A DNA stretch of 63,176 nt, filler included. It is 3 parts of 3 records of this genome, joined end to end, with 100 filler letters (N's around TTAATTAATTAA, not from the genome) between each part and the next. Parts side by side here need not be neighbours in the genome. Positions count along the whole stretch, not along the records: positions 1 to 26,975 come from SRR2962707_772; 2 more parts are not named here. One strand, given 5' to 3'. The translations under genes and the position numbers were made by a program. This document shows positions 1 to 63,176 of the stretch, piece by piece. The notes below the pieces were generated by a model that had not been told where the DNA came from, searched no databases, and saw only the letters and a program-made list of their open reading frames with translations. Numbering within the stretch: position 1 is the stretch's first letter; each line of letters opens with the position of its first letter.

Positions 1-282
1 CCTGTCTCAATCACGAATGGTTGCAACCTCTTAAAATAAATAAAAAAACATGATTGCATTCCAAGCAACGACACGCAAAAATGAAAACGGGCTGCTCTGC
101 TCTCCCACAACCCACCGGGTATTGGGCACGTTGCAACCAAGACGCAACCGTAAGCAAAACACGTTCAACAGGCAGCGCGAATAATTCAGGACGTATTGGA
201 AATTTCGCTATTCATATTATTTTAAAATCGATGAGAAACCCTTGGTGGTTTAATTTTGTGCGAGTCGCTTCAACATAGCACT

Positions 283-3200
283 CTACACGCGTTCAGTTGC
301 GGAGGCAGTCAATCCCTCTTCGTCCTTGGGAACGGCAGACTCCAACGTGACAAAGTTCGGGCGGCTGAACACCCCGTGTAGCGGCTCACAGTCGAAGTAC
401 CGTTTGCCTCCATTGATGACAGTGCCATCACAGCTTCCATCTGGATCATCAAGTTCAACTCCGACGTAAACGTCATCTGTCGGCAACTCGTCCAGCGGGC
501 CAATGTATCGAACAAAACCGTATTTGAACCCATCACACATAACACGGGAGCCAACTGTCATTGTGAATCCGTCCGCGTCCTTGGCCGTGACTGCGACTGG
601 CGTCTCGGGCTCAACGGTTTGCGCGGCAACTCGGGCTTGAAGTACCTCGACGGATTCACCCTGCGAGCTTTGCAGTTGCCTCTCTTCGCGATGCAATTTT
701 TCGGGAGATACCTTTTCAGAGTGTTTCCCTTCTGCGCGCACACCACGTCCACCACGCTTGTGACGCTTCGGCAGTTTCTCTGGCTCTTCGTCCACATCAT
801 TATCGCCTGATCGCGAATGCGGGCCAGCTTCCACGGAATGCCCAGGCTGCACCTTCGTTTTGGCCTGATTTTTCTTACGGAGGACAACAAGCACAACCAG
901 AACCACGATGACAACAACAGCCACTCCGGCAACAGAAGCCCCAACTGCAATGGCAGTTTGTTCACTTAGTTGTCCATCTGGGTTCTGGCTCAGGTCCGAA
1001 AATTCGGAGGAATTGCATTGCACAAGACCATCTCCTTCATAACCTTCAATGCAAGAGCACGAATAGCTGCCGACATCGTTGGTGCACACTGCGTTCTCAA
1101 CGCAGACATCAATGACGGAAGCACACTCGTCAACATCGTTCTCGCAGTGGCGGCCTGTGTACGTTGCCGGGCACACGCACACATAATCTGATACATCATC
1201 CACACAAGAGCTCTCATGTAGGCAAGGGTTTGATGCGCAATCGTCGATGTTGACGCATAGCCCATCCACCAGCTCAAAGCCTTCGTTGCACACACATGCA
1301 TAGCTTCCAAAGGTGTTATTGCACGAAGAGTTTGGAGTACACGAAAACAATGAATCGTCGACACATTCATCAACATCATCACTGCACGTCCGCCCATTCC
1401 ACGCTTCCGGGCAAGTGCAAGTGTATCCCAAATGTGCATCGGCGCAATCACCTCCATGCTCGCATGGAGAGGAGCCACACTCGTCAATTTCAACACACGC
1501 GCCGCCAATTAATTCGTAGCCGTCGTCACAAATACACTCATACGAGCCCATCGTGTTACTACATGTCGAGAACTGCATGCAAGAAAACAACGTCACGTCT
1601 GAGCATTCGTTTACGTCTGCTTCGCAGGTCAAACCAGTCCACTGTGGAGGGCATGCGCACGTGAACGCAAGATGCGCATCGGAGCAGCTGCCGCCATTGA
1701 GGCACGGGTCGGAGCCACACTCGTCGAAACTTTCGCACCGCTCATCCGCAGTGGAGTTGAAGAAGCCCTCGTCACAGTCACACTCGTATCCACCATAAGC
1801 ATTGATGCATGTGGCGTTTTCAGGACAATCAAAAGAAGTTCCAGTGCACTCGTCCACATCCTCAGCGCAGGTTTCGCCTGAAAACTTGGTCTCGTCGCAA
1901 GCGCATTCGTAGCCCAGGAGCAGATCAGTGCATGTGGCATCCCCGTAACACGGATTGCTCGCACAGTCGTCAATATCTGAGCAAGTGAAGCCATCGCCTT
2001 CGAATCCAGGATGGCACATGCAGTAAAAAGAGCCAATCGTGTTGGTGCAATTGGCATCGGGTGAGCAAGGGGAAGCCAAGCATTCATCAACATCCAAGTC
2101 ACAGTCCGACCCTGTGAAGTTGGCAGGACAGTTGCACGAGTAGCTGTTGATGGAATCGAAGCATACACCTCCATTTTGGCATGGCTCCACGGAACATTCG
2201 TCAATTTCCGAGCATTCAAACCCATCACCTGCAAATCCGTCAAGGCACTCGCACGCGAAAGAGCCATTGTGATTGGTGCACGTTGCGTTTTGGTGGCAGG
2301 GAGCATCCTCAAAACATTCGTCGACGTCTTGGTCACAGATTGCCCCTTCCCACTGGTTTGGACAAGCACAAGTGAAATTGTTGAACAAATCGGTGCAATT
2401 ACCACCATTTTGGCACGGATCAGCTGCACACTCGTCGATCTCCGAGCACACAACTCCATCCCCTTCGTAGCCAACGTTGCAGGCACATTCATAGCCTCCA
2501 TTCGTATTATTGCAATGTGCCAAGTACAAATGGCAAGGATAGCCGTCAAAGACACCAAAAGCACACTCATCAACATCGTCACTGCAATACTCTCCTTGGT
2601 ACTCTTCGATACAGTCGCACGTGTATCCCAGCACTGCATCCACGCACGTGCCGTGCATGCACGCGTTATCAGCACAATCATCAACATTCACCTCGCAAGT
2701 AGCGCCTTCGAACCCCGTATTTTCACAGTCACAGGAGAAGTTGCCGACAAGGTCGATGCAAGCACCGCCATTCAAGCAAGGGTTTTCAGCGCACTCATCA
2801 ATATCAACTGAGCAATCATCACCTTCGAAACCGGGCAAACAAGTACACTGTTGCCAGCAGTCCCCGGCCGAGCGGCAGGCGGAGTCGCAGTCAGACGTTG
2901 TGGTAATGTTGCATGACCCCATTCCGCCATTAGTCGCGCAGAAATCAACCTGTGAGCCACAGCGTTTGCCGTATAAGCCACCTCCACAGTCACACGAGAA
3001 GTCATTGACAACCGGGGTACTGCACGGACGCCCATTGAAGCAGGTGGCTTCGCCTTCCGTGATGAAGCCGACTTGGCATTCGTCAATGTCGACACACGTT
3101 TCACCGTCACCAGTGTATCCATCGCGGCACCTGCACGAAAAATTCCCGAATGAATTGGTGCAGCGGGCGTTGGCATCACATGAGTGCGTGCCAGTTGAGC

Positions 3201-6200
3201 ACTCATTGACGTCTGCGGAGCAATTTTTATTCTCAAACCCGTCGACGCATGTGCACGAGTAGTCGCCAATGGAATTCACACAGGTTGCACCGTTCTCGCA
3301 AAAGCCGAACTTGCAATTGTCGATGACGTCGCAGATGCTGGTGCGCCCAATGAAATTAAACACACATTCATAGCCGAAGTCAATCTGGCAGTTCGAGCAA
3401 CCATCCCCGTCCTCGTTGTTGCCGTCGTCGCATTCCTCGTCCGTAGTTCGTTGTCCGTTGCCGCAAATAAAAACGGGCTGAACATACTCAACTGATGAGG
3501 ACTGCTCAGCGTTGGGGTCATCCGAAGGCCCTTCGCCGGCGCTTACGTTGAAAACAGGCTGAGAAAATTTCGTTGTGGCAACGGAGTCAGGTTTGATGGG
3601 GTACCCCACGTCCATGGTGCCATTCCCAGCCGAGCCAACGAAGCCATCGAGGAACGAGGTCTTCCAACTTTCTTCTTCCGGGTCACTCGTTGTAGTTGGC
3701 GCAGCAGTTGACATGAGCATTGTCGATGGCACAAGAGTAGTGATATTGGAGTAGTTGTAGTTCAAGATAACGCGACTCTCGTTAGCCGGGTCCAAAACGT
3801 AAAAAGTCCCCTTTTCATCCAAAAACTGGCAAAACTCGCCACTCGACCCAATCTGGCACCGGCATGTTCCCTTCACACACACCCCAAAATTGTGGCAAAC
3901 CACATCGGCACACTGGTTCGGGGCGGCAATTTCAAACTGCAAGTCCGACTCATCAGTAACATTCCAACCAGAGCCGTTGGAGAGTCGACGCCGGTCGGCC
4001 TGCCCTTGCCCAGGAACAATGTTTGTCGTCTTGATGCGCTCCGGATTGATGAGCAGCACGGACGCCATATTTTCAACAAAGATGTCATCCTCAAAAAATT
4101 GCTCAACCGTCACCGCTACTGTCAGTGACACTCGAATCATTTCTGTTTGAATCATGTACAGAGGCGTTGAAGCGGACACGGTAACCAGAAGCATCTTTGA
4201 GATACGGTCGTAAAACCAAGTGCCGTGAGGTCGGCCAGGGTAGACAGTGTCTTTGTAGGCTTCCTCGAAGAGAGTTTCGCCTCCATGACCGTGCAAATTC
4301 ACCATGAAAGGCGTCGACAAGAAAATGCGCAAGACGACGCTCTGACCTTCCTTGATCCACGGTGCATGAATGGCCATTTCTTCCGGGGCAGTGCCTGTGA
4401 AATCGAGTCGATACTGCATTGAATTTTGCATGATAGTTCTGAAGATATTCTGGACTCCTGTAGCGGTCAGCTCAGTGCCAAGAGGCTCAGCGAGACCATT
4501 CAGGATATCAGTTGCAAACGGCCCTTCGTCGTCGTCGAGAAGCCCAATTTTGTCGCCAACCACTGTCACACCGAGCGGGCCAACTCGACGCTCTGCGTTC
4601 GAGCCGCCGTCAAACAGGTCAATCAACCACACATCAACATAATCCATTCCTGAACCGCAAATAATACCATTCTCGGTGAGATCGGAGTTGGAAGAACACT
4701 GGTCTCCGTTCCAATCGAACCCATCATTGTCTTGCAGAATGCCTTGTTCGTTCGGATTCCAGACTGCATGATCATAGATACGGGGCTGGTCTTTCATCCA
4801 CCAAAAGCACCCCTGTTGTTGTTGAGGGTTGGCTGATTGGCACGCGGAGGCCACAGTAGGATACCACGTCTGTTGATCGGGGATAAAGGTCACCATGTCA
4901 CCATCGCTGGCGCCACCATAAGTTAGCGTGCCATCGATGTCCTCGACGTAGCAGCGACTCCAGAAGTCGCAACGGAATTTGCCACACAACGTGTAGCCCA
5001 AAATCCCAGGCTCTTCCTCATAGCGCATCTTTGTGGCGTCCAAGGATGCTTGGTCGAGGTAGCGTGTGTTCTCGAAATATGCGGGAAAGCAGCCTCCTGG
5101 GTAGTCACCCATGGTTGTGACCATCGATGACCCGGAATTACCCATCCGACCGAAGACGATCCCAGTGGCGTCAATACGTGCAGCATGAAATCCTTCACGT
5201 GCTCTGTGTTTTTCAAGACCAGCTGACACATCTGACGGGTACAAGTTACCAAGAACTAAGGTGTTCTTGATGCTGCGCACAGTCGGGACCCGACTCATAT
5301 CACCGGTTCCGGTATTTTCGTAATGCCAATCAGGAGTAACTCGCTGCGCCCGCTCGCACTTGGAATCAGCGGCAAACTGTACAGCCAGATTATTCGCAGC
5401 AAATACAGTGCCGTCAAAAGTAGGCTCAGCAAAGAAGTTGAAAAAGGCGCCCACGTTATTGCCCCACGCAACGTCGTTGTAGACGTGCGCTGTATTTTGG
5501 TATGAAAACCCAAACAACGAACAAGTTCCCGTGTTACGGTCCACGTTGCGGCCAGTTTTACCCGCAAAGAGGAAGCCAAAGTTGGTGGATCCAGCGGCAT
5601 AGTTATCTTGGATCTTGGCGCCAGAGGTCATTTGAAGGAAGTTAAAAATACCTTCCGGCTCCAGCAAATCAAAATCTTTGACATCTTGGTCAACGCCCAT
5701 GTTGTGAACGACGTCTCCGACTTGTCGGCCTTCGTACTTCCATGCCCACATGGTGTGCGCAACGTTGTGCTTCCAAGTGTGGGCGCTGAGACCTTCCAAA
5801 CCGTCAATAGGACCCACTTCGCCGCCTGCCAGCCCACCACGGAAAGAGCAATTTGAGACTTCGATTGGATCAGCAATGTACAGTTCTTTCACTGGGCACC
5901 CTGGGTCCCGGGTCGGGTTGGTGCACATAGTCATACTGGACTCCACAAACAAAGGCTCAACATTGCGCTTGCCCCAGCGCCGGATTTCCACATTCGTGAG
6001 CTTGACACTTGCATGCGCATAACGGAAAAAGCCTCGGCCTTCAATGTACCAGTCGCGAGTTCGCCCAGTCACATGGCTATTGTCGATCTCAGTCGGGCCA
6101 ACCACGATTGTCACGCCATACTTGCGGCCAAGAGTCTGCAGTTGAGACACAATACGAACATTATGTGACAGGAGACCAACGGCAACTCGCAGATCCACAA

Positions 6201-9200
6201 ATTCAACATGCGAGCTGTTAAACTCGGACGTAATGGTTTGAGCTTCCCCAACTCGGTTGTATTCGAGCGGCTCGTTGAACGAAACGACCTTGCGATCTTC
6301 CGAGACCTCCGTAATGGTACGAATTTCGAATGTGTCTTTTTCCCAGCAAGCAACGTCTGGGCTATTGCCATTTGCCAGCAAGATGTCGTCTCCGACCTCC
6401 CAAGACACCGGCGATTCTAGGGTGATGGACGTGTCTCCGATAAAAGAATTTGCGCCCAAGTACAGCCACGACTCAGCCGTATCCTTACCAAACAGATGGA
6501 GGTCACCATGCACATTGATGACCTGATCACCTGTTGTGTCGACGTCTAAAAGCTCGGTCTCGCCAAATTCGTTCGTAACCTCAACGGCTCCATCGGCGCC
6601 CAACATATTGATAGTTGCGTCGTTCAAATACGGGTGGCTCGCGTTTCCTGCGCGAATGGCACCGCCGTAAACGTTCAAAACTCCAACATTCAGTGCAGGC
6701 TTCGCCAGGAACCACTGGCAGCCGGAGATTGCTTCACAACTGAAGCGGTTGGTGCCATCAGAACAGACGGAAGCATCTAACTCATCATCAGCATCGTCAG
6801 CGATGGTGCAATTGGGCACTGGATTCCAGAACTCGAACGTTCCCTTCACAGACAGAGAGGCTAAGTTCGCAGTTTCGACGTCAAGAATCACATGCCATTT
6901 GCTTGGAATGGTGATGTCCTCGCCGTCGACGGGCACACCATGGTGGTAGTTGTTCTGCTGCCAAGCGGAGTCGTCTGACCAAAAGAAGACGGACGGGTTC
7001 ACGAACGGCTCCCACTCGCCCGAGGCCGGACAACCCTCGCGAGGGCATTTGTCAGCAGGGCCAATCACAGAGTGTGTGTCGCGGAACGCAGAGAGAGTTG
7101 CCCACGCTCCAGTACTGCCAATGTCATTGACAGTATCGTTGTTGAAAGGAATGAAACGAAGATGCTGATCCTGAGGACCATTCATGGCGCTGCCAAAGTA
7201 AATTTGGTCCAAGCCGCCAGAGATGCTATTCTTGATGTTGGTGACGTTCACTGCCACTTGTCGGGAAGAGGCGTCCATCTCGGCCATGGCCAATCCGTCA
7301 GCCACGAATGCAACATACAACTCAACCGCTTCAGTCGCATTGCCAACCCTCTGAGCCTCGTCCGGGTTGCTAGGGTCCGAGCACATAAAACTTGCACAGC
7401 GAGCGAGGCCCCAAAAGCTCTCAGAGACTTGCAGTGCGATAGGCGTGAATCCCTCAACTTTTGACGTTGTTGCAGGGTTGTTCAATTGAGTCCAGACGTT
7501 TGCAGGAGCGCCTTCTCGATCTACATATACCATCTTGAGCATGTAACTTCGGTCTGAGTTTCGCCCTCCTTCCTCAAGGAGTGCCACGTCAGCGAACGCA
7601 TCACGCTTAGGGTTGTTTTGCATGTATTCAGCTTGCATAACAGGTTCCAAAGCTGTCTCACGGAAAATGCGAACCCACCGTGCTGGCGGGATCGTCAACA
7701 GCTGGGAGACACTGTCGACTTTGCTTCGGCATTTTGCATCCAGCTCCACGTGCAGTGCAGCAGCTTGCGTTTCAGCCATGCAAACCACTTCGTCACCAAC
7801 CACCGGCGTGCATTCTTCGCCGCTGAAAGCACCCGCATCGATGGCACTCATGCAGGTGAAGCAGTCGTCGATATCAACACATTCACGATTTAAAACGGTA
7901 CGCGCAGCTGTGGCGCGCTTGCCGGAAATTTTGTAGTCGCTGGTGACTCGATTGTCAAATGCATCCAGCATCTTAAGGTTGCAATCAGCACTTAGCGTGT
8001 CGTAGGTCCATAGCATGCAGCCGAAAAAGTTTGTGCACATGTCACAGCATTCAGCGGCATCGGCGACGTTGGCAACTTCCATCAAGTCGTATCCCATGTA
8101 ATCGACGGCCATCTCGCCTTCGCAGGCTCCAATTTGGTCGGGGGGAGTAACTGCAGTTAGCGACTCAAATTGCAGCATGAGTTCGACGTTCGAGTGGGTG
8201 GCAGGGATCTGCTGACGCCAGGCTGCTGCAGCATTCTCGGCGTTCAAATGGCGCGAATGCACCCGGAAGTCGTCCAACTCCATGGCGGTCGCCATTAGTT
8301 CCCATGCGACAACTGTCGAGCCCGCACCTCCAACACGAGCAGTTACAACAGTGTCCAACGGAGCTACAAAAGGCGATGGCCTTTCAACCAAGTTTGGCTG
8401 GGGGAGAGAGTTGTAGAACACGTCCAGTTTCTCGTTACTACTGTCGTAAGCAGCCACCACGTGCACCCACTGGCCGATTGGCAACGGTGGCGCAACGAAG
8501 GACGACGTCGGTTCGTAGATATAGTCAAGTTTCATCCCAGTGACATTGACGGTCCCGAAAAATATTTGCGTTCCATCCAAGACGGAGAGAACGCAATCAG
8601 TGTAATCTTCGGAGGTAATCTCGAACTCTAACGATACCGTCTGCCATGCGCCGGCTTCGACCAAGTCACTCAGAGTCTGCGATGTCGTGATAGTAGCTGC
8701 CAGCCCAGCTGATGTGTACAGTTCGATCGCAAGAACCGGCACCGCGTCAGTTTCGGTGGCATCCAGTTGACTATCAGCGTTGACCAGTACCGTGGCAACA
8801 TATTGTCCCGGAAGACTCTGGAAATTCGAGGCTTTAACCCGGTACTCAACTTCATCGGTTTCCGCGGTGAAAGAATCAAACATGACGCATGAGTATGAAT
8901 CGTTTACTCCATCAAATGTCAAACCATGGCATTGGTCGGCAATCACACCCACGAGACTAGCCCCGCGTCCAGTGTAGACATCGTCAAACGCCAAAACATC
9001 AATGGTAACAGCATTTTGAATTGGGTCAGCACCATCATTAACAAGGTCAACCCGAAGCTCGCCACCAGAGTAAGGCTGTGTGCATGCCTTCGGTTGCGAC
9101 AGCGGGTTCCAGATCAGGGCATCGCTGCAGTCGTCGGCTGTACACGACGTGTCAACATAATCGCCTGAAAAAATCTCACTGTAAAGGTCTTCGGCAGGGC

Positions 9201-12200
9201 AGAAATGATGCTGTGCCTGGGACACAAAGTTAATCGTAGAAGCTCCTCCATGGAGACTTGCAACATGGGTTTCAGCACCGTGATCACGCCCACCCATGCG
9301 CACCCAGAAATCGACAGACCAATCAGCTCCAAGCGCCACATCCCCTGTTACAATCGAAGCTTCAGCTTCTGCACCATTAAAAGCCGCAACTCCTGTTCCA
9401 GATTTAGGATACTTTTCCTCCGAAATGTCATAAGCCCCGTCGTGAACGGCGGCACCATATGATGACGACCTTGGGACACGGGCGTAGCATCCTGACGGTA
9501 CAATGTGAGTCGCAGCGCCATCATAGCAACATCCGAGGGCCTCCTCGCACGTGATAGGATTCACACCTTCCCACGCGCAATCAACGACCTCCCCCTCAGC
9601 AAGGGCAAGGCCAATGTCACAAATATCAGCCGTTGCTGACTTGATGTGATTAATTTGAGCGGCACCCGTGTCGTCAGGGAAATTTGTGTACTCGAGAGTG
9701 AGGAACAAAGGCGCAGCATCCGGCCCGACAGGGACAGGGAAGGAGTCCCCTGGCCCGTTGTCGCCCATTGTGTAGCGCACTTCCTGTGCCAACTCTTCGG
9801 CCTCCGTCAGGGTAGCGTCTTCCCATTTAAACTTGATGCCCATTTCTTTGCCAACAGGCATGACAGTTGTCCAGAAATTTTGCGGATTCTGACAAATTCC
9901 CGTCATGTACCACGGATCCGTAACATTCGTCTCCATGTCCCGAATCTGAAGCATGTGTCCTTGTTCGTGAAGCACACTGTGGCCAAAAACAACACGTTGG
10001 AACTCGTGAGTGCATGCAGCAACGTCCCCCAGCCCGGATAAGTCGCTGGGCCCCATACAGGCGGGGTCAGCCTCGCGAATCGGCGATGAGCCAACGATAT
10101 CTACCTTGATGCCTGCACCTGACACTGAACCATCAAGATCCTTGATGATGGCACGATGCGCCTCCCCAAACTTGTTGAAGCCGCCCACGCGATGATCCAC
10201 GTTAAAAACAGACATCCCACTCATGACAATGTGGTGAGACGATCGACCGTGATCACTCCACGTGCAGCAGCCAACAGCCGTGGCAAAGTTGACAGCTGTG
10301 AAGTTTTCAACAACCATGCCGCCCTTATTACCGGATATAAGAATTCCGGCAGGATTTTCCTCGTCCATTCCCGTCGTCTGAAATTTGTTTGTGAGACGGA
10401 AGAACTCAATATGACGAATCCCAACGAGGTTGCTGCCGCACGTCGCCGGCTGGCTTGAACCGGGCACGTACGGCGAGTTCGGACAGTTACCTGCCTCTGA
10501 ATCAAACGACTCGGTCAGTTTAACTGCGATAAAGCGGGCGTGCCTCCCATAGAGGTCAATTTCCACCGCGTCCGTGTAATTATCGTCACCGGGACCTGCA
10601 GGCATTGTGGCCGTGATGAATTCCTCGGAGTACCCTTCAGCGTTGAAGGGGCGCCCAGGTTCGTTTGCGTCTGCCCACCCGAAATAAATTTCGACTTCTG
10701 CTGCCCCGTTACCGGGGTGATCGGCATCGTTGTAATTCCACAGCTTCATGTATGACAGATCAATGCCTGACTTGAGATCCATGGTCATCCACGCGACGTC
10801 GGTAAACTCCTCACGGTCGTACGCGCAGGCAGTTCCAGTTTCCATACCAACGCAGGCAAATGTTGTGCGGGCTGTTGCATTAGATCCGAACGTGTCGATC
10901 AAATACTGAACCTCCCAATCGGACGACGCAATGCAAACAAGATTGGCATCGCAATGACCAGCAACTGATCTGTTCACCAGCGCTTTGTGTGTGGTGGTCC
11001 AGCCACGGCCAGTCTGGTTGCCATCGCATGCCTTCAAACGGGCGTCACCGACGACATCAGGGACAGTCCAGCGGCAGTTCTGCTGAAGGGCATTACCAAC
11101 CGAGTTGTTGGCAAGACTGCTCGCATACGAGTCAGCACGGCCTTCAAAAGACATGACGTTGAAAAACTTTGTGTGCAATGTCGCATTGTTGGGCGTGATG
11201 CCTACTGTGAGAGCATTGCTGATCACCATACCATCTCCGTAAGCCCAATATTCGAAGGCGGCGTTTCGTGAATCCAAGAAGCGGAAATTCTCAAGCGTGA
11301 CATGCGAAAGTGTGTCACAAACGTCGCCGTCTGTGCACGACATCCACATTCCAGCCATGGACTGTTTCCATCCAAGGAAACCGTCGAAAATGGCCTGCAC
11401 AGGAGTCACTGACTTGCAATAGAACCCGTCCAGGCGGGGCGTCATGTCTTGCAGCTTCAGACCATACATTCCTGTCGAGTGGCCGATATTGTTGGAGAAA
11501 GCACCAAGTGGAACCTCGTCAGGGCAATACAAACTTGTTTCCGACAAGCCGTCAGGGTGATCCAACGGACGATACCAGAACCCGAAGTGCGAACTCCCAG
11601 CGGCAACATTGTTGCGCAAATAGTTGCCTGGATTAACAACCCAGTAACTGGCCGGCGTCTGGTCGACAGTCAACAGCGAAAACAGTGGTTGCGTTAGCAC
11701 TGCTAGGTTCCCCTGAATGACGTTGCCCATCTCAACACCATCTTCCAAGAAAAATGTTTGGCCTCGAATGTCATAAACGACATTATTCTCCAACAACACA
11801 TCCGACACACCATGGACAGCCACCGCGCGGTTGAAAGAGTGATGGATGGCACACTTTTTGACATAAGAACCTTCAACAGAACCAACCATGTGGTAGTGCA
11901 CAGCATAGCGCCCCAAGAAAAAACCTTGGCCGGCATCTCTGACTTCGACATTGGACAGTCGGCCAAACAGGGTTTGGTCGCCAGCGGAGTGCATGAAAAT
12001 CGTGGCGCCAAACTGAATATCGGTGGTTTGATCGTCACCTCGAACAACGACATTGCGTGTCAACAAACCAACTTCAGCAGACATTTCGGGCATCTCCAAC
12101 CCGTCGTGGGGTGTTCCAGGAGCGATAACAGTGTACCCTGCTCCCCAGTGGTCGTAGTACAGCGCCTCTGTGAGGTGGATGCGGCTGCCATCGTGTGTCA

Positions 12201-15200
12201 CTTTGCCGATGGTGCGATACTCGGCTTCGTTGTAGAAGTAATCAGTTGGAGCAATCACAATTTCATCACCTACGACCCAGTCAGTTGCATCTTGCAAGTC
12301 AATGAATGTTGCTCCTTTCGGTGCGCTTGCAGTGAGGCGAGTCCAGGTCACGTTGCGGTCCGTTCCATGCAGATCGAGCTCCGCATGGCGGACACCAAGC
12401 ACCTTGGCTCCGTAGATTGGAATCTCGTGGATACGACGGTTGCCCTCAAGTGTAATCGTAGCACGGTGCAGGAATGGCTGATCGGCTGTCCCGACTTGGA
12501 ACTTGGCAAGACGTGAGCCATCTTCATTGCCCTTGACCATGATGTAAGTTGCATTTAATTCCAAGTCAAGCTCGTCAAGGAAAATCAGCGAGCCTTGCAC
12601 AATGAGCAAGTGGAGAGACGGACTGTTCATATTGTATAACACAACATCTGTTTCACCAATTGCCACAGAGTCGCCCTGTTGGGGTGGGTCGTCATACCCC
12701 CACGTCGTGACAGCCGACCAGCGGTCGCCATACGTAAATTTGTCTTCGCAGCGAGCGTAGCCCTTTCCTGCCACTTGCACATGGAGGTCAGTGTTAAGCA
12801 GCGGTCGATCCTCCACTGCAATAGGGTTCGTCAAGCAAGTGATCTCGGTATCAGAGGCACCAAGCCCTGTACAGTCCACCCCAAACTGCTCGTTCGTGCC
12901 CCAGTCGCACAGATTGATGCCACGGTATTCACCTATGTCCGCGGTGTTGTAGGCGCAAATTGTTCCACCAATGGTGACCACAGGATCGGCGCCAAAGTCG
13001 GTGCCGACGATGACAATCTTGGCGCCACCCGCAGTGGACGAAATGTCGGGAGTAAAGCTCGTGACCACAGGAGTCAAAGCAGCGCTATACTCAAACACAC
13101 CTTGGGCACCAATGGGGGACGTGAACCAAATGTTCGGATCAACTTCAACCGTGAGTTGATCTTGCGCATCGTCGACCGCAAAGAACACACCCGGTGCAGT
13201 CGTGGATCCAGATCCAATGGTGTCTTCGCCCAAAAAACTTGGTGTGGTATAAAATATTGACGTCGTGGACAGCCGGTCCGGCACCTCCGTTGAGCAAACG
13301 CCTGCATGAGCAAGACGGTAATCATTCAAGGAGTCAAACCCATGATTTGCGTCATTTAGGTTATCCAGTATTGCCACGGAGGCACCGCACGTAATTAGTT
13401 GAGTAGCCAGGGCCTCGGTAACGCTCCAATACCAATCACCTCTCGACACGATGAGGGCCAGTTCGTTTGGACCCAGAGCACTCAAGAACGCGGCCATTTC
13501 ATCCGCCTCGGCTGCAGAAGTTCCTGTCTCGAAAGTCCGCATCGCATTGGAAAGTCCGAAGAAGTCAAGATCTAAAGTTGCAACGGACAAACCGTCACTG
13601 ACAGTAAACAAGAGATCCACTTCCTCTCCTGTGCGTGGATCGTTGTAGTACACGCGAGAGTATGATTCGTCGCTCCCGCTCGACAACATTAACTTTGGGC
13701 GTCCCGTTACTGAATTAAACACCTGCACGTCGGCAACATATTCGCCAGCCTTTGAGGGGCCAGTGGTGCAAACAATCTCATCGTAGCTGGATGTCTCCAC
13801 TGCGCATGGAGTTGACCCAACGGTGACCTTTGTGGTGTTGCTGAAACCCCATCCCGATACCGTCACAATTCGTCCGCCTGCAAGCGACCCACTTGAGGGT
13901 GAAACGCTTGTCACATTGCCAAGAGATGAGAATACAGGCAACATATATCCTGGCTTGGGCCCAAGCGCTGTACCCTGACTGGTTGACGTTGTGAATACGT
14001 TGTAGTGCCCGCGCGCAAGCTGCGGGGAGTCGCACACAACTTCAACGGCATCACCCACGGATGTGACCGACGTCACCGGACAGTTGGCGTGGCCAATCGC
14101 GACACTATAGTGGGTTGCATCCGTGTCAGCATTGTCGCTGAGCGTGATAGTGACTTTACTCCCAGCAATAGCACCTGGGCCAGTGGCCAGGCTGGACACA
14201 CAACAAGCTGCTACGGCTGTGGCTGCGTCATCTGCTGACAAGCAGCCTTCGGTTCCTGTGTCAGTGTCCACAGTCAGTAAACCGTCTGCGCAGACAGTCC
14301 GAGTCCACACAACTGCGCCAGCAAGATCATCATTGACAAGCACGCCGTCAGTGATCTGATGCACAGAGCACACATCGGCCCCCACACTGGAACAGTTGCT
14401 TTGCGCTGACGCGAAGTCAACATGGGTCAACGACGTAATCTGCCCGCACGCAGGAGATGTCTTGGACACTGGCCAGCCTAGGCCAGCGCAGGAGGCTGGA
14501 GATTCACCCAAAGAACCACTAACGTCGATTCCTTGCACCACAGCAACATTTTCGTTATTCCATGCGACTCCGAAAACAGTGACAGCGACAATATCGCCTG
14601 TGGCCTTGCTCGAGATTTCGACGGCAACTTCATCGAAAGTGAGTGAGTCGTACTCGCAGTACACGGTGCTGTCTGGAACCGCAACAAGGGAGTAGCCTGG
14701 GTTTGTGTTAGTGTTTTGACTTGGCGCAAAAAGAGAGCAAGTGCTCAATCCAGTATCCCAAGAAAGAGAGTTGCACGACGCTACCCCATCGCACGCGTTT
14801 TGACAGTCAACAAGCGACATCACTCCAGAAACAGTGGACACAGTGCCTCCACTCCATGACAGGCCATCTTGGCACGTAAAGTCCGTTGGGCGAGGGCGCC
14901 GGCTCGAAGTGCAGTTGATACTTCCTGGCGCGTGACCTGTGACTTCGCACACACTCTGGCCGAGGAAGTCGACAACACGGATACTGTAGGCTTCGGCTTC
15001 CCCAAAGCCTTCGCCAACAAGGGCAAGATCCACTCCTCCCTCCAGTCCAAGCTCAACGCACGCTTCGCCGGGAAAGCAGTCAGCACCGTTTACAGCTGCA
15101 ACGGCAGTTTTGAATTCAAAAGCGGACGGGCCGTCTCGAGTTCCCCATTCACGGCCGAAAGCAGAGACTTCGCAAATATACAAATACTGGTATCCGGGCA

Positions 15201-18200
15201 CCACTAGAGTGATGAACTTGCCGACAGCTCCACCACCACAAGATACTTCAAGCAAGTCGTTTGAAACAAACTCGGTATGCTCGACGTCTGTGCCGCACTC
15301 CGTCATGCCGCTTTCATTTTCAAACGTTCCAGTATTGCCACCAATCTCACTTCCGGGCGCTTCTTCAGACACAAACACCTTGAAACCGGATAAGTGAGCT
15401 TCGTACCCGTTCCAAGCGGCAATTTGAATAGTGTGGATCTCCTCAACGCTGCCCAACTCAACAACAACATGTGCAGACGTTGCAGTTGTAAATGACGACG
15501 TATGCCATTGCGTGCAATAGTAGCTGTTGCTGTACCCAACAGTGTCCGTGAGCTTCTGCAATTCCCCCTCAATGTCACCCGAAATTAGAGTAACCGCTGT
15601 GTCAGAGCCAACCACGCTGCCGGCTGCGTCGTATGTGTCAACTGTGTTTTCCTTCGGGCCAAACACTTTGGCGCGGGCAGCTAGGTTTGTGGGATCCACA
15701 AACGTATGGTCAGCATGACCAAAGCCAGGCGTTGTTAATTGAATTTCGCCATGCCCAATTCCTGCAGGCACGTCGCAGCGAATTTCAGTTTCAGACTCGA
15801 AAGAAACAGAGCAAGCCACATCGCCAATTCGGACTAGGTTTCCGCTGTCGGCGAAGTTGGTGCCAACCAGCACAAGCGTGGTGTCAACTCCGCCAGCAAG
15901 AGTGCGACTCTGGGCTGTGTTGGACACGCAGAGATACATCTCCGTGCCCAACAGCGTGTTTTGGTTCAGGTTTCCATCGAGATACATCTGGGTCGCACCA
16001 AGGCCACCTCGCAAGCCCCGACCGGAAAACTCGGATGGGCAAGCAGATTCATCACTCAAGTAAAGGCTCGTAACGGGAACATCACTGTCGCTTCCGTATG
16101 ACACGCAAAGGGAAATCGCCGTGCCAGACCCTGATGTAACGGCGTTGAAATTCGGGTTAGTCATATTCAACAGTTGGATCGGTTCCGCGTCGCCTTCACA
16201 TTGCACCGCATTGGAGATGATTGATCCGGACAGGTGGAGCCCTGTCACAAACGTCGAGGCACCAACATCAGCAAGTTTGGCGCATAGCACAACGGGCGAG
16301 ATTGCATGAATGGAACCCTGGTTAACGTTGCCACTCAAAGAGGAATGGTGATCAATGAGTGTGAACCCGTGCACATCACAGTCTTTTGACGAGGAGGCAA
16401 GGGCAACATCGACAATCACTTGAGCCGTGGTGGCGAGTTGTCGACGGCCAGCCGATGCCGTTGTAACAACCATTTCAGCAGCCGTTGCCACAGAGTCCCC
16501 GGTGGTGTCTCCAACCGCAGCAACGGATGTGCGAGCAGCATCAGTGGTAACTGGATACCGGACGGACTCGGTTTGAGAGAATGTTGCCTCGCCAGACACT
16601 TCCAGCCGAGATTCCCAAGCAGAAACTCCAATCTCTCCGGCAAGAGTATTCGCGGCCACGGACACGGTTGTGTTCAGCGGCGGCACCGTGGTTGTCGGTG
16701 GGGGTGTTGGGGCCGCAGTTGTGGTTGTAGTGGACGTCGTAGTGATGGCTGGAGCGGTTGAGTGGATTGGCGCTGCGGTGGACACGGCAGCACTATCAGT
16801 CGCAGAAAAAGTAGCAAGACGCCGTCTGGAGGCAGGCAGGCACCGCCCGCAGGTCACAGCACAGCCGTCAGCAATTTCAGCCGCGCCACAATCAGCGCCA
16901 CCCTCAATCAAGATGTTGCAGTAGTTGTCATCGCCATTGTCAACGTCCAAGAAATTTTCACAATCGCCACCAAAAGTCGTTGTAGTCGATGGTTCGATGG
17001 TGCTGAAAGCTCCAAAGCTTTCCACATACCCGGCAGCTACAGCAGGTCCATGGCCAGCAGCAACTAATACTTCAAAAGAAGCTGACACGCTGAACATGTC
17101 CAGGCCCAGGAATCGGCGGGCAGAGCTGGCTTTGCAAATCGAGTGATAGTTGACGTATCCATTCGCGTTCTCGCTGTACCCAGCAGTGTTCGTTAGCGAC
17201 ACTTGTTGACGAAGCCGCAAGAACTTGTTGGAACCATCGGCGTTGTTGGTAAAGTAATAGCACCCGAACGGTGCGGACGTGTACTCGTAATTTTGCGAAG
17301 TGGATACATTGGCTTCGAGCGAATACCCAACATGCTCAGCAGCTGCTTCACATTCGGCCAGTGATACAATGGCCTCGTATGGGCCGAAGTCCTCGCAGAC
17401 CCCCTCTGAAATCTCAATGTACTCGCAGACAGCTGAGGCGCTACCGCAGCGTGAACCACCACAATCCACCCCAAGTTCATCATAGTTCTGCACCTCGTCG
17501 CTGCAAGATGCTCGCACGTTGCATGAGTAGGGGGATGATCCGGACGTTGAAGTGCCCTCAATTGCAAGTGAATCGCTGAAATAGCGAACGCAGCGGCCAT
17601 AGGTATTTTCGCGAAAGTCTGGGGCAGCTTTGCAACACACTTCATCCGCCACCTTGCCTCCTTGCGGAACAAGGTCGTAATTTCGGAGGCGACCAAACCA
17701 TCCATATTGGTGATAGTCTTCGCACGAGTGGCCGTTGACGTCTTGCCAATCATCCACTGCGTCAACGCAGGGGGCAGGGAGGCATACGTCGGACAAAGGG
17801 TCAGAGGCAAAAGAGTAACCTTGGCAGGTTCCATCGCAAGCAGCAGAACACTCTTCCTCCGTGTCAACGCATGAAGCCACCCACTCAAGTTCGGAAGCGC
17901 TTGCACCATCAACATTGCGGCAAAAGCCGCGCCCAATTGAAACAAACTCGATGGGGAGGTACGTGACGGTGAAGTCCGGATGATAATGGGCACTTTCGCA
18001 GTCACTGTAACCGCAGTCATAGCAAATGCGGCAATCGGCGTCCCCATCGTGAGCGAACGCAGAGCATGATTCTTGCACACCGGCATGATGGGAAGACAAG
18101 CAGAGGGCCTCGCAGGTCGCAGCATCTGCCGTCACTTTGTCGCCGACTGTGCCACATCGTGTCGAGCCGCGACTAAACCATGTTGAAGAATTCTGTAGGT

Positions 18201-21200
18201 CAACAGCAACGCGAGGCACGGTTGGCGGAGGCACAGGCAATGTCTCCAGGCCAGAAATATCCAAATTCACAATAGAACTTTCCGCCGAGTCGGTGAGCTG
18301 TGCGATTGTACGGCGAATGCCGCGTGCAACAGTTTCTGCGTCCCAACCTAAGCTGCTGGCGTCGGCGTAAAAGCTGAAACTGCCTGCCACCACGTCATAC
18401 TCGGCTGCGAACTTTCCAGCGACACTGTTGGCGTCAACATTGGTGCACGTTTGCTGTACCTGGAACTCCCACAATTGACTGGTGTTCAACGATACCTTCG
18501 TGCGACATCGAGTCGCAGTCTCCGATGGAATTTCCGGGCACATGGCGATGGGCTCCGACAGTGCGTTGCCACTACCATCGATTTCGACACCTGTGACTCT
18601 CCACGCAGCATGCTGGCAGTCGTTTCGGTCCCCAGCTTCCCATTCGATGACAACTTTCCCGTCCCGACCAACACTGTTGACATACATGGATGCATTTTGA
18701 TGTGCACGCCCATATACGATGACAGGGTAGCGAGTAGCGCGACCGATTTGTGGGAACTCGGTCTGCGTGTTTCCAAAAGTTCCAGAATAAACGCGAACGG
18801 TTCCACAACTCACGGAATACTGGCTCTTGGCGCCTGACACACCCAATCCAGATACGGTGTCAACGCTGCTGGTTTGTTCCTCGTTGTTGAAAGTAAAGCC
18901 CCAGCGAACGTTGAAAATCTGACTATCGGCCTGAAAGTTTGTGGCAAAATAGCCAACGCCCGTTTGGTAATAGTTGTACTTGCCATTAAAATAGTCCTCG
19001 TTGAAAGCGTATGGCCCACTAAATGTTTGCTCGGAGGAAAAGAAATCGATTGCATTTTGGCTGTCCACTTGCACCTGCCAGTTGGCAGGGCCATAAGTGA
19101 AACCTACAAACCGAGCGGCGTATTCGGTGAAAGCAACTTCGTTGTACGGCCAGTACTTTGCGTCGCCGCGGTGTTGTTCAACGTTCTCGGAGAGATCGTG
19201 TCCATTTACTGTGTTAGTTGTAGTCCATGCATCAGAAGAATACGAAAACGCGGTGTCATGTCCATCCATTTTCATGATCATGGTCCAACGACCACGCGAG
19301 AACTCGTTGTTGCAAAAGAACGATCGGCCGGCGCCATCTTGGTAAATTCCTGAGCCTTGATCGCTTGTCAAATCGTCGCACGCAGTCTCGGATGACGATG
19401 TGAAAGTCACAGCAGAAGGGCGTCCGGCAGGAGTCGCAGCTGTCAGCGCAGCTTCGGCGCCCGAGGAGAATGCCGGAAAAGAATTTGCCCCCGGATTAGT
19501 GCAGACTTCGGCGACGAAAAAAGTGTAGGAAGCGCCAGAGTGTAGACCCGTGGCGATGCAGGAGGTGCTGCTGCGGTCGGTGAGCTCGTGAGCCGTGCAC
19601 CCTTCTGGTGTGGAGAAAACGCCATACTCAAAACGCTCAATGTCGAAATTCCATTTGTAACTTTGGACTTGCACGTCCCAGTGCGCAAAAGTGCAGTCAT
19701 TGGAAGTTGCACCTGCACTCCAGTCGAGGCGGATAGAATCTTGGCTGTTGAGTCCTGTTGCAACCAGACCAGTTGGACTCTCTGCTGGCATTGAAATGGA
19801 ACCTTCGTTGAAGGCGAGATAAATGCTTGGTGTTCGTGCATTTTGATATTCCACGAAGTCCGCGCTATAATATGCAACCTTATCGTTTCTGAACTGAACA
19901 GTCCATGCGTACTCTGCCTCGGGACGGGCTGGAAGCTGGCACTCCAAATCGGCATCAGCGGCCCCTTCATGCAAACTAGAGCTGGCCACAACACACGGGT
20001 GGTCGTTGAGATCAAATTCGAGTTCTCGAAGACGAATTCCCTCGTTCCATCCGCCGCCAATGTAGGACGAATAGTATGTTGACGCCGTGGCTGCCCCTCG
20101 GATATCAAACTTGAGTTCGTTGAATGCTGGAGAGCTCTCCGGCAAATCATAGTGCACCGTTGCAAGGTAGGAGCATGAGGCACCTGTTACTGTGTGCACG
20201 ATGACCCAGTCTTTGTCCGCATCTTCGATTGCAATACCATTTGCGTCCACGACGGGCCCCACATTCACGCTGATAATCCAGTCACTAGGGCAATCTGAAA
20301 TGTCGGTGGTCAACGAATATCCAGTCATGACCTGGGGAGCACTGTAACCAACGATAATCTGTGTTGTAGGGTACTCAGCAGATAACCAGGCGGTTCCAAT
20401 GTCACCATCGAAAAGTCGGGAAATATCCCAACTCGAGGACCAAATGGAGGCAGAGTAACTTTTTGAAACAGACGCAGCGCTGAAGGTGTCGTTGAGGCTG
20501 CGAGTCATGTTCGTCACGGGCTCAAGGGACACAGTGGGGAAACAGCACTTCTCCCACAGGCTAACGTAGTGACCATTCTCGTCTCCGCAAGAGAACTCAC
20601 CGGTGTCACCTCCTACACATGCGGCATCGCAGTTCAGCTCATCCACAGCAGTGAACTCTTGACCAAAACTGTAACAGTGGCAGGTATCTCCATTGGCCAG
20701 TCCAAAGAACTGAAAGTTTGTACAGTGGTCTCGGCAATCGCTTGTGGTCATGTTGAAATATGGTCCAAAAGTGGTTTCCGGCTCGAGGTCCACATTTTGC
20801 ACACAACCAAGCGAGAGAGGGGTTTGGTCCACGGCGATGTATCCATTCAACCCAATACCAGCCACATTAGCGATGGCCCCTCCGTTAACGCCGCTGGCAA
20901 TTCCGCTCGCTTGGACCTTTGGAAAGACAAGCACTTCAAACAATTGGGAGCTGCCGTAGTAACCATGGCTCAGAACAAGAGGCGCAACGCCATAGGAGAT
21001 CATGGGAATCTCGAGGACCACTTCGTTCGCAGAAACAGAGAGTAGCGCTGCATTGTAGCCGTTTACAGACGCTGAAATGCAAAAGCCAGTGGTGGCATCA
21101 AGACAACCACTCGAGGAATCATCATCATACAACACCCCTGCAACTGAAATGGTCACTGTCTCGCCCGGTGCTACATGCGGGACAACAGACTCGGAGACGG

Positions 21201-24200
21201 TCAAATTGGGCGAGCCGACGATGTAATTGATGTGTGGCCCTAGAGAGGAGCTGAAGGTGTAGTTTCCGGGAGTGGGGGTTGAAGTCCCATCTTGTCTGCA
21301 GAATGCAATGTTTGAGCAATCAACGAAAACCGAAACGTCAACGGACTCGTCTCCATCGCCATCATTGCGTCCAACACGGCAGGTGATGTTTGTCGGATTT
21401 GCTTCGATGATTTCACACGCGCGGTCCCCAACGGTGACCGAATTGTGGGACGAGTACTGGGAGAAGCCATGACCCTGGATCGTAATGACGTTGCCACCAC
21501 CTTGTGATCCACTGCTTGGCACAATTGAGCTGATGACAGGTCCGACGTCAGCGACAATCGATACACGGGCAAACCCTTTGCCGTGAACATACACGTGAAT
21601 GGGGTACACTCCAACCTGCAGATCGTCAGCGGTGCACACCACGAAGTCATCTCCGGAAGCGACTGGGCGGTCCGTGCGAGAGTCGTAGTCAGCATTAGGG
21701 GCAACCCCCCAGTACTGATTGATCCCACGGCCATCCTCTGTAGTCACGTCGCCCAGATAGCAGAGCGTGCTTCCCCAGATCAACGAGTAGTCCACCTCTC
21801 CAAACCAAACAGTGACATTGGGAACGCGCTGGTAGAAACCCCATTTGTCCATGTACATATTGTCGTCGGTGATTTCAGTTGCGTTAAGGTTGGTTCCTGT
21901 GAGTCGCAGGGGAACCCCGGACGAAACAGCTCCAGAAATACCGTCGATGGTCGGTGTTGCACTCTCGGCAAACGAGAACTGGTCTACTGCAGTGTGCGAT
22001 ATGTTGTTCACTGTCACCACAATGTCGGCCGTCATCTCACTTTCGCCGGAGGTTCCATTTGCAATGACACACTCAAGCACAGTCTCGTTCGAGAAGTCGA
22101 ATACGCGACCATAGTGGCGCTCAGCAGCTGAGCTGTAGCCGTACACATAGTCAACATCGCAGTTCACGAATCCCTCGTACTTGATTCCGTCGCAGTGACA
22201 GTTGTCAACCAAACGAGGCAAGCACTCAATACCTCCAACAGTAACGGTGTTATCAATGCCCAGAAGCCCAAAACCATGCCCTGTGATCGTGAGGACGGTG
22301 CCGCCGAGAACGGAGCCTTGGGTTGGGAAAACACTGTCGACAGCGAGAGTCGCGGTAAACTCGGCGTCGTCAACAAAGAAAGCGTTTCCAACAGCAGTGC
22401 GCAATTCAATTTTATGGACTCCTGCTGGTGTGGGGCCCAATGTGCATCTCAACGAGTTCGTTGACAGGTCGGCAATGTCGCACAGGGCACCACCAATGCG
22501 CACTTCAGCGATGATTTCGCTGTCATCAGTGAGCTTTCCCTTCGCGTCGACGTTGGAAAACATCCACGCGAGGTCGAATTTGTGCAAAGCGAGCCTCAGC
22601 TCGGTTCCTTCTTGCCCGGACGTGGGTGACGAAGGGTGCATTTCTGCAACCGGGGTCAGCTCTGGATCCGGACTAAAGGTGCAGAGGTCTGTGTCTTCGC
22701 ACATTCCAAGCACATTATTGCTGGAAACAATAACCTGCGGTGTCGTTGCGACAAGCCGCAACGCCTCGGCCATGACGGGTTCGTCACTCCACACAAACAG
22801 TGATGCTGACACGGAGTGCACAAGTGCACCACTGCAGTCACTGAGAACCGCGAAGCCAGCTTCAGACGCATCCAAGCACCCGCCAACGGCAGGCAGACGA
22901 ATCACACCTTGCAAGTACTCGAACACTTGAAACTTGTCACTGGGGTCGCAATCAACAATGTCAAGGAAGTCGGTGTCGATATTGAAGTGAAGGCACTTAT
23001 GAAATAGGCCGTTGGCCACGGCACCCGTAGCCTCGTCGAAAGCCCAATTCTGCGCCGCGTAGCCGCTTGTGCAGGTACCGTACACGGCACGGGATCCGCT
23101 AGGTGACGTTGAAAGGCAGCCCGATGCAGTTGGCAAGGGCAAATACAGCCATGACGAAAGACTGGTGAGCTCGTTCGCAACGAGGGACACTGTTAACGTT
23201 GCTCCCTCCAGGTCTTGCCAATAGATGACGTTTACGAGCAAAAGATCGTTCGCACGTGCTGTGAAAGTGTTTGAGGACCCAGCCTGTCCCTCGACCACGT
23301 AATCAAAGTTAACGTTCCCGACGCCAAACGCTGCGCTCACGTCACCACTCACCGTGATCACATGCGGCAAGTCGCCGACAGCGTTGATCGTGTAGGTTCC
23401 ATTTGCAGGGACACGCAACGCACCTGTGTACATGCGGGCGGAGGGTTCCAGCGGCTCAAACCCACCATTCAGAATATCGACGGAAACACCATCCTCAACA
23501 TCTACCACGCGTTGGTGCTTGACATGGAAGGACATCTCGTGTCCCTGCGCAGCGGCGCCATTGAAGCTAAGAGCCGCCGCAATGTCCTGCATCGCTGGCC
23601 CGCTGTACGCATAATGCTGTCGGATTTGCCCGTCCACCACCTCGTGGATGGCAATGTTGGCAAGTTGCAGAAACGAACCGGAGCTCATGAAACACAAGCG
23701 GTCAGTGAGAGCGCGTGCCTGAAGGAAGCCGTCAAAATTAGCGGCAATGGCGCCGTCCGCGCTGGAGGCAGGCACAATTGCTTCGCGGTCGGCGTGCTCG
23801 ATGGCTTGATACGTGAACTTGAAATAAGTGGTGGCCAGTGCAAGCTCCTTGTCCGAGAGGGTGTCACCGTAAACAAGCACTTCACCGATTTCGACGTCAC
23901 TGTTGAACTCAACTCCACCACCGCAAGCACAGCATGCCTCAGCCATGCTCTTGCCACCGGAGCCAGCATCAGCTGCGAATAATTCTTCGCAAATTGTCAT
24001 GTTACTTGCAGCCTGCGAGCAGGTAGCTCCATGAGCAAAAGTTTCCGCGTAGTCCTCGCATTCCAGGCCATTCACACGGAGGTTATCGAAGGGAAACGCA
24101 ATGTCTTTCGCCACCTCGACACCATCCCAAAAGATGGTGACTGCTCCAGCAGAGTCACGTGACAACGCAATTGCATGGAAAGCATTGTCGGCAGGAAGCG

Positions 24201-26313
24201 TGTCAGTGCTGGCAAAAACGCCGTCCGCCTTGAAATAGCGCATGCTGCCGGCAGCCCAACCAATAGCTGCTGCGGCAGAATTTGCAACACCGCCGTCACT
24301 GAATATGCGGCGGCAATCGCTGGCGCCAGTGCACCGCGCGACAACAAAAATCGTTCCAGCCCCATTGGCGAGCTCGGGAAATTCAATGGAACCACTTTCG
24401 CCAATCTGGAGGACTTCACCTGCAACCTGAATGTCGTCAAGCTGAGTCACGGTCGCAGAATCTGCAAATTTGCCACTGGTGTCGAGCCATGCCGCGCCGC
24501 CGCGGAAGGAGGCGGGACGGTATCGCGCGAGCATCTTGTGCGGCGATGGCGCGAAAAAGGAAGGGACTTTCCATCCCATGCGGTAGATTTGTCGAGCAAT
24601 GTCGCCATACAGATCGCGCTCGTCAGGGTCGTCAGACTGGGTGACGTCACAGGATGGGTTTACCTGCCAACACGATGGCGTACCCTCGTCGACGTACTCA
24701 AAAATTGTGCACTCGAAGGCAGAAGCGCACAGTGCAGCGCACATGTCGACGCTACTCAGCGTGTAGGACACAGAGAACTCTGTTGAACGGCAAGCCTTTT
24801 GGTCCTTCATTTCTGTGGTGAGCGAGGCCGAGTAAGCAACCTCGCTTCGGATGTAAGTCCGTGGGTCGATCTCACTGGCTGAGAACACAACTTGCGAAGG
24901 TTCGCAAGCAGACACTTCGCCGTCGGAGCGATAGTCAAACGACAGCCGGTAGTCAGCGCCAGGAGACACGTAGACTTGTTTCCGGAGGTCCAACACAGCA
25001 GGCGTGCCGTCGGCTGCCTCAACAGAGACCATGTCGTGGTCGAATCCAGTCGTTTGGCTGATGTCAAACGCAGGCACGTTCCCACCGAATGTAACAAACG
25101 TTCGCGGGATGCCCACGCTATCAAATGAGTATTCCACTGCCCCCGCGCTGTTCGTGGAGGCATCCTCCGGTGCCCATCGTTCTTCCATGATACCGCGACC
25201 ACTGAGCCGCAAGCAGTTGTTGCCGGTCGAGGCGCCGACGCAACCGCGTGGCTCAAACACCAGCTTTTTCTTGCCCATGGAAATCGTATCGTCCGGGCCG
25301 GTGCGGCAAGTGAGCTGCGTCGGCGTAGCAGTCAAGATCTCGCATTCAATCCCATTTGCCAACACGTGATTGTTACTCAGAGCACGATCATCAAATCCGC
25401 TACCGGATATGGTGAGCACAACGCCACCATTCAGGGATCCAGCGGAGGGACTCACGGACGCAATTTCAGGATAGGCCTCTACGTTGTACTGCTGACCAAA
25501 GACGTTCGTGCGGAATGCAGAATCAGCAACGGACGATGTACCGTAGATTGTGTTGAATGTAACGTTGTAGAAACCGGCCTGTAGCGCATCCGGGACCCCG
25601 CAGCGGAAGTGGCCCTCGTCGTACATGGCATCCTCAGGTCGCAGAATCGTCTCGTCATTTGCGCGCGGAACGAAGTTGGCTGGGTCGGTCGAATCAATGG
25701 GGTGATAGTTCAGATTTTTTGCGGCGCACGGAGTGCTGTTGAAAATCTCCCCGATCCACACTTGCTTCACAAATGTCTTCTCATCACCCCAGTTCTCACC
25801 CAAAAAGTTCAAGGTCGCGCCGCTCTTGACGGAACTGGGAACGATGTCCTGCAGTTCACCAGAAATGCTATTGTCATACACGTACTCGAACGCTGATGGG
25901 ATATCAACGGCCTCGTTGATGCGCATGCTGCTCTCGACAGTGACAGACGTTTCACCGTCCGCAGGCGAAATAGTCTTTGGTGAGGTGATGCAAATGACAC
26001 GGTCAGCTGTGGTGCAATCGATAGTGCAGCCGCCCCCAAAAAAATTCGTGGGCTTGCACTCGGCGTCATCGATCATCACGATGTTGGCGCCGTTCATGAA
26101 GTCCGTGCTGAAGCCGAATCCGTTGATGGTGAGACGCTGCCCGCCATTTGTTGAGCCAACGGTGGGGTTGATGGACGTGACGCCTGCAACAGTGGCCTTG
26201 GCGAACTCAGTTGGATGGTTGCCACCGATAGTGGTTTCGCCCTCAGCTCGCACATTGCGAACACCAACCACAACGGCCAGTGCCAGTGCACTGGCGAGGG
26301 CGTGGAAGTTCAT
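283..26313 (-). CDS. Giant (~8,676 aa) single-pass type I membrane protein: fibrocystin-L/PKHD1L1-like scaffold (IPT/TIG, PA14-like, 2x G8 + PbH1 beta-helix) with many lectin-like modules, a 19x EGF array, a TM helix and a cytoplasmic CAP-Gly domain
   Basis: Uninterrupted ORF. The ATG at 26313 (GCC-ATG context) gives a signal peptide, MNFHALASALALAVVVGVRNVRA. IPT motifs such as ISSIVPSSGSQGGGNVITIQGHGFS. G8 motifs RWSAVTTWG...GDSVAIG and FWSDDSAW...GEDITIP. GRYAVHYHMVG beta-helix motif. DxDEC...C cbEGF repeats. TM segment AIAVGASVAGVAVVVIVVLVVLVVL followed by RKK. CAP-Gly GFVRYIG...VGVELDDPDGSCDG...RYFDC. Confidence 0.9.
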   Translation of the reverse strand: MNFHALASALALAVVVGVRNVRAEGETTIGGNHPTEFAKATVAGVTSINPTVGSTNGGQRLTINGFGFSTDFMNGANIVMIDDAECKPTNFFGGGCTIDCTTADRVICITSPKTISPADGETSVTVESSMRINEAVDIPSAFEYVYDNSISGELQDIVPSSVKSGATLNFLGENWGDEKTFVKQVWIGEIFNSTPCAAKNLNYHPIDSTDPANFVPRANDETILRPEDAMYDEGHFRCGVPDALQAGFYNVTFNTIYGTSSVADSAFRTNVFGQQYNVEAYPEIASVSPSAGSLNGGVVLTISGSGFDDRALSNNHVLANGIECEILTATPTQLTCRTGPDDTISMGKKKLVFEPRGCVGASTGNNCLRLSGRGIMEERWAPEDASTNSAGAVEYSFDSVGIPRTFVTFGGNVPAFDISQTTGFDHDMVSVEAADGTPAVLDLRKQVYVSPGADYRLSFDYRSDGEVSACEPSQVVFSASEIDPRTYIRSEVAYSASLTTEMKDQKACRSTEFSVSYTLSSVDMCAALCASAFECTIFEYVDEGTPSCWQVNPSCDVTQSDDPDERDLYGDIARQIYRMGWKVPSFFAPSPHKMLARYRPASFRGGAAWLDTSGKFADSATVTQLDDIQVAGEVLQIGESGSIEFPELANGAGTIFVVARCTGASDCRRIFSDGGVANSAAAAIGWAAGSMRYFKADGVFASTDTLPADNAFHAIALSRDSAGAVTIFWDGVEVAKDIAFPFDNLRVNGLECEDYAETFAHGATCSQAASNMTICEELFAADAGSGGKSMAEACCACGGGVEFNSDVEIGEVLVYGDTLSDKELALATTYFKFTYQAIEHADREAIVPASSADGAIAANFDGFLQARALTDRLCFMSSGSFLQLANIAIHEVVDGQIRQHYAYSGPAMQDIAAALSFNGAAAQGHEMSFHVKHQRVVDVEDGVSVDILNGGFEPLEPSARMYTGALRVPANGTYTINAVGDLPHVITVSGDVSAAFGVGNVNFDYVVEGQAGSSNTFTARANDLLLVNVIYWQDLEGATLTVSLVANELTSLSSWLYLPLPTASGCLSTSPSGSRAVYGTCTSGYAAQNWAFDEATGAVANGLFHKCLHFNIDTDFLDIVDCDPSDKFQVFEYLQGVIRLPAVGGCLDASEAGFAVLSDCSGALVHSVSASLFVWSDEPVMAEALRLVATTPQVIVSSNNVLGMCEDTDLCTFSPDPELTPVAEMHPSSPTSGQEGTELRLALHKFDLAWMFSNVDAKGKLTDDSEIIAEVRIGGALCDIADLSTNSLRCTLGPTPAGVHKIELRTAVGNAFFVDDAEFTATLAVDSVFPTQGSVLGGTVLTITGHGFGLLGIDNTVTVGGIECLPRLVDNCHCDGIKYEGFVNCDVDYVYGYSSAAERHYGRVFDFSNETVLECVIANGTSGESEMTADIVVTVNNISHTAVDQFSFAESATPTIDGISGAVSSGVPLRLTGTNLNATEITDDNMYMDKWGFYQRVPNVTVWFGEVDYSLIWGSTLCYLGDVTTEDGRGINQYWGVAPNADYDSRTDRPVASGDDFVVCTADDLQVGVYPIHVYVHGKGFARVSIVADVGPVISSIVPSSGSQGGGNVITIQGHGFSQYSSHNSVTVGDRACEIIEANPTNITCRVGRNDGDGDESVDVSVFVDCSNIAFCRQDGTSTPTPGNYTFSSSLGPHINYIVGSPNLTVSESVVPHVAPGETVTISVAGVLYDDDSSSGCLDATTGFCISASVNGYNAALLSVSANEVVLEIPMISYGVAPLVLSHGYYGSSQLFEVLVFPKVQASGIASGVNGGAIANVAGIGLNGYIAVDQTPLSLGCVQNVDLEPETTFGPYFNMTTSDCRDHCTNFQFFGLANGDTCHCYSFGQEFTAVDELNCDAACVGGDTGEFSCGDENGHYVSLWEKCCFPTVSLEPVTNMTRSLNDTFSAASVSKSYSASIWSSSWDISRLFDGDIGTAWLSAEYPTTQIIVGYSAPQVMTGYSLTTDISDCPSDWIISVNVGPVVDANGIAIEDADKDWVIVHTVTGASCSYLATVHYDLPESSPAFNELKFDIRGAATASTYYSSYIGGGWNEGIRLRELEFDLNDHPCVVASSSLHEGAADADLECQLPARPEAEYAWTVQFRNDKVAYYSADFVEYQNARTPSIYLAFNEGSISMPAESPTGLVATGLNSQDSIRLDWSAGATSNDCTFAHWDVQVQSYKWNFDIERFEYGVFSTPEGCTAHELTDRSSTSCIATGLHSGASYTFFVAEVCTNPGANSFPAFSSGAEAALTAATPAGRPSAVTFTSSSETACDDLTSDQGSGIYQDGAGRSFFCNNEFSRGRWTMIMKMDGHDTAFSYSSDAWTTTNTVNGHDLSENVEQHRGDAKYWPYNEVAFTEYAARFVGFTYGPANWQVQVDSQNAIDFFSSEQTFSGPYAFNEDYFNGKYNYYQTGVGYFATNFQADSQIFNVRWGFTFNNEEQTSSVDTVSGLGVSGAKSQYSVSCGTVRVYSGTFGNTQTEFPQIGRATRYPVIVYGRAHQNASMYVNSVGRDGKVVIEWEAGDRNDCQHAAWRVTGVEIDGSGNALSEPIAMCPEIPSETATRCRTKVSLNTSQLWEFQVQQTCTNVDANSVAGKFAAEYDVVAGSFSFYADASSLGWDAETVARGIRRTIAQLTDSAESSIVNLDISGLETLPVPPPTVPRVAVDLQNSSTWFSRGSTRCGTVGDKVTADAATCEALCLSSHHAGVQESCSAFAHDGDADCRICYDCGYSDCESAHYHPDFTVTYLPIEFVSIGRGFCRNVDGASASELEWVASCVDTEEECSAACDGTCQGYSFASDPLSDVCLPAPCVDAVDDWQDVNGHSCEDYHQYGWFGRLRNYDLVPQGGKVADEVCCKAAPDFRENTYGRCVRYFSDSLAIEGTSTSGSSPYSCNVRASCSDEVQNYDELGVDCGGSRCGSASAVCEYIEISEGVCEDFGPYEAIVSLAECEAAAEHVGYSLEANVSTSQNYEYTSAPFGCYYFTNNADGSNKFLRLRQQVSLTNTAGYSENANGYVNYHSICKASSARRFLGLDMFSVSASFEVLVAAGHGPAVAAGYVESFGAFSTIEPSTTTTFGGDCENFLDVDNGDDNYCNILIEGGADCGAAEIADGCAVTCGRCLPASRRRLATFSATDSAAVSTAAPIHSTAPAITTTSTTTTTAAPTPPPTTTVPPLNTTVSVAANTLAGEIGVSAWESRLEVSGEATFSQTESVRYPVTTDAARTSVAAVGDTTGDSVATAAEMVVTTASAGRRQLATTAQVIVDVALASSSKDCDVHGFTLIDHHSSLSGNVNQGSIHAISPVVLCAKLADVGASTFVTGLHLSGSIISNAVQCEGDAEPIQLLNMTNPNFNAVTSGSGTAISLCVSYGSDSDVPVTSLYLSDESACPSEFSGRGLRGGLGATQMYLDGNLNQNTLLGTEMYLCVSNTAQSRTLAGGVDTTLVLVGTNFADSGNLVRIGDVACSVSFESETEIRCDVPAGIGHGEIQLTTPGFGHADHTFVDPTNLAARAKVFGPKENTVDTYDAAGSVVGSDTAVTLISGDIEGELQKLTDTVGYSNSYYCTQWHTSSFTTATSAHVVVELGSVEEIHTIQIAAWNGYEAHLSGFKVFVSEEAPGSEIGGNTGTFENESGMTECGTDVEHTEFVSNDLLEVSCGGGAVGKFITLVVPGYQYLYICEVSAFGREWGTRDGPSAFEFKTAVAAVNGADCFPGEACVELGLEGGVDLALVGEGFGEAEAYSIRVVDFLGQSVCEVTGHAPGSINCTSSRRPRPTDFTCQDGLSWSGGTVSTVSGVMSLVDCQNACDGVASCNSLSWDTGLSTCSLFAPSQNTNTNPGYSLVAVPDSTVYCEYDSLTFDEVAVEISSKATGDIVAVTVFGVAWNNENVAVVQGIDVSGSLGESPASCAGLGWPVSKTSPACGQITSLTHVDFASAQSNCSSVGADVCSVHQITDGVLVNDDLAGAVVWTRTVCADGLLTVDTDTGTEGCLSADDAATAVAACCVSSLATGPGAIAGSKVTITLSDNADTDATHYSVAIGHANCPVTSVTSVGDAVEVVCDSPQLARGHYNVFTTSTSQGTALGPKPGYMLPVFSSLGNVTSVSPSSGSLAGGRIVTVSGWGFSNTTKVTVGSTPCAVETSSYDEIVCTTGPSKAGEYVADVQVFNSVTGRPKLMLSSGSDESYSRVYYNDPRTGEEVDLLFTVSDGLSVATLDLDFFGLSNAMRTFETGTSAAEADEMAAFLSALGPNELALIVSRGDWYWSVTEALATQLITCGASVAILDNLNDANHGFDSLNDYRLAHAGVCSTEVPDRLSTTSIFYTTPSFLGEDTIGSGSTTAPGVFFAVDDAQDQLTVEVDPNIWFTSPIGAQGVFEYSAALTPVVTSFTPDISSTAGGAKIVIVGTDFGADPVVTIGGTICAYNTADIGEYRGINLCDWGTNEQFGVDCTGLGASDTEITCLTNPIAVEDRPLLNTDLHVQVAGKGYARCEDKFTYGDRWSAVTTWGYDDPPQQGDSVAIGETDVVLYNMNSPSLHLLIVQGSLIFLDELDLELNATYIMVKGNEDGSRLAKFQVGTADQPFLHRATITLEGNRRIHEIPIYGAKVLGVRHAELDLHGTDRNVTWTRLTASAPKGATFIDLQDATDWVVGDEIVIAPTDYFYNEAEYRTIGKVTHDGSRIHLTEALYYDHWGAGYTVIAPGTPHDGLEMPEMSAEVGLLTRNVVVRGDDQTTDIQFGATIFMHSAGDQTLFGRLSNVEVRDAGQGFFLGRYAVHYHMVGSVEGSYVKKCAIHHSFNRAVAVHGVSDVLLENNVVYDIRGQTFFLEDGVEMGNVIQGNLAVLTQPLFSLLTVDQTPASYWVVNPGNYLRNNVAAGSSHFGFWYRPLDHPDGLSETSLYCPDEVPLGAFSNNIGHSTGMYGLKLQDMTPRLDGFYCKSVTPVQAIFDGFLGWKQSMAGMWMSCTDGDVCDTLSHVTLENFRFLDSRNAAFEYWAYGDGMVISNALTVGITPNNATLHTKFFNVMSFEGRADSYASSLANNSVGNALQQNCRWTVPDVVGDARLKACDGNQTGRGWTTTHKALVNRSVAGHCDANLVCIASSDWEVQYLIDTFGSNATARTTFACVGMETGTACAYDREEFTDVAWMTMDLKSGIDLSYMKLWNYNDADHPGNGAAEVEIYFGWADANEPGRPFNAEGYSEEFITATMPAGPGDDNYTDAVEIDLYGRHARFIAVKLTESFDSEAGNCPNSPYVPGSSQPATCGSNLVGIRHIEFFRLTNKFQTTGMDEENPAGILISGNKGGMVVENFTAVNFATAVGCCTWSDHGRSSHHIVMSGMSVFNVDHRVGGFNKFGEAHRAIIKDLDGSVSGAGIKVDIVGSSPIREADPACMGPSDLSGLGDVAACTHEFQRVVFGHSVLHEQGHMLQIRDMETNVTDPWYMTGICQNPQNFWTTVMPVGKEMGIKFKWEDATLTEAEELAQEVRYTMGDNGPGDSFPVPVGPDAAPLFLTLEYTNFPDDTGAAQINHIKSATADICDIGLALAEGEVVDCAWEGVNPITCEEALGCCYDGAATHIVPSGCYARVPRSSSYGAAVHDGAYDISEEKYPKSGTGVAAFNGAEAEASIVTGDVALGADWSVDFWVRMGGRDHGAETHVASLHGGASTINFVSQAQHHFCPAEDLYSEIFSGDYVDTSCTADDCSDALIWNPLSQPKACTQPYSGGELRVDLVNDGADPIQNAVTIDVLAFDDVYTGRGASLVGVIADQCHGLTFDGVNDSYSCVMFDSFTAETDEVEYRVKASNFQSLPGQYVATVLVNADSQLDATETDAVPVLAIELYTSAGLAATITTSQTLSDLVEAGAWQTVSLEFEITSEDYTDCVLSVLDGTQIFFGTVNVTGMKLDYIYEPTSSFVAPPLPIGQWVHVVAAYDSSNEKLDVFYNSLPQPNLVERPSPFVAPLDTVVTARVGGAGSTVVAWELMATAMELDDFRVHSRHLNAENAAAAWRQQIPATHSNVELMLQFESLTAVTPPDQIGACEGEMAVDYMGYDLMEVANVADAAECCDMCTNFFGCMLWTYDTLSADCNLKMLDAFDNRVTSDYKISGKRATAARTVLNRECVDIDDCFTCMSAIDAGAFSGEECTPVVGDEVVCMAETQAAALHVELDAKCRSKVDSVSQLLTIPPARWVRIFRETALEPVMQAEYMQNNPKRDAFADVALLEEGGRNSDRSYMLKMVYVDREGAPANVWTQLNNPATTSKVEGFTPIALQVSESFWGLARCASFMCSDPSNPDEAQRVGNATEAVELYVAFVADGLAMAEMDASSRQVAVNVTNIKNSISGGLDQIYFGSAMNGPQDQHLRFIPFNNDTVNDIGSTGAWATLSAFRDTHSVIGPADKCPREGCPASGEWEPFVNPSVFFWSDDSAWQQNNYHHGVPVDGEDITIPSKWHVILDVETANLASLSVKGTFEFWNPVPNCTIADDADDELDASVCSDGTNRFSCEAISGCQWFLAKPALNVGVLNVYGGAIRAGNASHPYLNDATINMLGADGAVEVTNEFGETELLDVDTTGDQVINVHGDLHLFGKDTAESWLYLGANSFIGDTSITLESPVSWEVGDDILLANGNSPDVACWEKDTFEIRTITEVSEDRKVVSFNEPLEYNRVGEAQTITSEFNSSHVEFVDLRVAVGLLSHNVRIVSQLQTLGRKYGVTIVVGPTEIDNSHVTGRTRDWYIEGRGFFRYAHASVKLTNVEIRRWGKRNVEPLFVESSMTMCTNPTRDPGCPVKELYIADPIEVSNCSFRGGLAGGEVGPIDGLEGLSAHTWKHNVAHTMWAWKYEGRQVGDVVHNMGVDQDVKDFDLLEPEGIFNFLQMTSGAKIQDNYAAGSTNFGFLFAGKTGRNVDRNTGTCSLFGFSYQNTAHVYNDVAWGNNVGAFFNFFAEPTFDGTVFAANNLAVQFAADSKCERAQRVTPDWHYENTGTGDMSRVPTVRSIKNTLVLGNLYPSDVSAGLEKHRAREGFHAARIDATGIVFGRMGNSGSSMVTTMGDYPGGCFPAYFENTRYLDQASLDATKMRYEEEPGILGYTLCGKFRCDFWSRCYVEDIDGTLTYGGASDGDMVTFIPDQQTWYPTVASACQSANPQQQQGCFWWMKDQPRIYDHAVWNPNEQGILQDNDGFDWNGDQCSSNSDLTENGIICGSGMDYVDVWLIDLFDGGSNAERRVGPLGVTVVGDKIGLLDDDEGPFATDILNGLAEPLGTELTATGVQNIFRTIMQNSMQYRLDFTGTAPEEMAIHAPWIKEGQSVVLRIFLSTPFMVNLHGHGGETLFEEAYKDTVYPGRPHGTWFYDRISKMLLVTVSASTPLYMIQTEMIRVSLTVAVTVEQFFEDDIFVENMASVLLINPERIKTTNIVPGQGQADRRRLSNGSGWNVTDESDLQFEIAAPNQCADVVCHNFGVCVKGTCRCQIGSSGEFCQFLDEKGTFYVLDPANESRVILNYNYSNITTLVPSTMLMSTAAPTTTSDPEEESWKTSFLDGFVGSAGNGTMDVGYPIKPDSVATTKFSQPVFNVSAGEGPSDDPNAEQSSSVEYVQPVFICGNGQRTTDEECDDGNNEDGDGCSNCQIDFGYECVFNFIGRTSICDVIDNCKFGFCENGATCVNSIGDYSCTCVDGFENKNCSADVNECSTGTHSCDANARCTNSFGNFSCRCRDGYTGDGETCVDIDECQVGFITEGEATCFNGRPCSTPVVNDFSCDCGGGLYGKRCGSQVDFCATNGGMGSCNITTTSDCDSACRSAGDCWQQCTCLPGFEGDDCSVDIDECAENPCLNGGACIDLVGNFSCDCENTGFEGATCEVNVDDCADNACMHGTCVDAVLGYTCDCIEEYQGEYCSDDVDECAFGVFDGYPCHLYLAHCNNTNGGYECACNVGYEGDGVVCSEIDECAADPCQNGGNCTDLFNNFTCACPNQWEGAICDQDVDECFEDAPCHQNATCTNHNGSFACECLDGFAGDGFECSEIDECSVEPCQNGGVCFDSINSYSCNCPANFTGSDCDLDVDECLASPCSPDANCTNTIGSFYCMCHPGFEGDGFTCSDIDDCASNPCYGDATCTDLLLGYECACDETKFSGETCAEDVDECTGTSFDCPENATCINAYGGYECDCDEGFFNSTADERCESFDECGSDPCLNGGSCSDAHLAFTCACPPQWTGLTCEADVNECSDVTLFSCMQFSTCSNTMGSYECICDDGYELIGGACVEIDECGSSPCEHGGDCADAHLGYTCTCPEAWNGRTCSDDVDECVDDSLFSCTPNSSCNNTFGSYACVCNEGFELVDGLCVNIDDCASNPCLHESSCVDDVSDYVCVCPATYTGRHCENDVDECASVIDVCVENAVCTNDVGSYSCSCIEGYEGDGLVQCNSSEFSDLSQNPDGQLSEQTAIAVGASVAGVAVVVIVVLVVLVVLRKKNQAKTKVQPGHSVEAGPHSRSGDNDVDEEPEKLPKRHKRGGRGVRAEGKHSEKVSPEKLHREERQLQSSQGESVEVLQARVAAQTVEPETPVAVTAKDADGFTMTVGSRVMCDGFKYGFVRYIGPLDELPTDDVYVGVELDDPDGSCDGTVINGGKRYFDCEPLHGVFSRPNFVTLESAVPKDEEGLTASATERV

Positions 26314-26785
26314 GGCACGCGGGAAATACCAGACCCACGTGCTTCCACTGGTCAATGGAACGCAAAGTTAATTCAAAATAGGTTTCCGCTTCGTATTTGT
26401 TGGTTTTTTTTTGTGCTTTCCCTCTTGATTTAGTTGTCAGCAGTTTGTTCTTTGTTTGGTTCCTGTTCTCTCACTCTTTTTATTCTCTGGGTTCTGTGTT
26501 CGAAAGTGAAACACAAGCTGCGCCGTCCACGACACACCACAATGACCCAAAACCCCGAAAACACGGAAGCAGAAAGCAAGGGCATTTCACATGTCAGGCC
26601 GATCCACTTTGACGTCGTCTTGAACGTCCACGCACCCTCGCTATCCACCTCGGCTCCCGCCAGTTGCCCCCCTACAAGACGCTTTCAACCACTGCATTTG
26701 ACTCTGGAAGCTGTTCAGGTGGCCGCCAAGTACAGCGCCTTCGGAGCCAGACCAGCATGCTGGCTGCTCACGAGTAACAACAGCG

Positions 26786-26806
26786 CAGCAGCTGCAGCAG
26801 CAGCAG
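26786..26806. repeat. Short imperfect (CAG)n tract upstream of the giant gene
   Basis: cagcagctgcagcagcagcag. Confidence 0.6.
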
Positions 26807-26915
26807 TAATGACAACAGCACACTCACGCACATGCCCACGCTAGCGCGTAGGCACACGCCTTCTCTTCACAAAGAAAGAACAGCACTGGACTCAAGATGC
26901 CGGCCTCCAAGCTCC

Positions 26916-26975
26916 AGAGAGAGAGAGGGAGAGAGAGTGCGTGCGCTCGCGAGAGAGAGAGAGAGAGAGAGAGAG
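26916..26975. repeat. (GA)n microsatellite at the contig end
   Basis: Interrupted AG/GA dinucleotide run ending in a pure (GA)n at 26951-26975, directly against the N linker. Typical of a eukaryotic assembly break. Confidence 0.9.
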
Positions 26976-27075
26976 NNNNNNNNNNNNNNNNNNNNNNNNN
27001 NNNNNNNNNNNNNNNNNNNTTAATTAATTAANNNNNNNNNNNNNNNNNNNNNNNNNNNNNNNNNNNNNNNNNNNN
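26976..27075. other. Artificial contig linker
   Basis: 44 N + TTAATTAATTAA (stops in all six frames) + 44 N; identical to the second linker. Confidence 0.97.
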
Positions 27076-27247
27076 GAAGCTGGCGATTGAGGCTGGGCTG
27101 ACCGCTGGACATGACCTGCATCTGTCGCACCTCGAAGGCGCAGCCCCGCGCCGCATCGTTCTGGCATGGCGCAAGAGCAGCGCCCAGTCCCAGGTTTTTC
27201 GAAAGATCGGCGAAAGCCTGCGCCAAATCAATAGGGGCAATGGGTGA
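27076..27247 (+). CDS. 3' end (partial) of a LysR-family regulator, OxyR-like
   Basis: The frame from 27077 reads KLAIEAGLTAGHDLHLSHLEGAAPRRIVLAWRKSSAQSQVFRKIGESLRQINRGNG*. RxIxLAWRKSS is typical of the OxyR-like LysR C-terminus. Truncated by the contig edge. Confidence 0.65.
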
Positions 27248-27256
27248 CATTTCGGG

Positions 27257-27410
27257 ATGACCCTGGGGCACGTGCTTTTCCAAAGAGAACTCGTAGAACA
27301 GCACCGCTTGCGCCTCCTGCTTCGGTCCCATCATGGCCAATCCTCCCGTCGTAGTGAGAATTGAATCAGCAGTTCATTAGTTAATCACGCACGAGTTTTT
27401 CAACACAATC
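27257..27410 (-). mobile_element. IS1182-family remnant (left end plus ~26 codons of transposase)
   Basis: Terminal sequence GATTGTGTTGAAAAACTC (27393-27410, minus), RBS GGGAGGA, ATG at 27334. MMGPKQEAQAVLFYEFSLEKHVPQGH resembles Rhodobacterales IS1182-type transposase N-termini; similarity is lost after that. Confidence 0.7.
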
Positions 27411-27793
27411 GTCCGCGACCTATCCGTCCATCAGGAGCACAACGAGCGGTCAGTTTGGACTTCGCAAATTTCGGCGTCCTTTAATGTCCGCAAAGGGAAA
27501 ATGTGCTGCTCTGCGAAATACCCTTTGCTGCGACTGCAACGCGATGCTGCATCAGCGAAGTGCGAAAAACCAAAGTCGGGAAAGTCCGCACAGCCGAGAT
27601 CGTCTCTTTTGGAAGCTAAGGTCCGGTCTGGACTGCGCTTTCTACCGATTGATGCGACATATGCGTTAAAGACGGTGCGCAGCCTTGTTGGGATTTCGCA
27701 GTTCGGGTTGCGCATATGCAAAAGCCGCGCCTGAAGTGGCACGGCTTTTATGTGTTCACACGCGTTTGGATCACCAATGTGTCCGCCTCGTCA

Positions 27794-28081
27794 TCAGGTT
27801 TCAATGTCGCCCAACGTCAGGCCTTCCAGCTTCGCAACAAAATCGTGCATGAACTCATTGCTCCAACCTTTGTTCTTGGTGATCGCGAAGGAATAGAGCA
27901 AGAACGGATGCGCGCCCAACTGAAACAGCGCCCGAATGTCTTGGTCGATCAATGCGCCGCGTTCAGCAGGGTCCAGCTCAAACCCCTGAACGCTGGTCGC
28001 AGGGTCTTGAAAGAAGGCAGCGCCAAACTCTGGATTTTTGGCTGCTTTCCAAAGCACTTTATCGACAGCATATCGGGTCAT
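27794..28081 (-). CDS. LigA-like small subunit of a class III extradiol (LigAB-type) dioxygenase
   Basis: 95 aa, motif F.LD.AER.AL...D.RAL..LGAHPFLL; 4-nt overlap with the upstream LigB-like gene. Confidence 0.75.
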   Translation of the reverse strand: MTRYAVDKVLWKAAKNPEFGAAFFQDPATSVQGFELDPAERGALIDQDIRALFQLGAHPFLLYSFAITKNKGWSNEFMHDFVAKLEGLTLGDIET

Positions 28082-28950
28082 GTGTCACGTCCTTCCAAGT
28101 CCGTTTCGCTCCAGCCCAGAAACGCAACCGCCGGCTGGGCTTCATTGGCCAAAAGCTCGGCAAAACTTGGCGTCGCCCCGTCAGCCGCGCCAAGCGCCAT
28201 CACGTTGCCCAGAAATCCGGGAGTTCCGTTGCCATGGGCATAGAGTTGATCCCAGGTGCTCCGCTTGGTGATTTCAGCCATGTCACCGGCCATAATCAGC
28301 GCCCACATTTCGTGATCCCACTCGGCCTCAGCTGTGGTCTCCAGCATACGCGGGCTGCCAACGGCATTTGACATGTGCCCCGTGCCAATGATCGCAACTC
28401 GCAGATCGTTGTCCCACTCTGCGATCACCTTGCGCACCACCTTCCCAACTTGGGCATAGCGCCAACCCGGTGGCACCGGAGGGGCCAGCAGGTTGATAAA
28501 CAGCGGCACGACCGGCAGGTCATGTTCGGGGCGCAGGAAGTTCAGTGGGATGGTGAACGAGTGATCGGCGATGAATTCATCCGAAAAGGCAAAGTCGACA
28601 CCCTCGTTCAGCCCGGCCCGCAAAATATGGCGTGCTAAGTCTCCTTGGATCGGCAGGTCCACAGGTTCAAGTCCCCATGCATCTTGTTCGTCTTGCAGGG
28701 GGCCGACCAGCCGCGTGGCTTTGCCGACCATGAACTGTGGCATGTTGTTCATGAACCACTGGCCGAAGTGATCGCTACCAATACAGACAAGAACATCGGG
28801 CCGCGCGGCGGTGAGCATGTCGCGCAAGACAGCGAAGTGTTCGAGCCCCGCCACCGCGCCCGGCTGGGCCTTGCCCAACGGTACAAGACGGGCCGCGATC
28901 GGTAAGGTCGGATCGTGCGGCGCCGAAATCAAAGAGACAATTTTAGCCAT
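28078..28950 (-). CDS. LigB-family extradiol ring-cleavage dioxygenase large subunit (atypical active-site motifs)
   Basis: MAKIV...APHDP, RPDVLVCIGSDHF, DHSFTIPL, PVVPLFIN, RVAIIGTG motifs. Start trimmed to the ATG at 28950. Confidence 0.8.
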   Translation of the reverse strand: MAKIVSLISAPHDPTLPIAARLVPLGKAQPGAVAGLEHFAVLRDMLTAARPDVLVCIGSDHFGQWFMNNMPQFMVGKATRLVGPLQDEQDAWGLEPVDLPIQGDLARHILRAGLNEGVDFAFSDEFIADHSFTIPLNFLRPEHDLPVVPLFINLLAPPVPPGWRYAQVGKVVRKVIAEWDNDLRVAIIGTGHMSNAVGSPRMLETTAEAEWDHEMWALIMAGDMAEITKRSTWDQLYAHGNGTPGFLGNVMALGAADGATPSFAELLANEAQPAVAFLGWSETDLEGRDT

Positions 28951-28961
28951 GGGATATCCTG

Positions 28962-29621
28962 TCAGAGATACATGCGCGCGGCTTTCAAGACAGAACCGGC
29001 GCGCTCGTAAACGCAAATCGACGGACGTCCTGAAGGCATATAGGCTTCGACGACGCAGGTTTTGCCATCATCTGTCACGCGGCAGTACTTGATCCGAATG
29101 CCGCCATCGACGAGCATTTTTTCGAAGTCCTCGCGCAGTTCGTCATGGCCCAGATGGACGCTGCCATTTGAATGCTGAAAATATCCATCCTCAGCGAAAT
29201 GGGCTAAGATGTCGTCGATCTTGTTCTGCCCGAGCACCTGAAAATATGGATAAAGCACATCGTCTTCATTGCGCCATGGATGCAAGCCCGGCACCGGCTC
29301 ATGTATCGGGCCGCGATCCTCGACAAGGTGATGATCCGAATAGACATAGGCGGTTGGCCCGGCCGGTGAAGCGGGATCAAACACGAAAGCGATCGGCAGG
29401 AAATCATCGCCGGTCGCGTCCTTGTAGCAGCGAAGCTCGACAACACGTCGGCCCTCGGACTCAGTTGTGTTCAACTGTTCAATGCGCCCCCAGCTATCAC
29501 CCGGCCACAACATCGAACCATCCTTAAATGCCGCTGCCGAAATTTCGCCCGAGAACGGGTCGTTGATCACAGATTGTCTAAGCAGCTCACGCTGCAAGTT
29601 TTCAAGCATCTCAGTCGTCAT
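28962..29621 (-). CDS. SnoaL/NTF2-like fold protein (probably two tandem NTF2-like domains)
   Basis: 219 aa from the ATG at 29621 with RBS AAAGGA. YFQVL...IDDILAHFAEDG...HLGHDELREDF is a SnoaL-like signature. Confidence 0.65.
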   Translation of the reverse strand: MTTEMLENLQRELLRQSVINDPFSGEISAAAFKDGSMLWPGDSWGRIEQLNTTESEGRRVVELRCYKDATGDDFLPIAFVFDPASPAGPTAYVYSDHHLVEDRGPIHEPVPGLHPWRNEDDVLYPYFQVLGQNKIDDILAHFAEDGYFQHSNGSVHLGHDELREDFEKMLVDGGIRIKYCRVTDDGKTCVVEAYMPSGRPSICVYERAGSVLKAARMYL

Positions 29622-29741
29622 TGGTTGTCCTTTCTTGACGTATTTTTGGGGCTGCCGGTCAATGACCGGTGCCGCCGCAAAAATCTTCAAATGAATTTCA
29701 CTTTCGTCACCATAGGCATTGACCAATGCCAAGTAAACCTT

Positions 29742-29761
29742 ATTTGTACGGTCGACCAAAT
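29742..29761. promoter_or_regulatory. Putative TetR operator, copy 1 (ATTTGTACGGTCGACCAAAT)
   Basis: 20-bp near-palindrome between the divergent snoaL-ligB-ligA and GST genes; related copies at 33173, 35674 and 54283. Confidence 0.7.
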
Positions 29762-29796
29762 AATAATTTGAAACTCTTCTGTGAAAGGATATGCAC

Positions 29797-30426
29797 ATGA
29801 AATTATATGATTTTCCGGGGTCTTGCTCGATCGGCATCCATGCGATTCTTGAAGAATCTGGCGCGTCATATGAAATTGAGGTGGTTGATCTAGCGTCGTT
29901 TGCCCAACAGTCAGTCGACTACAAATCGCTCAATCCGAAAGGCAAAGTGCCCGCGCTATTGCGCGATGACGCCACCCTGTTGACAGAGTTCCCAGCCATC
30001 GCGTTTTGGTTGGCCAAGACCTATCCAGAAGCCGGTCTGATCGGCGCCACCCTAGAGGACGAAACCCGCGCGCTGGAACTGCTGGATTACATCGTCGGGT
30101 CTGTTCATATGCGCGGGATCACCTTTGTGATCATGCCAATGAAATTCCTGCCAGACGACGAAAAAAACCAAGAGGCGCTGCGCGAATTCGGGCGAAATCA
30201 GGTTAGAGTAGGGCTGGCAAACCTCAGCAAAACGCTGGGTGACAAACCCTATCTTCTGGGTGATTTCAGCATCGCTGATGCAGGGCTTTTCTATCTTCTG
30301 CGCATGGCGAGAGAGAGTGGCATTGACCTGCCAGAAAACTTGGGCGCCTGCCTTGAGCGCGTGTCCAACCGTCCGGCATTTGCCAGAGCGTTGTCCCGTT
30401 TTGAGGCCATGCGCGCCCGCCGCTAG
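29797..30426 (+). CDS. Glutathione S-transferase, beta-class-like
   Basis: MKLYDFPGSCS..HAILEE, NPKGKVPAL, LTEFPAI, GDFSIAD; RBS AAAGGA 7 nt upstream of the ATG at 29797. Confidence 0.9.
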   Translation: MKLYDFPGSCSIGIHAILEESGASYEIEVVDLASFAQQSVDYKSLNPKGKVPALLRDDATLLTEFPAIAFWLAKTYPEAGLIGATLEDETRALELLDYIVGSVHMRGITFVIMPMKFLPDDEKNQEALREFGRNQVRVGLANLSKTLGDKPYLLGDFSIADAGLFYLLRMARESGIDLPENLGACLERVSNRPAFARALSRFEAMRARR

Positions 30427-31208
30427 CTGCCGTCCGTCACCAGCGTGCCGCCGTCGATAACCAGTGTCTGCCCCGTCATGAACGCGCCGCCAGGCGAGGC
30501 CAGAAAGAGCGCGGCGGCGGCGACTTCCTGCGGCTGGCCAACGCGACGCAGGGGCGTGGCCTGCAAGCGGCGCTGCATAAAGTCTGGCGCGTCCATCAAG
30601 GCCTTCGCGAAGGGTGTCTCAATAAGCCCCGGTGCAATGGCGTTGGCCCGGATGCCATCTGGACCAAGCTCGACGGCAAGGTTGCGCGCCATCTGCGCGA
30701 GTGCGGCTTTCGACATGGCGTAGGGCCCGATCATTGCATTGCCGCGCATGGCGGACAGGCTGGACATCAAGATGATCGAACCGCCCCCCTGTGCCGCCAT
30801 CGCGCCTTTGCAGGCCGATGCCAGCCAATATGCCGAGTGCAGATTTATCTCGAAAACACGTCTGTAAGCATCTTCTTCGGCTGCGCCAGTCAGCCCAACG
30901 GGGCCTTCGATGCCGGCGTTCGAGACCAAAATATCCACCGAGCCTTCTAGTGCGATCTCAGTTTTGGCCACCAGCGCTTCGGCCGCCGAGCGATCGCTCA
31001 GTCTATGGTGGATCGCGTGTGCGCCGACGCAGGAGAAATCCGCCACATCATCGGCGCGGTCAGAGCAGGTCATCACCTTTGCGCCAGCGCCCGTAAGCGC
31101 CTGAACAATAGCCAGCCCTATGCCGGATGTGCCCCCCGTCACCAATGCGCGTTTGCCGTCAAGCGCAAAAAGTTCATTGATGCTACTTGATGTGTTGCCG
31201 TGGTTCAT
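30423..31208 (-). CDS. Short-chain dehydrogenase/reductase (SDR)
   Basis: TGGTSGIG, NAG, YAMSK, NAIAPG motifs; its stop overlaps the convergent GST stop (CTAG). Confidence 0.92.
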   Translation of the reverse strand: MNHGNTSSSINELFALDGKRALVTGGTSGIGLAIVQALTGAGAKVMTCSDRADDVADFSCVGAHAIHHRLSDRSAAEALVAKTEIALEGSVDILVSNAGIEGPVGLTGAAEEDAYRRVFEINLHSAYWLASACKGAMAAQGGGSIILMSSLSAMRGNAMIGPYAMSKAALAQMARNLAVELGPDGIRANAIAPGLIETPFAKALMDAPDFMQRRLQATPLRRVGQPQEVAAAALFLASPGGAFMTGQTLVIDGGTLVTDGS

Positions 31209-31255
31209 GACCTATTTTCCTTCGTGACTTAGCATTTCATCGGTCGTGGCCGGCG

Positions 31256-32218
31256 CTAGGCCTTGACCACCCGTTGTGCGATCGCGCCAAAGATGGGACT
31301 GCCATCAGCCTGCACACATTCCATGCGCACGTCATCGCCGAATGACATGAACGGCGTCTTTGCTTCGCCCTCATCCAGCGCTTCAATCCCGCGACGCTCT
31401 GCGATACAGGCGGATCCGACCTCCCGGAAATTCGCATTCGACACGGTGCCTGATCCGATCACTGTCCCTGCCGGCAAATGGCGCGAATAGGCCGCATGAG
31501 TCACAAGATCATCAAAGCCAAACGCCATGTGATACCCGTTAGGTGTGCCAAAATCCTCTCCATTCCACGACACGTTCAATGGCAGATCGACCCGTGCATC
31601 GCGCCATGCCTTACCCAGTTCATCTGGGGTGACAGCAACGGGAGCCATAGAGCAAACGGGCTTGGCTTGAATCCAACCAAAACCTGTTTTCATCTCAATT
31701 GGGCCAAGTTTACGCAGCGACCAGTCATTGATCTGCACAACAAGGGCAATGTGGTCTTGTGCGTTGTCTTTGGTACCCATGGGCGTGGCCTTGCAGATCA
31801 CGCCAAACTCGCCTTCAAAATCGATGCCATCGTCTTCACTGGGTAACTTTGTCACTTCGCAGGGGGCCTGAAAACGATCGGAAAGACCCTGATACATCAA
31901 AGGTCGCCCCGTTTTTTCAAGCGGTTCAAGGCCGAACACAGCCTGCAGCAATTCACCATGGCTTTCATAAACCGACCCATCCAGCCACTGCCAAGATCGC
32001 GGCAACGGTGCAAGTGCTGAGGTGCCATCAAACGGCGCCCCGCCACCTGTATTGAGCGCATCATATTCGCGCTGCAAATCCGCGTTCAGGTCATCCCACG
32101 CATCCAACGCCTCTTGCAAAGTTGTGGCTGATTGGCAAGGGGTGCAGCGGCCATTGTCACGGCTGATTAGGTGTAAACGGCCATCTGGTGTGCCATTGGG
32201 CAATGTGGCAAATCTCAA
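31256..32218 (-). CDS. Fumarylacetoacetate hydrolase family protein
   Basis: DFEGE, NDWSLR, GFGWIQAKP, GTVIGSGTVS motifs; TTG start overlaps the upstream stop. Confidence 0.9.
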   Translation of the reverse strand: MRFATLPNGTPDGRLHLISRDNGRCTPCQSATTLQEALDAWDDLNADLQREYDALNTGGGAPFDGTSALAPLPRSWQWLDGSVYESHGELLQAVFGLEPLEKTGRPLMYQGLSDRFQAPCEVTKLPSEDDGIDFEGEFGVICKATPMGTKDNAQDHIALVVQINDWSLRKLGPIEMKTGFGWIQAKPVCSMAPVAVTPDELGKAWRDARVDLPLNVSWNGEDFGTPNGYHMAFGFDDLVTHAAYSRHLPAGTVIGSGTVSNANFREVGSACIAERRGIEALDEGEAKTPFMSFGDDVRMECVQADGSPIFGAIAQRVVKA

Positions 32219-33153
32219 CGGGAAGTCTCCTCAATCATGGCGTTTTGAACAAGCGCGTCGGCATCCGCATCGCGGATGAACCCAAGGCGGTCAGCGGTTT
32301 CAGTGGTCAGGCGCGGATAGCTGCCAAAAAGCGCCACGATCTCAGGGTCAGGCACAAACATTATTTTTGACGGGCTTGCGGGAAAACGGCGTTTGACGGC
32401 GTCCACCAGCTCACCAAAGGTGAGCGCGAGAGCCGGAAGCGTGAAAGCCCGCGTCGGTCCGACTTCAGGCAACAAGGCGGCATGGACAAAATTCTGAGCG
32501 ACATTTCCCACCGAGGCGATCCATGTGCGACTGTTTTCTGCGACGGGCAATATGATGTCTTCGCCGCGTCTCACACACCAGAACAATCGCGACATAAAGG
32601 CCGTCTTCAGCGCAGCATCCGCCCCGTCGCGCGCCATCACGCCGGAGGGCCGCAAAGACACCGCATCAAGCCAGCCCTTTGCTGCAAAGTTTGACAAAGC
32701 CACTTCCATCATCAGTTTTTGGGCACCGTAAACCATCGTGGGCCCAAGGGGCGTGGCGTCGGTGACTGGATCGGGCAGTGGCTTGGAATAAGCTGCGATC
32801 GTTGAGGCAAATACGAAGCGGGTGGCCGGGGCGCTGTCACGCAAATGTTCGATCAGATCCAACGTGGCGTCGACATTCACGCGCCGCGCCAAGGCATAGT
32901 CAGCCTCGGCCGCCCCGCCCAAAATTGCTGCGAGAAATATGATCGCGTCGGCACCATCGAAAGCCGCGCCACGAACCGCCGGATCAGAAAAATCCCCGAC
33001 AAGGGCTTCGACATTGGTGGCACCTTGTTGGAGGGCATTTGGCAGCAACACACGATCAACCAGCGCGATTTGGTCAATTCCCTCAGTTTTGCATAGGATA
33101 TCGGTCACCTGCGTTCCGACAAATCCACCAGCTCCGACCACTGCAATCTTCAT
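32215..33153 (-). CDS. NAD-dependent epimerase/dehydratase family (extended SDR, D-erythronate dehydrogenase-like)
   Basis: GAGGFVG, VN..AT, FASTIA, YGAQK motifs; start trimmed to the ATG at 33153. Confidence 0.85.
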   Translation of the reverse strand: MKIAVVGAGGFVGTQVTDILCKTEGIDQIALVDRVLLPNALQQGATNVEALVGDFSDPAVRGAAFDGADAIIFLAAILGGAAEADYALARRVNVDATLDLIEHLRDSAPATRFVFASTIAAYSKPLPDPVTDATPLGPTMVYGAQKLMMEVALSNFAAKGWLDAVSLRPSGVMARDGADAALKTAFMSRLFWCVRRGEDIILPVAENSRTWIASVGNVAQNFVHAALLPEVGPTRAFTLPALALTFGELVDAVKRRFPASPSKIMFVPDPEIVALFGSYPRLTTETADRLGFIRDADADALVQNAMIEETSR

Positions 33154-33172
33154 ACTTTTCCTCAGACAATTT

Positions 33173-33192
33173 ATTTGGTTGATCGACCAACC
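33173..33192. promoter_or_regulatory. Putative TetR operator, copy 2 (ATTTGGTTGATCGACCAACC)
   Basis: 20 nt upstream of the epimerase start, in the divergent epimerase/hydrolase intergenic region. Confidence 0.7.
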
Positions 33193-33316
33193 AATAATAG
33201 AATATACCGCATTCGGCAAGGGCTACCATTCTTTGGAAAGGCCGCGTTTCCGGGCAGCGTGATGTCAAAGATCAAATTGGCCGCATTGGGCAGACTGAAC
33301 ATTAAGGAGAAACATT

Positions 33317-34477
33317 ATGTGGGAACCATTCGCAGGCAATTATATCTGGAATCTGGGAACCAACCTGAACCTGATGTGTGGCGGTAATATCGGCGAAGTC
33401 ACTGCCGCCTGCGCCCCTATCTTTGAGGCCGCGAAAGCCGGTGACGACGCGGGCACCGCACTTTACTTTGACAGTTGGATCGATATGGCGAGCAAAGTTA
33501 TTGCCTCTGCCGACGCGGATTTGGCCAAACGGCGCAAGCTTTCAGCCGGGATCAAATATCAACGTGCTGCCAACTATTTATTGACTGCCGAACGGATGCA
33601 GGCACGCGATTACGAACCCCGTCGCAAAGCTTATAACGACGGGCTGGCCTATTTCAAAAAAGGCGTGGAGTTACAGGGTTTAAACGTGGAATTCGTCAAA
33701 ATCCCCTACGAAGGTGGGTTCTATACAGCACTGTTCGTGCCTGCGGACAGCGTTGTTGATGGCCCGGCTCCTTGTGTGGTGTCGTGCAACGGGCTCGACA
33801 GTATGAAAGAGCAGATATTTGGTGCAGGCAACCCCGAGGCCAATCGCATTCGAGGCGTCTCTACCTTGGTGATCGACCAGCCGGGCACCGGCGAGGCGTT
33901 ACGAAATCTCGGACTTGCGGGCCGCTATGATGCCGAAGCTTGGGGATCGGCGGCTTATGATTATCTGCTGACCCGTGATGATGTTGATCATGATCGCATC
34001 GGCATGTTTGGGCTGTCCTTGGGCGGGTATTTCGCGCCGCGCATCGCCTCGATGGACCCACGATTCAAGCTGTGTTGCGTGATGGGCGCCAACCACAATT
34101 GGGGCGAGATGCAAGAGCGACGCCGCCATCGCGAAGGTGACAATCCGGTCCCCCACTATTGGGATCACGTGATGTGGGTGTTCGGCAAGAACACCGTCGG
34201 AGACTTCATGGACTGGGCGCCGAACATGGATCTCACGCCGGTGATCGCTAACATGACCTGCCCGTTCTTTATCATGCACGGCGGAGGTGACCGTCAGATT
34301 CCGGTGGAATACGCCGAACAGTCGCGCGACCAAGCGGTAAACGCGGCCAAGGTGGACTATTTCATCACAGGCCCAGAGCATTTCGAAGTGGAACATTGTG
34401 GCGCCGACAACGGCACCTTTATGCGTGACATGTTGGCTGACTGGATGGCAGAAACCTTTGAGGAGATGAAAGCATGA
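33317..34477 (+). CDS. Alpha/beta hydrolase, 2,6-dihydroxypseudooxynicotine hydrolase-like (possible C-C hydrolase)
   Basis: NGLDSMKE, DQPGTGEA, nucleophile elbow GLSLGG, HGGGD, EHC; RBS AAGGAG. Confidence 0.8.
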   Translation: MWEPFAGNYIWNLGTNLNLMCGGNIGEVTAACAPIFEAAKAGDDAGTALYFDSWIDMASKVIASADADLAKRRKLSAGIKYQRAANYLLTAERMQARDYEPRRKAYNDGLAYFKKGVELQGLNVEFVKIPYEGGFYTALFVPADSVVDGPAPCVVSCNGLDSMKEQIFGAGNPEANRIRGVSTLVIDQPGTGEALRNLGLAGRYDAEAWGSAAYDYLLTRDDVDHDRIGMFGLSLGGYFAPRIASMDPRFKLCCVMGANHNWGEMQERRRHREGDNPVPHYWDHVMWVFGKNTVGDFMDWAPNMDLTPVIANMTCPFFIMHGGGDRQIPVEYAEQSRDQAVNAAKVDYFITGPEHFEVEHCGADNGTFMRDMLADWMAETFEEMKA

Positions 34478-35493
34478 GCAAGGCGAACAACCCGCTTATC
34501 GGATTTCAAGTGGACCCTTCCGATCTGTCCTTTGTTGGTCATGATTTGGAACGCCCCGAGTGCATTCTGGCCGAACGCAACGGCACGCTCTGGAGCGCCG
34601 ATGGGCGCGGTGGGGTGATGCGGATCGATCCAGACGGGACACAAGAGTTGATCTTGCAACAAGGTCAACAGATGAACACCGCCACCTCGTTCGAAGACCG
34701 TCTTGTCAACACCGTTGGCAGCCTACCCAACGGGCTGACCTTTGACTCAAATGGCGACTTTTTGATCGCAAACTTTGGCACTGATCGGGTCGAACGGATG
34801 ACACGAACCGGCGAGACTTCGGTGATCATTGACAACGTTGACGGCAAGCCATTCGGAAAAGCGAACTTTGTCACACGTGACAGCAAAGGCCGACTTTGGC
34901 TGACGGTTACGACGACGATGAACCCTTGGACCGATCACGTGACGACCTGTTCGCGCGATGGATATATCGCACTCATCGACGAACGCGGCGCGCGCATTGT
35001 GGCGGACAACCTGTGCGGCACCAACGAGCTGCGCTTTGATCCCAAAGAAGAATGGCTCTATGTGGCCGAAACGACCAGCCGCAACGTCACACGGTTCCGC
35101 GTCGATGGCGATACGTTGACGGATCGCGAGATTTACGGCCCAAGTGATCTGGGCGGATTTAACGACGGGATTGCCTTTGATGCTTGCGGCAATCTGTGGA
35201 CGACGCTGGTCATGGCCGACCGTTTGGTGGCGATCACGCCAGAGGGCGATTTGCTGACCATTCTGGATGCTGGTGGCGATCCAAAGGCACTGGCTGAGCT
35301 GGACAGAGCTTGGCAAGAGCGCCGTGTAACGCCCGAACTGATGGGTGCATGCGGGGGAAGTGCCTGCCCCTGGATGGCCTCCCTGACCTTTGGAGGACCC
35401 GATCTGCGCACGATCTATCTAGGCAGCCTGCGTGGCACAAACATCCCATACTTCCAAAGCCCAACTGCAGGGCAGCCGTTGATTTACTGGTAA
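34474..35493 (+). CDS. SMP-30/gluconolactonase/LRE family beta-propeller
   Basis: LERPEC, PNGLTFD, TNELRF, NDGIAFDACGNLW, SLTFGGPDLRTIYL; ATGA overlap with the hydrolase. Confidence 0.88.
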   Translation: MSKANNPLIGFQVDPSDLSFVGHDLERPECILAERNGTLWSADGRGGVMRIDPDGTQELILQQGQQMNTATSFEDRLVNTVGSLPNGLTFDSNGDFLIANFGTDRVERMTRTGETSVIIDNVDGKPFGKANFVTRDSKGRLWLTVTTTMNPWTDHVTTCSRDGYIALIDERGARIVADNLCGTNELRFDPKEEWLYVAETTSRNVTRFRVDGDTLTDREIYGPSDLGGFNDGIAFDACGNLWTTLVMADRLVAITPEGDLLTILDAGGDPKALAELDRAWQERRVTPELMGACGGSACPWMASLTFGGPDLRTIYLGSLRGTNIPYFQSPTAGQPLIYW

Positions 35494-35673
35494 CCTAGCG
35501 GCCAGACATTTCAAAGCATAAGACAAGGGCCGCAATTCAGGAGGCCTTTTCATTTTGGTGCTTAGGTTTCAATGGGCACATCTGCGTGTCAGAGCGATTT
35601 TGTCCAACGGCTCAATTGAGAACAAAAAGTCAGATCACACCAATCATGCTTTCCCTTTTTTCCCAAGCTGTCT

Positions 35674-35693
35674 ATTTATACACTCGACCTAAT
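35674..35693. promoter_or_regulatory. Putative TetR operator, copy 3, degenerate (ATTTATACACTCGACCTAAT)
   Basis: Same 20-bp architecture, about 80 nt upstream of tetR (autoregulation position). Confidence 0.55.
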
Positions 35694-35771
35694 AGAACCA
35701 GAGCGTTCCTAAATATGGCGACGACCAGCCGTCTTAAACAATAAACGACAATCTGTCGGAGAGATTTACGA

Positions 35772-36419
35772 ATGACGGAAAAAGGCACCAAGCGCGCAAA
35801 CGGAAACCGAACCAAGCAAAAAATTCTGGACGCGGCCGAAGCGCTTTTTGGTACGCGTGGATTTGATGCGGTGTCCTTGCGCGATATAACCGAAAGTGCT
35901 GCTGTCACGCTGGCACTTGCCTCTTATCACTTCGGAACAAAAGAGCGACTGTTTGAAGCCGTTGTGGCGCGGCGGGCGGATGTACTGTGCAAACTGCGTC
36001 GTGAGCGGCTCGCTCAACTGTCATTCCCCTGCGCACCGCAAGAGATCCTCGACGCCTTCATGAGCCCCCTTTTCGAGCAAATTAAATCTGGTACAGATGA
36101 AGGCTGGGCCGCTTACTTGCGCGTTTTGGCCCGTTTGGGCGAGGACGAACGTTGGCTTGAAGTTTTGAGCCAATATTTTGATGAGGTCGCCCGCGAATTT
36201 ATTGCCGCTCTGCGCCAAAGTCGCCCCGAAACTGACACCGAACGCTTAGAGCGGGCCTTCCTTATGACGATCCAATTGATGTTGGTGACGGTGTCGCGGC
36301 AAAAGCGCCTGGACAGGCTAACCGATAGTCGCGCCAGCGCTGACGACCTGGAGGCAGCCTATACCAGCTTACTCAATTTTGTGTCGGCGGGCTTCGAAAA
36401 CCTCCCCTCTAAAGCATAA
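35772..36419 (+). CDS. TetR/AcrR family transcriptional regulator
   Basis: ILDAAEALF..RGFDAVSLRDI...A.VTLALASYHFGTKERLF helix-turn-helix. Confidence 0.95.
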   Translation: MTEKGTKRANGNRTKQKILDAAEALFGTRGFDAVSLRDITESAAVTLALASYHFGTKERLFEAVVARRADVLCKLRRERLAQLSFPCAPQEILDAFMSPLFEQIKSGTDEGWAAYLRVLARLGEDERWLEVLSQYFDEVAREFIAALRQSRPETDTERLERAFLMTIQLMLVTVSRQKRLDRLTDSRASADDLEAAYTSLLNFVSAGFENLPSKA

Positions 36420-36496
36420 CGGCTGTACGGACTTTTCAATCATTGGCATTGTCGCAAACACGATGACAGATGGGCGCGGGCATCAAACCTGCGGGT

Positions 36497-37534
36497 TTAT
36501 GCGCTGAGCGCAGCGCGTACATCTGGCGCGACTTGCTCACCCAATAAGGTAATCGACTTTTGCATCTGCGCTGTGTCCAGCATTGCGGTGCTCATCTGAA
36601 ATGTAATCCGAGATATTCCGCCCATCACCTTATTCGCGACGATCATTTTATCGCGCACAGTTTGCGGACTGCCGACAAGGAAGGCACCATCAGGGCCGCA
36701 CAAAGCATTGAACTGGGCACGGCTTGAAGGCGGGAAACCACGTTCGGATCCGATCCTGTTCATCACGCTTTCCCAACCGGGGTAAAACGAATTGCGGGCC
36801 TCTTCATCTGTTTCACCGACAAACCCCATTGCATGAATGGCGATTTTCAGATCCTCGCGCGGATGACCAGCACGTTGTCCAGCTTGGTAATACAGATCAA
36901 TTAATGGCCGGAACCGCGCAAAGCTGCCACCAATAATGGCGATCATCAAAGGCAATCCTAAGGTACCAGCCCGCACAAACGACTCTGGCGTGCCCCCGAC
37001 ACCCAGCCAGATTGGCAGTTTGTCCTGAACAGGGCGCGGATAAACACCTTGGCCGGTCAAGGCCGGGCGGAACTTACCTTCCCATGTCACATGGGTTTCT
37101 TCGCGCAATTGCATAAGAAGACCAAGCTTTTCAGCAAAAAGCGCGTCATAGTCTTCGCGCGCGAAGCCAAACAATGGATAGGCTTCAACGAAAGACCCTC
37201 GTCCCGCTACGATTTCAACACGTCCGTTCGAAATCAGATCAATTGTTGCAAAGTCCTGAAACACCCGCACTGGATCGGCGGCGCTCAGCACAGTGACAGC
37301 GCTGTTCAACCGGATATTTGTCGTGCGCGCCGCCGCCGCTGCCAGAATGATAGCCGGGGCCGCATCAAGAAATTCGGCGCGGTGATGCTCTCCGACTCCG
37401 AAAGCATCAAGGCCCACCCGGTCGGCAGTTTCGACCTCTGCTAGCAAGTCTGCCATCCTTTGGGACGCTGGCACAAAAGCCTGATCGCTGGTGTCAGGCA
37501 AAAAAGCCGCAAAGCTGTCAACACCGATTTCCAT
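36497..37534 (-). CDS. LLM-class (luciferase-like) flavin-dependent oxidoreductase
   Basis: FGVGEHH, SAVTVLSAADPVRVFQDFATIDLISNGRVEI.AGRGSF motifs. Confidence 0.92.
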   Translation of the reverse strand: MEIGVDSFAAFLPDTSDQAFVPASQRMADLLAEVETADRVGLDAFGVGEHHRAEFLDAAPAIILAAAAARTTNIRLNSAVTVLSAADPVRVFQDFATIDLISNGRVEIVAGRGSFVEAYPLFGFAREDYDALFAEKLGLLMQLREETHVTWEGKFRPALTGQGVYPRPVQDKLPIWLGVGGTPESFVRAGTLGLPLMIAIIGGSFARFRPLIDLYYQAGQRAGHPREDLKIAIHAMGFVGETDEEARNSFYPGWESVMNRIGSERGFPPSSRAQFNALCGPDGAFLVGSPQTVRDKMIVANKVMGGISRITFQMSTAMLDTAQMQKSITLLGEQVAPDVRAALSA

Positions 37535-37588
37535 GAGCCTCTCCTTTAGTTGTTTCGGGGCAGACCAACGCGATCTACCCCGCGCAGA

Positions 37589-38152
37589 TCAGGCCGCTTT
37601 ATCAAGTGCCGTTTGCAAAGCCGCCACTGCAGTCTCCAGTTCAGCCTGAAGATCCGGTGAGGACAAGTTGCCAGACTCGCTGTCAAAGAATTCAGAAAAG
37701 GGACCAAACTGAAAACCTGCCGCAATATTGGCCCCGAAGAATGGAAAGCTTGCCATAGCGGCCCCATGCACATGTTGCCCGCCACCCGGGCCAGGCGATG
37801 TTGCCATCAAAAGCATAGGTTTCTTCTGGAACATCTGCATTTCGATCCGGCTACACCAGTCGAATATGTTCTTGAACGCTGTTGCATAGCTGCCGTTATA
37901 TTCCGCCAGCGATATGATCAGCCCGTCCGCGCCGCCGATTTTCGCGAAAAAATCCAACGCCTGCTGCGGGATACCGGCGGCTTGGCGTTCGGTGCTATAG
38001 ATCGGCATTTCGTAATCGTTCAGATCAAGCACCTCTATCTGAACAGGCGTTGCCGCCTCTAGGGTTTCAGCAGCGTGGACGGCAAGGCGCTTGTTAATCG
38101 ATTTTGTGCTGTTACTGCCAGCGAACACGACGATCTTATGGGACGATGTCAT
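37589..38152 (-). CDS. NAD(P)H-dependent FMN reductase
   Basis: AGSNSTKSIN, EYNGSY, KNIFDW.SR, ATSPG.GG motifs. Confidence 0.9.
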   Translation of the reverse strand: MTSSHKIVVFAGSNSTKSINKRLAVHAAETLEAATPVQIEVLDLNDYEMPIYSTERQAAGIPQQALDFFAKIGGADGLIISLAEYNGSYATAFKNIFDWCSRIEMQMFQKKPMLLMATSPGPGGGQHVHGAAMASFPFFGANIAAGFQFGPFSEFFDSESGNLSSPDLQAELETAVAALQTALDKAA

Positions 38153-38176
38153 CGGTTTCTCCTGATAAATGTGAAT

Positions 38177-38542
38177 TTAGGCTGCCGGGCGACCAAGCGT
38201 TTCGTTGATCTGGTCACGGTGCAGATAGATGACAGCGGTACAGATCAGGCCAAGGATAACGGCAGGGATGCCTTCTGCGGCGCCAAGGATAAACAGGTGG
38301 GCCAAAACCGCGCCGACCATGGTTCCACCAAGAACGGAGGCTGCAAGAACCTGACGGCGTGGTAGCCACAACAGCAAAGCTCCGCCAACTTCGATGAGAC
38401 CTGTCACATAGCGGAACCATTGTCCGACACCGATGGCATCATAGGTTGCGATCATCATTTCGGCGCCAGCTAGTTTCGCGAGACCAGCACCAACAAAAGC
38501 GATTGTAAGAAGGGCGCGAAGGCCAATGGAGAGATATTTCAT
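38177..38542 (-). CDS. DoxX family membrane protein
   Basis: AG.AKL.G, WFRYVTGLIEVGG, MVGAVLAHL; start trimmed to the ATG at 38542. Confidence 0.85.
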   Translation of the reverse strand: MKYLSIGLRALLTIAFVGAGLAKLAGAEMMIATYDAIGVGQWFRYVTGLIEVGGALLLWLPRRQVLAASVLGGTMVGAVLAHLFILGAAEGIPAVILGLICTAVIYLHRDQINETLGRPAA

Positions 38543-38607
38543 GGTTTTTCGATCCAAGTGTGTTTGTTCTGTTGCCATTAAAATATATTGCCGCATAATG
38601 TGACGCA

Positions 38608-38647
38608 ATGCGCGATTTTCAGCGATTAATGCGCGGAAAGTGTACAT
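38608..38647. promoter_or_regulatory. Possible tandem LysR binding sites
   Basis: ATGCGC-N7-AGCGAT and ATGCGC-N7-GTACAT, 21 bp apart, between the divergent doxX and lysR genes. Confidence 0.4.
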
Positions 38648-38654
38648 AGAGATC

Positions 38655-39536
38655 ATGGATAAATGGACGGAATTGCGCACGGCTTATCATGTTGCAAAGC
38701 TTGGAACCGTCAGCGCGGCGGCACAGGTGCTGAGCCTTCACCGTGCGACGGTGAACCGCCATATTGACCTGCTAGAGGCCGAGATTGGTGGCAAGATTTT
38801 TATCCGACACGCGCGCGGCTATACGCTGACTGAAATCGGGCAAGACGTTTTAAGGGTGGCGCAGAAGACCGACGAACTGATCAATGACCTGACAGGGCGC
38901 GTCCAAGGCGGGAAAACCCAGATTGAGGGCGAGATCAAGCTCACAATGCTTGCGCCTTTTGCTGGGTTACTTATGAGCGGAATTGCGCAATTTCGCGCTC
39001 AGAACCCGCAGTGTTTGGTGCACATTGATGTGAGTGAAGATCTGGCAAAGCTGGAATACGGTGAAGCCCACATCGCGCTGCGCGCTGGGGCCCAGCCGGA
39101 TCACCCGGACTATGTTGTCACGCCATTCGGCGATGTCAGATTTAACTTATATGCCCACAAAAGTTACATCGCGCGTCATGGTCTGCCCGTTGATCTCGAT
39201 GACTTGCCTAACCACACATTCATTTTGCCGCAATTTCCGCATGATCGACTACCTTTTGCGTCGTGGATCCAGGACCACATTCGTCCTGACATGGTCGCAT
39301 TGTCATCCCGCGACATCTGGGTCACAGCCGAAGCGATTTTGGCCGGAATAGGTCTTGGATTTGTCAGCGACGCCGAAGCGCAAAGGCGGGGCAATCTTCG
39401 GCCGGTGCTTCCGCCCAATCCCGATTGGGGCGTGACGGGATGGCTGGTAACCCATGTGGACCTGCACCGCACAGAAAAGGTACAAGCCATGTTAAGATGT
39501 GTCAGAGCAACAAGGACGTCTAATCCGATGCTATAA
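38655..39536 (+). CDS. LysR family transcriptional regulator
   Basis: MDKWTELRTAYHVAKLGTVSAAAQVLSLHRATVNRHIDLLE helix-turn-helix; divergent from doxX-FMN reductase-LLM. Confidence 0.93.
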   Translation: MDKWTELRTAYHVAKLGTVSAAAQVLSLHRATVNRHIDLLEAEIGGKIFIRHARGYTLTEIGQDVLRVAQKTDELINDLTGRVQGGKTQIEGEIKLTMLAPFAGLLMSGIAQFRAQNPQCLVHIDVSEDLAKLEYGEAHIALRAGAQPDHPDYVVTPFGDVRFNLYAHKSYIARHGLPVDLDDLPNHTFILPQFPHDRLPFASWIQDHIRPDMVALSSRDIWVTAEAILAGIGLGFVSDAEAQRRGNLRPVLPPNPDWGVTGWLVTHVDLHRTEKVQAMLRCVRATRTSNPML

Positions 39537-39777
39537 GCAATGACGCCCACGTACAGGCCGGAATATTGCTGGTGCGTAAGCACTGGCGTTACGCATCAAG
39601 TCTTTGACGTTGGTTCACTGGGCAAGTGTGCCCGTCGTGTCTGCGTGCAGACGCGACTTCTGCATTAGTTGTGCTCACTCAAGCGGTCCAGCGCCTTGCC
39701 GATACGCGAGTAGCCTTTTGAGAGCGGCGCGATCACTTGCGCCTCCGTTGTTCCGATACTTTCGATAGGTCGGAGCC

Positions 39778-40464
39778 TTAAGCCTCCACGACGACGCTTT
39801 CGACACTGTCGTCAATTGTCTGAACAGCCGTCAGGCACTGGTTCAACAAATAGGTAGCAACATAGTGAGCGTGGAACCGGCTTGGCGCTGCTAGGTACAA
39901 GCACCTTCCGACACGTTCTTTGCGTTTAAGCCCAGCTATCCAATTGCCAAACTGCATCGAATCCTGAGCGTATAGCAAGGTTCGCGCGATGCCCCATTCG
40001 TTGGACTCATCAAGATCCGGAGGAGCAACGTCTACGGCAGCTTTCAGGGCAACAACTTTTTGATCCGGTGCAGCCCCCTGCCCTTCCATCCGCTGTTTGA
40101 AGTCAGGACCGACCGCGCCCCACACCGTTTGCGTATCCGCCATCAACCGATCAAAATCGATCCCGTATTGGGTCACACGGCCACGGACTCCCTGTCGCTT
40201 CACGACTAGCCAACCCAAGCCGCGCAGTTTGGCCATCTCACGTTTAACTGTCCGCTCATCCACACCCCACATGCGCGCGATTTCGCGCTGACCAACTGAA
40301 AGATCATCCTGATTCCAATTGTATCGGGCGGTCACGAGCGTCATAAACCTAAGGCATAAAACCTGTCGGCCCTTGCTCTGGGATAAGGCAAATGTCCCCA
40401 ATGCGGTAAGGAGATCATATTTTAGGACGGACGCCTGAGGTCCTGTTGATTTTCTGGAAAGCAT
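39778..40464 (-). CDS. DnaA-like plasmid replication initiator (Rhodobacterales DnaA-like replicon type)
   Basis: KYDLLTALG...LRFMTLVTARYNW...VGQREIARMWGVDERTVKREMAKLR winged helix; C-terminal DnaA-N-like L.APSRFHA.YV; divergent from parAB. Confidence 0.85.
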   Translation of the reverse strand: MLSRKSTGPQASVLKYDLLTALGTFALSQSKGRQVLCLRFMTLVTARYNWNQDDLSVGQREIARMWGVDERTVKREMAKLRGLGWLVVKRQGVRGRVTQYGIDFDRLMADTQTVWGAVGPDFKQRMEGQGAAPDQKVVALKAAVDVAPPDLDESNEWGIARTLLYAQDSMQFGNWIAGLKRKERVGRCLYLAAPSRFHAHYVATYLLNQCLTAVQTIDDSVESVVVEA

Positions 40465-40705
40465 ATGCTCTCGATCTCTTTTCTTCGCCGGTGAAAGCGT
40501 TGCTCAAATTGTCGGGGACGTTGCCCCAAGTTCAGCTATGAAACGTTGCTAGTTGTGCCCTACTTCGTTTCAAACTGATTAACTCAGCGTTTTTGCGAAC
40601 TTAAATTGGATTAACGTTGAGTTGCGCGATTCTGTCAAGGGCATTCCCGCTGTAGCGTTCTGCCAAATCCTTCTTCAAATTCTAAAAAGAAGGGTATTAA
40701 AGGTA

Positions 40706-40785
40706 TAGGGGGACACTCTGACTGTCACCTTATCCGTCAATTTTGTCCCCCTATATGTAGAGGGAGCCGGTCATGTGTCCCCCTA
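40706..40785. repeat. Putative iterons/origin of the DnaA-like replicon (TAGGGGGACA x4)
   Basis: Copies at 40706-40715 (+), 40723-40732 (-, degenerate TAAGGTGACA), 40744-40753 (-) and 40776-40785 (-). Confidence 0.6.
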
Positions 40786-41011
40786 ATGCGGCGTGTTCCG
40801 CGATTTGCCGGTACCGTGGAGGTCATCGCTTAACGGCAAGTTTGCGAATCGATCTCGGTTTCGTGCCCAGTGTTCTTGGGGCAGGTTCACGTTAACAGGA
40901 CGCTAAATCATTGAAAACGGATTTTTGCGTTTTTGTTTTTGCAAGTTTGTTGAAATCGGCGTAAATGAGACTTGAAGCAGTATTAGCGTCCCCGCGGGGA
41001 CAGGAGGCAAA

Positions 41012-42316
41012 ATGTTTACGCATGAAGACCTGGCAAAAATGCAGGCACAGTCATTGCGCATGCAGGGCTACATCCGCCAGCAGACCTATTCCCCTGAGCG
41101 TGAAAAGACCTTGCGTCGGTTCTCTAGCTGGGAGGTGGCTGAGCTGATCTTTAAAGTCAACCAGTCCACTTTACGGGGCCGTTTGGCGGCGGACCCGTCT
41201 TTGCCTCAGGGGTTTGTTGAGGATGAAGGACGCCAACGATGGTACTCGCTTGAAGAGATCAACGAGATTCGGCGGCGTCTTAAGGTCAGCCGCCGCTCCC
41301 TCATGCCCAAGCGCCCCGCTGGAAAACGCGCAATTCGAGCGGCGATTGCCAACTTCAAAGGGGGGGCTGGAAAATCGACAGTCGCCTTACATTTTGCGCA
41401 TGCGGCGGCATTGGACGGCTATCGCGTATTGTGCGTTGATTTCGATCCGCAAGCGACGCTTTCTCATTCGATGGGCCTGAATGATGTCGCTGAGGAATAC
41501 ACCGTCTGGGGTATTATGGCGCGCGATCTGATCAACGAAACACGGCGGATGAACGAAGCGGCTCAGGGCGCGGAAAGCGGAACCGCCCTGCCCCAGCGAA
41601 AACTGCCGTCGTCTATCACTGACATGGGGCTTGATGGTCTACGTGTGACCGATTTTATCAAGCCGACGAACTGGCCTACGATTGATATCGTGCCAAGCTG
41701 TGCCAACGCGGCCTTTGTCGAATTCGCGTCTGCGCAGTATCGTCACGTGAACCCGGAGTGGTCATTTTTTGCAGCGGTTAGCCGGTATCTAGATTCCATT
41801 CCCGCCGATGCCTACGACATGATTATTTTCGACTGTCCACCGGCAATTGGCTACCAATCGATGAACGCGGTTTTTGCCGCAGACGTGCTGTATATTCCAT
41901 CTGGGCCGGGCTATTGGGAGTATGATTCGACGACCTCTTTCATTGGTCAATTGTCCGAAGCGCTGGAAGACTTGTCGGCCTTTGAGGGTGTTGTCCCCGC
42001 GGGGACAAATGGACTTCCCAAGGCATTTCAGGATGTCAGGTTTCTGATCACGCGCTACGAGCCGGGTAATGATTTGCACCGCGCGATGCGTTCTGCGTTT
42101 GAAAAGGTTTTTGGCGAGAGACTAACCGAGAACCCGATCGAGATGACCCGGGCTGTGGAACAATCCGGTCGTTTCCTGTCGTCGATCTATGAAACAGACT
42201 ATCGCGAATTAACGCGGGAAACCTGGCGTCGGGCACGGTCGTCCTTTGACCGGGCCTATGATGAATTTCGCGATAATCTAATCGATGCCTGGGATAAGTT
42301 GGAGGATGAGGCATGA
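41012..42316 (+). CDS. parA: Plasmid partitioning ATPase ParA
   Basis: N-terminal HTH, deviant Walker A KGGAGKST, VDFDPQATL, IFDCPPAIG. Confidence 0.92.
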   Translation: MFTHEDLAKMQAQSLRMQGYIRQQTYSPEREKTLRRFSSWEVAELIFKVNQSTLRGRLAADPSLPQGFVEDEGRQRWYSLEEINEIRRRLKVSRRSLMPKRPAGKRAIRAAIANFKGGAGKSTVALHFAHAAALDGYRVLCVDFDPQATLSHSMGLNDVAEEYTVWGIMARDLINETRRMNEAAQGAESGTALPQRKLPSSITDMGLDGLRVTDFIKPTNWPTIDIVPSCANAAFVEFASAQYRHVNPEWSFFAAVSRYLDSIPADAYDMIIFDCPPAIGYQSMNAVFAADVLYIPSGPGYWEYDSTTSFIGQLSEALEDLSAFEGVVPAGTNGLPKAFQDVRFLITRYEPGNDLHRAMRSAFEKVFGERLTENPIEMTRAVEQSGRFLSSIYETDYRELTRETWRRARSSFDRAYDEFRDNLIDAWDKLEDEA

Positions 42317-43401
42317 GCAAGAAACGTATCTTTGACATCGACTTTCCTGATGAGACCCCAATGGCCTCCCCTGCCCCAGAACCTGCTGCGGTTGAGAAAC
42401 CGTCGGAAATCCGACGTGGCCCTATGGCCAGCGCAATCTCCGAAAACGCCAATGCATTGCGTGAGCGCAAAAATGCTGAGAACGCGATCCGTGCAGAAAA
42501 TGATCAGTTGGCGCACGAGCTGGTGCGGTTAAAAAAGCAGGGTTTGATTGTTGATTTGATCGCGTTGGATGACATCCACACTGGCAAGCTTGCGCGTGAT
42601 CGATCTTCGCAACGTGATCCTGATCTGGAGGAGTTGAAGGCGTCGATCCGTGATATCGGCCTGTCTAATCCCATCCGGGTAGAGGCCAGCGAAACGGGCT
42701 TTGAACTGATCCAAGGGTTCCGCCGACTATGCGCCTATCGCGAATTGTTTGCTGAAACAGGAGATCCTGCCTTTGAAAAAATCCCGGCTGGTCTTCTGGC
42801 TAAGGGCGAGGGGTTGGAAGGTCTTTATCGGCGTATGGTCGACGAAAACCTTGTGCGACGTGACATATCCTTCGCTGAAATGGCGGAGTTGGCGCGAGCA
42901 TATGCTGCGGATGTGGACACGGACAGCGATACGATTGAAGAGGCCGTCGCAAAACTCTACGCTTCTGCCTCGCGTCAAAAGCGTAGTTACATACGCCATT
43001 TTGCGACCCTAATGGAAGCAATAGGCTCTTCTTTGAAGTTCTCGGAAGCTATTCCTAGGGCCCTTGGTCTTCAGCTTGAAAAGAAGATTTCAGAGGATGA
43101 AGACGCGGCTTCCCGAATTAGCGCGAGGCTCGAAGCACAGATGCCCGCGACAGCAGATGCTGAGATCAGTATCTTGCGAGCTATTTTGACCGAAGGTCCT
43201 GCAGTCCCCAAAGCGCCGAGTGCTGGGGCCGCGTCCAAAGTTAAGACCACGTTTCGCATGACTGTCCCCGCGGGGACAGTACGGTGCTCGGCTCAAGATG
43301 GTCGCATTGAATTGCGTGCAGATCGTGACTTTAGCGGAGAAGACCGCACTAGGTTAGAAGCCGCATTGGCAGCCTTTTTTGCAACGCTGGATGACGGGTG
43401 A
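42313..43401 (+). CDS. parB: Plasmid partitioning protein ParB
   Basis: ELKASIRDIGLSNPIRV, ELIQGFRRL, ENLVRRDISFAE; ATGA overlap with parA. Confidence 0.92.
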   Translation: MSKKRIFDIDFPDETPMASPAPEPAAVEKPSEIRRGPMASAISENANALRERKNAENAIRAENDQLAHELVRLKKQGLIVDLIALDDIHTGKLARDRSSQRDPDLEELKASIRDIGLSNPIRVEASETGFELIQGFRRLCAYRELFAETGDPAFEKIPAGLLAKGEGLEGLYRRMVDENLVRRDISFAEMAELARAYAADVDTDSDTIEEAVAKLYASASRQKRSYIRHFATLMEAIGSSLKFSEAIPRALGLQLEKKISEDEDAASRISARLEAQMPATADAEISILRAILTEGPAVPKAPSAGAASKVKTTFRMTVPAGTVRCSAQDGRIELRADRDFSGEDRTRLEAALAAFFATLDDG

Positions 43402-43805
43402 TCCAAGCGTACTGTGCGTGCAGATTGACTGATTAGGGTTGCAAGAATTGATCGGATTTTGGGTGACATTTTTCTGTCAAGACGGCGGCCGATCGGTCGG
43501 TAGGGCAGGGGGGAAAGAGTGCTTTTGGACCACGCTGTTTAGGCGAGGCCAAGGCGACTTGCATCACGAAGGCTGTGGATCGACCGTGTTTCGATGGGTT
43601 GATAAGTTTAGCCCAGAATTGACCAACCGCACTAAGAAACACTGGCTACAGTCTCAAAACCAGACCCGCAGTCTCTCATGATGAAGGAGGGTCCAACCTG
43701 GGGGCAGGTAAACTGCAAGGCCTAGCTCATCGTTCCCAATGAGGATTGCGCGGTGAAATAGACAATGCCGAGCGCTGGTGAGAAGTTTGTTCAGAAAGAT
43801 GGTGA

Positions 43806-44702
43806 TTAGTCTTCTAAACCGTCCCAAGTGACGGAGCGTAGCAGAGTAGCCTTGGCCGTATCGAGATGGGATCGCAAATAGTGTTTTGCGTCTTCCGGGT
43901 TGCGCAGCAACAAGGCTTCGATAACGCGAATATGCTCATGTGCGGCTTCGATGTTTCGCGCCTTTTCGTCCTCTTTATTCCAGAGGTAATGATAGTGGAA
44001 AATCAGTGAAATGACTTCCTGAAAACTGTCGAAAAAGCGGTTCGATGCGGCACGGTTCAAGAGCTGATGAAACTGGCTGTCGAGCTTGGGAAATTCCAAA
44101 TACTCGCTCTCGTAGTTCTCCAGAAATTTGCGATGCTCTACCAGCATCCGATAGATAGAGGGCCAGAAGGCATCATTGTCCGGTAGCTCCATCAGTTTTT
44201 CAATTGTTCGCAATTCGAACAAAAGCCGCACTTCATGTAGTTCCTCGGCATAGGTCCGTGTAAAGCCCTCAAGCACCCAGCGTTTTTGCGGCTCTTTGCG
44301 GATAAATCCGAATCGACTTAACTTGATGAGGAACTCGCGAATGGAGGTTGGGGAACACCCCAGACGGCGGGCAATCACAGCTTCTGAAAAGTGTTTTCCT
44401 GGCCGGATTTCTTCTGTGAGAATTAGGTTCATGAAGGCTGTTTCAAGGAATTCGTCCGTCGATTGAACCTCGTCCGGCGGAAAATAGTCACTTTCCACAG
44501 GCATACGTTTGACTTCCCAATCATCGCCATTTTGATCGTGAATCCCGGCCTCTTGCAGCATCGACATGACCCGACGCGCTGTATTGCGGGACACGTCCAG
44601 TGTTCGTGAAAGCTCGGACACGCTGCCCAGTTTTTGCGAAATCGCTATGCGGTCCAGGCACATGTTGTAGGCCCGTTTGAACAATCGATTGGAGCGCGCC
44701 AT
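43806..44702 (-). CDS. GntR family regulator with two HTH domains, LgoR/YjjM-like
   Basis: Two wHTH segments (ELSRTLDVSRNTARR; FSEAVIARRLGCSPTSIRE) plus FCD motif LD..FH.LL..AASN.FF...ISLIFHYHY.W, as in E. coli YjjM/LgoR. Confidence 0.82.
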   Translation of the reverse strand: MARSNRLFKRAYNMCLDRIAISQKLGSVSELSRTLDVSRNTARRVMSMLQEAGIHDQNGDDWEVKRMPVESDYFPPDEVQSTDEFLETAFMNLILTEEIRPGKHFSEAVIARRLGCSPTSIREFLIKLSRFGFIRKEPQKRWVLEGFTRTYAEELHEVRLLFELRTIEKLMELPDNDAFWPSIYRMLVEHRKFLENYESEYLEFPKLDSQFHQLLNRAASNRFFDSFQEVISLIFHYHYLWNKEDEKARNIEAAHEHIRVIEALLLRNPEDAKHYLRSHLDTAKATLLRSVTWDGLED

Positions 44703-44805
44703 GGGGTGTCCTTAATGTGTTTTTTAACTATTAAAGGCCAGTTGACCCAACCACGCAAGAGAAACTATCGATTAAAGACATTGAAATTTCGTGTGGGAGG
44801 ACACC

Positions 44806-45798
44806 ATGAAATCATCACTTTCGATGACCAAACGTGCATTTGGTCTGTGTGCCATTATGACTGCTGCAAGCTTTTCGACGGCCGCTTGGTCGCAAGAAGT
44901 CTTGAAGTTTGGTCATGTATACGAGGCTGCCACGCCTTATCACCAAGCAGCATTGCGTGCGGCGGAGGCATTTTCCGAAGCAACAGACGGCGCTTACAAA
45001 ATTGAAGTGTTTCCTGCCTCACAACTTGGCAACGAAACAGCGCTGAACGAAGCTTTGGTTTTGGGTTCGGTTGACATCATTTATACCGGCCCGTCGTTCA
45101 TGGCGCAAAGCTATGGTCCGATTTCGGTATCGGAATTCCCGTTTACATTGCGAGGCTACGATCACTGGAAATCCTATGTGACCTCGGATCTGTTCCAGGA
45201 ATTGTCACAGGGTTATACCGATGTGACAGGCAATGAAATTGTTGCGATGACCTACTACGGTTCGCGTCACGTGACATCAAACAAGCCGATCTTGACCCCA
45301 GAAGACATGAACGGTTTGAAAATTCGTACTCCGAATGCGCCGTCATTCCAGTTGTTCCCAAAAATGACTGGGGCAAACCCGACGCCGATGGCCTTTGCTG
45401 AGGTTTACCTCGCGTTGCAGCAAGGGGTTGTGGATGCGCAAGAAAATCCGCTTCCTACGATCAAGTTCAAGAGCTTTCATGAAGTGCAGTCAAACATCAA
45501 CTTGACCGGACATATCATCAACTCTCTGGCGACCGTCGTTTCCCCGTACACGATGGCAAAACTGTCCGACGAACAGCGGGCTGAGCTTAGCACTATCCTG
45601 GCAGACGCCTCTCTTTGGGCTTCGGATGAGATCGTAACGTCCGAAGGCGCACTTGTTGAGTGGTTCCGTGGGGAAGGGACGACCGTAAACGAAGTCGACC
45701 GCGCACCATTCATCGCAGCTGTGGCACCTGCTCTCACTGGCGACGATATGCCATGGGATGCATCCGTCTATACACGCCTCCAGGCGATCGAAGACTAA
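44806..45798 (+). CDS. dctP: TRAP transporter substrate-binding protein
   Basis: Signal peptide, IEVFPASQLG, YYGSRH, GLKIRTP, EVYLALQQGVVDAQENP; RBS GGGAGG. Confidence 0.93.
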   Translation: MKSSLSMTKRAFGLCAIMTAASFSTAAWSQEVLKFGHVYEAATPYHQAALRAAEAFSEATDGAYKIEVFPASQLGNETALNEALVLGSVDIIYTGPSFMAQSYGPISVSEFPFTLRGYDHWKSYVTSDLFQELSQGYTDVTGNEIVAMTYYGSRHVTSNKPILTPEDMNGLKIRTPNAPSFQLFPKMTGANPTPMAFAEVYLALQQGVVDAQENPLPTIKFKSFHEVQSNINLTGHIINSLATVVSPYTMAKLSDEQRAELSTILADASLWASDEIVTSEGALVEWFRGEGTTVNEVDRAPFIAAVAPALTGDDMPWDASVYTRLQAIED

Positions 45799-45833
45799 GA
45801 CCACATCATAACTTAAAACAAGACATGTTCGTG

Positions 45834-45859
45834 GGCCGCTTTTTTTCAAATGTGCGGCC
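45834..45859 (+). other. Intercistronic hairpin after dctP
   Basis: GGCCGC-N14-GCGGCC inverted repeat, in a position typical of mRNA-stabilising stems after binding-protein genes. Confidence 0.35.
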
Positions 45860-45889
45860 TGCGACGCCTTGATAAGGAATGGAAATGCG

Positions 45890-46411
45890 ATGCCTTCTGT
45901 CGACCGACTTAGCGAAATCATAGCCCAACAGGAATCTCTGGAAGAGCAAAATGCCCCAAGGGTTCCGTTCAAGTTTTACGACACGCCAGTTCTGATCTTG
46001 TTTCTGGCATTGTTTGCCGTCGTGTTTTTGCAGTTTTTCACACGGTATGTGCTCAACGATTCAATTGGCTGGACCGAAGAACTTGCCCGCTATTTGCTGA
46101 TCGGCATGACCTTTGTGGGCGTCGTCAAGAGTCAGATTATAGATTCCCATATTCGGCTTGATTTCATCGATTCATATGTTGGTGAATTCGCCGCGCCATT
46201 GAAAAGTTTTGCGCTGTTTGCGAGCACAGTGTTTGCGGGCATGTGTTGTTGGTCCCTCTGGGGGCTGATCCAAAGGACAAGCTTTCAGAAAATGGTCTCG
46301 ATGCCTTTCCCGAAATATTATCTCTACTACGTCGTTCTGGCGGGGCTCGTCATTCTGACCCTTGTTGCGGCAGTCCAGTTCGTGACGTCTTTGAAGTGGA
46401 AGACAAAATGA
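45890..46411 (+). CDS. dctQ: TRAP transporter small permease
   Basis: VVFLQFFTRYVLNDSIGWTEELARY, HIRLDF; start position approximate. Confidence 0.9.
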   Translation: MPSVDRLSEIIAQQESLEEQNAPRVPFKFYDTPVLILFLALFAVVFLQFFTRYVLNDSIGWTEELARYLLIGMTFVGVVKSQIIDSHIRLDFIDSYVGEFAAPLKSFALFASTVFAGMCCWSLWGLIQRTSFQKMVSMPFPKYYLYYVVLAGLVILTLVAAVQFVTSLKWKTK

Positions 46412-47685
46412 CTATTGCCCTGTTATTTATATCGCTTTTCGCGTTGATGTTACTGCGTGTCCCGATTGCGTTTGCGCTGGGGCTGTCGTCTCTGGGATAC
46501 ATTCTTATTGCCGGCCTGCCTCCGACCTTGTTGATGCATACTATGATCAACGGAATGAACAGCTTCCCTTTGCTTGCCATTCCCTTTTTCATTTTCGCAG
46601 GCGCCTTGATGAACGTATCTGGCATCACAACGCGGATTTTCGGCTTTGCCCGGTCGCTGGTCGGATGGATGCACGGAGGCCTCGGCCATGTGAACATCGG
46701 GGCCAGCATCATTTTCGCAGGTATGTCCGGCGCGGCGGTTGCTGATGCGGGCGGCCTTGGCGCGATTGAGATTAAGGCGATGCGTGAGGCTGGATATGAT
46801 GACGATTTTTCAGTCGGTGTCACGGCTGCGTCATCCACTATCGGACCTATTATTCCTCCGTCGCTCCCGCTGGTTATCTACGGGGTTATGGCATCCGTTT
46901 CTATTGGTGAGCTGTTCGTTGCAGGCATCATCCCCGGTCTGCTTATGGCCGCGGCTCTGGTCGTTATGGTGTGGTGGTACTCAAAACGCCGAAACTACCC
47001 ACGCGATGTCGCGTTTAGCGTCTCTAATGTTGGCCGGTCATTTTCAGCGGCATTCCTGCCATTGCTGACACCTGTGATCATCGTGGGCGGCATTGTCAGT
47101 GGTGCCTTTACCCCTACCGAGGCCGCAATTTGTGCTGCCGCCTATGCACTCTTGCTCGGGGCTTTGATCTACCGAACATTGACGCTCAAAATCTTTGTAC
47201 GGATTTCGATGGAGACAATTGAGACGACCGCATCTGTGATGTTGATTGTTGGTGCTGCCTCGGTATTTGCGTGGATTTTGACCGCCAATCAGGCTGCGGC
47301 TCAATTTGCCGAACTTTTGCTGGGTCTCACCGAAAACAAGAACGTTATCTTGCTCATCATCATGCTGGTTGTTCTGATCATCGGCCTGTTCATGGAGACG
47401 ATCGCGGCGATCTCGATCCTTGTGCCGGTGTTACTGCCTGTGGCCGTTCAGGTTGGGATCGATCCTGTACATTTGGGCATTATTGTGATCCTTAATCTGA
47501 TGATTGGCCTGCTTACGCCTCCGGTCGGAATGGTTCTGTTTGTGCTGTCAAAGGTGTCAGATGTGCCGTTCCAACAATGTGTGCGGGCAACAATGCCGTT
47601 TCTTGTCCCACTGGTCGGTGTGCTTCTGCTGCTCACCTACGTTCCTGATCTGACCATGTTCCTGCCGGAACTCCTATACCGCTAA
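46408..47685 (+). CDS. dctM: TRAP transporter large permease
   Basis: SFPLLAIPFFIFAG, GMSGAAVADA, GPIIPPS, FTPTEA, GLLTPPVG; ATGA overlap with dctQ. Confidence 0.95.
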   Translation: MTIALLFISLFALMLLRVPIAFALGLSSLGYILIAGLPPTLLMHTMINGMNSFPLLAIPFFIFAGALMNVSGITTRIFGFARSLVGWMHGGLGHVNIGASIIFAGMSGAAVADAGGLGAIEIKAMREAGYDDDFSVGVTAASSTIGPIIPPSLPLVIYGVMASVSIGELFVAGIIPGLLMAAALVVMVWWYSKRRNYPRDVAFSVSNVGRSFSAAFLPLLTPVIIVGGIVSGAFTPTEAAICAAAYALLLGALIYRTLTLKIFVRISMETIETTASVMLIVGAASVFAWILTANQAAAQFAELLLGLTENKNVILLIIMLVVLIIGLFMETIAAISILVPVLLPVAVQVGIDPVHLGIIVILNLMIGLLTPPVGMVLFVLSKVSDVPFQQCVRATMPFLVPLVGVLLLLTYVPDLTMFLPELLYR

Positions 47686-47702
47686 GTAATAAGGACGACA
47701 CC

Positions 47703-48698
47703 GTGAAAACTTTGGTTTGCAAAAGTGCCAATTCACTCATGCTTGAAGACGTGGCAGAGCCCACTTTTCCAACAGATTGGGTGCCGTTTGACGTCCTTCG
47801 GGTTGGGATTTGCGGGACGGACTACCACATCTATGGCGGTAAACAGCCCTTTCTGAACTATCCGCGTGTGATGGGGCACGAAGTCTCTGGCCGGGTCAGT
47901 GACGACTACACTGGTCAGGCTTTTTTCAAAGGGGATCTGGTCATCGCTAACCCCTATCTGTCATGCGGCACGTGCCACGCCTGCGCGATGGGGAAAAGAA
48001 ACTGTTGCGAGCAGATTAGCGTCATTGGCGTCCATCGTGACGGGGCCATGACCGAACGTTTTGCTTTGCCTGCAGAGAACCTGATTAATGCCGCTGGGCT
48101 AACGCCTGATCAGGCGGCAATGGTCGAATTTCTGGCAATTGGCCGACACGCCGTCGCTCGAACCCAAGTCACAAAGAAGGCCAAAGCGTTGATCGTCGGC
48201 GCAGGCCCGATCGGGTTAGCCACTGCATTGTTTGCGCGGATCGACGGGTGTGATGTTACTGTCGCCGATGTTTCCGCGGAAAAACTCGCCATGGCTTCTG
48301 ATCGTTTTGGTTTTACCACCATCGATCTCTCAAAAGGGAACACAGAAGAACTGGCGCTGTCATTTACCCATGTCTTTGATGCCACCGGTAGTATCAAAGC
48401 TATGAATAACGGGCTGCAATTCGTGGCGCATGGAGGGACATATACGCTGGTTAGTGTGGTCAAAGACAACATCACTTTTGCGGATCCAGAATTCCACAAG
48501 AGAGAGACGACGCTGATTTCCAGTCGTAATGCACTCAGCGATGATTTCGAGTTCGTAATCAACGCGATCCGCGACGGGCACATCGATACAGACTTGATCA
48601 AGACACATGAAACGACGCTGGCCGGGGCAGTGACTGACCTGCCGAAATGGGCAGATGATCGTAACAGTGTGATCAAAGCCATCATTGAGGTTGCATAA
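47703..48698 (+). CDS. Zn-dependent dehydrogenase, L-galactonate 5-dehydrogenase (LgoD/YjjN)-like
   Basis: GICGTDYH, YPRVMGHE, C..C.AC..GKRNCC, GAGPIG, FADPEFHKRETTL.SSRNA. Confidence 0.8.
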   Translation: MKTLVCKSANSLMLEDVAEPTFPTDWVPFDVLRVGICGTDYHIYGGKQPFLNYPRVMGHEVSGRVSDDYTGQAFFKGDLVIANPYLSCGTCHACAMGKRNCCEQISVIGVHRDGAMTERFALPAENLINAAGLTPDQAAMVEFLAIGRHAVARTQVTKKAKALIVGAGPIGLATALFARIDGCDVTVADVSAEKLAMASDRFGFTTIDLSKGNTEELALSFTHVFDATGSIKAMNNGLQFVAHGGTYTLVSVVKDNITFADPEFHKRETTLISSRNALSDDFEFVINAIRDGHIDTDLIKTHETTLAGAVTDLPKWADDRNSVIKAIIEVA

Positions 48699-49786
48699 TG
48701 TTCCTTCAATTTGGAACCAGCCGTTTCCTGCAAGCACACGCTGATCTGATCATCTCTGAGGCATTGCCGCCCCGTCAGATCACTGTGGTTCAATCGAGCG
48801 GCCATAGCGACAGGGCGCACCGTTTGGCCCATCTCGCCGATCCTTCTGGCTATCCTGTACGCATTCAAGGACAGTCTGAGGGTGTTCTTGTCGACACAGA
48901 AAAGACCGTAACTTCCGTTCACAAAGCCATATCTTCGGCGACAGAATGGGACAGCGTTGTCGAAGAAGCCAAAAATTGTCTCTTCATTTTGTCAAACGTT
49001 TCCGAAGCAGGATACGCACCACAGTTGGCAGATGCGATGCCCAGCTTTGACAACGCCATGTCTTTTGTCGCCAAACTTACGCTTTTGCTCAAAGAGCGGC
49101 ATGCTGCGGGTGTTGGTCCTTGTACAATATTGCCGCTGGAGCTTTTTCCCGACAACGGCGCCAATCTGAAAAAACTCGTCCTTGCGCAAGCCGAAAGATG
49201 GGACGAACCGGCGGAGTTCCGGGATGCCATCAACGCGCATACTTGGGTGAATTCTTTGGTTGACCGGATCGTGTCGGAACCAATATCGCCAGTGGGGGCC
49301 ATAGCCGAGCCCTACTGTCTGTGGGCAATTCAGTCGGTTCCGGGCATGGACCTTCCTTTTGCACACCACTCGGCCGTAGAATTAACCGATGATCTTAAAG
49401 TTTTTGAACGGTTGAAGCTCTTTTTGCTCAACCTTTGCCATACCTATATGGCCGAAAATTGGAAACGCGACGCGATGGACGACGAGATGCTTGTCAAAGA
49501 GTATGTCGGGGATCCTACGTTATTGGCTGATCTGAATTCTATGATCCGGGCGGAAGTGCTTCCTGTCTTTGCGGCGGCCGGGCTTGGACCGCAGGCGGAA
49601 ACTTATTTCGAAGCGACGCTGGAGCGTTTTCAAAACCCGTTTCTGAAACACCGGATCAGCGATATTGCCAACGGGCATGCTGGCAAAGTCACCTCGCGGA
49701 TTGGGTCATTTCTGTTATGGGCGCACTCTGTTGATACTGCGCTGAAGGCCCCCAGCTTGTCGGCCATCCAACGGACCTACAGTTAA
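48698..49786 (+). CDS. Mannitol dehydrogenase family protein, tagaturonate reductase (UxaB)-like
   Basis: LQFGTSRFLQAH, LPLEL..DNG, NSLVDRIV, AEPY.LWAI, KLFLLN..HT, ERFQNPFLKHRISDI. Confidence 0.8.
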   Translation: MFLQFGTSRFLQAHADLIISEALPPRQITVVQSSGHSDRAHRLAHLADPSGYPVRIQGQSEGVLVDTEKTVTSVHKAISSATEWDSVVEEAKNCLFILSNVSEAGYAPQLADAMPSFDNAMSFVAKLTLLLKERHAAGVGPCTILPLELFPDNGANLKKLVLAQAERWDEPAEFRDAINAHTWVNSLVDRIVSEPISPVGAIAEPYCLWAIQSVPGMDLPFAHHSAVELTDDLKVFERLKLFLLNLCHTYMAENWKRDAMDDEMLVKEYVGDPTLLADLNSMIRAEVLPVFAAAGLGPQAETYFEATLERFQNPFLKHRISDIANGHAGKVTSRIGSFLLWAHSVDTALKAPSLSAIQRTYS

Positions 49787-50089
49787 TGCTGATGGGTGAA
49801 GTGGGACTGTTGCATTAATGGCCAACATTGGGGACGTTTGTGGGTTTTGAGACTGCCTATACCGCGCAGATCCTCATTTAAGTAGCAGCATGAACCGTTC
49901 CACCATATTGACACAAAATCGGCGGTAACCAATGGATGCAACAGTCCCTTTTTGAGGGCTTTTGGCGCGATCCAAAAGCCAATACTTTCTAAGTAAAATT
50001 GCACGATTCAGCCAGGTCAATACTCGTACAACAGCGTTCGAGATTCGACTCAATTGCGTGAAATCATCCAAAAATTTGGAAATTTTCTC

Positions 50090-50419
50090 TCCACCCAGTC
50101 TGCATCCCTAAGGAGAGCGGCCATCCGACGATATCCATAACGACCATGTCCGGCATTAGGCGGTCTGGGCTAACTCCTGCTTCAACCTGCGGTTTTCAGC
50201 TTCATGGTCAACTTTACCCGGCTGCGACGCCGGTTTCCCAAACAACTTCAGCCATTTGTACAGGGAACGCGCACTGACGCCTAAACGATGGAAAACCTCC
50301 CGCTGTAATCCGATTCATCGCATCCCGCTTGAAATTTTCGCTGTAGTTACTTGTCCCCATGTCGGCCTCCTTGCCTCAAAAACAGGGGCCAAAGCGTCTA
50401 CAAATCTAGGGGGCTCTCA
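50090..50419 (-). mobile_element. Degraded IS3-family remnant(s)
   Basis: Terminal TGAGAGCCCCCTAGATTTGTAGA ending at 50419; orfA start MGTSNYSENFKRDA (ATG 50360) with frameshifts; orfB-like fragment GRYGYRRMAALLRDADW near 50090-50150. Confidence 0.75.
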
Positions 50420-50792
50420 CTCGATTGATCTACCGAAGGTTTAGTGTTTTTTGGAAAAGGGGTCGATAGCTTTTTCCGAATGCAAAACCTGTGATGGGCG
50501 CACTCCCAACCTCAGTTGCCCTGTGGTGCTAACCTTGATGTGACAGAGGGATATGATCCGTAGTGAACTTGGGTCCAAGAGCCGCGGCCGTGATGCCGAG
50601 GCTTGGTGGCTGCATGCACGTGGAGTTTTCAGATCGTTGAAGACAGCGATCAGTTCCACTCGAATATCAGTTCCAAAATGTGGTTTCTAAATGGTTACCG
50701 TTTTCAAATTGTCGGACAATTTTTTTTCTTGCACCCACGCCAGGATTTGTGCCAAGAATTCACTCGCTGGATGCTGCAACATCTGGACGGAG

Positions 50793-51050
50793 CCGAAACA
50801 ACAAAACAAAACGTGTTTCGCCTCTGTTTCGCCTGTTTTCCTTTAAAAACATGCACTTAACCTTACCCGAAACAAGAAAACGCTAAAACAGCGTTAGTGC
50901 TAATGCGTGCGCGCGCGCGCGCGCGCGTGTGGGCACCCTGTTTTTTCTGTTTCTTTGTTTCGTTTAGAGTTAAGTATATGAAAGAAAATAGAAAATGCCG
51001 AAACAGAACCCGAAACAGAACCCGAAACGCTTAAAAATTGAGCGTTTCGG
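50793..51050. repeat. Bidirectional GAAAC/GTTTC repeat array with a central (GC)n tract; origin-like element
   Basis: Clusters of (C)GAAAC(A) alternate in orientation. A 12-bp tandem, CCGAAACAGAAC x2.6, lies at 50998-51028 and (GC)9G at 50909-50927. Confidence 0.75.
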
Positions 51051-51134
51051 CTCGACCTTAAGCACAAGTCGAAATGACCGACGGCGAAAAATACCCAACC
51101 TTCTGAAAAACAGATAAAAAAGGGGGTTTTTATT

Positions 51135-51470
51135 GTGTCCAAGATCAAAAACAGCATGGAAAAACTAGCGCGCGACGCGGCGCGGCGGTTGGACCTTGCC
51201 CGACAGCATGTCGAACAGCTGAACTTTTTGCAGGACGAGGCAGGCGCGCCGCCGGTGGACACAATCGAGGGCAAAGCGGGACGGCCCAACGGCGCGACCA
51301 ACAAGGGCCGCAACCAGATGACCGAGGAGGTGATTGTGGAAATCGCCGGGATCACCAGCTGCGACGACGCGATCACAGCGATGACAACATCGGACTGGGT
51401 TTTGACCTGGGCGCATGCTGGTGCAATGAACAACACAGGCGAGGAGATCAATATTCCCGGCGCGGCCTGA
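51135..51470 (+). CDS. Hypothetical protein, possibly a phage-derived remnant
   Basis: GTG start with RBS AAGGGGG. GRPNGATNK resembles the GRPxGxxNK motif of phage DNA-binding/terminase-small-like proteins. Confidence 0.5.
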   Translation: MSKIKNSMEKLARDAARRLDLARQHVEQLNFLQDEAGAPPVDTIEGKAGRPNGATNKGRNQMTEEVIVEIAGITSCDDAITAMTTSDWVLTWAHAGAMNNTGEEINIPGAA

Positions 51471-52248
51471 TCCGGCGGCATGTGTCATCAACGCGACGCC
51501 TCGACTGTTCGTCCCAAACATGCCCGTCGATGCCGTTGTCTAAATGCCGCAAAAACAAGGGCTTACAAGGCACCAAAACGCCGACTTGGATAGACGTGGC
51601 CGGACGGAATGACTAAGTCATTGAAGACATATAGAAAAATTGTAATAGCCCACTGATTGTGAATCAGTTTGTTGGGGCCGAACCTCGCCCCAAAGCAGGG
51701 GGGGCTTGTGCCTTATTGGGATCTCTGCCCCTCAGTCCGACCCCACACAGGGATCTCAATGCAATCAAGATAAAAGATTGAACGTGGAAATTGGTCCCTA
51801 AAAACGGGGTTTGGGGATGTATAGCACGCCAACCTTTGATCCGGGGCAGGGGACATGAACACGCGTCAGCCCAGCGGAACTGCTCATTTCAGATAATTTG
51901 AGCACTCGAGGGAAATCCGGCATTTTGACTTTGAGCGGAGCTAGGGCCTTAAAGGGCTCGAACAGGGGCGCTTGAGGGCTTTCTGCTGGGGCAGGGTAGC
52001 GAAGGCGTAGATTTCACCCCTCAGTGGCGCTGTACGTGCGTCTGGCGGGGGTTCCTAGCCCTGTCGGTTGCCGCGGCGGGGTGATGGGCGTCGTGCAGGC
52101 GGATATGAGAACGCTGATTTCTGGACTCGAACTCTATCTTGACCGTATGATCCCCTGGGCCTACGGGGTAGGCACAGGGGTTAGAATTTGATTTGTACTG
52201 GAATTTAGTATATATTGGTAAATTAAGGATTTGACGAGAGGCGTAACC

Positions 52249-52485
52249 ATGGCAAAGACAACAAGCATTTCTCTTGGAGATCACTTCACTGGCTTCATTG
52301 AGGCACAAGTTGCATCTGGTCGTTTTGGTTCCGCGAGCGAAGTTGTCAGGGCAGGGCTGCGATCCCTCGAAGAACGTGAAATCAAGCACCAAGCCTTGCA
52401 GAAGGCCATCACAGACGGCTTGAACAGTGGTATGGCCGAAGGTTTCAGCATGGACGATTTGCAGCGGGAATTGGACAACGAATAG
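52249..52485 (+). CDS. parD: Type II antitoxin, ParD family (ribbon-helix-helix)
   Basis: TSISLGDHF.GFIEAQVASGRFGSASEVVRAGLRSLEERE; acidic C-terminus. Confidence 0.92.
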   Translation: MAKTTSISLGDHFTGFIEAQVASGRFGSASEVVRAGLRSLEEREIKHQALQKAITDGLNSGMAEGFSMDDLQRELDNE

Positions 52486-52583
52486 TGTCCAAGTTCAAGG
52501 TCAGTAAGGCCGCAAATACCGATATCCGTGGCATTGCGAGATCAACTGCTTACAGACTGATCAAAGAAGCCAACCAACCGTAG
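52485..52583 (+). pseudogene. parE: Truncated ParE-like toxin, apparently fused to a resolvase-type HTH tail
   Basis: GTG overlaps the parD stop; reads MSKFKVSKAANTDIRGIAR then STAYRLIKEANQP* (32 aa). Confidence 0.7.
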
Positions 52584-52921
52584 TTGTTCCCATATTGTTC
52601 TGCCTTAACGGGGTTCTACGAACAAACCTTCCGATGGGGCCTGTAGGGTGACAAAAGAGGTCACGTGTGGTTTTATTGGTATTAGTTCCACATGATGGAA
52701 TCGGTTTGATTACAACAAGATAGGTAGATTTTTGCCCCCCCCTTCATTAAAGTTAGCCATATCCATCCTTTCTTTCCTTATTTTTTCATTTTTGTTCTTT
52801 GCACTACCATTTGCAACGAAGGGTATAATAAGCCCAATGATATCAATGTTCCTGTGTTTTGTGATTATCGTAATTTCTATTATTTCAATGATTGTTCAAT
52901 TTAAGAAATGGTAGAAGTAAA

Positions 52922-53403
52922 ATGGCAGGCCCGAATTACCCTTTTGGAACTGAGTTTGGAGAAGCCAGCCGTGCGGTAGACTCAGTGCAGCTTTTTGAAG
53001 ACACAAGCGGGAATGCTGTTGCTAAAATAGACGGAGATTTCGAGGTACCTGGGCCGCTTGACGTTTTTTAGATTGGTTTGATGGCCCTCTTGGTGACTTC
53101 GACATTACTGCAAAGGGTATCGTAGGTAATGGTGTTCATGGATTTTCAGCCGAGTTCTTAGGGAAACTTAAAAATACTATAGATGCAGTTAATGGTGACC
53201 TTCAATTAAGTGACAGTGCGGTTCAACTCGGTTCAATCACATTGGCTGCTTCGTTGAATACAGTTGGTGTAGAATTCACCGTAGACATACTTGCCCATTG
53301 CGACGAGAATTTTCTCAATGATATTGATTTCCAAGAAGGTTTTTCTGATGTTCAGGCTATTTCTGGCAAGTCAAGATTCAACATAATCTTCATTATCCGG
53401 TGA
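52922..53403 (+). pseudogene. AT-rich ORF frameshifted at a T6 run; function unknown
   Basis: MAGPNYPFGTEF...GPLDVF* stops within the T6 at about 53064-53069. Another frame continues open (LDWFDGPLGDF...NIIFIIR*) to 53403. Confidence 0.45.
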
Positions 53404-53416
53404 GTTGAGTATAGCC

Positions 53417-53910
53417 GGTGCGCGCTACTTTGAAGTGCGACTCCTATTAGAAACCAACGGGTTATCTCATGAGGAGAACATCGCATGGGAACGATTTATA
53501 CGCAACTTTCACTTCGGGAACACCGTCGGATCGAAGACTGGTGGCTCGCAAAAGTCCTTGTCGCCGAGATGGCGCGTGTCTTGAAGCGTCACAAGTCGAC
53601 GATCTTTCGCGAGATCAAACGCAACTTTTGGGCTGATGAAGCGTTCCCCAAAAAGTATGCTGGTTCCTTCGGCATGGCCGCACATCAACGCACTCTGCAA
53701 CGCAAACTGATCCGGCATCCAGAACTCTGCAAGGCAATGATCGCGCGCATCAAGCAAGGCTTGACACCAGAGCAAATCGGCAATCGGATGATCAATGAAG
53801 AGGCCAAACTACGCGTCTGTCAGTAAACGATTTATCGCTGCAGCTACTCCAAAGAAGGCATGGCGTAGGAACTGTGGTGGGATCTTCCCAAGCACCGTAA
53901 ATCCCGCCCC
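53417..53910 (+). mobile_element. IS30-family remnant (transposase pseudogene)
   Basis: YTQLSLRE.RRIE...MARVLKRHKSTIFREIKRN, LTPEQI, then RVCQ*TIYR...GMA*ELWW with in-frame stops; no DDE core. Confidence 0.85.
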
Positions 53911-54244
53911 TATCTGCAACTGACTCCAGATATGTTTGAATGGCGGCGTCGCTGAATTTCTGCTACGGATTTCGGTTCCCCTTTGTGGTGACGCCAAAAT
54001 CTCCTCCTAGTCATACCTGAGCGATATTGAACCGCCCCGTTTCAAACCGTCAATGTAAGACCCCCGATTCATGGTCTCGTAGTTTGTTGCGACCCACGGC
54101 TCACGGCCCTCAACTATCACGTTGGGTTCATACTGTGAGACCCAGCTGCCGATTGTACAACAATGTCCCCTGCCTTGCCAAAGCGTGGCTTGGCGAAGGC
54201 TAATGCAACAGCTCCACCTCGCCAGATCCAAAAATATCATTGCC

Positions 54245-54302
54245 TTGACACGTAATCATATCCATCTTTATATGATCTTGTTATTTGGTTGGTCGATCAA
54301 AT
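54245..54302 (+). promoter_or_regulatory. Sigma70-like promoter with putative TetR operator copy 4 (ATTTGGTTGGTCGATCAAAT, 54283-54302)
   Basis: TTGACA (54245-54250), N17, TTATAT; the operator sits just downstream, ahead of the ABC permease genes. Confidence 0.72.
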
Positions 54303-54329
54303 AAATAAATGCGCAGGAGGGGGAGCGAG

Positions 54330-55100
54330 ATGCAATCACCAGGCAAGAAATATACCGCGCAAGCAACTGTTATTGCTGCTCTCTTTAGCGTGTGGGCGAT
54401 GGCTGGTGCTGCCGACTTTCTGAATCCGGCAATTGTGCCACGTATCGAAAACGTGGCGAGCGCCCTCATCGAGGTGCTGTCACGGCCCGAGTTCTTTCCC
54501 GCGCTTTCGGCGACGCTATTTGACTCCGTCGCAGGCGTATTTCTGGCAACTGTGGTGGCGGTGCCGCTGGGGGTACTGATTGGGATGTTCCCTGGTGTTG
54601 AGCGCGCCACCCGCAAACTTTTGGATTTCGGCCGATCGTTTCCTGTCGTGGCGTTGATGCCGATATTCGTGCTGGTGATCGGGGCGAATTCAACGATGAA
54701 GATCACCATTACAGCTATCGCCTGTTTCTTCCCAATCCTTCTACAAACAGTCTATGGTGCGCGCCGTCTTGAGCCGACGATTGTCGACACCATTAAAAGC
54801 TATCGCATCCCGTTCGCGCTCCGCTTCTTTCACGTCATCCTGCCCGCTGCAGCGCCCTTCATCGCCACCGGGATACGCATCGCGATCTCGATCTCGATCT
54901 TGGTAAGTGTTGGAACGGAGGTGATTATTCAAATCACTGGCCTCGGCTCTCAGGTGAACTTTGCGCGCACTTACAACGAGGTCGACATCGCTTTTGCTTA
55001 CACACTTTACGCGGGCCTGCTTGGGGTCCTTCTGACAGCGGTTTGGGATCTGCTCGAAGGGCGCTTCCTGAGCTGGCACCATCGGTCAACGGCGGAATAA
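54330..55100 (+). CDS. ABC transporter permease, NitT/TauT/SsuC family
   Basis: Multiple TM segments; PLGVLIG, RSFPVVALMPI, FFPILLQTVYG, VILPAAAPFIATGIRI. Confidence 0.9.
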   Translation: MQSPGKKYTAQATVIAALFSVWAMAGAADFLNPAIVPRIENVASALIEVLSRPEFFPALSATLFDSVAGVFLATVVAVPLGVLIGMFPGVERATRKLLDFGRSFPVVALMPIFVLVIGANSTMKITITAIACFFPILLQTVYGARRLEPTIVDTIKSYRIPFALRFFHVILPAAAPFIATGIRIAISISILVSVGTEVIIQITGLGSQVNFARTYNEVDIAFAYTLYAGLLGVLLTAVWDLLEGRFLSWHHRSTAE

Positions 55101-55102
55101 CA

Positions 55103-55520
55103 ATGGCTAAGAATTTTTCACTCAAAAAGACCATCAAAACACAAGCCGAACAATGGTGGCTGCCCGTTGGGCTGATCCTTGTTTGGTGGGTGGCATCAGC
55201 GGGATCGACATCGTTCTATTTTCCGCCACTGAACAAGATCGTCGCGGCCCTCATTCGTGATCTTGCCTCAGGGGAGTTGCTGAAACACCTAGCGTTCAGC
55301 CTCACGAACATGGCGATCGGTTTGGGCTATGCCATGGTATTTGGCATTATCCTGGGCTTGCTTATCGGATATTTCAAAACGCTGAGGCAGGCGACGAGCC
55401 CCCTGTTGAATTTCTTCCGCTCGGTCCCAATCGCGGCCATCGTACCGATTGTGATCGTGGCAATGGGAACCGGCGCCGCGCCAAAGATTTTCATCATTGG
55501 GCTGGCCTGCTTCTGGCCGA
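55103..55520 (+). CDS. Second NitT/TauT-family ABC permease (3' partial)
   Basis: YFPPL..I, GIILGLLIG, FRSVPIAAIVP, ACFWP; runs into the contig end. Confidence 0.88.
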
Positions 55521-55620
55521 NNNNNNNNNNNNNNNNNNNNNNNNNNNNNNNNNNNNNNNNNNNNTTAATTAATTAANNNNNNNNNNNNNNNNNNNNNNNN
55601 NNNNNNNNNNNNNNNNNNNN
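55521..55620. other. Artificial contig linker
   Basis: 44 N + TTAATTAATTAA + 44 N. Confidence 0.97.
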
Positions 55621-55964
55621 TGGACGAGAACCGACAGTTCCTGTCATCACTGGCGCGCCTGGACAGCCTGGAATGGTTTACCGAAGGCGAAGCCCCCATG
55701 TCAGCCACCCAGTTGGTTGGCGAGATGGAAGTGCTGGTGCCCATGGCCGGTCTGATTGACAAGGATGCCGAACTCAAGCGACTGGACAAGGAACTGGAGC
55801 GACTGCAAAAAGAAGTTGGCCGACTGGAAGGAAAACTTGGCAACGAGAAATTCACTGCCAAGGCGCCCGCAGAGGTGGTAGAAAAAGAGAAGGAAAAGCT
55901 CAGCGATGCCCAGGGCAGCATGAGCCGGCTCAGCGAGCAGCGGGCCGCCATCGAGGCCATGTAA
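55621..55964 (+). CDS. valS: Valyl-tRNA synthetase, C-terminal part (5' partial)
   Basis: VPMAGLIDKDAELKRLDKE...KLGNEKFTAKAPAEVVEKEKEKL coiled-coil tRNA-binding arm. Confidence 0.93.
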
Positions 55965-55967
55965 CCC

Positions 55968-56912
55968 GTGGCCGAGGCAGGGAAGAATCAGGGTCTGTCC
56001 GGGAATGGCCGCATCGCCATTCTCGGAGCAGGCTCCATGGGCCAACTCTGGGCGGGCTACCTGCCCACCGGGACGGTAACGTTTATCCCTCGTCGCAAGG
56101 TTACCCCGGAAACAGGTAACCCCGCACTGACTTACACGTTCCGGCGGTTCGAAGGCCCGGAGGAAGTTGTCACAGTTCCCTGCCTGCTCGCCACCGAGGC
56201 ACCCCCCTCACTGTTGATGGTCACCACGAAGGCGGGCGATACGCTCGATGCCATTGAGTCCAACCTCCATTATGTTTCTCCGGACACCCCCATTGTCCTG
56301 TTCCAGAACGGCATGGGCTGCCAGCAAGCAGTCGCCGAGCGTTGGCCACAACGACCGATCCTGGCCGCCAGCACCACCGAAGGGGCGAACCGCCCAGCAC
56401 CAGGCTGCACAGTCCACGCCGGCAAAGGCGAAACCTGGGTTGGCCCATTAACCAAGAGTGCGACGACGCATCTGACGCAGGTAGTAACGGCGCTTGGCAC
56501 CAGCGGGTTAACGGTTCACGCAGAGCAAGACATTCAGAGGCGGCTGTGGGACAAACTGATCATCAATGCGGGTATCAATGCCTTTACGGCAATCCTCGAC
56601 TGCCCTAATGGTGACATCCTCACGGACCCGTTCTACCGGGAACACATCGATGAGTTGTGCGACGAAATCTCACAGGTGATGAAGGGTGATATCGGGAAAG
56701 CCCTGCCCTCAATCACGATTCGCAAACGCATCGAAACGGTTGCCCTCAAAACGGCGCGAAATACCTCATCCATGCGCAGCGACAGGCGGCGGGGCCGCCC
56801 AACCGAAATTGACTTTATCAATGGGTATATCGTCGGGCGCGGGCACGCGCTGGGCGTTGATGTTCCGACAAACCAGATGCTGACAAACCGTATTAAACAG
56901 CTATCGCCATAG
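55968..56912 (+). CDS. panE: Ketopantoate reductase (2-dehydropantoate 2-reductase)
   Basis: ILGAGSMG, VTTKA, FQNGMG, W.KL.INAGIN, SSM..D...GRPTEIDFING. Confidence 0.9.
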   Translation: MAEAGKNQGLSGNGRIAILGAGSMGQLWAGYLPTGTVTFIPRRKVTPETGNPALTYTFRRFEGPEEVVTVPCLLATEAPPSLLMVTTKAGDTLDAIESNLHYVSPDTPIVLFQNGMGCQQAVAERWPQRPILAASTTEGANRPAPGCTVHAGKGETWVGPLTKSATTHLTQVVTALGTSGLTVHAEQDIQRRLWDKLIINAGINAFTAILDCPNGDILTDPFYREHIDELCDEISQVMKGDIGKALPSITIRKRIETVALKTARNTSSMRSDRRRGRPTEIDFINGYIVGRGHALGVDVPTNQMLTNRIKQLSP

Positions 56913-56944
56913 ATGTCAGGAGCATACCATTCAGATCCCGAATG

Positions 56945-58975
56945 TCAGACCCTGAACGCTTCCACGAGACGCTGCAGGGATGCAGTCAGTTGTGACATTT
57001 CCCGTGACGATGCCAGGGTTTCCTCGGCGTTATCTGCCGTTTTCTCACCCAGGACACTGATCTGTTCAACGTTGGTATTGACGTTTTTCGCCACGGCAGA
57101 CTGCTCCTCGGCCGCCTGTGCGATCTGGTGGCTCATATCAACAATGGTCGAAATCCCCTGGGCAATCCGGTCCAGCGCTTCCGTCACTTCCGCCGATTTC
57201 TTCACCGTGGTTTCAGTCACGTCATGGCTGTTGGTCATGGCCGCAACGGCTTCCTTCACGCCGCTCTGCAACCGGGTGATCATACCCTCGATTTCCTCAG
57301 TCGATTTGTGGGTACGCTGTGACAGTGAACGTACTTCGTCTGCCACCACCGCAAAACCACGGCCCTGCTCACCGGCGCGCGCAGCCTCGATGGCCGCATT
57401 CAATGCCAGGAGATTGGTCTGCTCCGCAATCGCCTTGATTTCGACCAGAACCTGGCTGATGTTATCGCTGTCGGCGTTTACCCGGTTGATGACATCAACC
57501 GCGCCGGAGATTTCGGTGGCAAGACGGTTGATGGTGGCGACGGTATCCGCAACCACTCCGCGGCCTCTCTCGGTATCCTCTTCAGCCGCGCCAGCGCTAT
57601 CAGACACGCGATGAGCACTCTCAGTGACCTCATTGACCGCTTCCACCATCTGGTTCATGGCTTCGTTGATCTGGCCGGACTCCTCCATCTGCCGCGCAAC
57701 GGCCTCGCTGTTCGCAGCCGCGGTATCGTTGACACGAGTGGCCTGCCGATCGACGTCCGATGTAGTGCTGCTCACTGAGCGGATCAATTCGGCAATCCGG
57801 TCCGTCATGTTGTTGAACTCGGTAGTCAGTTCACCCAATTCATCACGATTATCCAATTGGATGTGAGTCGTCATATCGCCCTCAGCCACGGACCTTGCTG
57901 CCGTGCTGAAACGATTAATAGCCGTGCGTACCGACATAAAGAAGCCGACGTAGAGGTAAACCACCACTAACAGGACAATTACCAATGCGGCAATAATCAA
58001 CTGCCGTTGCTGCAGCTCGCCCTCCAGGCGTGAGTTCAGGTTTGCGCCAACGACGTCAAAAATTCCAGCCTTGAGCGCATCGTAATGGGCAAGCTGGTTT
58101 TCGATGGTGCGGTTGAAATCCCGCCAGGGTAACTCGAGGCGCATGGGTGTGATGATGTTGGCATCCAGCTCGTCACGCACAACCACCAGACTCTCGAGAA
58201 TGCCCTCGACGGCATCACCTGTCGTTTTCTCCAGGGTCGGCGATGCATCCATCGATACGGTCAGTGCAGGCCCGAGCAGTGATGCGCGGTTGGTCAGTTC
58301 GTCATAGATTTCATTAAGAGCGTCACTGAGATTGTAGCCCACCTGCCCGTCGATGAGCGCAAAGGTCCCGAACGTCCTGGCCCGGCCAATGATGCTGCGG
58401 GCATCCGGCAGCGACTCACGCAATAGCCCCAGAAGCAGCAGGTTTTCCCGGGATGCGTCCTGCCCCAGGCCGGAAATTTCAATGGTCGCGGACAAGAGCG
58501 CCCGCACTTTCTGGACGAACTCCTGATAATACTTGAACTGGGGGTCGATATTGCCCTGATAACTGTCAGTCGATTTGAGTGTTTGCCACTCTTCCACCAG
58601 CATCGCCACCTGCTGGGACCAGTTACCGGACTCATCAAAACGAGCCTCTGCGTTAACCAGTTCCTCAAGAATTCTATCAATCGTTTCTGACGACTCTGCG
58701 GACTGTGAGAGCAGTTCGTTGTCATCCTTGATCTTGCCGGGGGCACGAAAATCCCGGTATGCCATGGACTCTGCCAGCAGCGCATCCACCTTTTCGAGCT
58801 GCTCCAATCCCTCCACGCCCCGGGTCATGGTATCAACCGACCGGTTCAGTTCACTGATAACCAACCAGGAAAGGGCAATAATGGGAAGCAGGAACAACAC
58901 ACTGATCAGGCTGAATTTGTAGAACATCGGCAGCCGATTCATCAGCGCTACTGCAGGCTTGATAAGCTGGTTCAC
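56945..58975 (-). CDS. Methyl-accepting chemotaxis protein
   Basis: Two TM segments, HAMP ([13 protein letters not shown]), [34 protein letters not shown]; probable GTG start at 58975. Confidence 0.95.
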
Positions 58976-59100
58976 GTGTACCCCCACAGAAAGCATCGAA
59001 AGGATGGAACTTTATTCTATTTGTTTATATTGTCGACTAAAGTACTACAAACTTGAGTGTTTTTCGGCGTAAAAATGTAATTTTTGTCAAAATGTCGTGA

Positions 59101-59988
59101 TCAGCGCACACCGGCAATAACCAGCAGCGCAAGGATGCAGATCCAGACCAGCATGCTTCGGTTCAGCAAATCCCGGATGGCCTCCAGGCTGCGACCACCA
59201 AAGCCCGCCCATTCGTCCGGATGGATCTTTGAGAACCGTTCCGGGTCCAGTGCATAGCCCGTCAATGCCGCGCTCGCGGCGCCCATCAATAGCTGGTTGG
59301 TTCTGAGGCTAAAATCAAACAGTCTTCGTTTTCCTTCTTTCATCCAGCCGGCAAGATCACCTGCGACTCCAAACGTGAAGGACAGTAGTCGTGAGGGAAG
59401 CCAATTGAGTATCTCCGCCAGCGCGGCAAACCCTGGTCTCGCTGCCACCTGCGGCCAGTGATCCCTTAACGCGACAACTCCCCTCGCAAAGAAGGCAGCC
59501 GCAATACCGCCAACGGCATACCAGAAAGCGACCAGAAAAAAACGCTCGAAGACGCTGACCATCAGCGTTCGTGACAAAGCCAGATGCATCTCATCGGGCG
59601 ACGTTGCCGCGCCCCGTTCCTCAGCCGGTAAAATATCCATAACGTGATGCCAAGCGGACTGCATGTCGCCCCTGGCCCAGGATTCACTGTAAACCTCCAG
59701 GCGCGCCCGCCAACCCGGCGCACCCATCAACAACACCATCAACAAAAACTCCAATGGATACGCGGCCATGCGCCAGCCAATGGTGTGCAGATAGTACTCC
59801 CCGGCGACCAGAATCAGCGAGGGCACAAGAATAATAACCAGCCCCTTCCATAGGCCTGCCTCGTTACCAGACCTTTCAGCGCCTCCCCGGTTAAACGCGG
59901 AACGCCACAACGGCTCAGAAGACCAGGCGTTGGCCGCATCCAGCTTGCGTCTCACCAGGTAAGCGAGCAGAAACACCACCAATACCAT
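59101..59988 (-). CDS. ampE: AmpE-like inner membrane protein
   Basis: Hydrophobic; FERFFLVAFWY and LNWLPSRLLSFTFGVAGD motifs; directly downstream of ampD. Confidence 0.8.
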   Translation of the reverse strand: MVLVVFLLAYLVRRKLDAANAWSSEPLWRSAFNRGGAERSGNEAGLWKGLVIILVPSLILVAGEYYLHTIGWRMAAYPLEFLLMVLLMGAPGWRARLEVYSESWARGDMQSAWHHVMDILPAEERGAATSPDEMHLALSRTLMVSVFERFFLVAFWYAVGGIAAAFFARGVVALRDHWPQVAARPGFAALAEILNWLPSRLLSFTFGVAGDLAGWMKEGKRRLFDFSLRTNQLLMGAASAALTGYALDPERFSKIHPDEWAGFGGRSLEAIRDLLNRSMLVWICILALLVIAGVR

Positions 59989-60614
59989 CAGTTATCCGCT
60001 CCGTTGCCATGCCCTGTACCAAGCAGTTGCCGATATCGGGGCCAGTCAAAAGCCGGGCCCGGATCGGTTTTGCGACCGGGTGCGATATCGCTGTGCCCGG
60101 TGATCCTCTCTGGCGTGATGGCCGGCCACGATTTCATGATCAATGCTGACACGTCAGCAAGCACCTCATACTGAGCTGCGGTGTATGGAATGTCATCCGC
60201 GCCCTCCAGCTCAATGCCGATTGAATAATCGTTGCACTCTTCCAGGCCCTGAAAGCAGGACCGCCCGGCATGCCACGCGCGCTCCAACAAGCTGACGAAC
60301 TGAAGGCATTCGCCATCCCGGCGGATCAGCAGGTGTGACGAAACCTTCATATCGGCGATGGTCTCGAAATAGGGGTGCTCTGAGGGGGACAGTTGGTTGC
60401 AGAAAAACCGTTCGATGGCATCGCCTCCGAACTGCCCGGGAGGAAGGCTGATGTTATGAACAACCAACAGGGATATTGCCGCCCCGTCGGGGCGTTTGCC
60501 AAAATTTGGAGACGGGCACCAATGGGCGCCGGCTACCCGACCGGTCGTCCGTAATCCGGCGACAGCCGGTGGCGACAGGTCAATGGTGTTGCGCGAAGGG
60601 ATGGTTTCAGACAA
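59988..60614 (-). CDS. ampD: 1,6-anhydro-N-acetylmuramyl-L-alanine amidase (start uncertain)
   Basis: SPNF..RP, VHNISLPPG, VSSHLLIRRDG, AWHAG, SIGIELEG, GHSDIAPGRKTDPG. Confidence 0.93.
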   Translation of the reverse strand: MSETIPSRNTIDLSPPAVAGLRTTGRVAGAHWCPSPNFGKRPDGAAISLLVVHNISLPPGQFGGDAIERFFCNQLSPSEHPYFETIADMKVSSHLLIRRDGECLQFVSLLERAWHAGRSCFQGLEECNDYSIGIELEGADDIPYTAAQYEVLADVSALIMKSWPAITPERITGHSDIAPGRKTDPGPAFDWPRYRQLLGTGHGNGADN

Positions 60615-60720
60615 TGTGGTTCCAACAGGCCGGGGCGAACAGACCGGACCACCGATGTGTTCGCCGTTGTTGCTTTGATGCCCCTGATTGAAGCACAAAG
60701 TCTCCGGTCTTGCTATACGA

Positions 60721-63087
60721 TCAGTCCTTGCGGCTACTGCGAAGGTTGTCGATGATGGATTCCAGCGCCCGGTCGAATATCAGGCCGTCGTCCAACATGG
60801 AGATCTCATCCGCAGCGAGCGCCAGTGCAAGGTTTTCACGCTGATATTCCGCCACTTTGGCACCACTGCGATTAACGAAGATGTACTTGCCCGTCGCCTT
60901 GATAAACGCGGCCAGCTTGCAGCGTGTTTTGTTGCCATCACGGGTCAGCTCAACCCAGGAGCCAACACGAAGGCCATCAGCCCGCTCCAGCCATTGAAGC
61001 TCGACATTTGCCCCGGAGCTCTCGGCCAATTCCTCTGCGGCCGGCTCTTCAGGGCTTGGCACGGGGCTAGCAGATACAGACGTGGTGGCATCCGAGGGCT
61101 CGGAGGCGCCTGCCATTACGCCCTCAGTCGTTCGCTCCACTTTCTCTGGAGCTTTGGGCGCGGTATCCGACATATCCCTGGAGACCACAGACGGTTCCGC
61201 CTCCACCTTTTGGGGCGCAGCCTGAGGTTCAGGTTCGGGCGCCACAGCAGGGCGGGTTGTGGTGACAAGGCGCTGGAACACGTCCACGTGGGCCAGTTCA
61301 AGGTCTCTTATGGCGGCATCGGTGGCAAATGGGTCCCACGAAATTTCCTGTAGGGCGTTTCTCAGACCGTCCACGATTCCCGGAATCGACCGCAGCAGCT
61401 CGCTGCGAGTGTTGTCGTTGATGGGCCTGGGATCAACACTCCATACGAGTTGCCGGGTAAGGTCACATGCCTCATCCCAACGCTCACTGTCTTCACCCTC
61501 ACGCAGCACGATCCACTGTAGATACTTTGCCCACGCCTCATTCAACAGTGTGACGACCGGAGGAGACAGATCCCGACCGGTAATCTGTTCGTTCAGCAGG
61601 TTCTCAGACGCTTTGGATGCCCGCTCCTGCTTGGCCCTGCCTTCCTCAGCATCACGCAGACGCTGCTCCACGAGCTCCCTGCGACGACGGTCCAAATCCA
61701 TGAAATGGCCGAAATCGCTGAGCAACTCACTGAAAATATCGACGTTGTCGGTAAATTCGTTAAGCACGCGATCAACCACCGACTCGATCTTGTCTCGTAG
61801 CGGATCACGCTGGCCGGCCTTTTTCTCGGTCCAACCGATAGCAGACATGGCCAGCTCATTCAGCAGCTTCCGTACCGGATGTCCGCCCCGGTTAAAGAAA
61901 TTGTTGTCGCTCAGCGCCACCTTGAGTACAGGAATCTGAAGGCGCCCGATCACGGACTTCATCACCGGATGGAGCTGACGGTCTTCCAGGATAAAATCAA
62001 ACAACATCGACACGAGATTGATGACGTCGCTGTCCACTTGGCCGACATCATGTTTCTTCCCGGTTTCCGACCGGAACACCTGCTGTAGTTGCTCTGACAG
62101 AGGCACAACCTCACCCTGCCCCCAATGGACTGACTGAGACTGGATTTCGTGAAGCCGTGTCATCAGTGTACGGGTATCGAGCGCGCCGGCGCTGGGCACA
62201 CCACTGTTTTCTGTGCCGTACTCGCTCGAACTCTGCCCCTGGTGCAACAGAGCGCTCAGTTCAGAAAACGTTGCCCGCACATCGTCGGACGGGGTCGTGA
62301 GCGGCCCCGACGCATCTGACTCCGAGCTCGCTGACAGCGTCCCAGCAGTCCGCCCCCCAGCCGGGGCGGATTTGCCAGACGCGCCCTGGCCACCGACCGG
62401 CGGGCGACGCATGTCGGGCAGCACCCCTTCGGCGATCAGGGTTTTGTTGGCATCCTTGTAGAAATCACCCAGAACCCCCACCAGCAAGCGGTCGAACAGT
62501 TTAAGCACCACCAGCTTGGCACGGATATCGATATCCAGATCGGAACAGGCTTCCGCAACCCCTCCGCAGATCACCTCCGGGCTCAGGGGCATCTGGCTAT
62601 CTTCCAGACGCACCGAGGGCAGCAGGTGAGCAACCCGCACATTCAGCAGGCGTATAACCTCCGCGTGTTGGTTGCGCAGTTTGTTGATCAGGTTGTCGAT
62701 GGCGACCTGCTGCTCCAGATCGGAATGGTCCAGCAACGCCAGCGAGTCCTGGTCCACCTCATCCAGGGTGCCACTGCCACCACCCGGCTTGAACGAGCCG
62801 ATGTCATTGAACGCGCGGCTGACGTACTGCAGCACCGACACGGTCATGTTCTTGCGCCGCAGCCTCAACTCACGCATGGCGTCAAAGTACGCGGTCTGAT
62901 CCTGGTTGGTTCCAGCCTTGTCCGCCAGCTCAAAAAGCGCGTCGTCCGCCTTGTCGAAAAAACCAGACAGTACAGACTTCAGTGACTGACCCGATACGTC
63001 ACGCAGGCGCACCAGAGAGCCCGGCAGGGAAAACCTGTCAGGAAGCTTCTGGCCTTTGAGACTTACAACCTTGTTATCCTGCGCCAT
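60721..63087 (-). CDS. DUF1631 family protein
   Basis: DDALFELAD...YFDAMRELR, INLVSMLFDFIL.D, RLQIPVLKVAL...FF....HP.R.LLN, YIFVNRSG.K; upstream of ampD-ampE-MCP as in pseudomonads. Confidence 0.85.
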   Translation of the reverse strand: MAQDNKVVSLKGQKLPDRFSLPGSLVRLRDVSGQSLKSVLSGFFDKADDALFELADKAGTNQDQTAYFDAMRELRLRRKNMTVSVLQYVSRAFNDIGSFKPGGGSGTLDEVDQDSLALLDHSDLEQQVAIDNLINKLRNQHAEVIRLLNVRVAHLLPSVRLEDSQMPLSPEVICGGVAEACSDLDIDIRAKLVVLKLFDRLLVGVLGDFYKDANKTLIAEGVLPDMRRPPVGGQGASGKSAPAGGRTAGTLSASSESDASGPLTTPSDDVRATFSELSALLHQGQSSSEYGTENSGVPSAGALDTRTLMTRLHEIQSQSVHWGQGEVVPLSEQLQQVFRSETGKKHDVGQVDSDVINLVSMLFDFILEDRQLHPVMKSVIGRLQIPVLKVALSDNNFFNRGGHPVRKLLNELAMSAIGWTEKKAGQRDPLRDKIESVVDRVLNEFTDNVDIFSELLSDFGHFMDLDRRRRELVEQRLRDAEEGRAKQERASKASENLLNEQITGRDLSPPVVTLLNEAWAKYLQWIVLREGEDSERWDEACDLTRQLVWSVDPRPINDNTRSELLRSIPGIVDGLRNALQEISWDPFATDAAIRDLELAHVDVFQRLVTTTRPAVAPEPEPQAAPQKVEAEPSVVSRDMSDTAPKAPEKVERTTEGVMAGASEPSDATTSVSASPVPSPEEPAAEELAESSGANVELQWLERADGLRVGSWVELTRDGNKTRCKLAAFIKATGKYIFVNRSGAKVAEYQRENLALALAADEISMLDDGLIFDRALESIIDNLRSSRKD

Positions 63088-63176
63088 TCGGCTGCTCCGG
63101 GTGATAGCTGGAGAAATGTGTTATTGCACATCTTAGGCCTTACCCACGTCACCTTGTGTCAGAATTTGTCACCTTT

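What the first reader, a model, noticed from the sequence alone, without database searches (positions are those of the whole stretch)
350..556. CAP-Gly domain in the cytoplasmic tail of a single-pass receptor, with GKNDG changed to GSCDG
Seen: after the TM (about 880-955), the tail ends with VGSRV...GFVRYIGPL...VYVGVELDDPDGSCDGTVINGGKRYFDCEPLHGVF. Known: CAP-Gly domains (CLIP-170, p150glued, TBCB) are normally in soluble proteins and bind C-terminal EEY/F motifs of tubulin and EB proteins through the GKNDG loop. Inference: either a direct membrane-to-microtubule link or, given the lost Lys/Asn, an altered ligand specificity.
Basis: partly seen in the sequence, partly recalled or inferred. Interest (0 to 1): 0.78.

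Follow-up and report, generated by a model that had tools for sequence, protein, structure and literature searches.

The report
Giant surface receptor with CAP-Gly tail
An unidentified marine microbial eukaryote encodes a giant fibrocystin-like surface receptor whose short intracellular tail ends in a genuine, strongly conserved CAP-Gly domain with a rebuilt binding pocket, so it may dock something other than the usual tubulin tail.

Summary
Window 355-555 (minus strand) encodes a true CAP-Gly domain: Pfam 67.5 bits against a cut-off of 26.5, and a confident AlphaFold model within 1.1-1.3 Å of CLIP-170 CAP-Gly.

It closes one intronless ORF (283-26313, 8,676 aa from the ATG). The order is signal peptide, TIG/G8/beta-helix core (nearest named relatives: fibrocystin-L), EGF array, one transmembrane helix, a roughly 100-residue disordered linker, then CAP-Gly.

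The fusion is not an assembly artefact. The same EGF-TM-linker-CAP-Gly order appears in a second run of the same organism, in a related organism's contig, and in a seawater-metagenome ortholog (L001).

GSCDG is present in all five orthologous sequences. Against L001, CAP-Gly is the most constrained part of the C-terminal 300 residues (81% identical; linker 30%).

All four columns that are usually F, W, K and N/H are changed (E/L, Y, S, C). That combination occurs in only 2 of 491 related domains, both of them orthologs. The domain's net charge is -6.

I read it as a membrane-tethered docking module whose ligand has probably changed. Direct tubulin/EB binding is less likely but not excluded.

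Two other uncharacterised proteins also pair hydrophobic, likely transmembrane segments with CAP-Gly domains. I found no paper describing this architecture.

The parts
283..26313 (-). Intronless coding sequence of the giant receptor. ATG at 26311-26313, stop at 283-285; 8,676 aa from the ATG (the open frame runs 8,690 codons from a TTG at 26355).
26242..26313 (-). N-terminal signal-peptide-like hydrophobic segment (frame residues 15-38).
   Evidence: Hydropathy scan. One of only two segments above threshold in 8,690 residues.
11461..12705 (-). G8 domain plus CEMIP-type beta-helix, the fibrocystin-L-like core. TIG/IPT repeats, Ricin-B, WSC, PAN, Trefoil, Laminin-G and a second G8 lie elsewhere in the ectodomain.
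   Evidence: Pfam. Nearest named relatives of this piece are fibrocystin-L (PKHD1L1) proteins at 33-43% identity.
1021..3318 (-). EGF / calcium-binding EGF array (about 765 residues; 10 D/N-x-D/N-E-C signatures).
   Evidence: Pfam; motif count.
880..957 (-). Single transmembrane helix. The outer flank has net charge -4; the inner flank RKKNQAKTK has +5.
556..879 (-). Cytoplasmic linker of about 100 residues, predicted disordered and fast-evolving, with in-frame indels in relatives.
   Evidence: pLDDT 50-65. 25 of 83 aligned residues identical to L001, plus 15 gapped. Indels in the X5 contig.
355..555 (-). CAP-Gly domain.
   Evidence: 54 of 67 residues identical to L001, pN 0.115.
424..438 (-). 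GSCDG loop, in the place of the canonical GKNDG.
   Evidence: Kept in P0001, P0002, L001 and the X5 contig.
286..354 (-). C-terminal 23 residues after the domain. Variable, but ending in Val in each of the three relatives' ends that are seen.

Best explanation
The first contig in the window carries one intronless gene for a type I giant surface protein of a marine microbial eukaryote. Its parts, in order, are a signal peptide, an ectodomain of about 8,400 residues, one transmembrane helix and a 198-residue cytoplasmic tail. The ectodomain holds TIG repeats, lectin-type modules, a G8 plus beta-helix core like fibrocystin-L, and an EGF array. The tail is a disordered, rapidly evolving tether of about 100 residues, followed by a well-folded CAP-Gly domain and a short end peptide. 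CAP-Gly is the selected part of the tail. It keeps the glycine and hydrophobic scaffold of the fold, but the residues that make the canonical EEY/F pocket have been replaced: Phe to Glu/Leu, Trp to Tyr, Lys to Ser, Asn to Cys. There is also a 2-residue insertion, and the net charge is -6. I infer that it works as a membrane-tethered peptide-docking module that recruits a specific cytosolic partner to the receptor. I also infer that the partner is probably not the usual acidic EEY/F tail of alpha-tubulin or EB proteins. Shown here: domain identity, fold, gene continuity, conservation and the pocket changes. Inferred: topology, docking function and changed ligand.
For: Domain and fold:
- Pfam CAP_GLY scores 67.5 bits.
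- PDB sequence matches are all CAP-Gly proteins.
- The model has pLDDT 89-97 over the domain and lies 1.1-1.3 Å from CLIP-170 CG1.

Topology (inferred):
- There is a signal peptide and only one transmembrane segment.
- The ectodomain has 342 Cys and 68 N-x-S/T sites; the tail has 3 and 0.
- Flank charge is +5 on the inner side and -4 on the outer side.

Continuity of the fusion:
- A 26,331-letter contig in run X2 (another study) covers window 206-4000 with no differences.
- A 1,162-letter contig of a related organism (X5) spans 255-1385, from CAP-Gly into the EGF array.
- Metagenome locus L001 holds an open frame of at least 5,054 aa with the same order: PAN, TIG, G8, beta-helix, Trefoil, LamG, G8, EGF, TM, CAP-Gly.

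Selection:
- In X5, the 39 listed differences in 289-616 touch 37 codons, and 35 of these changes are synonymous. Both amino-acid changes lie outside the Pfam match. GSCDG carries three synonymous changes.
- Against L001, synonymous sites are saturated everywhere. pN is 0.115 in CAP-Gly, 0.30 in EGF, 0.29 in the TM and 0.53 in the linker.

Rebuilt pocket:
- Among 491 CAP-Gly instances from the 150 best representatives, the four columns read F in 404, W in 317, K in 280 and N or H in 433.
- The quartet E-Y-S-C occurs in 2 of 491, both orthologs (P0001, P0002).
- The insertion occurs in 5 of 491.
- Net charge is -6. Only 11 of 447 instances are as low, and 216 canonical domains average +0.64 with a minimum of -3.

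Literature (passages read):
- K and N of GKNDG support EEY/F binding, and mutating either to Ala is deleterious, whereas N to H is tolerated. T. brucei TBC-B, which has GKGDG, gave no ITC signal with EDVEEY (PMC3806363).
- PMC9062740 describes the basic groove and the K/N mutants.
Against: No binding was tested, so the changed ligand is an inference from sequence.
- Parts of the pocket remain. V201, Y208-F209 and F218 are kept; these match the hydrophobic floor described for TbTBC-B in PMC3806363. D198-G199, K206, R207, H215 and R220 are also kept. A C-terminal aromatic or hydrophobic residue could therefore still be bound.
- TbTBC-B, which also has a changed motif, still held an EVF tail in its crystal.
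- Net charge describes the whole domain, not the groove.
- The difference list is truncated (408 rows not shown), so the 35-of-37 count rests on the rows that were printed.
- Topology comes from hydropathy and the positive-inside rule, not from a dedicated predictor.
- The organism is not identified.
Confidence: 0.55

Rival explanations
1. Direct membrane-to-microtubule linker. Despite GSCDG, the tail's CAP-Gly still captures the EEY/F tail of alpha-tubulin or an EB protein and ties the receptor to microtubules or their growing ends.
For: The CAP-Gly fold is intact, and part of the hydrophobic floor and several basic residues are kept. The closest relatives by sequence are the microtubule-binding CLIP-170 and CLIP-115 domains. 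A motif variant (GKGDG) still held an EVF tail in a crystal (PMC3806363). Other putative membrane proteins carry CAP-Gly domains with canonical or near-canonical motifs (P0040: GKHNG, GQNDG, GKNNG; P0049: GKNDG, GKNNG), so coupling a receptor to CAP-Gly may be a wider theme.
Against: Both K and N of the motif are replaced, and Ala mutants of either are deleterious for binding (PMC3806363). K/N charge-reversal mutants are the standard loss-of-function tools (PMC9062740). The Phe and Trp columns are changed as well. Net charge is -6 against an acidic ligand, while canonical domains never fall below -3.
Confidence: 0.25
2. Self-binding module. The CAP-Gly groove holds the receptor's own C-terminal peptide, in cis as an autoinhibited state or in trans to cluster receptors, in the way CLIP-170 and TbTBC-B bind C-terminal tails of their own kind.
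For: The last residue is Val in the window, in L001 and in P0001, although the preceding roughly 15 residues have diverged: 4 of 16 are identical between window and L001. The crystal of TbTBC-B shows its own C-terminus in a neighbour's groove (PMC3806363).
Against: Only three C-termini are seen, and they are related by descent. The residues before the Val fit no single motif. Nothing was tested.
Confidence: 0.1
3. Artefact. The receptor-CAP-Gly fusion comes from misassembly, or from reading through two genes.
For: The window is a concatenation of contigs joined by artificial linkers, so caution is warranted.
Against: The whole gene lies inside one contig (window 1-26975), in one frame without a stop. 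The junction region is covered by contigs from another study of the same organism (X2, no differences), from a related organism (X5) and from an independent metagenome ortholog (L001).
Confidence: 0.02

Closest known systems
CAP-Gly domains of CLIP-170 / CLIP-115 (PDB 2e3i, 2e3h, 3rdv, 2cp2)
   Same: Best sequence and structure matches: E 5e-13, 40-46% identity, rmsd 1.1-1.3 Å. The scaffold is the same: the conserved glycines, D-G of the motif, Y-F-x-C and G-x-F.
   Different: CLIPs are soluble proteins with tandem CAP-Gly domains, a coiled coil and zinc knuckles (recalled). No CLIP1_ZNF match is found here. The domain here is single and follows a transmembrane helix. Its pocket residues F, W, K and N are replaced by E/L, Y, S and C, it has a 2-residue insertion, and it is acidic.
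Fibrocystin-L (PKHD1L1) and fibrocystin (PKHD1)
   Same: A giant single-pass protein with TIG/IPT repeats, G8 and a parallel beta-helix. Fibrocystin-L proteins are the nearest named hits of the G8/beta-helix piece, at 33-43% identity.
   Different: Orthology is not established. This protein adds Ricin-B, WSC, PAN, Trefoil and Laminin-G modules and a long EGF array. As far as I recall, the animal proteins have no recognised domain in their short tails. Only one paper in the library mentions both 'CAP-Gly' and 'fibrocystin', and its title and abstract are unrelated.
Trypanosoma brucei TBC-B CAP-Gly (PDB 4b6m), motif GKGDG
   Same: A natural CAP-Gly with a changed third motif position, and Leu in place of the usual Phe. 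The fold match is rmsd 1.2 Å (PMC3806363).
   Different: It keeps the Lys and the Trp, and it is a soluble tubulin cofactor. It still bound a C-terminal EVF in the crystal but gave no ITC signal with EDVEEY.
CYLD CAP-Gly domains (PDB 1ixd, 7owc)
   Same: CAP-Gly folds used for partners other than tubulin tails. The PDB title of 7owc is 'CYLD CAP-Gly3 bound to Ub'. InlC binds CAP-Gly2 (PMC13623971, abstract and passages).
   Different: They are weaker matches (rmsd 3.0-3.4 Å, 25-29% identity). CYLD is a soluble deubiquitinase.
CLIPR-59 (CLIP3)
   Same: A CAP-Gly protein that sits on membranes. Its CAP-Gly domains are among the PDB matches (1whh, 2cp0).
   Different: Its membrane attachment is by lipid modification of a soluble protein (recalled; the listing includes reviews on S-acylation). 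It is not a transmembrane receptor with an ectodomain.
Uncharacterised membrane + CAP-Gly proteins P0040 (Nonionella stella, EukProt) and P0049 (unnamed contig)
   Same: A hydrophobic, likely transmembrane segment with CAP-Gly domains on its C-terminal side. P0049 also has an SRCR ectodomain-type module.
   Different: Each has four CAP-Gly domains, mostly with K-N/H type motifs. Their ectodomains are unrelated to this one. The topology of P0049 (three hydrophobic segments) is unresolved. No function is known for either.

Membership tests
CAP-Gly domain (Pfam PF01302) | Profile HMM score above the curated gathering threshold | tested here: met
   67.5 bits against a cut-off of 26.5, E 9.6e-19, profile positions 1-63 of 65. 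62.8-65.4 bits when scanned within longer pieces.
CAP-Gly domain (Pfam PF01302) | CAP-Gly fold (small beta-sheet domain with conserved glycines) | tested here: met
   AlphaFold2 block-mean pLDDT 89-97 over the domain. Foldseek target TM-score 0.90-0.92 and rmsd 1.1-1.3 Å to CLIP-170 CG1. G157, G168, G174, G187, G195, G199 and G216 fall in columns that are Gly in 362-480 of 491 relatives.
CAP-Gly domain (Pfam PF01302) | GKNDG (or GKHDG) loop | tested here: not met
   The loop reads GSCDG. The K column is S in 11 of 491 relatives and the N/H column is C in 5 of 491. The motif is typical of the family rather than strictly defining, so family membership stands on the profile score and the fold.
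Canonical EEY/F-binding CAP-Gly (CLIP-170, p150Glued, TBCB type) | Groove residues Phe, Trp, Lys and Asn/His together, with a basic surface | tested here: not met
   The window has E178(L179), Y185, S196 and C197. The canonical quartet occurs in 234 of 491 instances and the window's quartet only in its 2 ortholog fragments. Net charge is -6, against a canonical mean of +0.64 and minimum of -3.
Canonical EEY/F-binding CAP-Gly (CLIP-170, p150Glued, TBCB type) | Binding of C-terminal EEY/F peptides or tyrosinated microtubules | not testable with these tools
   No tubulin or EB sequence of this organism was available, and the complex predictor accepts only references from bacteria, archaea and phages. 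No job was sent.
CLIP family of plus-end tracking proteins | Tandem CAP-Gly domains plus a coiled coil and C-terminal zinc knuckles | tested here: not met
   One CAP-Gly stretch and no CLIP1_ZNF match in the protein.
Fibrocystin / fibrocystin-L (PKHD1, PKHD1L1) | TIG/IPT repeats with G8 and a parallel beta-helix in a giant single-pass protein | tested here: met
   TIG (at least 9 stretches over the pieces), two G8 domains, CEMIP beta-helix at 171-176 bits, and a single transmembrane segment.
Fibrocystin / fibrocystin-L (PKHD1, PKHD1L1) | Orthology to the animal proteins over the full length | tested here: inconclusive
   Only the G8/beta-helix piece was searched; its named hits are fibrocystin-L at 33-43% identity over about half of the piece. 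The extra modules and the EGF array argue for a relative, not an ortholog. No tree was built.
Type I (N-out, C-in) membrane protein | Cleavable signal peptide, one transmembrane segment, positive-inside flank | tested here: met
   Hydropathy finds only two segments, residues 14-35 and 8465-8498. The flanks carry -4 outside and +5 inside. Cys and glycosylation sequons are confined to the N-terminal side. No dedicated topology predictor was available.

The most novel reading that the evidence does not exclude
Some protists wire surface receptors straight to the tubulin cytoskeleton, or to a tail-bearing adaptor, through CAP-Gly domains in their cytoplasmic tails. This fibrocystin-like giant would be one lineage of that class, with a derived pocket. 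The foraminiferal Cys-rich protein (P0040) and the SRCR protein (P0049), each with four CAP-Gly domains, would be others. It would be an undescribed outside-in coupling route, comparable in logic to integrin-actin links. It would also tie a fibrocystin-type ectodomain directly to microtubule-related machinery.
Probability: 0.25. Interest if true: 0.75.

Novelty: new variant of a known kind. Interest (0 to 1): 0.55.

Why it matters
CAP-Gly domains are known as soluble readers of the tyrosinated tubulin and EB tail code. This one is fused behind a transmembrane helix of a giant adhesion-type receptor. It is kept almost unchanged between species whose synonymous sites are saturated, and its canonical ligand pocket has been replaced.

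If it still binds tubulin or EB, it is a one-protein bridge from the cell surface to microtubules. If not, it is a natural example of a CAP-Gly retargeted to a new C-terminal ligand, which would help define what sets specificity in this fold.

The fibrocystin-like ectodomain adds interest, because the animal relatives act at microtubule-based organelles (recalled) and their tails are poorly understood. The limits are that the organism is unknown, nothing is shown about binding, and new domain combinations are common in protist surface proteins.

Tried and rejected
- **Giant relatives with the tail.** A word-index search with the whole protein, scoring only residues 8420-8690, found nothing among 705 candidates of 4,779-15,208 aa. 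The 'longer' search with the 245-aa tail gave only two animal CLIP-like proteins.
- **First metagenome scan.** A scan with the tail alignment found no relative among 326 pattern matches. A second scan with the region before the EGF array found L001.
- **Own genome.** None is held, so other CAP-Gly genes of the organism could not be counted.
- **Earlier notes.** Notes of this scan gave nothing relevant.
- **ESM Atlas.** No usable hit.
- **Rfam.** No match on window 1-27000.
- **Expression.** No RNA holder is listed. Run X2 is labelled RNA only as a guess, so I make no claim that the gene is transcribed.
- **Taxon.** Cluster look-ups gave no name for the ortholog fragments. I did not try to identify samples.
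- **Bacterial host idea.** The neighbouring ORFs are bacterial, which briefly suggested a eukaryote-like gene inside a bacterium. I rejected this once the artificial 44N-TTAATTAATTAA-44N joints were seen.
- **Basic cluster as a second microtubule-binding patch.** The basic cluster in the linker (KLPKRHKRGGRG, net +7) resembled the patch in p150Glued. I dropped the idea because L001 has no such cluster.
- **C-terminal hydrophobic segments in some CAP-Gly hits.** P0062, P0131 and P0137 turned out to be animal CLIP1 models or fragments. I do not count them as membrane proteins.
- **Complex prediction.** Not sent, because no suitable partner sequence could be supplied.
Full report
**1. What is in the sequence**

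The minus strand of window 283-26355 is one uninterrupted open frame of 8,690 codons. The first ATG is codon 15 (window 26311-26313), which gives 8,676 residues.

A hydropathy scan of the whole frame finds only two strongly hydrophobic segments. One is at residues 14-35 and looks like a signal peptide. The other is at residues 8465-8498 (window 880-957).

**2. The CAP-Gly call holds**

- Pfam CAP_GLY matches residues 156-222 of the last 245 residues (window 355-555). E is 9.6e-19 and the score 67.5 bits, against a cut-off of 26.5.
- phmmer against PDB sequences returns 32 distinct sequences at E<=0.001, all from CAP-Gly proteins. CLIP-170 CAP-Gly 1 is best (2e3i, E 5.1e-13).
- In that alignment GSCDG sits exactly on GKNDG, and two extra residues (I-N) follow the motif.
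- An AlphaFold2 model of the 198-residue tail used a 27-row alignment. Block-mean pLDDT is 89-97 over the domain and about 50-65 over the preceding 100 residues.
- Foldseek against the PDB lists only CAP-Gly domains at E<=0.001. Target TM-scores are 0.90-0.92 and rmsd 1.1-1.3 Å to CLIP-170 CG1.

**3. The protein around it**

Pfam scans of the whole frame, in two and then in ten pieces, show this order:

- TIG/IPT repeats, with Ricin-B, WSC and PAN modules;
- G8 plus a CEMIP-type beta-helix (171-176 bits);
- Trefoil, Laminin-G and a second G8;
- a cysteine-rich DUF4215 repeat;
- an EGF / calcium-binding EGF array of about 765 residues, with 10 calcium-binding signatures;
- the transmembrane helix;
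- the tail.

A search with the G8/beta-helix piece gives 744 proteins at E<=1e-10. The nearest named ones are animal fibrocystin-L (PKHD1L1) at 33-43% identity. There is also an unnamed fragment at 79% identity (P0153).

Topology is inferred, not measured:

- signal peptide plus one transmembrane segment;
- 342 Cys and 68 N-x-S/T sequons on the N-terminal side, against 3 and 0 in the tail;
- flank charges of -4 on the outer side and +5 (RKKNQAKTK) on the inner side.

All of this fits a type I protein with the CAP-Gly in the cytoplasm.

**4. The window is a concatenation, and the gene is eukaryotic**

ORFs beyond 27 kb are bacterial: a methyl-accepting chemotaxis protein, TRAP DctM, DUF1631, a ParA-like ATPase and a luciferase-like monooxygenase.

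The joints at 26976-27075 and 55521-55620 are artificial. Each is 44 N, then TTAATTAATTAA, then 44 N. The receptor gene therefore lies on its own contig (window 1-26975).

That contig has a (CT)n microsatellite upstream of the gene. No whole genome is held for the window. I treat the neighbouring contigs as unrelated.

**5. The fusion is real and conserved**

Laying public contigs on window 1-4000 gave two independent supports:

- Run X2 is from the same coded organism but another study. It holds a 26,331-letter contig that covers 206-4000 with no differences.
- Run X5 is from a related coded organism. It holds a 1,162-letter contig that covers 255-1385, from the CAP-Gly through the linker and transmembrane segment into the EGF array, with 154 differences.

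The best DNA holder, X1, may be the source of the window and is not independent.

A second metagenome scan found locus L001. It has an open frame of at least 5,054 aa that runs off the contig start. The domain order is the same, and it ends in TM, linker and CAP-Gly (62.5 bits).

The exhaustive representative search with the tail found 2,169 proteins at E<=0.001, of which 150 are listed. Two short fragments were the best hits: P0001 at 64% identity and P0002 at 80%.

All five orthologous sequences read GSCDG.

**6. Selection**

*In the X5 contig.* The 39 differences listed between 289 and 616 include 34 at third codon positions. They touch 37 codons, and 35 of those changes are synonymous. The two amino-acid changes (A146V, K232R) lie outside the Pfam match. 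The Gly, Cys and Asp codons of GSCDG each carry a synonymous change. A caveat applies: one search prints only its best-supported rows, and 408 others are not shown.

*Against L001.* Synonymous sites are saturated in every segment (pS 0.77-0.89, except the last 16 codons). Amino-acid identity and pN differ sharply by segment:

| Segment | Identical residues | pN |
|---|---|---|
| CAP-Gly | 54 of 67 | 0.115 |
| EGF / pre-TM | 39 of 74 | 0.30 |
| TM | 13 of 26 | 0.29 |
| Linker | 25 of 83 (plus 15 gapped) | 0.53 |
| C-terminal end | 4 of 16 | 0.49 |

The CAP-Gly is the most constrained part of the C-terminal 300 residues. The linker behaves as a length-variable tether.

**7. The pocket is rebuilt, not merely missing K and N**

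I collected 491 CAP-Gly instances from the 150 listed representatives with an HMM built from the first hits. The four groove columns compare as follows:

| Column in the tail | Usual residue (count of 491) | Window |
|---|---|---|
| 178 | F (404) | E, with L179 next to it |
| 185 | W (317) | Y |
| 196 | K (280) | S |
| 197 | N (292) or H (141) | C |

- The canonical quartet F-W-K-N/H occurs in 234 of 491 instances.
- The quartet E-Y-S-C occurs in 2 of 491, and those are the ortholog fragments.
- A 2-residue insertion after the motif occurs in 5 of 491, including those two.
- The scaffold columns are kept: the glycines, V160, L190, D191, D198-G199, V201, Y208-F209, C211 and F218.

Net charge over the Pfam match is -6. 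For this count, 44 of the 491 instances were dropped because they were shorter than 55 residues. Of the remaining 447, 11 are as low. The 216 canonical ones average +0.64 and never fall below -3.

**8. What the literature says about these residues (passages read)**

PMC3806363 states the following:

- The motif is almost always GKNDG.
- The Asn can hydrogen-bond to peptides ending in EE[Y/F].
- His is a tolerated replacement.
- Mutating Lys or Asn to Ala is deleterious.
- In T. brucei TBC-B (GKGDG) the terminal aromatic residue of an EVF tail sits on Leu180, Val201 and Phe216. No heat change was seen with EDVEEY.

PMC9062740 describes the conserved basic groove next to GKNDG. It also describes the K98E-N99D and K252E-N253D type mutants.

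The KIF13B preprint restates EEY/F recognition.

Taken together, the residues that read the carboxylate and the acidic tail are gone here, while part of the hydrophobic floor remains.

**9. Interpretation**

*Best reading (0.55).* The tail is a flexible tether carrying a selected CAP-Gly docking module whose ligand has changed. Most likely it still captures a C-terminal peptide of a cytosolic partner and so recruits that partner to the receptor.

*Rivals:*

- The module still binds tubulin or EB tails and links the receptor to microtubules (0.25).
- It binds the receptor's own C-terminus. That end is Val in the three ends seen, although the preceding residues have diverged (0.10).
- The fusion is an artefact (0.02, contradicted in section 5).

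None of the binding statements could be tested here.

**10. Comparison and novelty**

Four full-text searches found no paper describing a transmembrane receptor with a CAP-Gly tail:

- CAP-Gly with transmembrane, cytoplasmic tail and receptor;
- CAP-Gly with fibrocystin;
- CAP-Gly with Reticulomyxa;
- CAP-Gly domain with transmembrane protein and novel domain architecture.

I saw only listings and abstracts for these searches. Subscription journals are not covered.

The databases do hold other cases. A hydropathy scan of the 150 representatives flagged 10 proteins. Three of them (P0017, P0040, P0049) have a hydrophobic segment upstream of CAP-Gly domains. I examined two:

- P0040 is from the foraminifer Nonionella stella. 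It has a Cys-rich N-terminal part, a hydrophobic segment at 341-372 and four CAP-Gly domains.
- P0049 is unnamed. It has an SRCR domain, three hydrophobic segments and four CAP-Gly domains. Its topology is unresolved.

I therefore file this as a new variant of known kinds: a CAP-Gly domain on a fibrocystin-like receptor. It is not categorically new.

**11. Verdict**

Interest is moderate (0.55): the architecture is real, conserved and apparently undescribed, and it has a clear experiment attached, but the organism and the ligand are unknown.

Noticed in passing
window 26976-27075 and 55521-55620: Two artificial joints, each 44 N + TTAATTAATTAA + 44 N. The window is a concatenation of at least three contigs. 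The first is eukaryote-like, and the other two carry bacterial genes: a methyl-accepting chemotaxis protein, TRAP DctM, DUF1631, a ParA-like ATPase and a luciferase-like monooxygenase. The assembly therefore mixes a eukaryote and a bacterium.
   Followed up: partly
window 1-30: The first 30 bases have word depths of about 5,000-7,000 in runs X1 and X2, against 40-70 for the gene, and 108 against about 3 in X3. Other contigs continue differently after base 30. This is a high-copy sequence at the contig end. Rfam finds nothing on window 1-27000.
   Followed up: partly
window 26900-26975: A (CT)n microsatellite and CT-rich tract lie about 600 bases upstream of the start codon, at the contig end.
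   Followed up: no
window 206 to about 26536: The X2 contig that covers the gene is 26,331 letters long and starts at window 206. If it is collinear with the window it would end near 26536, which is the ORF plus about 80 and 220 flanking bases. That is the size expected of a full-length unspliced transcript, but the run's RNA label is only a guess and only 206-4000 was laid.
   Followed up: no
window 286-288; L001 15161-15163: The last residue is Val in the window (…ERV), in L001 (…LHV) and in P0001 (…SAV), although the preceding residues have diverged. It could be a C-terminal recognition signal, for example for a PDZ-type partner or for the domain's own groove.
   Followed up: no
proteins P0003, P0007, P0004 (one search hits): Some proteins carry very large arrays of CAP-Gly domains. 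P0003 from Reticulomyxa filosa has 16 matched stretches in 2,604 aa. P0007 has 13 and also three C-terminal hydrophobic segments. Many of these domains have non-canonical motifs and strongly acidic charge. No paper in the library mentions CAP-Gly together with Reticulomyxa.
   Followed up: partly
protein P0059 (Ephydatia muelleri), residues 402-472: The only other GSCDG loop among the 491 domains is in a sponge protein with three CAP-Gly domains. That domain keeps the canonical Phe and Trp, so the S-C loop has arisen at least twice.
   Followed up: no
L001 16298-18598 (+): A 766-aa ORF with no Pfam match lies 1.1 kb downstream of the receptor ortholog in the metagenome contig. The window's contig ends before any counterpart could appear.
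   Followed up: no
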